Shown here one piece after another: positions 1 through 37,147 of a DNA stretch of 37,147 nt (positions are counted from its first letter, which is position 1; each line of letters opens with the position of its first letter). This DNA comes from an uncultured bacterium (GTDB taxonomy: Bacteria > Hinthialibacterota > Hinthialibacteria > Hinthialibacterales > Hinthialibacteraceae). The notes under the pieces are model-generated. The model was given only the letters and a program-made list of their open reading frames with translations, made no database searches and had not been told where the DNA came from. The position numbers were made by a program, and so were the translations under genes. Location: NCBI GenBank assembly GCA_964449065.1, contig CAYVAZ010000009.1:1-37147 (forward strand), written 5' to 3'.

Positions 1-39
1 TGGAAAACATTGCTGGAGCAAATGAAAGAAGACCAATAG
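1..39 (+). CDS. 3' end of an upstream gene (partial)
   Basis: Frame 1 is open from the window edge (WKTLLEQMKEDQ) and stops at TAG 37-39, which is also the first 3 nt of the repeat element end. Too short to assign. Confidence 0.35.
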   Translation, partial: WKTLLEQMKEDQ

Positions 40-94
40 TCTGACAGAGTCCTAAAGTCGGGTTGAATTGGGAGGGCGAGGCTCCCGCCGAGCC
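37..94 (+). repeat. Element B, partial copy: terminal tagtctgac plus REP-like hairpin gggagggcgaggctcccgccgagcc
   Basis: Near-identical to 32823-32880 and to the reverse complement of about 12823-12880. Confidence 0.85.
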
Positions 95-103
95 TGACCG
101 ACC

Positions 104-292
104 GTACAGTTCGGCTGAGGTTCGATAGTCGAGAGCTTGGTGTACCCGCCGGTAATTATAAAATTCAATGTATTCCCTCAGGGTTTGACGTGCCTAGTGG
201 ACCGGATCCGGTGGATTGATGGAAATGGATTCCTGTTTCAGAGAACGCCAGAATCGCTCGAGGTAAATATTGTCCATGCACCGTCCTTTCCC
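104..292 (-). pseudogene. IS3-family transposase (OrfB integrase core) C-terminal remnant
   Basis: Manual minus-strand translation gives GKGRCMDNIYLERFWRSLKQE...H*ARQTLREYIEFYNYRRVHQALDYRTSAELY. This matches the IS3 pattern GKGR-x2-DN-x3-ER-x-W-x-S-x-K-x-E ... FYN-x2-R-x-H-x-AL-x-Y-x-TP. There is an in-frame TAG at 196-194. Confidence 0.85.
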
Positions 293-435
293 AATTCCAC
301 AAATTCTTGCTTCAGAGACATTCGGTCCACCTCTTTCCAAGGCATATTCCGCTCTCCTTTCTGAATCTAAATAAGCCTTTATTTTGTGCTACCTATGTCC
401 CCGAACACCTGTCAATCCTGTCCCCAAACCATACA
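293..435 (-). mobile_element. IS481-family left end with the first ~18 transposase codons
   Basis: Minus strand begins TGT at 435 and has two GGGGACA subrepeats, an AAAGGAG RBS, then ATG at 345 reading MPWKEVDRMSLKQEFVEL, typical of IS481 transposase N-termini (MPWKE...EFV). Confidence 0.75.
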
Positions 436-449
436 CCTTGATAAGGGGG
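436..449. repeat. Half of an element-A-type REP hairpin (ccttgataaggggg)
   Basis: Resembles the ccccccttaacaagggggg hairpin at 32736-32754, with the left C-run cut off at the IS481 terminus. Confidence 0.45.
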
Positions 450-486
450 ACAATGACAGATTCTGTTTATCTAACTCTGAAACGTT

Positions 487-3213
487 CTAAAAGATGCCGT
501 TTACATTGCTGGAACCTTCCCGTTGAATGATATGATAGACGGTGGTTGCGTTTAACCGGATTTCAATATCTTTATTTTGTTTTTCGGTAACCGGTACGGT
601 TTTTGCCGTCGGCATTCCGTTCTCATCAAGAGCGGTTACCGTTTGCCCCGCCATGTTTTTAAGGGTTACCTTGGCTTGTATCTTTTCTACGCCGAAGGGG
701 TAACTTCCCAGATTTTCGATGGCTCCTTCATTGCCTTGGGAAGCGCGAAAGCCGTAGGGGCGTTCATGTGTCATGGCTTGGATTAGGATCTTCTTCGAGG
801 TGGAAAGCGGTTGATTATCCAATGAGATCACCGCGATGGCGGCATATTCGTTACCGCATTCAATCGAAACGTCATTTAGGTCAATCGTTCCACTTTGATT
901 GAGGTACCCGGTTACGGCTTGGCAGCGTGGGGTGTTTATGGTTGCGATTCCATCGCCATACTCCCACTTCAGTTCACCGGTGATGCTGGAGATAGTTTTC
1001 TCGTCGCGGTTTATGTGTTCGGATATATTAACCTGCACGGATTGGTGGGTGTCTTCAGTGAACTCGCGTTCCACCTTACCGACATAAAACGAGAGCGGAT
1101 CAAAGCCTTTGACCCCGGTTTCGATTTCTTGGCCGGGCGGGATATCCGCTTGGCGAAACGCATCAAAGGCTTGCGCCGATGCGCCGCCGGACCCCTTCAT
1201 GGCGAAGAGTTCATCCAAATCCAGTCGCTCGGAAACAACCGGCTTGGCTTCTTGCACATCTCCACGGCGGTAGAGCAGAGCATAGGCGGGGAAGTTGCCC
1301 AAAATGACAGGAGAGGAAAGCGCGAATTTTTCCATACCGGTATCCCAAAAGGCACCGCCCAAGGCGAAGGTGTAGATGGCATCGACTCCCTGCAACGCGC
1401 CATACGCGGAGGCGAGAAAGGCGAAATCGGCGCGGTAAATGTTGGGGTTGGTCCAGCCGATTTCGGATATGGTTTGGGGATAATCCTTTACTTGATAAAA
1501 CTGCAAGGGTAGGCGTTCAGGAACTTTGAGCGCGGATAGATTTTCGAAGGTGTGTCCGGTTCGGACCGCGTAGGAATGACTGCCGTCTTCGCTTTGATGC
1601 GGCCCGCTGAAGTATCCGTGCATGTCGATGACATCGCCAGCGGTGTAGGTGTAGCGTTCCAGCGCGTCGAGCAAGACCGGATCGGTAACATGCCAATTGC
1701 CGGCAGAGACCAGACTCTTGCTGTCCAATTCATCTTTAAAATAGCGGGTTGTTTCTTCATAAAATTTTCGCTGTAGTTCGGTTAAAAACTCAACTTGATC
1801 GCCGGTACGTTTGCGCTTGCCTTCGTTTGCCTGCCGGATGGCGTCGCCGGTCATGTGCCAGGCTTCGTAGAGGGCAAAGTGGTTTTGGCCGCGGTTGTCG
1901 CCTTCTTTAGTTGTGTTGTTCCATGCCAGCAATGTCTCTCTGGTGCTGCCGTATTTATCGAGCAGCCATTCGGAGAAGCGGGATTCCAACTCGTTCCAAT
2001 AATTGGGCGGAATGTTGTTTTTAGAAAAGGTCCAAAAGAAGAAACTGTCTTCGTTGATCATTTCAACAATCGCGACGGCCGGTTCGTTCGCCAAGATTTT
2101 GCCGGTGTAGGGATTTTTAGTGGTCAGCAACTGCTTGGCCCAGGCGTAATAAATTTCCTGCATGCGATCTTCGAAATACAGCAGCGTGAAGGGGCGTTTG
2201 TTGTTGATGCGTTCAAAGCCTTCAAAGCCGTAATGGGGTTGGATATCGAACCAGAGCGGGAAATAGAAACTAAGCGAGGTGTAGATGCCTTCTTCTTTTA
2301 GCGCGTGGATAAAATAAAACAGGTCATCCAGCTTATTGGGATCAACGGATTCCGGGTTGGTGGATTGAAAAAGCGGGCTGTGATAGCGCACCATGTTCAC
2401 GCCCATTTTTGCCAGTTTGCGCGCGAGGTAATCAATCGAGTTGCGGTCCAGTGCGGCGATTCCGCTGGATGCATTCACGCTCCAAAAGCGAACGGGCTCA
2501 CCGTTGCCCAATACGAACTGACCGCCGTCTTTTTTGATGAAACCATGCATCCCCGCTTGCTCTTCATTCAAATGACGCAGATCCAATAACGACTCATCGG
2601 AAAAGGTATCGATGGGTGGTTCCCAAGCAAAATAGCCTTCATCTGCTTGGCCGGATTTTTCATCCGGCTTCAGTTTGCCGCGTGGAACGAAGGGATGCCG
2701 GGTGAGTAGAAAGCAATCGAAACATGCGGTGAGGGCTTCTCCCTGTTCGGCGAGCAATTCCAGTTCGAAGATGGTTTCACCTGCGTCTAACGAGACTTCG
2801 CCGAGATAAACCCAATTGGCGCCCAAATGTTTGCGGATGCTGACGTTGTCCGCCAAGGCGATATCGCGCGGGCAAATATCCCAGGGTTGATCGTCAAAAC
2901 GCCAGCGGAAGGGACCGTGTTTCCAGAATTTGCGTGTCCAAAAGTGGTATTCGCCTGTATCGTGTATTTGGACGTTATACTTCGCGAACGCGGCTTCTCC
3001 CTCGCGGTCACCGGCATTGGTCAGCCATTCACCTTCGGAGAGGAGGCCCCGCTTGTCGCGGAAGGTGCTGGAGGAGAACCAGGTTTCATCGGGGAAATTG
3101 GTTGCGAGCGTATTTTCGCCTTCCCACCAAATGTAGGGTTTTTCTTGGGTGTATGAAACATGAGATATTAATGTAATTGTGACTAACGCTATTGGAAATA
3201 AATAATTGTTCAT
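487..3213 (-). CDS. Secreted glycoside hydrolase, GH-A clan (GH5-like TIM barrel) with N-terminal carbohydrate-binding-like domain
   Basis: 908 aa with signal peptide. LAKMGVNMVRYH strand, INED acid/base motif and ISEIGW nucleophile-like motif. AAAGGA RBS. Confidence 0.7.
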   Translation of the reverse strand: MNNYLFPIALVTITLISHVSYTQEKPYIWWEGENTLATNFPDETWFSSSTFRDKRGLLSEGEWLTNAGDREGEAAFAKYNVQIHDTGEYHFWTRKFWKHGPFRWRFDDQPWDICPRDIALADNVSIRKHLGANWVYLGEVSLDAGETIFELELLAEQGEALTACFDCFLLTRHPFVPRGKLKPDEKSGQADEGYFAWEPPIDTFSDESLLDLRHLNEEQAGMHGFIKKDGGQFVLGNGEPVRFWSVNASSGIAALDRNSIDYLARKLAKMGVNMVRYHSPLFQSTNPESVDPNKLDDLFYFIHALKEEGIYTSLSFYFPLWFDIQPHYGFEGFERINNKRPFTLLYFEDRMQEIYYAWAKQLLTTKNPYTGKILANEPAVAIVEMINEDSFFFWTFSKNNIPPNYWNELESRFSEWLLDKYGSTRETLLAWNNTTKEGDNRGQNHFALYEAWHMTGDAIRQANEGKRKRTGDQVEFLTELQRKFYEETTRYFKDELDSKSLVSAGNWHVTDPVLLDALERYTYTAGDVIDMHGYFSGPHQSEDGSHSYAVRTGHTFENLSALKVPERLPLQFYQVKDYPQTISEIGWTNPNIYRADFAFLASAYGALQGVDAIYTFALGGAFWDTGMEKFALSSPVILGNFPAYALLYRRGDVQEAKPVVSERLDLDELFAMKGSGGASAQAFDAFRQADIPPGQEIETGVKGFDPLSFYVGKVEREFTEDTHQSVQVNISEHINRDEKTISSITGELKWEYGDGIATINTPRCQAVTGYLNQSGTIDLNDVSIECGNEYAAIAVISLDNQPLSTSKKILIQAMTHERPYGFRASQGNEGAIENLGSYPFGVEKIQAKVTLKNMAGQTVTALDENGMPTAKTVPVTEKQNKDIEIRLNATTVYHIIQREGSSNVNGIF

Positions 3214-3427
3214 ATTGCGGGTCCTTTGATGGAGTTTTTATTAATTGTGTCTTGTTTGAGGATGGAGTAAAGGATTGATGGAAAGAGGAAGTCGCTTGCA
3301 CGAATGGCAAGTCAGAACGAGGCAACTCACCTGCCTGCCGGCGAGCTGCCACAAATATTTGTAACGCTAAAAGATTGTCGCGTATGAAACCGTACACGTT
3401 TTTCTTCGACTGCCTTCGGGCGCTACG

Positions 3428-5011
3428 TTATTTTTTGTGCTTCATTTGACTGTGCTTCAATGTCATTTTATGAATCAGCTCGTTGTCTATACTGTGAATT
3501 TCATAGGAGACGGTTGGGTCATCTTTGGTTGTATCAAACTTCAGCAAGCCGAAGGAGCATTTTTCGTTATACCCAAACAAAGACCCATCCATAATGCCGT
3601 GGGTATGGATATTGGTTAAACGCGAGCTTTGAAACTCATACAAATCATATCCATTCTCACGCTTAATCTTCCATGCATCCGAGCGGTGGCGGTCGGCGGA
3701 GATTAAGAATATCCCATCAATCTTGTTTTCTTCGAAGAAAGAGAAGATTTCTTTGCGTTCTTCTTTATGGCCTTGCCAGGGATCAAGGCTGCCCGGTTTG
3801 GCTCCATACGACCACGGTACCGGTGACGCAATCACTTTAAACGTTGCGTCTGAGTTTTTCACCGACTCCTTCAGCCATTTCATTTGGGCATCACCCAACA
3901 TACGGGCGTTTGGTTCTTTCGGGTTCATCTTGTAATAGCGGCTATCAAGCAAAAAGAAATCGACATCGCCCATGGAAAAGGAGAACCAGCATCCCGGCTG
4001 GTCTTTGCCTCCGCCGTAGGATGGGTTCACCCAGTTCTCTTTAAAGAGTTCCCACACGGGAACTTTCCAATCGGGTTCGAATGTTTCGGGACCGCCCCAG
4101 GCATCGTTGGTGGTAAAGTCGTGATCATCCCATACCGCGTTGACGCTGCGGGTGGCGGTGAAGTAGCGGTAATCCTCACCGGATTGACGGCGGTAATAGC
4201 AGTAGCGCTGCACGGCGGGGCGGGTGGGGTTATCGATATACACGTTATCCCCCATAAATAAAAACGCGCGCATGGGGTGGATGTTGATCGTCTTCCACAT
4301 ACGCTCGTATGGCGGGGTGTATCCGGCCCCGCCGCCGAAGGCGATATCGAACTTCGTCTTCGCTCCATTGGATGGGTAGGTTTGAAACGACCATTTGCCT
4401 GCCTGCTTTTCACCGTTGATAAAGATTTCATATCCATAATGAGTATTGGGCTGCAAACCGGTGAGCGGTACTTCGGCGGTATAGTCCCGGTTTTTGTCAG
4501 TACGGACAATATCGGTGGTCATCTTGTTATAAATGTTGGAAACGGGATGATAAATGACTTGCACATCCGCTTCTTTCGCGGTGCGCAGCCATACCTTGGC
4601 GTTGGTTGCGGTGACGCTGCCCAGCATGGGGCCGTGCACAAATATATCCGCATCGCTCAGCCATTCGCTAAACGCGGGATCTTGGTATAGAGGATGCATC
4701 AAATCGCGTGGACCGGCAACAAAGCGTTCTTTCGGCAAGCCGTGTTCAACCGCTTTCATCGCTGTTTCTAACGCTTTATTCATTTCGCCTTTTTGACCGT
4801 GAACAATTGTCATGGCAAAGAGGGATTCCAAATCATTCGGAAAGCGCTCCAAAATGTCATTCAGATCGTTCAACGCTTTTTCGTATTTGCCGTCCACGAT
4901 ATCCGACATCACTTCGCGCACGAATCTTTTGTACTGCTCCTGTGCTAGGATTGTTGGCTGTGTGAATAGTGTGAAAGACAGAAGAATCCCTAAGATCGCT
5001 GCAAAACGCAT
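3428..5011 (-). CDS. Alkaline phosphatase D (PhoD-like) with N-terminal TPR domain
   Basis: GDNVYID, VWDDHD, LLDSR and SADRH metallophosphoesterase motifs; GPMLG purple-acid-phosphatase N-domain; TPR-like helices; Sec-type signal. Start moved to ATG 5011 behind GGAGGA. Confidence 0.85.
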   Translation of the reverse strand: MRFAAILGILLSFTLFTQPTILAQEQYKRFVREVMSDIVDGKYEKALNDLNDILERFPNDLESLFAMTIVHGQKGEMNKALETAMKAVEHGLPKERFVAGPRDLMHPLYQDPAFSEWLSDADIFVHGPMLGSVTATNAKVWLRTAKEADVQVIYHPVSNIYNKMTTDIVRTDKNRDYTAEVPLTGLQPNTHYGYEIFINGEKQAGKWSFQTYPSNGAKTKFDIAFGGGAGYTPPYERMWKTINIHPMRAFLFMGDNVYIDNPTRPAVQRYCYYRRQSGEDYRYFTATRSVNAVWDDHDFTTNDAWGGPETFEPDWKVPVWELFKENWVNPSYGGGKDQPGCWFSFSMGDVDFFLLDSRYYKMNPKEPNARMLGDAQMKWLKESVKNSDATFKVIASPVPWSYGAKPGSLDPWQGHKEERKEIFSFFEENKIDGIFLISADRHRSDAWKIKRENGYDLYEFQSSRLTNIHTHGIMDGSLFGYNEKCSFGLLKFDTTKDDPTVSYEIHSIDNELIHKMTLKHSQMKHKK

Positions 5012-5044
5012 AATATCCTCCAATTAAAATATACCGGTTTTCGT

Positions 5045-5560
5045 TTAGTATAGGATAGATTTCAAAGAGTCTTTAGCCCCAGCTGCGGTTGGTTTGATGA
5101 TCGTGAATCCTTCTGCCGAAGCGGCATCGCATTGGCGGTGATCATCAGAGATAAATATCACATCGGACGATTCGCTTATCCTAAGTATTTGTGCTGCGGA
5201 AAGATGCATGGCATCTCCTGCCCGCAGTGGATATTTCCCCAAAAAATAAACAGTACTTGAATATAGTTCTTGATTGGTCTCAATAAATTGTATCGTATAG
5301 ATACTCTCTTCTAAAAAGGCATTTACATAAGTGAATGCACGTTGTGCTTCCCATGCATTGATTCTCTTTTTCATATTTATTGCAGAACATACTTCTGAAA
5401 TTGCGTGTCTAGCGGTGAAGAGCCTTTTTTGTTTTGAAAAAACAGTATCGTAGAGATAATTAACAAAGTCATCCCCAGGCTCTACACAATACCTTTTTGT
5501 GATGGCAGAGGAATCGATGTAAATGTGGGAAGGTAGCAGGATATCACCTTCCTTCTTCAC
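5045..5560 (-). CDS. vapC: PIN-domain toxin (VapC family)
   Basis: IYIDSSAITKRY..E, EV.SA, LRAGDAMHLSAA and FISDD acidic PIN motifs. Start codon uncertain. Confidence 0.85.
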   Translation of the reverse strand: MKKEGDILLPSHIYIDSSAITKRYCVEPGDDFVNYLYDTVFSKQKRLFTARHAISEVCSAINMKKRINAWEAQRAFTYVNAFLEESIYTIQFIETNQELYSSTVYFLGKYPLRAGDAMHLSAAQILRISESSDVIFISDDHRQCDAASAEGFTIIKPTAAGAKDSLKSILY

Positions 5561-5750
5561 GCATCTGTATAAGGATTTCTGTTAAAGTAGGACCTTTGTC
5601 ATCTTTGTACTTCTCCCGCAGTTCATACACGGATAGTTTTTCATGCGGGCCGAGTTGAGACAAGATCGCGTCGACATCCTCCCGGGTTAGGCGGGAGGTT
5701 TTGAGTTGCGTTGTTTGCGTCTCTGTATTTTGTTTCTCGTTTGCGACCAT
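5544..5750 (-). CDS. Putative antitoxin of the PIN toxin
   Basis: Small gene upstream of and overlapping vapC. The C-terminal LTEILIQMREE resembles VapB toxin-binding tails. ATG 5750 preferred over the 5846 ORF start. Confidence 0.65.
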   Translation of the reverse strand: MVANEKQNTETQTTQLKTSRLTREDVDAILSQLGPHEKLSVYELREKYKDDKGPTLTEILIQMREEGR

Positions 5751-5787
5751 GGTTTTGTTCCGTTCTTTAGGATGGATAACACAATTC

Positions 5788-5811
5788 AATTGTAACATAC
5801 AAATTGTAACA
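5788..5811 (-). promoter_or_regulatory. Tandem AATTGTAACA repeats, a possible promoter/operator of the TA operon
   Basis: 10-bp direct repeat at 5788-5797 and 5802-5811. Each copy reads TGtTACAAT (extended -10) on the minus strand. Confidence 0.45.
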
Positions 5812-5912
5812 CAAAATGATAGGATTTCCATTTGTTTTTGGGACAACCGAATTGCTATTCTTGCCGGTTTTGTTTATGATATCAAAACAGTGCCGATTGA
5901 AAGGAAAGAATT

Positions 5913-7229
5913 ATGAAACGTTTTCTGTTCATTGTAATCACCGCGTTATTTGCTGTACCGGTTTCCACAGCCCAAACCGATTTTTCTCCCAAGCCGAAAG
6001 AGCAGCAGCTCCCCCAAGCGATGCATTCGCAAATGAAAACGCTGCCGTCCATCACCGTCGGTATGGAAGACGCGGATATCATTGGCAAAGACAACCGCGC
6101 TCTACAGGCGGCGGTCGATTACATCGCGAACCTGGGCGGGGGGACTGTCATCATCCAGCCCGGTGAGTATTTGATGAATGACTCACTTCACCTGCGCTCG
6201 AATGTAACCGTGCGCGGCACTGAGGGGCAGACCGTGTTGATCAAATCAGATGCATCTGTTTCACCTTTAGCGCTGGATGGCGACTTTGGTGAAGAACAGA
6301 TCACGGTTGAAAATCCCGAAGGATTTAAAGTCGGTTATGGCGTGGCGATTTGGGATAAAAACGCCGGAGGCTTCCATACCACCGTCGCCCGCATTACCGG
6401 TAAGGACGGTCACACCGTTTCGATCAGCAATCCGCTGATGTCGGATTGTATGGTACACAACGGAGCCGCTGCCGCAACCGTTTTTCCGGTGGTGAGTGGA
6501 TATAATCTTGAGAACGCCAGGATCGAAAACGTAAAGATTATCGGCAACGCGCAGAATAACCCTTACCTTACCGGATGCCGCGGGGCGGGAATTTTTCTCT
6601 ACCGCGGCTTCGGAAGTGAAATCGTCAATTGCGAAGTGATGGACTACCACGGCGACGGCATCAGCTTTCAGCAATCCAACGATGTAACGGTGAAAGACTG
6701 CAAAAGTCTTAACAACACCCACTTGGGATTGCATCCCGGCAGCGGCTCGCAGCGCCCCAACATTAGCAACTGTATCGCGCGGAACAACGGCAGCGACGGC
6801 CTCTTTTTATGCTGGCGGGTGCGGCACGGCGTTTTCAGCAAAAATCTGCTGGAAGGCAACGGCCGCTTTGGCATCTCCATCGGGCATAAAGATACCGACA
6901 ACCTGTTGCAGGAAAATATCGTGCGCAGCAACGATAACGCGGGTGTGTTTTTCCGTAATGAAACGCTGGGGATGGCGGGGCACCGCAACGCCTTGATCGG
7001 CAATATCATCGAAAACAATGGAGTCAAAGAGGGCGGGGAAGGCATCCGCGTCCGCGGCGAAACCAACGGGCTGGTCTTCAAGAACAACATCATCCGCGAC
7101 ACCCGGCCGGAACACAAAACGCAAACAGTCGGCATCCGCATCGAAGACAGCGCCGGAGACATCGTGCTGGAAGGCAATCAGATTGAAGCCAAGACGAAGA
7201 TTGAGGATTTGCGGAGGAATAATAATTAA
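5913..7229 (+). CDS. Secreted right-handed parallel beta-helix protein (pectate-lyase-like fold)
   Basis: Signal peptide, ALQAAVD..GGGTVIIQPGEY cap, repeated N-x-I-x-x-N...DGI coils, AAAGGA RBS. Confidence 0.85.
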   Translation: MKRFLFIVITALFAVPVSTAQTDFSPKPKEQQLPQAMHSQMKTLPSITVGMEDADIIGKDNRALQAAVDYIANLGGGTVIIQPGEYLMNDSLHLRSNVTVRGTEGQTVLIKSDASVSPLALDGDFGEEQITVENPEGFKVGYGVAIWDKNAGGFHTTVARITGKDGHTVSISNPLMSDCMVHNGAAAATVFPVVSGYNLENARIENVKIIGNAQNNPYLTGCRGAGIFLYRGFGSEIVNCEVMDYHGDGISFQQSNDVTVKDCKSLNNTHLGLHPGSGSQRPNISNCIARNNGSDGLFLCWRVRHGVFSKNLLEGNGRFGISIGHKDTDNLLQENIVRSNDNAGVFFRNETLGMAGHRNALIGNIIENNGVKEGGEGIRVRGETNGLVFKNNIIRDTRPEHKTQTVGIRIEDSAGDIVLEGNQIEAKTKIEDLRRNNN

Positions 7230-9103
7230 TTGCTGACAGTACTGGCTGTGGCAAGTAAATCTTTTAATGCTTCAGTCTGTATAAAAGGAGCTTGCGCACG
7301 AACGGTTTCATTGCCCAAATCACATAATAAATCGCCTTTGCCAAGGAGATTCTGACCGCCCGATTGATCCAATATGATTTCTGAATTCTTTTGGGTATTG
7401 ACACGCATACATATTTTTAATGGAAGATTGGCCTTGATCAAACCGGTAACGATTTTCGCTTCCGGTCTTTGTGTGGCTAAGACAAGATGAATACCCGCGG
7501 CCCGCCCTTTTTGCGCGATTTTGGCAATCAATGATTCAAACTCTTTCTTTTGATCTTTGTCCGATAGAATCAAATCGCCAAATTCATCCACAAAAATCAC
7601 CAAGAAAGGTATGTCCGTTTTCCCATCCGAAAAACGGTCTTTTAATTGGTCATACTTTTCATCAGACAACTGCTGATACCGGCGGTTCATTTCAACAACA
7701 GCCTCTTGTAAACTCTCAATCGCTTCTTCTATGTTTGTGATAATTGGTTTAGACAAATGAGGAATCGATTCAAACACATTGAAGGACAGAATTTTTGGAT
7801 CGATCAAGATAAATTGAATTGCCGATTGAGTGTTTCGTTTGATTAAAGAATAAATCATCGATTTCAAAAACTCACTTTTCCCGCTGCCTGTCATACCGGC
7901 CACCAATGCATGGCAAGTGTTGGTCTCCGCCAAATCCGCCAGGATGAGTTTGTTGTTGATACCGATACCGATAGGGAATACAAGCGGACTATCCGATTCT
8001 TGAAACTCAGGCTTATTCAAAACATCCAGCAGGTTTACGGTTTCCGAATTTTCTTTGGGAATATCGACCGCAACATACCCTTGTTGCGGATGCACATGCG
8101 GTGCTTGGGGGAGTTCTAATTGCACCATTAAATCATCCGCCCTACCTGCCAATGAGACAGATTTAACCCCGCTCCCCGGTTTTAATTGAAAGCGTATGAG
8201 TTGGGGGGCTTCGATGGCTCCAATTACGTCCACATCGATTTTGAATGAAGAGTAGCAATCCTTAATTTTGTGAGAAAGTAATTCGATATAAGCCATTTCT
8301 TCTTTCGGTGGATTAGGAACCGTATCTGCTTCCTCTTTTTTTCCCGATGTTGGTTCGGGTTTCTTTGGGTGTTCAGTCAACAGATATCGTATGGTGGGTA
8401 CAACTTTAGTATTATACAATTCATCCAACTCGGTTAAATCCACTTTCATAGTTTCCAGTTCCGGATTGTAATACTCTATCAGCCCATGAAAAGAAAGACC
8501 GGGTTTGGTGAGTTTTAAAAGTTGTGAGTAAATAGCGACTTGTAGCAAATCCTGCTCCCGGTTTTCGCCTTTGGTTAGTTTGTAGTCAACCACTTCCAAT
8601 TCATGGTTGGGAAGGCTTCGAATGGCATCCACTCTCCCGGAGACACGCAGAATTCCTTCTTCAAATTCCAACACGACGTTCTCAATTTTAAATTCCTGCA
8701 CGATGAAGATTTGATTCCAATGGTTGAAATCTTGAACCTCATTTTGCAGCGTTTCCAAATTATGACAGAACGTTTTCAGGCATTTCACTAAATGCGCGAC
8801 GGTGTCTGGATTATGATTGCCTTCTAACAATTGGTTCACGTGTGTGCCCGCACTTTGCTCCCAAAGAGTAAGCCATAGATCGTTATACGAAAACGGTATA
8901 TTCTTTTGATCCTTCGGAAAATGAAATAGCCAATTCACAAACTCATCAACGATTTGATGAAACCGCAAGCCATGGACCGGCTGTGACGATTTTCCGGGTA
9001 GAGAAAATGTGGGTGGGTTCTCACCCCGCAACCACCGCTCGCGCCACTTTTCATCTTGGCACGCGCATTTGAGCTGGGTGACGTTGATCGTTAACTCAGC
9101 CAT
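7226..9103 (-). CDS. PD-(D/E)xK (AddB/Cas4-like) nuclease fused to an FtsK/SpoIIIE DNA translocase motor
   Basis: N-part: HG..FH, QEF, GRVDAI...VVDYK, QVAIY. C-part: HALVAGMTGSGKS, ILIDPK, EMNRRY, IFVDEFGDL, KGRAAGIHLVLATQRP, LLGKGDLL. Confidence 0.9.
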   Translation of the reverse strand: MAELTINVTQLKCACQDEKWRERWLRGENPPTFSLPGKSSQPVHGLRFHQIVDEFVNWLFHFPKDQKNIPFSYNDLWLTLWEQSAGTHVNQLLEGNHNPDTVAHLVKCLKTFCHNLETLQNEVQDFNHWNQIFIVQEFKIENVVLEFEEGILRVSGRVDAIRSLPNHELEVVDYKLTKGENREQDLLQVAIYSQLLKLTKPGLSFHGLIEYYNPELETMKVDLTELDELYNTKVVPTIRYLLTEHPKKPEPTSGKKEEADTVPNPPKEEMAYIELLSHKIKDCYSSFKIDVDVIGAIEAPQLIRFQLKPGSGVKSVSLAGRADDLMVQLELPQAPHVHPQQGYVAVDIPKENSETVNLLDVLNKPEFQESDSPLVFPIGIGINNKLILADLAETNTCHALVAGMTGSGKSEFLKSMIYSLIKRNTQSAIQFILIDPKILSFNVFESIPHLSKPIITNIEEAIESLQEAVVEMNRRYQQLSDEKYDQLKDRFSDGKTDIPFLVIFVDEFGDLILSDKDQKKEFESLIAKIAQKGRAAGIHLVLATQRPEAKIVTGLIKANLPLKICMRVNTQKNSEIILDQSGGQNLLGKGDLLCDLGNETVRAQAPFIQTEALKDLLATASTVSN

Positions 9104-11043
9104 TGTAAGTAACTCATTGTTGGGCTTTTATAATAATTGATTTCGGTCATGTCGTTTTGAACTGCAATGATTTTTTCTTCTGTAATTCCAGGGATGCGGC
9201 TTTTCAAATCATCCACCCCCAAGAACTTTTCAATTTGCATGATGTCTACAATTTTTTTTTTAAATTCATCATTGTTTGGTATTTCAGGGGATTCATTTTG
9301 CTCCTGTTCTAGGAGTTTCGACCAAAGAGGTTTGAATTGTTCGCGCAAAAACATCTTGACTTGGTCAGGGGAATATTCGATGTTTTGCCCCGTCGCGTCC
9401 AAGAACATATCGTGACCGGCATATAACAGTACGAGTTCATCCTTTGTCAATGAATAAACCGTTAAAATGTGGTTTTGTTTTGCTTTATTGATAAAATCAG
9501 CAACTTTCCAAGTTTGTTTCGGGATCGGTGGTTGATTGAAAATCCGAAAGAATATGCCTCTCTTAATTTGACCGGGGACCAATTGATAAGAGCGTTTTGT
9601 AATGGCATTCCAGCTGCTCCAATTGGTGTTATCTTGAAACCCAAAATAGTAGATTTCATTTTCGTTTAGAATTTGAAAATGAAAATATTTCTCACGATTG
9701 ACGGCCCTGCATTCATAGCCCTCCGGCATTAATGTTTTCACCAGCCAAATGAACGTATCCCGGTCATATACCATTCTCTTGCGGTTTGATTGTACGATCC
9801 GTTGATACTCTTTAAAGAATTGTTCTAACGGCTTGGAGGGGGGAATGGTATGGGATTCATGATCCCATTGGTCTCTGCATTTGTGTATGAAATGACGAAT
9901 CCCTATCGTGGTATTGGAAAATAAGGAATCCAACCAATCGTCTTCCAGCATTTGATGCACTTTTTGAGGCTCAATTTGAATGCCATCCAACCGGCCGCGG
10001 ATGAATTCTTTCGCTTGTTGTTTGTTGATTCCTTCTAATTCTATCGGGTTGCTTAAACGGTGGGTATAAGCGTCTTCCCAAAAAGGAACAATGGTATTTT
10101 TCCAGGGTTCTTGATTGGAAGTTAATATGGTCATGTGATTATGAAACTCATCATTTAATGTTGTAAGAATGCCGCCTAAAGTTTTGGCTAAGTTTTCATC
10201 CAACCCGTAATTTTCTGTTTGGTCAAAGCAAAAAACAAAAGGCCGGTACAATCCTGCCAGCTGGCACAAATCAAACAGAATCGTTTTGCAACTCTCATTG
10301 AGCTGAGCGATGGACATTTCATAAGGCAAAACATCGCCGGGACGAATGCCAATATCATTTGCCTCATTGGGGTCAATGCAATTGCTTTTCATCCACTCTT
10401 GGCAAATCTCTTTTTTCATGAAATCATCATCGTATGCAAACGTGAGTAATACATGAATCCATGTCATTACGGTGTAATTCAATTGTAGATTGCATGAACT
10501 CAATTCGTCTGCGATTTGGTTTTTTTTCTCTCGAATGGTTTTTATAATGATATCAGAAACGTGTTCCAAGGGTGTGTTCTGAATATACTTTTCTAAATGA
10601 GGGACATTCTTTACTTGGATCGTACCTTTTTGCGCGCATTGGATCAACAACCGGCTCAAAACACCATGGGCAAAATAGGATATTTGCGGACTGGCTGTTT
10701 GATTTCCAACATGATCGTCCGGAAAATTCAACTCATTTGTTACTTGATTTAAAATGGATTTCCATGCCGTGCTATGATCGGAAAACGGCGTAATGTATAT
10801 TAAATTCGCCTTGCGGTTCAAGTGATGAAACACTCGACCTAATAAATGGGATTTTCCGTAGCCGGGATCTCTCGATGTAATAAACTGAATGTGATCCAAT
10901 TTTACATCTTTTCGGGGAAGAGGCGGTTCAATGAGAGTATTGAATTCATTCAAAACATGTTCTAATACCCGATTATTCAAACCGGAAATGCTGTTTTCTA
11001 TCGATCTCGGTTTCGTGACAATATCTTGACTGAATGGGTTCAT
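9091..11043 (-). CDS. P-loop ATPase (AAA-like) with uncharacterised C-terminal domains
   Basis: Walker A DPGYGKSHLL and Walker B FVFCFDQTE separated by a ~200 aa helical insert. RL...IELEGI..QQAKEFIRGRL resembles an AAA+ lid region. AGGA RBS. Confidence 0.8.
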   Translation of the reverse strand: MNPFSQDIVTKPRSIENSISGLNNRVLEHVLNEFNTLIEPPLPRKDVKLDHIQFITSRDPGYGKSHLLGRVFHHLNRKANLIYITPFSDHSTAWKSILNQVTNELNFPDDHVGNQTASPQISYFAHGVLSRLLIQCAQKGTIQVKNVPHLEKYIQNTPLEHVSDIIIKTIREKKNQIADELSSCNLQLNYTVMTWIHVLLTFAYDDDFMKKEICQEWMKSNCIDPNEANDIGIRPGDVLPYEMSIAQLNESCKTILFDLCQLAGLYRPFVFCFDQTENYGLDENLAKTLGGILTTLNDEFHNHMTILTSNQEPWKNTIVPFWEDAYTHRLSNPIELEGINKQQAKEFIRGRLDGIQIEPQKVHQMLEDDWLDSLFSNTTIGIRHFIHKCRDQWDHESHTIPPSKPLEQFFKEYQRIVQSNRKRMVYDRDTFIWLVKTLMPEGYECRAVNREKYFHFQILNENEIYYFGFQDNTNWSSWNAITKRSYQLVPGQIKRGIFFRIFNQPPIPKQTWKVADFINKAKQNHILTVYSLTKDELVLLYAGHDMFLDATGQNIEYSPDQVKMFLREQFKPLWSKLLEQEQNESPEIPNNDEFKKKIVDIMQIEKFLGVDDLKSRIPGITEEKIIAVQNDMTEINYYKSPTMSYLQWLS

Positions 11044-11055
11044 ATGAGTGTCCTA

Positions 11056-11808
11056 TTATGAGAGAAGCCGTACCAACAAAAATCGGTCTCCATCAAACTC
11101 CACCGCTCCTAAACGTGTTTCTTTTGATGACAAAGACCAATCCCCAAAATTGAATTCTGCCTTTCCCTCTTTGCGTAAGGTTAAGATATATTCCTTAATC
11201 CAATCCAGAGGGATGCCGGTTTCTTTATGCAGGTTATAAATTTCCACCGCAGAAAAGCCTGATTGTTGCGATAACTTTCGATAAGCCTCATTGATTTGCT
11301 GTTTATATTCATTTGTGTCAATAGGAGGCTCTTGAGTTGTTGTTTGTCCAGAAAGATCAAGTGAATCCACTATTGGTTTTACACCGATATAAGAAAAATA
11401 ATTGGCGGTCTTTAATTTTAAAACTTTTTGTTCTTGTATCAGGATATCTAATGCTTCATTTACATGTTTATTTACCGAAGAATACTTCTTGATTTCTTTT
11501 ATCTTTTCAATTTTTCCTTTCGAGATCAACTTCAAGCCATTTGAATTGAATATCTTTTCTAACTCTTCGTAAGCCCTTTCGAGTGGACGGTAATGTTCAG
11601 GAAGTACAAAGCATGCTCTTGCTTTTGATCCTAAATTAAAGATTTTTCTCTCCTGTAGCAACGCTTTTAGCGCCTCGGTTTTGATTTTTGAACTTCCGCA
11701 AAGATTGCTCTTTGTTATTCCTTCAGCGCCAACCTCTTTCAACCGCTGTAAAAGATTTTTTTTTTCGACTTCTACTTTAATTTGATTCATTCTAAAGGAA
11801 ACATCCAA
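11056..11808 (-). CDS. Basic multi-winged-helix-like DNA-binding protein
   Basis: Lys-rich 250 aa with three wHTH-like units (ITKSNL..ALKALLQERKI; ISKGKI..ALDILIQEQKV; VEIYNLHKE..ILTLRKEGKA). Start is TTG 11808 or ATG 11790. Confidence 0.6.
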   Translation of the reverse strand: MDVSFRMNQIKVEVEKKNLLQRLKEVGAEGITKSNLCGSSKIKTEALKALLQERKIFNLGSKARACFVLPEHYRPLERAYEELEKIFNSNGLKLISKGKIEKIKEIKKYSSVNKHVNEALDILIQEQKVLKLKTANYFSYIGVKPIVDSLDLSGQTTTQEPPIDTNEYKQQINEAYRKLSQQSGFSAVEIYNLHKETGIPLDWIKEYILTLRKEGKAEFNFGDWSLSSKETRLGAVEFDGDRFLLVRLLS

Positions 11809-11845
11809 TCTATCCTATTTTTTGCTGCCGGTATGTTCTAAATAC

Positions 11846-11875
11846 AGAATAGCACGTACAAAAAGACGAAATCAA
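11846..11875 (-). promoter_or_regulatory. Candidate sigma70 promoter of the three-gene operon
   Basis: Minus strand reads TTGATT, 18-nt spacer ending in TGc, then TATTCT (extended -10). Confidence 0.4.
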
Positions 11876-12035
11876 CAGGCGTATAGAGTATTATAAAATT
11901 TTAATGCAAACTTAAAAACTATGAGAAAAGAAAGATGAATTTTCTGGATAATTACGGATATATTGTTATAGATTCAGATCGGAAAGAAGGTTTCTTAAAC
12001 AGTCGGTTTGGTAAACAGACTCAAGCCATCCTTTG

Positions 12036-12578
12036 TCACCCAAACCGCGATACATCTCCATCGCTAATTGTTCCGTTGCTGATGTCGTAAAAGAAGATCA
12101 GGTTGCCGGTGGCGGCTTCGTAGTCGGTGTCGGGGCCTGCCCCGTGGAGGAGGAAACTGGCTCCAGAGGCTTGGCTCTCCACCAACCGAAAATTGCCGTT
12201 TGCCCGGTTGGTTTTTACCACTTCCGTGTCCCATAATGGATACGCGCTGTCTTCTGCCTGAAACATACCGTCTCCGTTTGGATCAATTCCTTGGCGGAAC
12301 GGGTCGAGCGGAACGGTGCTCATGTATGCCACGGGTGTGGTGAGTTTCGCCAAACGGTGAAAACGCAGGTTGCCGGCCGTGTTTGGAGTGGGTGGGTACA
12401 TGTTGTTGTCGATTTGATAGGTTTCCAACGCGGTCGCCAGGGCGCGCTGATCGGCTTGGGTGTTCGCGACTTTCGCGCGGATTTGCGCGTTGATAAAATT
12501 CGGGACAGCAATCGCTGCTAAAATTCCTATGATTGCCACTACAATCAGTAACTCAATAAGTGTAAAAGCCTTCTTCAT
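12036..12578 (-). CDS. Prepilin-type N-terminal cleavage/methylation protein (GspG/pilin-like)
   Basis: MKKA|FTLIELLIVVAIIGILAAIAVP; ALETYQIDNNMYP; DPF; GPD. GGGAGA RBS. Confidence 0.9.
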   Translation of the reverse strand: MKKAFTLIELLIVVAIIGILAAIAVPNFINAQIRAKVANTQADQRALATALETYQIDNNMYPPTPNTAGNLRFHRLAKLTTPVAYMSTVPLDPFRQGIDPNGDGMFQAEDSAYPLWDTEVVKTNRANGNFRLVESQASGASFLLHGAGPDTDYEAATGNLIFFYDISNGTISDGDVSRFG

Positions 12579-12664
12579 CTTGTTCTCCCTAAATAAACAT
12601 TTAACAATAAATGAATCATAATCAAAAAATAATTAAAATGCTATGGTATTATGCGTAATTTGAT

Positions 12665-12779
12665 CTAGTAGCCTGTCAATCAAAAAATGGCGGCTGGCTA
12701 TCCGTTGTTCCCCCCCCCCTTGTTAAGGGGGGCTAGGGGGGGATCGATACCCGTCAATAAATCGTTGACACTGTACTAG
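12665..12779. mobile_element. Element A: CTAG-bounded MITE-like cassette with a C/G-run REP hairpin
   Basis: ctag-tagcctgtcaa ... cccccttgttaaggggggctagggggggat ... ttgacactgta-ctag. Inverted second copy at 32690-32799. Confidence 0.8.
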
Positions 12780-12884
12780 TAGCCTGGCAAGCGAAAAGTG
12801 TCGAGTACGGTGAAACCCCTGTGGCTCGGCGGGAGCCTCGCCCTCCCAATTCAACCCGACATAAGGACTCGGTCAGGCTACTGG
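12776..12884 (-). mobile_element. Element B, complete copy: MITE-like cassette with the GGGAGGGCGAGGCTCCCGCCGAGCC REP
   Basis: ctag-tagcctggc ... gtcaggcta-ctgg terminal inverted repeats. Shares the CTAG at 12776-12779 with element A. Two more partial copies in the window. Confidence 0.75.
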
Positions 12885-12889
12885 ATGCA

Positions 12890-13921
12890 TTACGTGAAAA
12901 TCCAAACACGGCCGTGAATTTTGTTGTCTTCGCTAAGGATGGGTACGGTTTTGCATTGGAAGGAATTGGCATAACTCTCGTCGTACAGGGGAAACGTATA
13001 TATATCTTTCTCATTTCTCTTTATGGCGTCAAAGGTTTCTTTCCATTCGTCTACCGGAACGGTTTTAAAACTGCCCAAAATTTCCGACCATTTGGCATAA
13101 TCACTGCCGATGAGTTCATTTTCTTTCTTGCCGGTCAGTTCCAAAAACGGTTGGTTGACGATTTTCACTTCGCCGCTGCGGTCGGTGATGGCGATCCCCT
13201 CATCAATGTGATGCAATGTGATGGCAAATCGCCGGTTTTGCTCTTCGATTTCGACATTGTGGTCGCCGATAGAAAGGAGTGCATCCTGCAATTCCGCCGA
13301 TTGTTCTTCCAGTTCGTTGTTGGCGGCTTCTAACTCTTTTTTGAGTTCGGTAAGTTCTTGGTTGGTGCGTTCCAACTCCTGGTTTTTTTCTTCGTAAAGA
13401 GAAAGGGTTTGCATCAGGCTGGAGTTTTGCAGTTCAAATTCATCGCTGATGGTCGGGTTTTTTCGGGATGAAAATTTTTCTTGGAAAAAGTGGACAATAT
13501 TTTGAGTAAGTGATTTCCCGGGGGCTGCTTTTTTTTTGGTTAACCGGACGGCGGTACCGTTTTTGCGGTCGGATTGAATGTCGATCGAATCCATCATGCG
13601 CTTCATGGCGGGGATGCCGCGCATGGTTTTTCCAGAGGTTTTGGTGTTGAGAACCTCTTGCAGTTGCTCGGGAGGAATGCCCTTGCCTTTGTCTTTACCG
13701 ATGACTTCAAGGGTTAAGGTGTCATCTTCCGTGAACAATGAGATCGAGATTTTCCCTGAGCCTGCATAGAGCAGGATATTTTTTCCGAGTTCGAATATAG
13801 AGGTAGTGATCTGCATTTGCTGCGGGACAGTAAAGCCGAGCTCGCTGCTGATAACACGGGCACGGTCGCGAACCGCGAGAATGTCGCTTTCGCATTCAAT
13901 GCCGTGAGAAAATATCTCCAT
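12890..13921 (-). CDS. RsbT-like anti-sigma/HATPase domain + coiled coil + PAS domain protein
   Basis: ITTSIFELGKNILLYAG, DKGKGIP and GIPAMKRMMDSIDIQS..GT (RsbT-type GHKL); heptad ELERTNQELTEL; PAS segment IDEGIAITDRSG...VNQPFLELTG...GRVWIF. Confidence 0.8.
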   Translation of the reverse strand: MEIFSHGIECESDILAVRDRARVISSELGFTVPQQMQITTSIFELGKNILLYAGSGKISISLFTEDDTLTLEVIGKDKGKGIPPEQLQEVLNTKTSGKTMRGIPAMKRMMDSIDIQSDRKNGTAVRLTKKKAAPGKSLTQNIVHFFQEKFSSRKNPTISDEFELQNSSLMQTLSLYEEKNQELERTNQELTELKKELEAANNELEEQSAELQDALLSIGDHNVEIEEQNRRFAITLHHIDEGIAITDRSGEVKIVNQPFLELTGKKENELIGSDYAKWSEILGSFKTVPVDEWKETFDAIKRNEKDIYTFPLYDESYANSFQCKTVPILSEDNKIHGRVWIFT

Positions 13922-13969
13922 AATATCAAATCAACTTGTAAAGCATATTTTCTTCATCATACGTTTTGT

Positions 13970-14599
13970 CTATTCTACGACTTCATACGGGCCGGTTTCA
14001 ATGTCGAGATCACCGGTTTGAGGAACGTCCAATTCCGGCGTGGCTTCTTGAATATAACTGGAAAACCGCTCTTCCTCACTAATGGGTGGTGGAGCGGTGT
14101 CCTCTTCCAGTGTTTCTTCACCCACGATGAAGTATTCTTCTGTTGTTTCTTCTTCTTCTTCCGGTTTTTCCCCTATATAAAATTCCGCGTCTCCAATTGG
14201 AAACTCATCGACATATACAGTAGCCAGCCATTCTCCTTCTTCGCCCACTTCCAATAAACGGTCCATAGGGAAGAGAACACCCAAGGGATTGTAGGGAGGA
14301 TTTTTGATCTCTTCGTTCAGGACTACCATATCATCGGGATTGGTCAATTCAAAGAAAATTCGTTTATTAATATCAGTGGGATTGAATTTCGCCACGACCA
14401 CCACTTGCGGATCATCCTCCGGTAAAAATTGATCGGTAACGCCCACCCAACGGTTGTCGCCGGTCAATCCTTTACACAGAAAAACATCCCGGGTTTGCAC
14501 GGAAGCCGGTTGAATGCCGGCTTGCTGTGAAGTGGTGCACCCCAAGCCAAAAAATATCATCAATGCAATAAGCCAAAACGGAAGACTGGATTTTGCCAT
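13970..14599 (-). CDS. Putative lipoprotein with acidic C-terminal tail
   Basis: Hydrophobic leader ending FGLG|C (lipobox-like), beta-rich middle, Glu-rich tail. AGAGGA RBS. Confidence 0.65.
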   Translation of the reverse strand: MAKSSLPFWLIALMIFFGLGCTTSQQAGIQPASVQTRDVFLCKGLTGDNRWVGVTDQFLPEDDPQVVVVAKFNPTDINKRIFFELTNPDDMVVLNEEIKNPPYNPLGVLFPMDRLLEVGEEGEWLATVYVDEFPIGDAEFYIGEKPEEEEETTEEYFIVGEETLEEDTAPPPISEEERFSSYIQEATPELDVPQTGDLDIETGPYEVVE

Positions 14600-14942
14600 A
14601 AATGATCCTCTCTTTCTAATTCACGAAATAGTATCTACTGAGATTGATAAAGGTCAAGCAAGATAGACAGTTCTTTCCGGTACGGTATTTGCTTTAAATT
14701 AACCGTGATTCTATGAAAGTCTACTCATTTAACGATTGAAGGAACAAGGATGTTATACAGGATTGTTGTTCTAATTTTCAGGAAGGAAAAATAAGGAGGG
14801 GGCAAAAAAGTCCATCTTGGGTTTTGACTGAAACCATTTTTTCCCCTCTTGGAAGTGAATCACAAATTTCTTGACTGCAAATTCTTTTCTTGAATAATGG
14901 TAAGTAGTACGTTAAGGATGATCTACATAAGAGGTGAATATC

Positions 14943-15473
14943 ATGGGAGATGCAGCCGAACAACAAGCAGCCGAAGAACAGTTGCAGGAAGAGGGAGGGG
15001 GCAAGAGCAAACTTCCCTTTATTTTAGCCGGACTGGCAGTTTTTTTAATTATTGTCATCGCGATTGGATTTATGTTACTAAGCGGCGGCAAAACCGAAAG
15101 TTTGATTTCCGAGCCCACGAAAGAACCGCCTGGGTATATGTTGGAGTTTGACCAGCCGTTTACGACAAATTTAGCGCCGCCGGATGACCAGTATTTGTAT
15201 TCAACGGACATTGTGTTGGAGTTAAAACCGGATCCGGAATATTCCGAATCAGCCATGCTGCAAGAAATAGGGGTGGATTCGGATTCAAAAAACATTCGTA
15301 TGCCTGCGATATTGCATGCGATCAATGGAGTGTTGGCAACCAAGACAAGACAGGAAGTATTAAGCGTGGGCAGTAAGGAAAACATTCGCGTCGAAATTAT
15401 GAAAAAGGTCAACGATATTCTTCAAAAAGGCGAAGTGAAAGAAGTGTTTATGTTCAGTTCCAGTGTGAATTAA
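14943..15473 (+). CDS. fliL: Flagellar basal body-associated protein FliL
   Basis: Single TM, FTTNLA motif, KENIRVEI..KVN..L..GEVKEVF. First gene before fliM. GAGGTG RBS before ATG 14943. Confidence 0.85.
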   Translation: MGDAAEQQAAEEQLQEEGGGKSKLPFILAGLAVFLIIVIAIGFMLLSGGKTESLISEPTKEPPGYMLEFDQPFTTNLAPPDDQYLYSTDIVLELKPDPEYSESAMLQEIGVDSDSKNIRMPAILHAINGVLATKTRQEVLSVGSKENIRVEIMKKVNDILQKGEVKEVFMFSSSVN

Positions 15474-15502
15474 ACCTCAGTATTTAGGAGTGGCCAAACA
15501 GC

Positions 15503-16510
15503 ATGGCTGATATTTTATCTCAGGGTGAAATAGACGCGCTATTATCCGCGTTCGCTACCGGTGAGGGACCGGGAGGCGGCTTTGGCGGCGGAGGAGGCGA
15601 CGACGACGAAGAAGTGCGCGAGGTAAAAGTCTATGACTTTAACCATCCCGACCGGTTCTCCAAAGACCAAATCCGCACTATGCACAACTTGCATGATCAT
15701 TTTGCGCGGGTGTTTTCGATTTCGTTGTCCGCGTTTTTGCGCACGATTGTGGAAGTGAAATTAGTGTCCGTTGATCAAATTTCGTATGAAGAGTTTATCC
15801 GCTCGATCCCGAATCCGACGTACCTCAGTATCATCAATATGGACCCATTAGAAGGAAAAGCCCTTATGGAACTCTCTCCGACGCTGTCTTTTCCGGTGGT
15901 GGACCGGTTGATGGGCGGTCGGGGAAATGTCTTTAAGAAAAACCGGGAATTGACGGAAATTGAGCAAACCATAATTGAAAAGGTCTTGTACCGCGCGTTC
16001 GATTGTCTTCATGAAGCATGGGCAAACGTGTTGCCATTGAACTTATCCTTGGAACAACCGGAAACCAATCCTCAACTTTTAATGCAATTGTATTTGCCTT
16101 CGGAGATGGTGATTTTAATGACCTTTGAAGTCACGATGCAGGATATTTCCGGCACGCTTTCATTTTGCATCCCTTATCCAACATTGGAACCGATTGCGAG
16201 CGAACTGTCAAGCACATCTTGGTTTGCGGCGGATAAGAAAGAATTGTCTGAAGAACACGCGGAAATATTGTATGACCGTCTGAGGCGGGTAGATATCCCG
16301 GTGATTGCCTTCGCGGGGAACGCCCATATTTCTGTAAAAGAATTGTTGGAATTGGCAGAAGGAGATGTGCTGCAACTCAACAAACGGGTCGATGACGAAG
16401 TCGTGGTACAGGTCGGAGATGAATACCGTTACTATGCAAAACCGGGAGAAAGCCGGGGGAAAGCGGCGGTGCAAATTTCCAAGATTCTGAAAGGTCCGGA
16501 TGACGCGTAA
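15503..16510 (+). CDS. fliM: Flagellar motor switch protein FliM
   Basis: LSQGEIDALL, YDF..PDRFSKDQIR, DRLMGG.G, RELTEIE, C-terminal SPOA domain. Confidence 0.97.
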   Translation: MADILSQGEIDALLSAFATGEGPGGGFGGGGGDDDEEVREVKVYDFNHPDRFSKDQIRTMHNLHDHFARVFSISLSAFLRTIVEVKLVSVDQISYEEFIRSIPNPTYLSIINMDPLEGKALMELSPTLSFPVVDRLMGGRGNVFKKNRELTEIEQTIIEKVLYRAFDCLHEAWANVLPLNLSLEQPETNPQLLMQLYLPSEMVILMTFEVTMQDISGTLSFCIPYPTLEPIASELSSTSWFAADKKELSEEHAEILYDRLRRVDIPVIAFAGNAHISVKELLELAEGDVLQLNKRVDDEVVVQVGDEYRYYAKPGESRGKAAVQISKILKGPDDA

Positions 16511-16522
16511 AGGAGAACCATT

Positions 16523-17572
16523 ATGGCGGAAGCGCTGACACAAGCGGAAATAGACGCGTTATTAAGCGGACAAGCGATGCCGGAGCCGGCACCGGAAACG
16601 TCGATGATAACGCCCGAAGAGGACGACACCTCGAAGCGGTATACCAATATGGTATCGCAAGCGGGGAAAGATGTATTCAGCACGTTGCTGGGACAAAGTT
16701 CTTCTTTGGAAATTGTGGATATTACTGAAGTCGCGAAAGAGAAAGTGTCGTCCGTTGTCGGCCAAAATATTGTGGTAAGCGATCTGGTTTATAAAGGTAT
16801 GGTGCAAGGGAAAAGTGTACTGATTTCCCCTGTTGATGCTGCCCTTTCTATGGCCAGTCAAATGACAGGAGGCGGTGCGGAAGGAGACTTTGGCGATTTA
16901 GAAGAAAGCGCGTTCAGCGAAGCCATGCAAAATATATTCAGCAACGTGAACACCCAAATCGCCAATCAAACCGAGACGGAGGTTTCGCTGGAGCCTGTAG
17001 ATGTCAACACCAATCCCCCTAAGATAGATGACTTCTTGCCAGAAACGTCTGAAAAATACATCATGGTGGAATATAAACTTTCCGCGGGGGAAATTTCCGC
17101 CCCGTTTTATCAATTGCTGCCGCGGAATTTGGTGCATTCCTTAGCCGGTGTGTTTTCCGGTACAGCCTCCCCTCAAGAAGAACAACAGCAGGACTTCGGT
17201 TCGTCCGCTAAAACGCCGGAAGTGATGGATGCCCCGCCGCAGTTCGGTGGGCCGATGGGAGGAGTGGGCGGCGGCATGCAGCAGGCGTTTCAATCCGGTC
17301 CCTCCGTGGATTTAGGGAATCTGGAATTGATCCTAGATATTTCGGTGGAAGTAAAAGTGGAATTAGGAAGAACACAGCGGAAGATCAAAGATGTATTGGA
17401 ATTGGGCCCTGGTTCCGTTGTGGAATTAGAGCGGCTCGCGGGTGAGCCGGTGGATATTTTGGTCAACGACAAATTGTTTGCCAAAGGAGAAGTGGTTGTT
17501 ATCGATGAAAACTTTGGGGTACGCATTACCGATATATTGAGTATTCAAGAACGTATCGAAGCATTAAAATAA
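16523..17572 (+). CDS. fliY: FliY-type switch protein (CheC-like domain + FliN domain)
   Basis: LTQAEIDALL, CheC-like middle, ILDISVEVKVELGRT...GEVVVIDENFGVRIT. Confidence 0.85.
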   Translation: MAEALTQAEIDALLSGQAMPEPAPETSMITPEEDDTSKRYTNMVSQAGKDVFSTLLGQSSSLEIVDITEVAKEKVSSVVGQNIVVSDLVYKGMVQGKSVLISPVDAALSMASQMTGGGAEGDFGDLEESAFSEAMQNIFSNVNTQIANQTETEVSLEPVDVNTNPPKIDDFLPETSEKYIMVEYKLSAGEISAPFYQLLPRNLVHSLAGVFSGTASPQEEQQQDFGSSAKTPEVMDAPPQFGGPMGGVGGGMQQAFQSGPSVDLGNLELILDISVEVKVELGRTQRKIKDVLELGPGSVVELERLAGEPVDILVNDKLFAKGEVVVIDENFGVRITDILSIQERIEALK

Positions 17573-17588
17573 TCAAAGAGAAATTGGT

Positions 17589-18026
17589 ATGGACCGTTCT
17601 TCCAGCATGAAACTTATCGATCTACTGGCGCTTCGTCCGGGTACATTTTTGTGCCGGAACGCGGTGACCGGCGAAGCGGTGTGCAAAGAAGTACAATCCA
17701 TCTTTCAATATGCCGACTGGCAGGAGGAAGTGTCTCAGGCGGCATTTCCTGATTCTTCCGCCGTGAAATTGCAAAATTTTCAAAAACTGCTGGATATACC
17801 GATTGCCGCGCATTTGGTGCTTCGACATTCGTCTCGGAATGTAGTGGAAATGCTTCGTTTCACGCCAAGATTATGGACGCTGTTGGAAGAAAAGGTAGGA
17901 TGTGAGGCTGATATAATGGCGGATAGCAAGTTGATCGCAAGCGGCCGGGTGGATATCATCGAAACGCATGTCGGAATTCACATCCAAAAAAATTATTGCT
18001 GGCGCGATAAACTGCATTGCAATTAA
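17589..18026 (+). CDS. Divergent FliM/FliN C-terminal (SPOA)-like protein
   Basis: LLDIPI..HLVL...ADIMADSKLIASGRVDII..HVGIHI aligns by eye with the FliN domain of the preceding gene. Confidence 0.6.
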   Translation: MDRSSSMKLIDLLALRPGTFLCRNAVTGEAVCKEVQSIFQYADWQEEVSQAAFPDSSAVKLQNFQKLLDIPIAAHLVLRHSSRNVVEMLRFTPRLWTLLEEKVGCEADIMADSKLIASGRVDIIETHVGIHIQKNYCWRDKLHCN

Positions 18027-18044
18027 ATAAAACCGCTTTATAAT
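18017..18044 (+). promoter_or_regulatory. Candidate internal sigma70 promoter upstream of fliO
   Basis: TTGCAA-16 nt-TATAAT at the start of the 111-bp gap before fliO. Confidence 0.45.
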
Positions 18045-18137
18045 GAGAAGATTGAAACGATGCGTTTCATGGGTTGAATTTATCTATTTTTGGTTGAGGG
18101 ACTGCAAAGCGTTTGATCGTTTTGCGGTTAAAAAAGC

Positions 18138-18872
18138 ATGGCGTACATTACGATTCACCAAAACAGGTGTGTTAATCTGTTTTGTGTTTTCATTCTATTT
18201 TTCTCTCTAACTCCCCTTAATATTAGGGCTGAGGGTGATGGTGTATCCTCCGCTTCCCCGTCCATACAAAATGCTTCTGCATCTTCTGCAACCTCAAATG
18301 CCAGTCAGTCTATGATTGACGACATCTTCAACCGGGCGTTTGAAGAAGCCGGTTCCAATTCTTTGCAGCAAACCAATCCGGAAAGCACTCTTTCTCTTGA
18401 AAGTTCCAGTTCGGTAAGCCAATCGATTGGCAATATGCTTATCAGTCTGGCATTTGTTATTATGATCGGGTTGGGTATCGCTTGGTTGATGCGGCGTTAT
18501 GTTGTGAAGGATTCCAATCTGGGAGGCGGAAAGATCAAGTTGGTCGCCTCGTTCGCGCTCTCTCAAAAATCAAAGGTGCATTTAATTCAAATCGGCCATC
18601 AGACCTTTCTGGTGGGCGAAGGCGCGAATGAACTGAACATGCTCTCGGAAGTGGATACGGGAACGACGGACATCCGTCAGTTGGAAGCCTTGGCATCCAC
18701 CGGCACGGATGAACCGGTTCAGCATCCGCAGAACGGCGGCTTTCAAGAAAAACTCAATCAATGGACCAGCGCGTTAAAAAGTAAGGATATGCAAAGCGAA
18801 GTGAACACGAGTCTTCTGCTGTTGGGCGGCTTGGCGCAACGGCTACGCAATAAGCGGGAGGGACGTGAATGA
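18138..18872 (+). CDS. fliO: Flagellar biosynthesis protein FliO/FliZ-like
   Basis: TM followed by IKLVASFALSQKSKVHLIQIG..FLVG; lies directly before fliP. Confidence 0.85.
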   Translation: MAYITIHQNRCVNLFCVFILFFSLTPLNIRAEGDGVSSASPSIQNASASSATSNASQSMIDDIFNRAFEEAGSNSLQQTNPESTLSLESSSSVSQSIGNMLISLAFVIMIGLGIAWLMRRYVVKDSNLGGGKIKLVASFALSQKSKVHLIQIGHQTFLVGEGANELNMLSEVDTGTTDIRQLEALASTGTDEPVQHPQNGGFQEKLNQWTSALKSKDMQSEVNTSLLLLGGLAQRLRNKREGRE

Positions 18873-19771
18873 AACGACTGAACTGGAACGAAATGGCGAT
18901 CTTCATGCATCAGGCTGCGAATACATTATTATCGAATGGCGCGGCACGATTCGGCCTTTTGACCGGTCTCATGATAACCGGACTCGTCCAAAATGGTTTT
19001 GCGCAAGAGATTCCGATTGTTTCAAGCGTGGGCCGGGGGGAAGACCCGAATCCGGATGATATATCCATCACGCTGCAAATTTTATTTATGCTCACGGTGC
19101 TTTCGGTACTGCCGAGCATTTTGCTGATGACCACATCCTTTATCCGTATATCGATTGTGCTGGGGTTGCTGCGCAGGGCGATTGGAACGCAACAAACGCC
19201 GTCCAACCAGATCATCATTGGGCTGTCATTGTTTATGACCTTTTTCATTATGGCGCCGGTCATGGACCGCATCCATCAAGAAGCCATTCTTCCCTACTTC
19301 AATGATGAAATCACGGCATTGGAGCCGGGGGAGGTTGATCCCTACGGCCGCGTGGTTGCCGATGGCGATAAAATCCCCAAGTTTTATGTGATGCTGATGC
19401 GGGCATCGGTGCCGATTCGGGAATTTATGTGGCTGCAGATTGGATATGAAGGGTCTTCGGACGTCGCCATGTTCATGAACATGGCCAAGATGGACAAACC
19501 CAACAACGCCAACGATGTGCCGATGCATGTGCTGATTCCCGCCTTTATGATTAGCGAACTTAAAAAAGCCTTCATGATGGGCTTTATGATTTTTATTCCG
19601 TTTTTAATTCTTGATATTGTGACCTCATCGGTTCTGATTTCGATGGGGATGTTTCAGTTGCCCCCCGCGTTCATTTCGCTTCCCTTCAAAATCTTACTGT
19701 TTGTATTGGTGGACGGTTGGAGTGTCTTGGTGCGGGCGCTGGGCGACTCGTTTTTTCAAAACATGGCGTAA
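18869..19771 (+). CDS. fliP: Flagellar export gate protein FliP
   Basis: MTTSFIRI.IVL..LR.A.GTQQTP.NQ, PAFMISELK.AF, SLPFKILLFVLVDGW. Start uncertain. Confidence 0.97.
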   Translation: MKRLNWNEMAIFMHQAANTLLSNGAARFGLLTGLMITGLVQNGFAQEIPIVSSVGRGEDPNPDDISITLQILFMLTVLSVLPSILLMTTSFIRISIVLGLLRRAIGTQQTPSNQIIIGLSLFMTFFIMAPVMDRIHQEAILPYFNDEITALEPGEVDPYGRVVADGDKIPKFYVMLMRASVPIREFMWLQIGYEGSSDVAMFMNMAKMDKPNNANDVPMHVLIPAFMISELKKAFMMGFMIFIPFLILDIVTSSVLISMGMFQLPPAFISLPFKILLFVLVDGWSVLVRALGDSFFQNMA

Positions 19772-19795
19772 TAACCGCCGGATGGAGAGAGTGCT

Positions 19796-20065
19796 ATGAA
19801 CGAATTGTTTGTCATTGAATTGGGCCAACTCATGATGTCGAAGGCGCTGTTGATCAGCCTGCCGTTGTTGGGAGTTGGACTGATTATCGGGGTTTTGATC
19901 AGTATTTTTCAAGCCGCCACACAAATCAACGAACAAACGTTAACCATCGTGCCAAAGTTATTGCTGGTGGGCGTGACGTTGATGGTCTTGATGCCCTGGC
20001 TGATTCAGGAGATGTCTGACCTCACGCTGCGGTTGTTTAACGAACTGCCCAAAGTCGCACGGTAA
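19796..20065 (+). CDS. fliQ: Flagellar export gate protein FliQ
   Basis: SIFQAATQINEQTL..VPK. Confidence 0.97.
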   Translation: MNELFVIELGQLMMSKALLISLPLLGVGLIIGVLISIFQAATQINEQTLTIVPKLLLVGVTLMVLMPWLIQEMSDLTLRLFNELPKVAR

Positions 20066-20084
20066 ACGCGAATAAGGATTTGGT

Positions 20085-20918
20085 ATGAACTTGCTGCCCG
20101 CGGAATACGGAGCGTTGTTTGTCACCTTTTTTTTGGTGTATGTGCGCGTGGCGGCCATGATTGTGGTTATGCCGGTGTTAAGCAATGAAACGGTCATGAT
20201 GCCGGTTAAAGCGGGATTGGCGTTTTGGGTGGCGGTGATCATCATGGCGCCTTATATGGGATTGAATGAAGCGGAGTTTGAAGCCGCCTTCCCGATTGTG
20301 AAAGACAAAATTCCCGGCTTAATGGGGTTAACGTTGGCTGTGGTTAGTGAAATGATCATCGGCTTTACGATGGGCTTTGTCGGCCAGGTATTGCTGGTGG
20401 CGATCAGTATTTCCGGAGAGGTGATTGGCCAACAGGCAGGCTTTTCGGCGGCCTCGGTTTTAGATCCGGTAACCGGACAGGACGCGTTTCTGATGGCCAC
20501 CATCAAGTTATGGTTCGCGACCATCATTTTTGTTGTGATCGGCGGCATCGAAACCGGGTTGCAAATCTTGGCGAAAAGTTTTGAGGTGGTGATTCCCGGC
20601 GCGGGGTTTACGATCGATGGGTTGGGCAATATGGGGTATGAAGTGTTCAATTACCAATCGCTCGGTTCATTAATGTATGAGTTGGGTGTGCACATCGCGG
20701 CGCCGATGATTGCCGCAATGGTGTTAATTAGTGTGGCGGAAGCGTTTATCGCCCGGACGGTTCCGCAACTGAATATTCTGGTTGTCGGGTTTGCGGTTCG
20801 GATTGGAATCGGGCTCTTTTTGCTTCACAACATGATGATATTTACCACGGAAAAATTCCGGCTGCACATGGATAATTACGCGTTTTATGCCCTGTCGGCA
20901 TTGACCTATTTGCAGTGA
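20085..20918 (+). CDS. fliR: Flagellar export gate protein FliR
   Basis: E.IIG..MG, GEVIGQQAGF, ARTVPQLNILVVGF. Confidence 0.95.
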   Translation: MNLLPAEYGALFVTFFLVYVRVAAMIVVMPVLSNETVMMPVKAGLAFWVAVIIMAPYMGLNEAEFEAAFPIVKDKIPGLMGLTLAVVSEMIIGFTMGFVGQVLLVAISISGEVIGQQAGFSAASVLDPVTGQDAFLMATIKLWFATIIFVVIGGIETGLQILAKSFEVVIPGAGFTIDGLGNMGYEVFNYQSLGSLMYELGVHIAAPMIAAMVLISVAEAFIARTVPQLNILVVGFAVRIGIGLFLLHNMMIFTTEKFRLHMDNYAFYALSALTYLQ

Positions 20919-20959
20919 TCCTGAACGGGGATTTGACCCCCGTCTGAGTAGAGGTTGGT

Positions 20960-22039
20960 ATGGCGGAATCTGAAAGCGGACAAGAGAAAACAGAGGCGGC
21001 GACACCGCGAAAACGCGAGCAGGCCCGGGAAGAAGGGCAAGTTCCCAAGAGCATGGATACCAACACCGCATTTATGTTGGTGGCCGGCGTGGTGGCCTTT
21101 TATCTGTACGGGCCCTCCATGTATATGAATTTGAAAGAGTATATCCGGTTTTACTTCGAAGAATCCGCGACCAAAGTCATCAACGATGTTTCGGTTTTCG
21201 GGATCATGATGGATGTGGGATTGAAGGTGCTGTATTTGGTGGCGCCGTTTTTTATCATTTTTTTTCTGACGGCATTGGCCATTAATTATGTGCAAGTGGG
21301 ATTTTTATTGTCCGGCAAAGCCTTGCAGCCGAAGTTTAACCGCATCAACCCGATTGAAGGCATCAAGCGCTTGTTCTCGCTGCGCAGCGTGGTGGAATTG
21401 CTGAAATCCATGGGCAAGATGTTCATCATCGCCCCCGTCATGATTTATACCATCTACTCATTGCTGGATACGATGCCGGATGTCATGAACTTGGAGGTGT
21501 TGGAAATTCTTCGGTATATCGGAATGAACGCGCTGGATTTGGCGATCCGGGCATTGATTATTTTGATTGTTCTGGCGTTGATTGATTTTACGTATCAGCG
21601 GTGGCAGTTTGAAAAAGATCAACGGATGACCAAAGAAGAAGTCAAGCAGGAAATGAAAGACGTGCAGGGGGATCCGCAAATTAAAGCGCGCATTCGGTCC
21701 ATCCAGCAGGAAATGTCGCGCAAACGCATGATGCAGGAAGTGCCCGAAGCGGATGTTGTGGTCACCAACCCGACCGAATACGCCATTGCCTTGAAGTACG
21801 TCGCGGGGGAAATGGACGCGCCAAGAGTTATTGCAAAAGGGCGGGGGGCAATCGCCATGAAAATCCGCGAGATCGCGCTGGAAAGTTCAGTGCCGATAGT
21901 GGAAAACCGTTACCTGGCGCAATCCTTATATAAGTTGGTCGAAGTCGGTGGATCGATTCCGGCTGAAATGTTCCAAGCGGTGGCGGAAGTATTGGCGTAT
22001 GTATACCGCTTAAACAACCGGTCGTATCAATCGGCCTAG
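20960..22039 (+). CDS. flhB: Flagellar export protein FlhB
   Basis: EKTEAATPRK..AREEGQ, RMTKEEVKQE.K...GDPQIK, TNPT autocleavage loop. Confidence 0.97.
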   Translation: MAESESGQEKTEAATPRKREQAREEGQVPKSMDTNTAFMLVAGVVAFYLYGPSMYMNLKEYIRFYFEESATKVINDVSVFGIMMDVGLKVLYLVAPFFIIFFLTALAINYVQVGFLLSGKALQPKFNRINPIEGIKRLFSLRSVVELLKSMGKMFIIAPVMIYTIYSLLDTMPDVMNLEVLEILRYIGMNALDLAIRALIILIVLALIDFTYQRWQFEKDQRMTKEEVKQEMKDVQGDPQIKARIRSIQQEMSRKRMMQEVPEADVVVTNPTEYAIALKYVAGEMDAPRVIAKGRGAIAMKIREIALESSVPIVENRYLAQSLYKLVEVGGSIPAEMFQAVAEVLAYVYRLNNRSYQSA

Positions 22040-22052
22040 GGACGGAGCGTAA

Positions 22053-24191
22053 ATGGCAGACGCAGCCGCAAACAACAAGTTATTTTCCGCGAAGCAAATC
22101 GCCAACCTGAGTGTGGCGCTTGGGTTTATCGGTGTGCTCGCGATTATGATTGCGTATGTGCCCCCGGGGCTGATGTCAATGTTTTTGGTGATCGATATTT
22201 CCGTCAGTTTGATGATCCTGATGATGGCGCTGTATCTGAACGATCCATTGGAATTTACCACCTTTCCGACGGTGTTGCTGTTTGTTACCTTTTTCCGGTT
22301 GTCACTCAATGTGGCCTCGACCAAGCTGATTCTCACGCCGGGTACCGGTGTGAGTGTGAACGAAAAGGCCGGGGCGGTGATTTACTTTTTTGGAGAAGTG
22401 GTTGCGGGGAACAACGCGATTATCGGTTTTGTGGTGTTTTTGATATTGGTTATCATTCAGTTTATCGTGATTACCAAGGGATCAGGCCGGATCGCCGAAG
22501 TCGCGGCCCGGTTTACCTTGGATGCGATGCCCGGGAAGCAGATGGCGATCGACGCGGACTTAAACGCGGGACTCATAACCGAGCAAGAAGCCCGCCAGCG
22601 CCGTTCCGCCATTACCCAAGAAGCTGATTTCTATGGGTCGATGGACGGTGCCAGCAAATTCGTTCGCGGCGATGCGATTGCAGGTATTATCATCACAGCG
22701 ATTAATCTTGTGGGCGGATTTATCGTCGGGTTTACCGAAAATATGGAAGTCGCAAGTATTTTAGAAACCTACACCTTGCTCACCATTGGGGATGGATTGG
22801 TCAGCCAAATTCCCGCGTTGCTGGTTTCCATCGCGGCCGGTGTTGTGGTATCGCGCGCTTCGGATTCGCAAGGCTTGGGGGAAAGTTTAAGCCTTCAATT
22901 TATGAATAAACCGGAAGCGATGATGGTGGCTTCGGCGGCTTTGTTTTTAACCGCATCGTTGGGAATGGCGGTCAGCCCGGGGATAGTCATGCCGTTTTTG
23001 TTGATGGCATTTTTGCTGGGCGGCGGCGCGGTGTATTTGCGTATGATGCAGAATCGCGAATATGAGCGGACCCTGGAAGAAGAAAAAGCAAAAGAGGAAG
23101 AAGTGCCACCCGAACCCGAACAAGTGGAATCGTTATTGGAAGTGGATCCGATGGAAATTGAAATCGGTTTTGGCTTAATTTCAATTGTGGATAGTTCACA
23201 GGGCGGCGATTTGCTGGACCGGGTGAGTGTAATCCGGCGGCAAACCGCTGTGGAGATGGGGATTATCGTCCCGCCGATTCGGATTCGCGACAACATGCAG
23301 TTGCAGCCGCGGCAATACAGCATTCTGATTCGGGGGATCAAAGTGGCGGAAGGCGAAATCCGGCCGGAAAAATTGTTGGCCATTAAACCGGGCGGGGACA
23401 TGTCGGATGATATTCCCGGTGTGCAGGGAATCGAACCCGCGTTCGGCACACCGGCCAAATGGATTGATAAAGATGAACGCAACCGCGCGGAAATGGCGGG
23501 ATACAGTGTCGTAGAACCGGCTGCCGTGCTGGCAACCCATTTAACGGAAGTGATTAAATCTCATGCCGATGAACTGCTGGGCCGTCAGGAAGTACAGCAG
23601 TTGATCGACAATCTAAAAGAGCGCAACAGCGTGTTGGTCAACGAGTTGCTCGAAGCCTCAGCCGTAAAAGTGGGAACCATACAAAAGGTATTGCAAAACT
23701 TGCTGCGGGAACGCGTGCCGATCCGAAATTTAGAGTTGATCTTTGAAGCCATTGCGGATCACGCGGAAGCGACACAGATGAATCCGGACACCATTACAGA
23801 ATATTGCCGGATAAATTTGAACCGAATCATCACCAGTTTGTACACCGATACCGATGGACGTTTGCCGGTGGTCACCATCGATCCCAATATTGAAACCCGT
23901 ATTTTGGAGGGGATGCAGCGGGGTGGTGCGGCAGGAATATTGGCGACCGATCCGGCGTATGCAGAACGGGTGATTTCTCAAATCGAAAAGAATATTCAGG
24001 ATGCAATGACCGCGGGGCATCATCCGCTTGTATTGACGACTCCGCAGATTCGTTCCCATTTACGCCGGTTGTGTGAGCGGCGGATCCCGAACGTGATTGT
24101 CATGTCTTATAACGAGGTGGCGCCGGATGTGCAGGTATCTCGAATTGCTACAGTGAGGTTACAACATGAGGGTGAAAAAGTTTCAAGCTAA
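22053..24191 (+). CDS. flhA: Flagellar export protein FlhA
   Basis: RIAEVAARFTLDAMPGKQMAIDADL, FYGSMDGASKFVRGDAIAG. Confidence 0.98.
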   Translation: MADAAANNKLFSAKQIANLSVALGFIGVLAIMIAYVPPGLMSMFLVIDISVSLMILMMALYLNDPLEFTTFPTVLLFVTFFRLSLNVASTKLILTPGTGVSVNEKAGAVIYFFGEVVAGNNAIIGFVVFLILVIIQFIVITKGSGRIAEVAARFTLDAMPGKQMAIDADLNAGLITEQEARQRRSAITQEADFYGSMDGASKFVRGDAIAGIIITAINLVGGFIVGFTENMEVASILETYTLLTIGDGLVSQIPALLVSIAAGVVVSRASDSQGLGESLSLQFMNKPEAMMVASAALFLTASLGMAVSPGIVMPFLLMAFLLGGGAVYLRMMQNREYERTLEEEKAKEEEVPPEPEQVESLLEVDPMEIEIGFGLISIVDSSQGGDLLDRVSVIRRQTAVEMGIIVPPIRIRDNMQLQPRQYSILIRGIKVAEGEIRPEKLLAIKPGGDMSDDIPGVQGIEPAFGTPAKWIDKDERNRAEMAGYSVVEPAAVLATHLTEVIKSHADELLGRQEVQQLIDNLKERNSVLVNELLEASAVKVGTIQKVLQNLLRERVPIRNLELIFEAIADHAEATQMNPDTITEYCRINLNRIITSLYTDTDGRLPVVTIDPNIETRILEGMQRGGAAGILATDPAYAERVISQIEKNIQDAMTAGHHPLVLTTPQIRSHLRRLCERRIPNVIVMSYNEVAPDVQVSRIATVRLQHEGEKVSS

Positions 24192-25734
24192 ATCCATGCC
24201 CGAAGCGATGAGCATGGTCAAAACCGAATTGGGAGAGGAAGCGATTATCCTCCATTCGCGTGAAAAACATCCGGGAATTATGGGGTTGTTTCTGGGCCGG
24301 GGGGTTGAAGTGACCGCCGCGGTGGATTTAAAAGAAGCCGCGACCAAACAGCAACCCAAACAACACGCACCCGCGCCCCAACAACAGAAAGAAGTGGATG
24401 ACTTGCCCCCCATCCTTTCGGCCAAACCGCTTCGGCAAAAATCATCCGGCAGCAAATTCGATTTTAAGGTAGATGACGATACCAATGTGGATGAAGCCCC
24501 AAACCCCCTTTTGGAACTAACAAAGAAATTCCAAAGTGGAAATCCCAAGGAACCAAAAAAAGATTCATTCGATATGAAAACGGGGTTGCCGGAAATGCCC
24601 TTCTCCAAACCGCCGGTTCCGGAAGACCATCCCAGGATTGAGCGGCGTCTGTTTCAATTGGAGTCGCAATTAACAAAATTAACGGGGATGTTGGAGTCCT
24701 TATCGCCATCATTTGCAGGTGGCGGGGCGCCGTGTGTGCCGCCAAAAACGCGGGAGATATACAACCATTTGCTGGATCAGGATGTGGATGAATCGCTGGC
24801 ATTGAATATCGCAACCAAAATCGCGGAAACCACGGATGAGAATGACGATACTTGGACGGTATTAAAAACGCATTTGTTGGATAAGATTCCAACGGCGCAA
24901 CGAATCGAACTGGATGGAAATGCAAAGTCGCCCAAGATCGTGATGCTGGTGGGGCCGACAGGCGTCGGCAAGACCACCACATTGGCAAAGATTTCCGCGC
25001 AATACCGCTATGCGTTGGATAATAAATTTAAACCGAAAATTGTATTCATCACAGCGGATTTATACCGCTTGGCGGCCGTGGAACAATTGCAAAAGTATAC
25101 CGAAATCTTGGGAGTGGATTTGGAAGTAACCTACTCGCCGGAAGAAGTAACACAAGCGCTGAAGAAACATAAGGATGCCCATTTAATTTTGTTTGACACC
25201 GCCGGCACGGCACAACGCAATATGCCGCAGATCAGCACACTGTGCGGCATTGTTGACGCGGCGCAGCCGGCGGAAGTCCATCTGGTGCTCTCAGCCACAA
25301 CCAAATACAGCGACGCGGTGGATATCATCGATCACTTTAAAGACATGAAACCCACCCGGATTATCTTCAGCAAAGTGGATGAATCCACCACCTTCGGAAC
25401 AATACTGAATATCTGCGTGAAGTATCACATTCCCCTATCCTACCTTACCACCGGTCAAAACGTTCCCGAAGATATTGAAGGAGCGCGGCCGGAACGCATC
25501 GCGAAATTGCTGTTAACCAAACCCACGGTAAACCGTAGTATGAACGGGGATTTTGAAAAACATGGAGCGAAACGCGAAGACGCTGAACCCAAAGAAAAGG
25601 CAGACAAACTGTTTGAAGTGAAGAAGGAATCATCCAAAACCAAAGAAGCAGAAAACGGCAAAACAATTGATTTGCCGGTTGACGAACCGAAGCCAAAAGA
25701 GTGGCGCAATCCAGGGAAATCCGCACAGGCGTAA
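24166..25734 (+). CDS. flhF: Flagellar SRP-type GTPase FlhF
   Basis: MRVKKFQA.SM.EAM..VK.ELG.EAIIL, GPTGVGKTTTLAK, DTAG, KVDE, GQNVPEDI. Confidence 0.95.
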   Translation: MRVKKFQAKSMPEAMSMVKTELGEEAIILHSREKHPGIMGLFLGRGVEVTAAVDLKEAATKQQPKQHAPAPQQQKEVDDLPPILSAKPLRQKSSGSKFDFKVDDDTNVDEAPNPLLELTKKFQSGNPKEPKKDSFDMKTGLPEMPFSKPPVPEDHPRIERRLFQLESQLTKLTGMLESLSPSFAGGGAPCVPPKTREIYNHLLDQDVDESLALNIATKIAETTDENDDTWTVLKTHLLDKIPTAQRIELDGNAKSPKIVMLVGPTGVGKTTTLAKISAQYRYALDNKFKPKIVFITADLYRLAAVEQLQKYTEILGVDLEVTYSPEEVTQALKKHKDAHLILFDTAGTAQRNMPQISTLCGIVDAAQPAEVHLVLSATTKYSDAVDIIDHFKDMKPTRIIFSKVDESTTFGTILNICVKYHIPLSYLTTGQNVPEDIEGARPERIAKLLLTKPTVNRSMNGDFEKHGAKREDAEPKEKADKLFEVKKESSKTKEAENGKTIDLPVDEPKPKEWRNPGKSAQA

Positions 25735-25753
25735 GGCGGTAAGGTGATTGAAT

Positions 25754-27175
25754 ATGAATAGCGAACAATATGATCAAGCCGCGAAGCTGCGCGAACTGGC
25801 TTTGCAGGAGAATGAATTATCCAGTCCGGATCGTTCGGAACAAGAATCGAACACGGCTGTGTTGGATAAAGAAGAAATACAAGACTCCGCCTTCAAAACG
25901 CGCCGTGAGGTAAAAACGCCTTCTGAAAACCCACGCCCCAACAAGGCCGCTTTGACAAAGAGCGCAAAATCAAAGAAAGCGTTACGTAAAAAGAACAAGA
26001 ACGAAAAGCGTGTGGATGCGAAGAACGCTGCGCCATCTCTTCCGGTGAAGCAAACACCTAAACCATCCACAAAGCAAGAGCGGATTACGATGGATTTGCC
26101 GGTGTATAGCGAAAAAGACGCCGTGAGAGCCATCTTGCCACACGATCAACTAAAAGAGACGGAACAATACGATACAGAAACTTCAAAGCAGTCACCGGAC
26201 ATATCGAAACCATCGAATGGAAAGAAAGATGCAGAACCAGAACCTGCAACACCTGAGATGAAGCCCAAGCCGAAGTTTATTCCGAAATCGGAGCCAAAAC
26301 AAATTGAGATTCATCCCCCCAATGTACGGTTTAACTTTGAAACCACAACACAAGTGATTGCCGTAACAGGCGGCAAAGGCGGTGTGGGGAAATCGAACAT
26401 CGCGTGTAATTTAGGCATTTCGTTCAGCCGGGCAGGAAAAAAAGTCTTGTTGATGGATGCGGATATGTCGTTGGCGAATATCGATGTGCTTTTGGGTATG
26501 ACGCCGAAGTTTAATATTTCGCATGTGATTTCGGGTGAGAAAGAAGTGAACGATATTATTCTCCCCGGTCCGGGTGGGATTCAGATTTTGCCGGGTGGTT
26601 CGGGGGTGGAAGAACTCGCGCATTTGTCAACAGAAAGTATGACGCGGTTGTTTCAATCGCTGGCAAAATTAAAGCCGATGCCGGACATCTTTTTGCTGGA
26701 TACCGCTGCGGGGATTCACCCAAACGTCTTGCAGTTTGTCATGGCGTCCGATCAAGTGATTGTGGTGACCACACCGGAACCAACCGCGTATGTGGATGCG
26801 TATGCCCTCATCAAAACGCTGGTGCACCACGAACCGGATAAGGAGATTGGACTCTTAGTGAACATGGCCAAAGATTCACGCGAAGCCCTGCATGTAATCC
26901 GTTTATTGCTGCAACTGTGTAGAACAGCATTGAAAACCGGCTTTAACAACTTAGGCTTTATTCCCAAGGATGATGAAGTCTCGCGGGCGGTGCGCAATCA
27001 GCAGCCGTTTTTGCTGCGGTCGCCCAACAGTCCGGCATCCAAAGCCCTGCGCAACATCGCCTCGACCATTCTGCAAATCGAACCGAATGTGGAGCAAGGG
27101 CAAGGGGGGATAACCGGTTTCTTCAAACGGCTGTTTAAGGCACGCCAACCGGACCGCAAAGCCGCGGGATCGTAA
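25754..27175 (+). CDS. flhG: MinD-like ATPase FlhG/FleN with a long N-terminal insertion
   Basis: DQAAKLR, GKGGVGKS, DAD.SLAN.DVLLG, VVTTPEPT..DAYA.IK, C-terminal amphipathic GFFKRLF. AAGGTG RBS before ATG 25754. Confidence 0.9.
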   Translation: MNSEQYDQAAKLRELALQENELSSPDRSEQESNTAVLDKEEIQDSAFKTRREVKTPSENPRPNKAALTKSAKSKKALRKKNKNEKRVDAKNAAPSLPVKQTPKPSTKQERITMDLPVYSEKDAVRAILPHDQLKETEQYDTETSKQSPDISKPSNGKKDAEPEPATPEMKPKPKFIPKSEPKQIEIHPPNVRFNFETTTQVIAVTGGKGGVGKSNIACNLGISFSRAGKKVLLMDADMSLANIDVLLGMTPKFNISHVISGEKEVNDIILPGPGGIQILPGGSGVEELAHLSTESMTRLFQSLAKLKPMPDIFLLDTAAGIHPNVLQFVMASDQVIVVTTPEPTAYVDAYALIKTLVHHEPDKEIGLLVNMAKDSREALHVIRLLLQLCRTALKTGFNNLGFIPKDDEVSRAVRNQQPFLLRSPNSPASKALRNIASTILQIEPNVEQGQGGITGFFKRLFKARQPDRKAAGS

Positions 27176-27289
27176 AAGAAGTGATGGGTAATGGTTCTAT
27201 GATAATTTGTTTTCACTTTTGGATGTGTAATGTATCTGTGATAATTGAAATAGATTTAACACCGAATTCAACACTTGAAGGAAAGTGAT

Positions 27290-27538
27290 ATGCCCGCGAA
27301 ACATCCACTTTACAATAAGGAAGATTTTGCCCGGATCGGTGATGCCATATACGAACGGGAAATTCGTGATCAAGTGCAAGAAGGAAACACAGGGAAGTTT
27401 GTGGTTATTGATTTTGACTCCGGTGAATTCAAAATAGACACAGATGAGTTAGCAGCGTCCGACCGGTTAGTGGTTCGTGTTCCTGAAGCACAAGTTTGGC
27501 TCAAGCAAATTGGTTTCCGGTATGTCCGCAGCGTTTGA
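27290..27538 (+). CDS. Small conserved hypothetical protein of the type usually paired with a clan AA aspartic protease (C-terminus possibly altered)
   Basis: KEDFARIGDAIYEREIR..V..GN.GKFVVID.DSG.F; family recognised from memory only. GAAGGA RBS. Confidence 0.55.
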   Translation: MPAKHPLYNKEDFARIGDAIYEREIRDQVQEGNTGKFVVIDFDSGEFKIDTDELAASDRLVVRVPEAQVWLKQIGFRYVRSV

Positions 27539-27707
27539 AGATTATCTTCAAACGTGCGAAAAAATTAACCGCGCACCGCAAAAACCTTATTTCGGTCAAT
27601 TAATGTTGAGTGCCCCCCCCGAAGTTCATGCGGCAGTTGTTCAGGCAGCCAAGGAAGAAGGCAGAAGCATTAACCAATGGGCAACTGAATTTTTGGGGAT
27701 GCTGTGA
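27528..27707 (+). pseudogene. hicB: HicB-family antitoxin, C-terminal fragment
   Basis: EDYLQTCEK..R.PQKPY.G.LML..PPEVH.....A...GRSINQW (HicB with ribbon-helix-helix tail). The N-terminal half and hicA are missing. Confidence 0.7.
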
Positions 27708-27743
27708 ATCGATAGCGTAAACGATTCTTTTTCTGATGCAAAT

Positions 27744-28778
27744 TCATATCGTCAATATCGCCTTCACCACACCATCGCTTCGGTTCGATGCCATGATAAA
27801 CGCATCGTTAATGTTCTCGAGCGGAAACTGATGCGTGACCAATGGTGCAATATCGATGGCTTTCGATTCCACCAGCTTGATCGCTTCGGGGTAGTTTTTG
27901 GGTAGCGATCTGCGCACAAATATCACTTCTGCTTCCTGCCGTCTGATCGCGTTAAAGTCCAACGGCATTTTGCCTTCCGCATAGATGCCAAAGAGATGCA
28001 CCCGTCCGCCCGGTGCAACCAAATCGAAGGATTGTTGAAACGATTCGGGCTCTCCCGCGGCTTCAAAAATAAGTTCCACTCCATGCGGACAAAGCGTTTG
28101 TAAATGTGCATCAATCTCTTCTGTATCGTTTGGATCAAAAACGTTGGGGCATCCCAATTCTTTCACTTTTTCGCGGCGCGCAGCGACCGGTTCGGTTACC
28201 AAAACCACATCCGCGCCATGATGCTGTAACAAGAGGAGTACCAGCATCCCAACCGACCCCGCTCCTATGAGAGCGCACTGTTTGCCGCGTACATTGGGGG
28301 ATAATTCCAGCCCATGTACGGCGACCGCTAAGGTTTCGATAACGGGAACCTGTTCATCGGGGATGGAATCGGGTATCGGAAATATGCATTCAAGCGGCAT
28401 AGGGATAAACTCAGCATAAGCGCCTTTGTAAGGCGGAAATCCGGTGAATTTTACTTTGGGGCAAATGTTGCTGCGTCCCATCTTGCAGTATTTGCATTCA
28501 CCGCAAGGAACAGCCGGGTCCACGGCCACTCTTGTGCCTTTTGGTGGAGAATCCGGCAAGCCGTTGGTATCCGCGATGACGCCGCCGAATTCGTGTCCCA
28601 TGCGGAAGGGTTCTTGCAGGGTAACGCTGCCGATTTTACCATGAAGATAAAAGTGCAGGTCAGAACCGCATACCCCCGCGCGGTTCACTTGCACGAGCAC
28701 TTCATTCTCTTGCAATGAAGGCACTTCACTATCGCTGAGTTCAAAGGTTTTCGGTTGGGTCAAAATGGCCGATTTCAT
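27744..28778 (-). CDS. Zn-dependent medium-chain dehydrogenase (sorbitol/threonine dehydrogenase-like)
   Basis: GVCGSDLH, GHEFGG, CGECKYC...NIC, GAGSVG. Confidence 0.92.
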   Translation of the reverse strand: MKSAILTQPKTFELSDSEVPSLQENEVLVQVNRAGVCGSDLHFYLHGKIGSVTLQEPFRMGHEFGGVIADTNGLPDSPPKGTRVAVDPAVPCGECKYCKMGRSNICPKVKFTGFPPYKGAYAEFIPMPLECIFPIPDSIPDEQVPVIETLAVAVHGLELSPNVRGKQCALIGAGSVGMLVLLLLQHHGADVVLVTEPVAARREKVKELGCPNVFDPNDTEEIDAHLQTLCPHGVELIFEAAGEPESFQQSFDLVAPGGRVHLFGIYAEGKMPLDFNAIRRQEAEVIFVRRSLPKNYPEAIKLVESKAIDIAPLVTHQFPLENINDAFIMASNRSDGVVKAILTI

Positions 28779-28855
28779 TGTAGCCGCTCTCTCTTGCCGG
28801 AATTTAACTTATAGTACAATGCCATTGAATTCGATTTCGAGTAAAGGATATGTTT

Positions 28856-29713
28856 ATGAACCATTTTATGCACCAATTGCAAGCAAGAGAAGCGCAAGTA
28901 CGCAGTGTAATGTGCATCGGGCTGGATACCGTACCGGAACGTCTCCCGGAAATTGTGATGAAAGAACCGGACCCGCAGTATTCGTTTAATAAAGCCATTA
29001 TCGATGCGACCCATGATTTGGTTTGCTGCTACAAACCCAACTTGGCGTTTTATTTGTCTCGGGGTGAAGAAGGAATGGCTGCACTGCGGGAAACCATTGA
29101 GTATGTTCATGAAAAAGAGATTCCTGTGATTGTGGATGCCAAATTTGGAGATATCGGTCATACGGCGAAGTATTATGCCAAGTCCGTATTTGAAAAGTTG
29201 CAGGCGGATGCGGTGACGTTGAATCCGTATATGGGTGAAGAATCGATCGAGCCGTTTCGCGCGTATAAAGATAAAACCTCGTTTATCTTGTGTTTTACCT
29301 CCAATGCTTCTCGAAACGACTTGCAAACAAAATTCTTACATGATACCGAAGAAAACGGGAAAACGGTATACAACCTGATGGCAAAGCATATTGTGGACTG
29401 GAACAAACAGGGCAATTTGGGAGCGGTAGTCGGTGCCACCGCCCCGGAAGAAATGCAGATTATTCGCGGGATGCTGGGAGGAGAGATTCCGGTGCTTTGT
29501 CCCGGTTTGGGGGCGCAGGGCGGCGATTTGGAAGAAATATTTTGGGCGGGTTATATCACTCCGGGCAGTTTGATCTTGAATGTATCGCGCTCTGTTTTGT
29601 TTGCATCAACTGGTGAAGATTTTGCTGAGGCCGCGAGACGGGAAGCGGAAATGCTGGTCAATCAAAACCGGGTTGTGATGGAACAATATGAAGAAGATAA
29701 ACGGGGCGCGTGA
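28856..29713 (+). CDS. pyrF: Orotidine 5'-phosphate decarboxylase
   Basis: CIGLD, YKPNLAFY, DAKFGDIGHT, NPYMG, GAVVGAT, PGLGAQGG, VSRS. Confidence 0.95.
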   Translation: MNHFMHQLQAREAQVRSVMCIGLDTVPERLPEIVMKEPDPQYSFNKAIIDATHDLVCCYKPNLAFYLSRGEEGMAALRETIEYVHEKEIPVIVDAKFGDIGHTAKYYAKSVFEKLQADAVTLNPYMGEESIEPFRAYKDKTSFILCFTSNASRNDLQTKFLHDTEENGKTVYNLMAKHIVDWNKQGNLGAVVGATAPEEMQIIRGMLGGEIPVLCPGLGAQGGDLEEIFWAGYITPGSLILNVSRSVLFASTGEDFAEAARREAEMLVNQNRVVMEQYEEDKRGA

Positions 29714-29728
29714 GCCGTAATTCCCGGA

Positions 29729-31132
29729 TTAATCGGCGGGTTGAATTGATTGTTCTTTTTCCGCTAAATATTCGATAGTCGGAACCATTCCTAAGAGAAA
29801 CCAGAACATAATCGCTATCTTGTCAGACGGGCCGAGATTGTTCAAAAAGGCATGAAATAGATACGTAATCATCGCGCCTTGCATGGCGATTAGGAACACC
29901 TTTAAAAATTCCGACTGTACCCGATGCTGCAGTATGATGCAGTGCTTGAAGAACACGAAGATTAAAAAGAGAAACACCATCAAGCCGATGATCCCGGTTT
30001 CGGCGAAGATTTCGAGATACAAATTATGCGCTCCCATGCGTATGCCTGAAGAGAACGCATCTTCCAAGACACGATAGTAGGGATACACATCCGGATAAGC
30101 CCCCCACCCCACGCCGTAAATAAAATGATCCATTGCCATGCGCCAAGCCGCAAACCACCGGTCCAGGCGGTCATAGTTTGCCACGTAATCGGTATCGCCG
30201 ATGGTTTGAATGCGCTGCAAAAACATATTGCCAAGATCGGTAATCGACAGCACGACCGTTGCCGTGATGAAAAAGGCCATTAGAACGATACTCATATCCA
30301 CCGCTGAGCGTTTGTGCTTAAACTGAAATAAATAATAAGCCAAAAGCAAGGCCACACTGATCCAAGCGGCGCGGACGAAGGTTAAGGTAATGGCCAACGC
30401 GATCATCAAACCGGCCAGGCTGAGTAGCAGATGAGTTCTTCCCGGTTTTTGGTTGAGTTGATACGCCAGAATAAAGGCAAGTGAAATCGTTATGAATGCC
30501 GCATAAATACAGTGTTCGATAAAAAAGGGGGCGGCGAGTTTATCGTAAATTCGAATGCCGTTCATCAACTGGGTAATAAAACCGTAACAGACAATCAGAG
30601 TATGCGTAATGATGCCTGCGACACAAACCTGCTTCAACTGTTTTTCACTTTGAATGCATAATGGAATCAAATAGTAGCCGGTGAAAATATATCCCGCGTC
30701 ACGGATGATTGCCTTTACCGTGCTCTCGGTTTCCCAAGTAAAAAAGAGACTAATCACCATAATCATATACATCATTAATACGCATAGATTCATGATCGAC
30801 CAGCGGATCTTGATGGTGCCGAATAGAACCGTACGAATGACAAACGCGACGGCAATTAATAAAATAAGCGGCTCGGTTGGGACGGTAAGGCGGGTGTCTC
30901 CGGTAATATGCATTTCTACGGAGAAAGGCAATACAACAATCAGAACCAACGGGATATATTGATACCACGTCACAAAAGCCACTACGGTGATGATGCTGCC
31001 AAGAAAGGCCAGCAGCAACATCGGAGATTGCAACAGTAGAATGATGGAAGCCAATAAAATGGTTCCAATAAGACCTGCTAGGTACTCTCCATAGCGGATC
31101 GTATTTGAAGGTTGGACAGTGCGTATTTCCAT
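29729..31132 (-). CDS. O-antigen ligase family membrane protein
   Basis: Multi-TM with TFVRAAW, R...W..A..M......GVGWG.Y and AHNLYLEIFAETGIIG. Start placed at ATG 31132 from the promoter position. Confidence 0.88.
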   Translation of the reverse strand: MEIRTVQPSNTIRYGEYLAGLIGTILLASIILLLQSPMLLLAFLGSIITVVAFVTWYQYIPLVLIVVLPFSVEMHITGDTRLTVPTEPLILLIAVAFVIRTVLFGTIKIRWSIMNLCVLMMYMIMVISLFFTWETESTVKAIIRDAGYIFTGYYLIPLCIQSEKQLKQVCVAGIITHTLIVCYGFITQLMNGIRIYDKLAAPFFIEHCIYAAFITISLAFILAYQLNQKPGRTHLLLSLAGLMIALAITLTFVRAAWISVALLLAYYLFQFKHKRSAVDMSIVLMAFFITATVVLSITDLGNMFLQRIQTIGDTDYVANYDRLDRWFAAWRMAMDHFIYGVGWGAYPDVYPYYRVLEDAFSSGIRMGAHNLYLEIFAETGIIGLMVFLFLIFVFFKHCIILQHRVQSEFLKVFLIAMQGAMITYLFHAFLNNLGPSDKIAIMFWFLLGMVPTIEYLAEKEQSIQPAD

Positions 31133-31139
31133 TTTGTGA

Positions 31140-31168
31140 ACCATAGTTGAGAGAGGATATTTTGTCAA
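31140..31168 (-). promoter_or_regulatory. Sigma70 promoter of the O-antigen ligase gene
   Basis: Minus strand reads TTGACA-17 nt-TATGGT, with an in-frame ATG 7 nt downstream. Confidence 0.55.
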
Positions 31169-31206
31169 GAAAATCGAGAGAAAAACATTGGGAATGTGAG
31201 TTCAAC

Positions 31207-31235
31207 TTGACATTGACTGCCACTAAACCTACATT
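31207..31235 (+). promoter_or_regulatory. Sigma70 promoter of the sigma factor-apt unit
   Basis: TTGACA-17 nt-TACATT. Confidence 0.65.
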
Positions 31236-31276
31236 GCATAAAATATCACTCCTATCCAGGAAACGATTCAAATTTC

Positions 31277-32137
31277 ATGGCATTGATAGAAGATCACGGC
31301 GATAGCCATCTTATTGGTTTATATCTCAAAGAAGTCGGCAAGTACCCTTTACTCAACGCTAAAGAAGAAGTGGAGTTAGCGATGAAGATGAAAGAAGGCG
31401 ACGCCGATGCCCGCAGCCGTTTGATTTTATGCAACTTGCGGTTGGTCGTGAATGTCGCGAAACGTTACCAAAACCAAGGTGTTGGCTTAATGGATTTGAT
31501 TGAAGAAGGAAATTTGGGGCTCATTAAAGGGGTGGAGCGGTATGATCCGACCCGTAATTTTCGCTTTAGTACCTATGCGACCTGGTGGATACGGCAACTA
31601 ATCAATCGGGCGGTGTCGAATCAGGGATCAATTGTCAGACTGCCCTCCCATAAGCATGAGTATCTCGTTCGGGCACGGCAGCGGTTCCGCGAGATGGCAA
31701 AGGAATTGGGGCATGAGCCTACTCCATGGGAAATGATTGAAGAATTGGAAAAAACCCTCAAACCGGACGATGCACAGCAAATTGTCGATTTGCTGTTTGA
31801 GCCTGCCTATATCCAACCGTTGGTTGGCGAAGATGACAATCAAGACCATGACATACGGTTTGAGGATACGATCTCTCCCCGGCCGGATTTTGAGATTTCA
31901 TTGTTGTCCCGGGATAAACGGATTTTTCAGTTCTTGGAACGGTTAGGAGAACGGGAACAAGTGATTATCAAAAAGCGGTTTGGATTGGAAGCGGATGAGC
32001 CTGCATCCTTAAAGGACATTGCGGATGAATTAGGCCTAACGCGGGAGCGGGTTCGGCAATTGCAGCATGAGGCGTTGCAAGCGATAAAAGAAATGATTGA
32101 ACAGCAAGGCGAGCAATTTGATTTGTTGGATGCTTAA
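31277..32137 (+). CDS. RNA polymerase sigma factor, RpoD/RpoS-like lacking region 1.1
   Basis: YLKEVG.YPLL...EE..LA, NLRLVV.VAKRY, DLIEEGNLGL, FSTYATWWIRQ, LTRERVRQL. Confidence 0.92.
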   Translation: MALIEDHGDSHLIGLYLKEVGKYPLLNAKEEVELAMKMKEGDADARSRLILCNLRLVVNVAKRYQNQGVGLMDLIEEGNLGLIKGVERYDPTRNFRFSTYATWWIRQLINRAVSNQGSIVRLPSHKHEYLVRARQRFREMAKELGHEPTPWEMIEELEKTLKPDDAQQIVDLLFEPAYIQPLVGEDDNQDHDIRFEDTISPRPDFEISLLSRDKRIFQFLERLGEREQVIIKKRFGLEADEPASLKDIADELGLTRERVRQLQHEALQAIKEMIEQQGEQFDLLDA

Positions 32138-32159
32138 CGAATTGGATAAGGAGTGAAGA

Positions 32160-32681
32160 ATGGATTTAAAATCGGTATTACGACAGGTGCCGGACTTTCC
32201 CAAAGCGGGGATCAACTTTATCGACATCACGACGCTGTTGATGAAAGCGGATGCCTTGAAGTATGCATTGGATGAAATGGCCAAGCCCTATGAAAAGCAA
32301 ACAATCGATAAAGTAATCGGTATAGAGTCGAGGGGATTCATGTTTGGTGTGCCTCTGGCAGAACGCTTTCATGCTGGATTTGTGCCGGTGCGGAAGCCGA
32401 AAAAACTACCGTCTGCCACGTTTTCGCAATCGTACGAGTTAGAATACGGCACGGATACAATCGAAATTCACAAAGATGCCATTCAAAGCGGGGAACGAAT
32501 CATTATAGTGGATGATTTGCTGGCGACTGGCGGCACTGCGGAAGCTACAATTAAGCTGCTGAATAATTTTCAATGCGAAATCGCCGGACTTTCATTCGTG
32601 ATTGAGTTGGCGTTTTTGAAAGGGCAACAGAAGTTAGGTTCCTATCCAGTCTATTCTCTGGTTACGTATGATAACGAATAA
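32160..32681 (+). CDS. apt: Adenine phosphoribosyltransferase
   Basis: PDFPK.GI.F.DIT, ESRGF, RKPKKLP, YELEYG, VDDLLATGGT. Confidence 0.98.
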   Translation: MDLKSVLRQVPDFPKAGINFIDITTLLMKADALKYALDEMAKPYEKQTIDKVIGIESRGFMFGVPLAERFHAGFVPVRKPKKLPSATFSQSYELEYGTDTIEIHKDAIQSGERIIIVDDLLATGGTAEATIKLLNNFQCEIAGLSFVIELAFLKGQQKLGSYPVYSLVTYDNE

Positions 32682-32689
32682 CGAATAAT

Positions 32690-32799
32690 CTAGTACAGTG
32701 TCAACGATTTATTGACGGGTATCGATCCCCCCTAGCCCCCCTTAACAAGGGGGGAACAACGGAAATCCAGCCGTCATTTATAGATTGACACAATACTAG
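32690..32799. mobile_element. Element A, second copy (inverted)
   Basis: ctag-tacagtgtcaa ... cccccctagccccccttaacaagggggg ... ttgacacaata-ctag. Confidence 0.8.
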
Positions 32800-32818
32800 A
32801 GGCAGCGGCTGCCTAAGA

Positions 32819-32880
32819 CCAGTAGTCTGACAGAGTCTTAATGTCGGGTCGAATTGGGAGGGCGAGGCTCCCGCCGAGCC
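32819..32880 (+). repeat. Element B, partial copy
   Basis: ccag-tagtctgac...gggagggcgaggctcccgccgagcc; no second terminal repeat visible. Confidence 0.85.
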
Positions 32881-32942
32881 GGAAAGTTCAGTTCATTATA
32901 ATCAAATCGAATTATTAAAAATTCCGATATACTTGAATCGTG

Positions 32943-32970
32943 GTAGGGGCACGTTGCAACGTGCCCCTAC
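32943..32970. repeat. GTAG-family REP, perfect 28-bp palindrome
   Basis: gtaggggcacgttgcaacgtgcccctac equals its own reverse complement. Confidence 0.8.
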
Positions 32971-33001
32971 TATTCGAAATCCCATTTTTGAATGATAGTG
33001 T

Positions 33002-34729
33002 TTAATGAATCGACCATTCGCGAACATACGAAGTTGGATCACCAAATACCTCCTCTCCAACTTGTAACGATACATCCGAAAATACAGCGGCACTGATTTC
33101 TCCTACCGAGTGAGATGTAATTGCCAATCCGATATAGTATTGGGTTTCGTCTTCCAAACTGCCTAAATATTCCACATCGATAAGCGCGTGAACTTCTCTT
33201 TGTCTTCCGGTCAAGGCATCGTAATAGTAGAAAATGGTTTCATTGGTCACGGGATTGCGCTCCACCTCGACGGTTCCGTTTTGTTCACCATATCCTGTCC
33301 CACCAAGAATGGTTCTGCCGCCGCCGGCCGTTGCTCCGTTCCCACCGAAAACGGGGCGCCATTGCGGCACAAAATCACGCCCCCCTGAGCGGATCAATGA
33401 GAAAACGTGAGAAGCCGAAGCATCCAGGTCATCGCGAATCATCGGCCCGGCTTTGGCCCAGGTTTGTTCCCCATTCATCGGGTCCAACTTAACGGTCGCT
33501 TTCAATCGAACCGGGACATCCATGGGCACTTTTTTGTAGAGGTAATGAAAGTTATCCGCTTGGTTCCAAATGTCGTTCCCGCTGCCAACCACGGTGTAGG
33601 TTTCGGTTTCAGGATTGTAAACGGCTGCTCCATTGGCGCCTAAATTATCCCGGCCGGAAAAGTCGATGATATCCATGCTGTTGTCAAAGATTCCAAACCC
33701 ACCCCCTGCGGGCAAGACGAAGATGCTTCTTCTGCCGCTGGCTTGAAAGAATTCGATGCCGTTGGTGACGCCGCCTTGTAAAGATAGACGACCTCCTTCT
33801 TTGCCAACGGTTGCCTCATACGAGAGGGTGATATTGCCACCGGATGCGTCGGGAATATTCCAAGTAATGATGTTTTCGGATGCGCTTGCCGTTCCCCGAA
33901 TGGCATCAAAGTTTCCGGCTGTCCATCCTTCCGGAAGGGTTTCGGTAACGGTCAGGTCTTCGGTTTTACCCGGTTCTACATCTACGGTGAGAGAGATCGG
34001 CATAGTCTCACCGGAATGGATGATTTTTTGCCCGCCAAAATCACGTGAGACGGATGCACCGACGCCCTGAACCGGTTCAATAGATAGGCTCGAAAAGAAC
34101 GCCCGCTCCAGTTTTTCAACATCGTGTGAGGTGACGGCCAAGCCAACATAGGCCTCGGTTGGGAAGTTGGGGACTTTTCGAGCGCCAATAGGCACGGTAG
34201 AGCCGTCTTCCAATATACGGTACATCGTAAACACATCACCAGTACGCAGCAGTTGAATCCTATCGGTTTCTTGCCCTTTTTTGGCAATGGTTTCCATCCC
34301 CACGGATCGCTCGCCCGAAGCGAGCCGGGCTTGCAATTCCGCCCCCAAATCTCTGCGCAATAAAGCGAAAACGTATGAACTGCTTGGGTCTTCAGGTTCC
34401 GCGCGAAACATAATGCCCATTTTTTTCCAAAAATTGCTGTTGGTGTTGCCGGGGATTTCTTGTGGCCCCCATTCCATTGAGACGGTGACACGGAAATTCC
34501 CGGAAATTTCTTTATACACCCAATACATGCCGTCAGCGGTGTTCCAAATATCATCGCCGGAACCGAGAACTTCATACGTTCCTGTAGATGAAACGAAATT
34601 GGCCTCTCCCAAACCGGCGTCGGTGCCTAAGCTGGCTTCATGAGTGAAATCACCGAGTTGCGCGAACGCAGGTAAAGAAATTAGACTTACGGCTGCTATC
34701 AAAATAAGTGAAATATGACTTTTTTTCAT
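33002..34729 (-). CDS. Secreted protein with two ConA/DUF1349-like beta-sandwich repeats around an Ig/DUF11-like domain (paralogue 2)
   Basis: Signal peptide ending AFA|Q; GSGDDIWNTADG and GSGNDIWNQADNFH repeats; VTETLPEGW..ITWNI..TLSY. Start moved to ATG 34729 behind GGAGGG. Confidence 0.75.
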   Translation of the reverse strand: MKKSHISLILIAAVSLISLPAFAQLGDFTHEASLGTDAGLGEANFVSSTGTYEVLGSGDDIWNTADGMYWVYKEISGNFRVTVSMEWGPQEIPGNTNSNFWKKMGIMFRAEPEDPSSSYVFALLRRDLGAELQARLASGERSVGMETIAKKGQETDRIQLLRTGDVFTMYRILEDGSTVPIGARKVPNFPTEAYVGLAVTSHDVEKLERAFFSSLSIEPVQGVGASVSRDFGGQKIIHSGETMPISLTVDVEPGKTEDLTVTETLPEGWTAGNFDAIRGTASASENIITWNIPDASGGNITLSYEATVGKEGGRLSLQGGVTNGIEFFQASGRRSIFVLPAGGGFGIFDNSMDIIDFSGRDNLGANGAAVYNPETETYTVVGSGNDIWNQADNFHYLYKKVPMDVPVRLKATVKLDPMNGEQTWAKAGPMIRDDLDASASHVFSLIRSGGRDFVPQWRPVFGGNGATAGGGRTILGGTGYGEQNGTVEVERNPVTNETIFYYYDALTGRQREVHALIDVEYLGSLEDETQYYIGLAITSHSVGEISAAVFSDVSLQVGEEVFGDPTSYVREWSIH

Positions 34730-34823
34730 GGGATATCCCTCCCAGACAGTATTATTGATTACTTGGGTAAATATAACAATTTTGAGAGAGAGTATCAGAT
34801 ATTTTTTGAAGATGTAAAGAAAT

Positions 34824-34849
34824 AAGGCGGTGAGTTGCCCCACCGCCTT
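34824..34849 (-). terminator. Intrinsic terminator-like hairpin between the two paralogues
   Basis: Minus strand AAGGCGGTGGG-GCAA-CTCACCGCCTT followed by ATTTCTTT. There is also a T-run on the plus side. Confidence 0.75.
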
Positions 34850-34878
34850 TTTTAGCATAAAAAGATCAGACTATGAAT

Positions 34879-36603
34879 TTAGTATAAAGACCATTCTACA
34901 ACATCACTGGATGGTTCTCCAAATGTTTCATCACCGATTTTTAACGTCACATCAGAAAATACAGCGGAACTGATGATACCTACAGAGTGAGATGTAACGG
35001 CTAAACCAATGAAATATTGCGAGGCATCGTCTAAACTACCCAAAAATTCGATATCGGTTCGGACCATGGATTGAACCCGTTCGCCGGTTGCGGCATCGAA
35101 ATAGTAAAAGATAGTCTCGTTGGTTTCGGGGATTCTTTCGATTTCAACCGTACCGTTTTGTTCTCCGGCACCGTCACCGCCAAAAACCAATGATGGGTCG
35201 CCATCCCAGGCACCGTTCCCGCCAAATGTAGCGCGCCATTGTGGCGCGAAATCGCGGCCGCCAGCACGAATCATGGAGAACACGTGTGAAGCGGCAGCAT
35301 CCAAATCATCACGGATCATTGGCCCGGCTTTTGCCCAGGTTTGTTCTCCGTTCATGGGATCTAGTTCAACGGTTGCTTTTAGACTAACCGGAACATCAAT
35401 CGGTACTTGGCGGAAAAGAAAGTGGAAATTATCGGCCTGGTTCCAAATATCGTTCCCACTGCCGACTATGGTGTAAGTATTGGTATCCGCGTCAAAGACA
35501 GAAGCGCCTTCCGCGCCGAGGTTATCCGGGTTGGCTGGATCCACAATATCCATGCTGCTGTCAAAAATGCCGAAACCATCCGATTCACCCAGAACAAAGA
35601 ATCCGCTATCTCCACCTGTTCCGAATGTTTCAAAGCCATTGTTCACGCCGCCACCGATATTTAATGACCCACCGGAACCGGCCACATTGGCTTCATAGTT
35701 CAATGTAATTTCGTCACCGCTTGCGCCGGGAATATCCCACGTAATTACATTGCCATCAGCCGATGCTGAACCGGCGCTGGCAACTAGATTCGATGCAGTC
35801 CAATCCGCCGGCAATGTTTCGGTTACGGTTAAATCGGCTGTTTGTCCTTCTTCAACACCGACTGTTAATGTAATAGGAATCGTGTCTCCACTTTTAACCA
35901 CTGCTACATCACCCGCATCACGGGAAACAGTCGATCCCACACCTTCTACCGCTTCGATGGAAACGTCACTGAAGAAGGCGCGTTCCAACGCATTGGTATC
36001 GTGAGCGGTGACAGCCAAACCGATAAACGCGTCTGATGGAAAATCAGGGATGGTGGTTGACCCAATGGTAACAGTCGAACCATCTTCCAAAAAACGGAAC
36101 ATGGTGAAAGTATTGCCAACACGAAGCAATTGCACCGTGTCAGTTTCTCCATCCGCCTTTCCGACCAGGGGTGTGCCAACCGCGCTTTCACCGGGTACCG
36201 GCCGGGATTGCAGAGTAGCGCCTAAATCGCTGCGCAACATAGCGTACACATAGTTGCTGCTGGCATCTTCCGCGATTCCACGCAGCATAATTCCCATTTT
36301 GCGCCAATCATTGGGGTTGTCCCCACCTGGAATCTCAGTTGGCCCCCATTCCATAGAAGCCGTTGCGCGGAAATTACCGGAAACTTCTTGATAGACCCAG
36401 TACATTCCATCGGCTGTATTCCAGATGTCATCTCCGGAAGCCAAGATTTCATACGTGCCGTCTGAAAAACTGGCTTCACCAAGACCGCCATCGGTTCCAA
36501 TACTTGCTTCACCTGTGAATACGCCCACTTGGGCGAAGGAGGGTGCCGCGAAAAACGCAGCAATTACGGACAGACTTACAGACTTGAAAAATTTGTTCAT
36601 CAT
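34879..36603 (-). CDS. Secreted protein with two ConA/DUF1349-like repeats around an Ig/DUF11-like domain (paralogue 1, acidic)
   Basis: Colinear with the neighbour over its full length. Signal peptide ending SFA|Q. GGGGAG RBS. Confidence 0.75.
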   Translation of the reverse strand: MMNKFFKSVSLSVIAAFFAAPSFAQVGVFTGEASIGTDGGLGEASFSDGTYEILASGDDIWNTADGMYWVYQEVSGNFRATASMEWGPTEIPGGDNPNDWRKMGIMLRGIAEDASSNYVYAMLRSDLGATLQSRPVPGESAVGTPLVGKADGETDTVQLLRVGNTFTMFRFLEDGSTVTIGSTTIPDFPSDAFIGLAVTAHDTNALERAFFSDVSIEAVEGVGSTVSRDAGDVAVVKSGDTIPITLTVGVEEGQTADLTVTETLPADWTASNLVASAGSASADGNVITWDIPGASGDEITLNYEANVAGSGGSLNIGGGVNNGFETFGTGGDSGFFVLGESDGFGIFDSSMDIVDPANPDNLGAEGASVFDADTNTYTIVGSGNDIWNQADNFHFLFRQVPIDVPVSLKATVELDPMNGEQTWAKAGPMIRDDLDAAASHVFSMIRAGGRDFAPQWRATFGGNGAWDGDPSLVFGGDGAGEQNGTVEIERIPETNETIFYYFDAATGERVQSMVRTDIEFLGSLDDASQYFIGLAVTSHSVGIISSAVFSDVTLKIGDETFGEPSSDVVEWSLY

Positions 36604-37017
36604 ACATTCTCCCCAGAATAAGTAATTTTGTTCTTATAGAACACCATGATAATAGGATAAACGAAATAGGTTTGTAAAGGGGGAAATTTAAAAAAATTCA
36701 CATAAAACTCATAGAATTTTGATAGGTTATGTTAATCGATTTAATACATATTAGTAATAAATAGGTTTTAAGTGCTTGTAAATTCTTGCAAAAGAAACCG
36801 TTAGTTAAAAAGTTGATTGAGTTACTAATCATTAAAATTGATGATAAAGAAACAGTAAAAAAATAATAAAATTAACTGATGTTATGCGAATGAGAATGAA
36901 TCTTTGCTTTAAAATACATTTTGAAGATAGGCAGTTTTCGTTTAATTGAACGCAATATCCATCGTCTTCTCCCTTTGGGCTACTCTCCGTACATATCTTT
37001 TTATGGTACACAATACT

Positions 37018-37114
37018 CTAGCGCGTTTCAGATTTGAATAGCCGGGTAGCATCGGCTTCCAGCCGGTATATGTATGTACACTTTGCACCTCTACGCAATC
37101 TTGAATTGATCTAG
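37018..37114. mobile_element. Element C: CTAG-bounded cassette with a GTAG REP (gtagcatcggcttccagccggt)
   Basis: ctag-cgcgtttcagatt ... aatcttgaattgat-ctag, with the REP at 37046-37067. Single copy in the window. Confidence 0.5.
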
Positions 37115-37122
37115 AGCAATTC

Positions 37123-37147
37123 GAGATTGGATAGAGAGATTGGATAG
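37123..37147 (+). repeat. Short tandem repeat GAGATTGGATAG x2, running to the window edge
   Basis: Exact 12-mer at 37123-37134 and 37136-37147. Confidence 0.6.

Follow-up and report, generated by a model that had tools for sequence, protein, structure and literature searches.

Three co-oriented genes, g1, g2 and g3, lie together in the 37,147-nucleotide stretch of DNA analyzed here (the window), and encode a triple winged-helix protein, an AAA+ ATPase of the Orc/Cdc6 clade and a nuclease-FtsK fusion (Table 1). The gap between g1 and g2 reads TAA-TAGGACACTCAT-ATG, with AGGA 8 nt ahead of the g2 ATG, and TTAA at 7226-7229 is common to the stop of g3 (7226-7228, reverse strand) and that of a convergent beta-helix gene (7227-7229, forward strand). 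A first-pass annotation of this DNA had described the co-orientation, the 12-nt AGGA gap, the 13-nt overlap and the common TTAA, all of which were confirmed by the ORF listing and the sequence. It had also called the trio AT-richer than its flank, and its hand counts (17/60, 22/60 and 37/60) were exact: GC content is 0.401 over the trio (7226-11808) as compared to 0.479 in the remaining window, and falls below 0.455 in none of 234 equal-length segments outside the trio. Upstream of g1, a single sigma-70-like match was found at 11927..11898 (reverse strand). A promoter scan of this region gave a site count not above that of shuffled sequence, and the operon promoter placed here is therefore only a presumed one. 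The neighbors of the trio encode a PhoD-like phosphatase, a right-handed beta-helix protein, a type II secretion pseudopilin and a PAS/HATPase protein, followed by a flagellar export operon; the only nearby defense-type candidate in the window is one PIN-like gene, which is sub-threshold.

Table 1. Positions of the trio, its protein domains and adjoining features in the window
Feature	Position	Strand	Description
g1	11056..11808	-	250 aa, TTG start; triple winged helix; alternative start ATG 11790
g1 winged helix 1	11596..11793	-	residues 6-71
g1 winged helix 2	11368..11589	-	residues 74-147
g1 winged helix 3	11059..11322	-	residues 163-250; best conserved part of g1
g1-g2 spacer, AGGA ribosome-binding site	11044..11055	-	12 nt
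g2	9091..11043	-	650 aa; Orc/Cdc6-clade AAA+ ATPase and two C-terminal domains
g2 AAA+ module	9844..11043	-	residues 1-400; Walker A G61-Y-G-K64-S65; Walker B D274-Q275-T-E277
g2 middle domain	9379..9771	-	residues ~425-555; alpha-beta-beta-beta-alpha-beta topology (DSSP of model)
g2 C-terminal domain	9094..9270	-	residues 592-650; wHTH-like topology H-E-H-H-E-E (DSSP of model)
g2/g3 overlap	9091..9103	-	13 nt; g3 ATG at 9103; g2 stop 9091-9093
g3	7226..9103	-	625 aa; nuclease-FtsK fusion
g3 PD-(D/E)XK nuclease, RecB/Cas4 type	8339..9103	-	residues 1-255; PDDEXK_1
g3 FtsK alpha domain	8057..8305	-	residues 267-349; FtsK_alpha
g3 FtsK/SpoIIIE motor	7256..8032	-	residues 358-616; FtsK_SpoIIIE
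AT-rich intergenic region upstream of g1, presumed promoter region	11809..12035	-	GC 0.32

The structure of g1 consists of three winged-helix domains, for which Pfam-type domain calls returned weak winged-helix matches only. The TTG at 11808 has AGGA 5 nt upstream, and the closest homolog (P0122) starts at the position equivalent to the in-frame ATG at 11790, which may be the true start instead. In g2, fold searches with the AF2 model (pLDDT 86) identified an Orc/Cdc6/TnsC-like AAA+ module, for which domain calls gave a weak AAA_22 match only. Its Walker B motif, D274-Q275-T-E277, is unusual and is invariant in the 23 sequences of the family alignment. The middle domain of g2 holds no invariant Asp, Glu or Lys in that alignment and, by this lack of conserved catalytic residues and its topology, is a candidate inactive restriction-endonuclease (REase) fold; the fold is not proven, because hhalign found no relation between this domain and the g3 nuclease (probability 1%).

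The domains of g3 were recognized directly by Pfam (PDDEXK_1, E 7.4e-9; FtsK_alpha, E 2e-9, above the gathering score; FtsK_SpoIIIE, E 1.3e-44). Invariant in 24 sequences are H49, E137, D159, D173-Y-K175 and Q188...Y192 of the nuclease, as well as the Walker A K409 and Walker B D506-E507 of the motor, whose motifs are G403-x2-G-S-G-K409-S, D506-E507 and T544-Q-R-P547. The catalytic motifs of both nuclease and motor are thus intact. A gamma (KOPS-reading) domain is absent after the motor; the match to the PADLOC SspH model extends to residue 616. The fold and domain evidence therefore agrees with the earlier reading of the trio, in which a nuclease-FtsK protein is accompanied by a DNA-binding protein and an accessory ATPase. 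That the trio is not a named system also stands, since PADLOC assigned it to none: g1 and g2 have no match in PADLOC-DB v2.0.0, and the matches of g3 are confined to its FtsK and Cas4-like domains, which are generic.

Gene content was counted over the best 80 of 161 relatives in genome contigs. Among these 80, 70 of 73 loci have g1 upstream, 52 of 67 have the g3 nuclease and 46 of 67 have both nuclease and FtsK, and the full trio occupies 45 of the 64 loci with both flanks, spread over about eight phyla. By record titles, the best 80 include Desulfobacterota-type bacteria, Verrucomicrobiota, Alphaproteobacteria, Gammaproteobacteria, Nitrospirota, Nitrospinota, Planctomycetota (Kuenenia), Mariprofundaceae and Myxococcales. 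Overlaps of g2 and g3 comparable to that in the window recur in orthologous loci (e.g. L005, L006, L010 and L016), and the data support a conserved, co-oriented and overlapping three-gene operon. The first-pass annotation had named homologs that do not co-occur as evidence against its reading, and in part such homologs exist, because 10 of the 64 fully flanked loci among the best 80 carry g1 and g2 without g3. A single-sequence query for the g3 nuclease domain elsewhere in five such genomes found none; either the sensor pair can exist without the g3 effector, or these loci are decaying.

The subunits differ in their conservation. Median identity to the window proteins is 32.5% for g1, 31.5% for g2, 36.2% for the nuclease and 49.7% for the FtsK part, and tblastn found g1 in only 33 of 49 loci in which the profile search found all three genes; such rates fit a specificity subunit together with a conserved motor. 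In two loci (L038 and L056) a g3-like nuclease is joined to a HerA-type ATPase (HerA_C/DUF87) in place of FtsK, and the motor of the family is interchangeable between the FtsK and HerA types. Natural fusions were also found: of 20 long g2 relatives, 14 carry FtsK_SpoIIIE after the g2 core (7 of the 14 with PDDEXK_1 also) and 2 carry a HerA-type domain. The g2 match in these fusion proteins stops at about residue 580-606, where the C-terminal winged helix-turn-helix (wHTH) would start, and the nuclease-FtsK takes its place. All 15 of the g2 proteins that are followed by a g3-type nuclease have this wHTH, whereas it is missing from all 10 interpretable loci without g3. Complex prediction of g3 with g2 residues 556-650 scored 0.59, against 0.00 for the best of three controls, with at least 96% of contacts agreeing between runs and a partner pLDDT of at least 71. 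Of 157 solved complexes, 116 attain the mark set for this score, as do 2 of 215 mismatched pairs, and scores up to 0.60 include just 18 of the 157 solved complexes but both of the mismatches that passed, so that the prediction hints at a contact between g3 and the g2 C-terminus. By co-occurrence, natural fusions and, weakly, complex prediction, the wHTH is a candidate tether to g3.

The family is rare: 1.84 billion cluster representatives yielded 128 matches at E<=1e-30. Its profile matches 2 of 35 genomes of the window's phylum, the window's own included, and a strong match (44% identity) occurs in 1 of 19 other genomes of the same family; flanking genes are unrelated from one locus to the next. 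Foreign GC content, patchy distribution and differing flanks support the view that the trio was acquired horizontally. The first-pass annotation had proposed a survey of neighborhoods for conservation of the trio and for defense-island enrichment. The trio proved conserved, but defense- or mobile-type neighbors occur, as raw counts, in just 6 of 20 surveyed loci and 9 of 127 flanking ORFs. These neighbors are Mrr_cat, IS66 and IS200 transposases, ORF6N, HNH, a TOTE AEP-helicase-PLD protein, Uma2 and a DDE transposase; housekeeping genes make up most of the neighbors. A defense-island context of the family is therefore weak.

One could instead assign the trio to a mobile element, for example a Tn7/Mu-like or conjugative one, as its machinery for DNA processing or targeting, in which a TnsC/MuB-like AAA+ protein picks targets, the REase-fold nuclease cuts and the FtsK-type pump moves element DNA. 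We regard this as quite unlikely. Neither the 20 surveyed loci nor the window show a conserved DDE transposase, integrase, relaxase or type IV secretion gene beside the trio, and no terminal inverted or direct repeats were found bracketing it. The nuclease is RecB/Cas4-like, with a QxxxY motif, and no scan gave a TnsA model match; unlike TnsC and MuB, g2 also carries a REase-like and a wHTH domain, and no transposase partner or element ends were found. No g2 relative was detected in 72,556 plasmids, 50,697 phages or IMG/VR, a result that counts against this reading and lends no support to carriage by known mobile elements.

The combination of a RecB-family nuclease with a ring translocase follows the end-resection logic of HerA-NurA, and the alpha domain and motor of g3 resemble cellular FtsK, being 36% identical to those of a separate FtsK-like gene on contig C131 of the same genome. 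These features, and the largely housekeeping neighbors, would suit an accessory DNA-repair or chromosome-maintenance machine like HerA-NurA or AddAB, that is, an end-resection or dimer/tangle-resolution device guided by the initiator-like ATPase. Against this stand the rarity of the family within its phylum and overall, a GC content 8 points under the flanks, the fast-evolving wHTH subunit and the motor swaps, which together argue for an accessory conflict gene set rather than core repair, and we hold a repair role to be very improbable.

A published class offers a closer parallel. Sections 22 and 26 of PMC10853773 (NAR 2024) describe Orc/CDC6-coupled "HerA/FtsK capture" systems, predicted to act against invaders and found in mobile neighborhoods, and section 36 of PMC12839542 (2026) restates the class. 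As set out there, it comprises an Orc/CDC6 AAA+ ATPase with an inactive REase insert and C-terminal wHTH, an active REase (of two published families), a HerA/FtsK domain, in one set with FtsK-alpha ahead, and an extra, rapidly evolving protein of 2-4 wHTH domains. The trio likewise has an Orc/Cdc6 ATPase whose C-terminal wHTH is preceded by a REase-like domain that lacks catalytic residues, as well as an active REase, FtsK-alpha plus motor and a fast-evolving multi-wHTH protein; its relatives share the alternative HerA/FtsK motors and the varied splitting or fusion of domains. By these features, rather than by accession, the trio matches the class as those sections present it, and the earlier description of it as "undescribed" does not hold. 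Our literature search, as far as it reached, found no bench test of the class.

On balance, it is fairly probable that the three genes make up a DNA-targeting conflict module of this class, self-contained and horizontally transferred. By analogy, we infer its defense role and every functional step. Thus g1 would recognize a feature in the DNA of an invader, be it a plasmid, conjugative element or phage; g2, with D-Q-x-E in place of D-E in Walker B, would act as an ATP-bound switch or loader and not as a motor; and g3, held by g2 via the C-terminal winged helix, would assemble an FtsK-type ring, pump the captured duplex and cut it with its RecB/Cas4-type nuclease. As g3 lacks a gamma domain of its own, specificity would come from g1 and g2. 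The first-pass annotation had likewise let the wHTH protein recognize DNA, the ATPase load or license and the motor feed the nuclease, which is essentially the logic of the published sections. It had also noted the lack of a methylase, and neither the window nor the 127 ORFs that flank 20 related loci were found to hold one; with no modification enzyme encoded, self would be told from non-self by sensing the invader or its state of replication, transfer or packaging, not by a methyl mark. The same lack of a self-protecting gene could point to abortive infection, in which sensing by g1 and g2 unleashes indiscriminate degradation of host and invader DNA and cell death or arrest, in place of selective restriction of the invader. 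According to section 26 of PMC10853773, ATPases related to Orc/Cdc6 and STAND often trigger suicidal effectors, and the D-Q-x-E motif suggests a latch-like switch. Selective restriction would account for the same data, the three winged helices of g1 and the DNA pump suit targeted capture at least equally, and we consider abortive infection unlikely.

Several known systems share parts of this design. DndFGH/SspFGH likewise comprises three genes without an obligatory modification partner, its subunits being the triple-wHTH DndG, an accessory protein with a P-loop and a large one that joins a REase to a C-terminal HerA/FtsK motor; g3 matches the C-terminal part of the PADLOC SspH model (1400-1761, E 4.8e-63). 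However, g3 has 625 aa as compared to about 1700 aa in DndH, without its SWI2/SNF2-C, TRD and inactive-methylase domains, the accessory NTPase is an Orc/Cdc6 AAA+ protein and not a P-loop kinase, and neither g1 nor g2 matches the PADLOC models of DndF, DndG, SspF or SspG. The defense pairs DUF4297-HerA and Sir2-HerA, and archaeal HerA-NurA, also couple a HerA/FtsK-superfamily ring translocase to an effector nuclease, and the two family members noted above (L038 and L056) use a HerA-type ATPase as well. In contrast to these pairs, the trio holds nuclease and motor in one polypeptide, uses an FtsK-type motor with an alpha domain and has two more obligatory subunits, Orc/Cdc6-like and triple-wHTH; the matches of PADLOC HerA models to g3 are weak and partial, the best having E 6e-12 across about 54 residues. 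With cellular FtsK, g3 shares the alpha and beta motor domains and complete ATPase motifs, but it lacks the N-terminal membrane domain and the gamma/KOPS domain, bears a nuclease at its N-terminus, and scores 222.9 bits (E 6.3e-66) against the NCBIfam FtsK equivalog, whose cut-off is 1566. From the capture class as those published sections describe it, the present family differs in the loss of the g2 wHTH without g3, the loci of g1 and g2 only and the D-Q-x-E Walker B. What the present analysis adds are the HerA-for-FtsK swap, the g2-g3 fusions and the lack of the g2 wHTH in each of the ten interpretable loci where g3 is missing.

The three genes form a compact operon on the minus strand, encoding a triple winged-helix protein (g1), an Orc/Cdc6-like AAA+ ATPase (g2) and a nuclease-FtsK fusion (g3). 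The ORF listing confirms the layout described in the first-pass annotation, namely three co-oriented genes with a 12-nt spacer containing AGGA between g1 and g2, a 13-nt overlap of g2 and g3, and a TTAA (7226-7229) common to the stop of g3 and the stop of a convergent beta-helix gene. The trio had also been called AT-richer than its flank, and the three hand counts behind this claim are exact: GC content is 0.401 in the trio block versus 0.479 in the remainder of the window, and falls below 0.455 in 0/234 equal-length windows outside the trio. Around the trio are genes for a PhoD-like phosphatase, the beta-helix protein, a pseudopilin and a PAS/HATPase protein, together with a flagellar export operon. 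A repeat search detected none that bracket the trio (4800-12700 was scanned for a repeat array), no Rfam families were found in 4500-13000, and promoter- and terminator-like sites are no more frequent than in shuffled sequence. The start of g1 (window 11788-11808) is ambiguous between a TTG at 11808, with AGGA 5 nt upstream, and an in-frame ATG at 11790, the position where P0122, the closest g1 homologue, begins.

Table. Genes of the trio and Pfam domains of the nuclease-FtsK fusion
Feature	Position	Strand	Length	Basis
g1	11808..11056	minus	250 aa	ORF listing
g2	11043..9091	minus	650 aa	ORF listing
g3	9103..7226	minus	625 aa	ORF listing
PDDEXK_1	g3 residues 38-216			Pfam E 7.4e-9, above gathering score
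FtsK_alpha	g3 residues 267-349			Pfam E 2e-9, above gathering score
FtsK_SpoIIIE	g3 residues 358-547			Pfam E 1.3e-44, above gathering score

No Pfam domains besides these three were found in g3. Across 24 aligned orthologues the nuclease residues H49, E137, D159, D173-Y-K175 and the RecB/Cas4-type Q188...Y192 are invariant, as are the Walker A (G403..G-K409-S), the Walker B (D506-E507) and T544-Q-R-P547 of the motor; with these motifs preserved, both the nuclease and the FtsK motor look active. The protein ends about 9 residues beyond the motor match, with no gamma domain after the motor and without a membrane anchor. Median identity to the g3 of the window is 36.2% in the nuclease and 49.7% in the FtsK part, and a separate FtsK-like gene in the same genome is 36% identical to g3 in the motor.

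The ATPase g2 belongs to no Pfam or NCBIfam family, has weak matches only to AAA_22 and AAA_16, and gave a single chance-level match (E 0.75) against the sequences of solved structures. In its AlphaFold (AF2) model (pLDDT 86), predicted residues 1-400 superpose best on Cdc6, ORC and TnsC, and NSF, p97 and HslU score about 11-12.4 against the same residues in the fold search. Fold searches with g2 are dominated by this AAA+ domain, and a whole-model Foldseek search returned nothing at E<=0.001, weak multi-domain rows being left out. The Walker A motif is canonical. The Walker B motif reads D-Q-T-E (residues 274-277; window 10213-10224) in 23/23 aligned family members and in every further locus examined bar one mis-called ORF. 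AAA+ ATPases normally carry the catalytic glutamate at the position of this glutamine, and the invariant motif, by analogy with Walker B E-to-Q mutants, suggests that g2 may be a slow-hydrolysing switch. Beyond the ATPase, residues 425-555 are modeled as helix-three strands-helix-strand (alpha-beta-beta-beta-alpha-beta), the order of a restriction endonuclease (REase) core, and contain no invariant D/E/K; hhalign of residues 420-560 against the g3 nuclease gave a probability of 1%, and an ESM Atlas look-up with residues 422-650 returned unnamed clusters only. Residues 592-648 are predicted to follow H-E-H-H-E-E, the winged-helix order. A word-indexed search recovered 431 relatives of g2, all annotated as hypothetical. 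The family numbers 128 cluster representatives (E<=1e-30) in a set of 1.84 billion, and is real but rare. Median identity to the g2 of the window is 31.5%.

Conservation was surveyed in the best 80 of 161 genome_contigs relatives by profile and phmmer searches of six-frame ORFs. Within this set, g1 lies directly upstream of g2 in 70/73 loci whose upstream sequence is long enough, the g3 nuclease lies downstream of g2 in 52/67 loci and nuclease plus FtsK in 46/67, and the entire trio is present in 45/64 loci with both flanks; comparable gene overlaps are seen again at these loci. Relatives of g1 were gathered from the loci rather than from the word-indexed homology search, which returned the window's own protein and one homologue only; their median identity to the window protein is 32.5%, and tblastn detects g1 in just 33/49 loci in which profile search finds all three genes, flanks not required. 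Record titles in the same best 80 of 161 relatives name Desulfobacterota-type taxa, Verrucomicrobiota, Alpha- and Gammaproteobacteria, Nitrospirota, Nitrospinota, Candidatus Kuenenia, Mariprofundaceae and Myxococcales. Relatives include Candidatus Magnetobacterium bavaricum MBAV_003707, Desulfocicer vacuolatum DSM 3385 SAMN02746065_106164, and loci of Verrucomicrobium sp. 3C, Rhodoplanes and Bradyrhizobium. In the phylum of the window, the family profile matches 2/35 genomes, the window's own included, and the sole strong match among 19 same-family genomes is 44% identical. This only close relative within the family (G007) has two copies, on contigs C16 and C14 (L005 and L011), one a full trio and the other a g2 without g3 and with a weak upstream g1 match only.

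The partnership of g2 and g3 varies in informative ways. At two loci (L038 and L056) the g3-type nuclease has a HerA-type ATPase (HerA_C/DUF87) as its fusion partner in place of FtsK-alpha and FtsK. In the 20 long g2 relatives scanned, the g2 match ends at about residue 580-606, and the g2 core is followed by FtsK_SpoIIIE in 14 (7 of which have PDDEXK_1 too), by a HerA-type domain in 2, and by sequence with no Pfam match in 4. By their domain content, those with nuclease or motor domains are Rosetta-stone fusions of g2 and g3. The fusions P0140, P0178, P0214, P0215, P0227, P0203, P0252 and others are single polypeptides of ~900-1400 aa made up of the g2 core, PDDEXK_1, FtsK_alpha and FtsK, with a HerA-type ATPase instead in P0188 and P0226; the C-terminal extensions without a Pfam match are those of P0206, P0205, P0217 and P0236.

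At 10/64 fully flanked loci (from the best 80 of 161 relatives) g1 and g2 occur without g3, and the genes that follow are unrelated, for instance those for riboflavin synthesis, a mannosyltransferase and NADH dehydrogenase. Such loci represent either a two-gene form that is stable or cassettes in decay; in five of these genomes, a single-sequence query, run without a positive control, found no g3 nuclease at another place. The predicted C-terminal winged helix of g2 is missing in 10/10 interpretable proteins from loci without g3 and present in 15/15 proteins with a downstream g3-type nuclease, both being counts of related sequences and not of independent events; an eleventh g2 without g3 (L066) was left out of the comparison for its wrong-frame ORF call. 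The g2 proteins ending before the winged helix are those of L022, L025, L027, L028, L034, L039, L048, L080, L018 and L011.

Complex prediction for g3 with g2 residues 556-650 gave a score of 0.59, the best of 3 controls reaching 0.00; at least 96% of contacts are shared between runs, and partner pLDDT is at least 71. The mark used is reached by 116/157 solved complexes and 2/215 mismatched pairs, and scores <=0.60 comprise just 18 of the 157 solved complexes yet both passing mismatches; at this level the model hints at a complex. Given the motor swaps, the fusions, the co-occurrence of the g2 C-terminus with g3 and the complex prediction together, g2 is probably linked to its effector through this predicted winged helix.

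Other downstream arrangements were also seen. At L019:9058-12321 the g3 nuclease is recognizable over its first ~90 residues only, which lead into a 1087-aa SMC/AAA_27-like protein; disruption of the locus and a further swap of effector are both possible readings. At L004:7134-7814, L070:9010-9777 and L072 (~9010-9735), g2 is followed by a stand-alone g3-type nuclease of about 226-255 aa, and no FtsK/HerA motor was detected downstream.

Flanks were compared after 7 near-duplicates and 4 more loci had been removed from 31 fully flanked trio loci, which left 20 loci with 127 ORFs. The flanking genes are mostly unrelated housekeeping genes that differ from locus to locus. The patchy occurrence of the trio, its differing flanks and the lack of bracketing repeats indicate that it is a self-contained, horizontally acquired cassette that moves. 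The first-pass annotation had proposed to look for conservation of the trio and for a place in defence islands; the former is borne out, but a clear defence-island signature did not emerge, a defence- or mobile-type neighbor occurring in 6/20 loci (a raw count). Such neighbors are Mrr_cat with IS66 and IS200 transposases, ORF6N, HNH, a TOTE AEP-helicase-PLD protein, Uma2 and a DDE transposase. The clearest defence neighbor seen is the TOTE conflict-system protein of Candidatus Kuenenia (L030:1816-4803); at 995 aa, it combines domains of an AEP-TOTE primase, a ResIII/DEAD helicase and a PLD nuclease, and its gene is about 1.4 kb upstream of the trio.

We consider a defence or anti-invader function moderately probable for this cassette. 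It could instead be a mobile element's own machinery; searches of plasmid, phage and IMG/VR collections found no g2 relatives. An accessory role in DNA repair is a second alternative. A third holds that the trio acts by abortive rather than selective action; no DNA methylase was found in the flanks of the 20 loci (127 ORFs).

Elsewhere in the window, two overlapping small genes on the minus strand (5045-5846; 100 aa then 171 aa, GC 0.42 and 0.40) are separated from the trio by the GC-rich beta-helix gene. The 171-aa protein has a sub-threshold PIN match over nearly the whole profile (E 0.0012; 19.8 bits vs a cut-off of 23.6), and the two genes may form a VapBC-like toxin-antitoxin pair that belongs to the acquired patch of the trio. 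Three large ORFs have no Pfam family at E<=1e-4: 487-3213 (908 aa), 33002-34858 (618 aa) and 34879-36603 (574 aa), the latter two with faint DUF11 matches only.

A more specific and rather improbable reading of the anti-invader function is that the trio is the immune counterpart of replication licensing, in which ORC/Cdc6 load MCM. Here g1 would be an "origin-recognition-like" subunit that marks foreign DNA, and g2, ATP-state-locked via its D-Q-x-E Walker B, would hold the effector by its C-terminal winged helix and load the nuclease-FtsK ring (nuclease-HerA in relatives) topologically onto the marked DNA. Motor swaps, g2-g3 fusions and truncated g2 without effector would then be consequences of an adaptor-and-cargo design, and the g1-g2 pairs would work as stand-alone sensors, either recruiting other effectors or acting by DNA binding alone.

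Comparison with named systems agrees with the first-pass annotation, which had recognized none: in PADLOC-DB v2.0.0, g1 and g2 match 0 families at E<=0.1, leaving the DndF/SspF and DndG/SspG partners without counterparts, and g3 is matched through generic domains only (the SspH C-terminus, E 4.8e-63; mad8; HerA; Cas4). These domain-level matches, and the lack of any NCBIfam family above its cut-off, argue that the trio is not DndFGH/SspFGH, MADS, Cas4 or a HerA pair. The 625-residue g3 aligns only with 1400-1761 of the 1766 positions that make up the SspH model, and with 1238-1560 of a second model, and g3 is without most of the eight-domain DndH/SspH core (SWI2/SNF2-C, HTH, beta-sandwiches, TRDs, inactive methylase, REase and HerA/FtsK). 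Kinship of g1 with DndG, SspB or FokI appeared neither as a PADLOC match nor among the fold matches listed. Cellular FtsK (NF007615) is rejected at 222.9 bits vs a cut-off of 1566, g3 having a nuclease as its N-terminus and neither anchor nor gamma domain; Cas4 (TIGR00372) at 30.6 bits vs a cut-off of 65, the window being free of cas genes and 4800-12700 of repeat arrays; and a Tn7-like transposon (TnsABC) because no transposase adjoins the trio in the window, none is conserved in the 20 loci and bracketing repeats are lacking.

The closest precedent is the Orc/CDC6-coupled "HerA/FtsK capture" class of anti-invader systems, predicted in PMC10853773 (NAR 2024). The paper describes mobile neighborhoods in which an active REase and a HerA/FtsK domain are coupled, on one or several polypeptides, to an Orc/CDC6 AAA+ ATPase that has an inactive REase insert ahead of its C-terminal wHTH. 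In one set, FtsK-alpha, "captured" from cellular FtsK, precedes the motor, and another set has a different HerA type. The Orc/CDC6 protein is proposed to localize the apparatus on DNA, and the HerA/FtsK domain to intercept invader DNA and pump it to the nuclease. PMC12839542 (NAR 2026) repeats this account. Full-text literature searches found no experimental test of the class, and the phrase "FtsK capture" in a single paper only; in the literature searched the class is a comparative-genomics prediction, and it is absent from PADLOC-DB v2.0.0. The compact trio, with all catalytic motifs intact and accompanied by mapped natural fusions, motor swaps and effector-less variants, makes a practical choice for testing the class by experiment for the first time. 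If the prediction is true, a chromosome-segregation pump has been turned into an anti-invader weapon without a modification mark, and an initiator-type ATPase serves as sensor or loader; failure of the trio to act as predicted would weaken the published prediction.

On the features that PMC10853773 sets out for capture systems, the trio agrees outright in 4/6 structural respects and is consistent in the other two, the inactive REase insert and the C-terminal wHTH of g2, whose topology comes from the AF2 model. The Orc/CDC6 ATPase corresponds to the AAA+ part of g2 (residues 1-400); the active REase corresponds to the PDDEXK_1 domain of g3, which appears intact by its motifs; FtsK-alpha with swappable motors corresponds to g3, the HerA forms at L038 and L056 and the fusions with either motor; and the fast-evolving multi-wHTH protein corresponds to g1 with its three winged-helix domains. 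The first-pass annotation had called the trio undescribed, which does not hold against an architecture already laid out in that paper; its logic of recognition, loading and pumping to a nuclease was well inferred and matches the published proposal. New here are the quantified operon conservation, the motor swaps, the g2-g3 fusions, the effector-less g1-g2 form, the co-occurrence of the predicted winged helix at the g2 C-terminus with g3, and the unusual Walker B motif. By features rather than by accession, the trio is a new member of this computationally predicted, unvalidated class.
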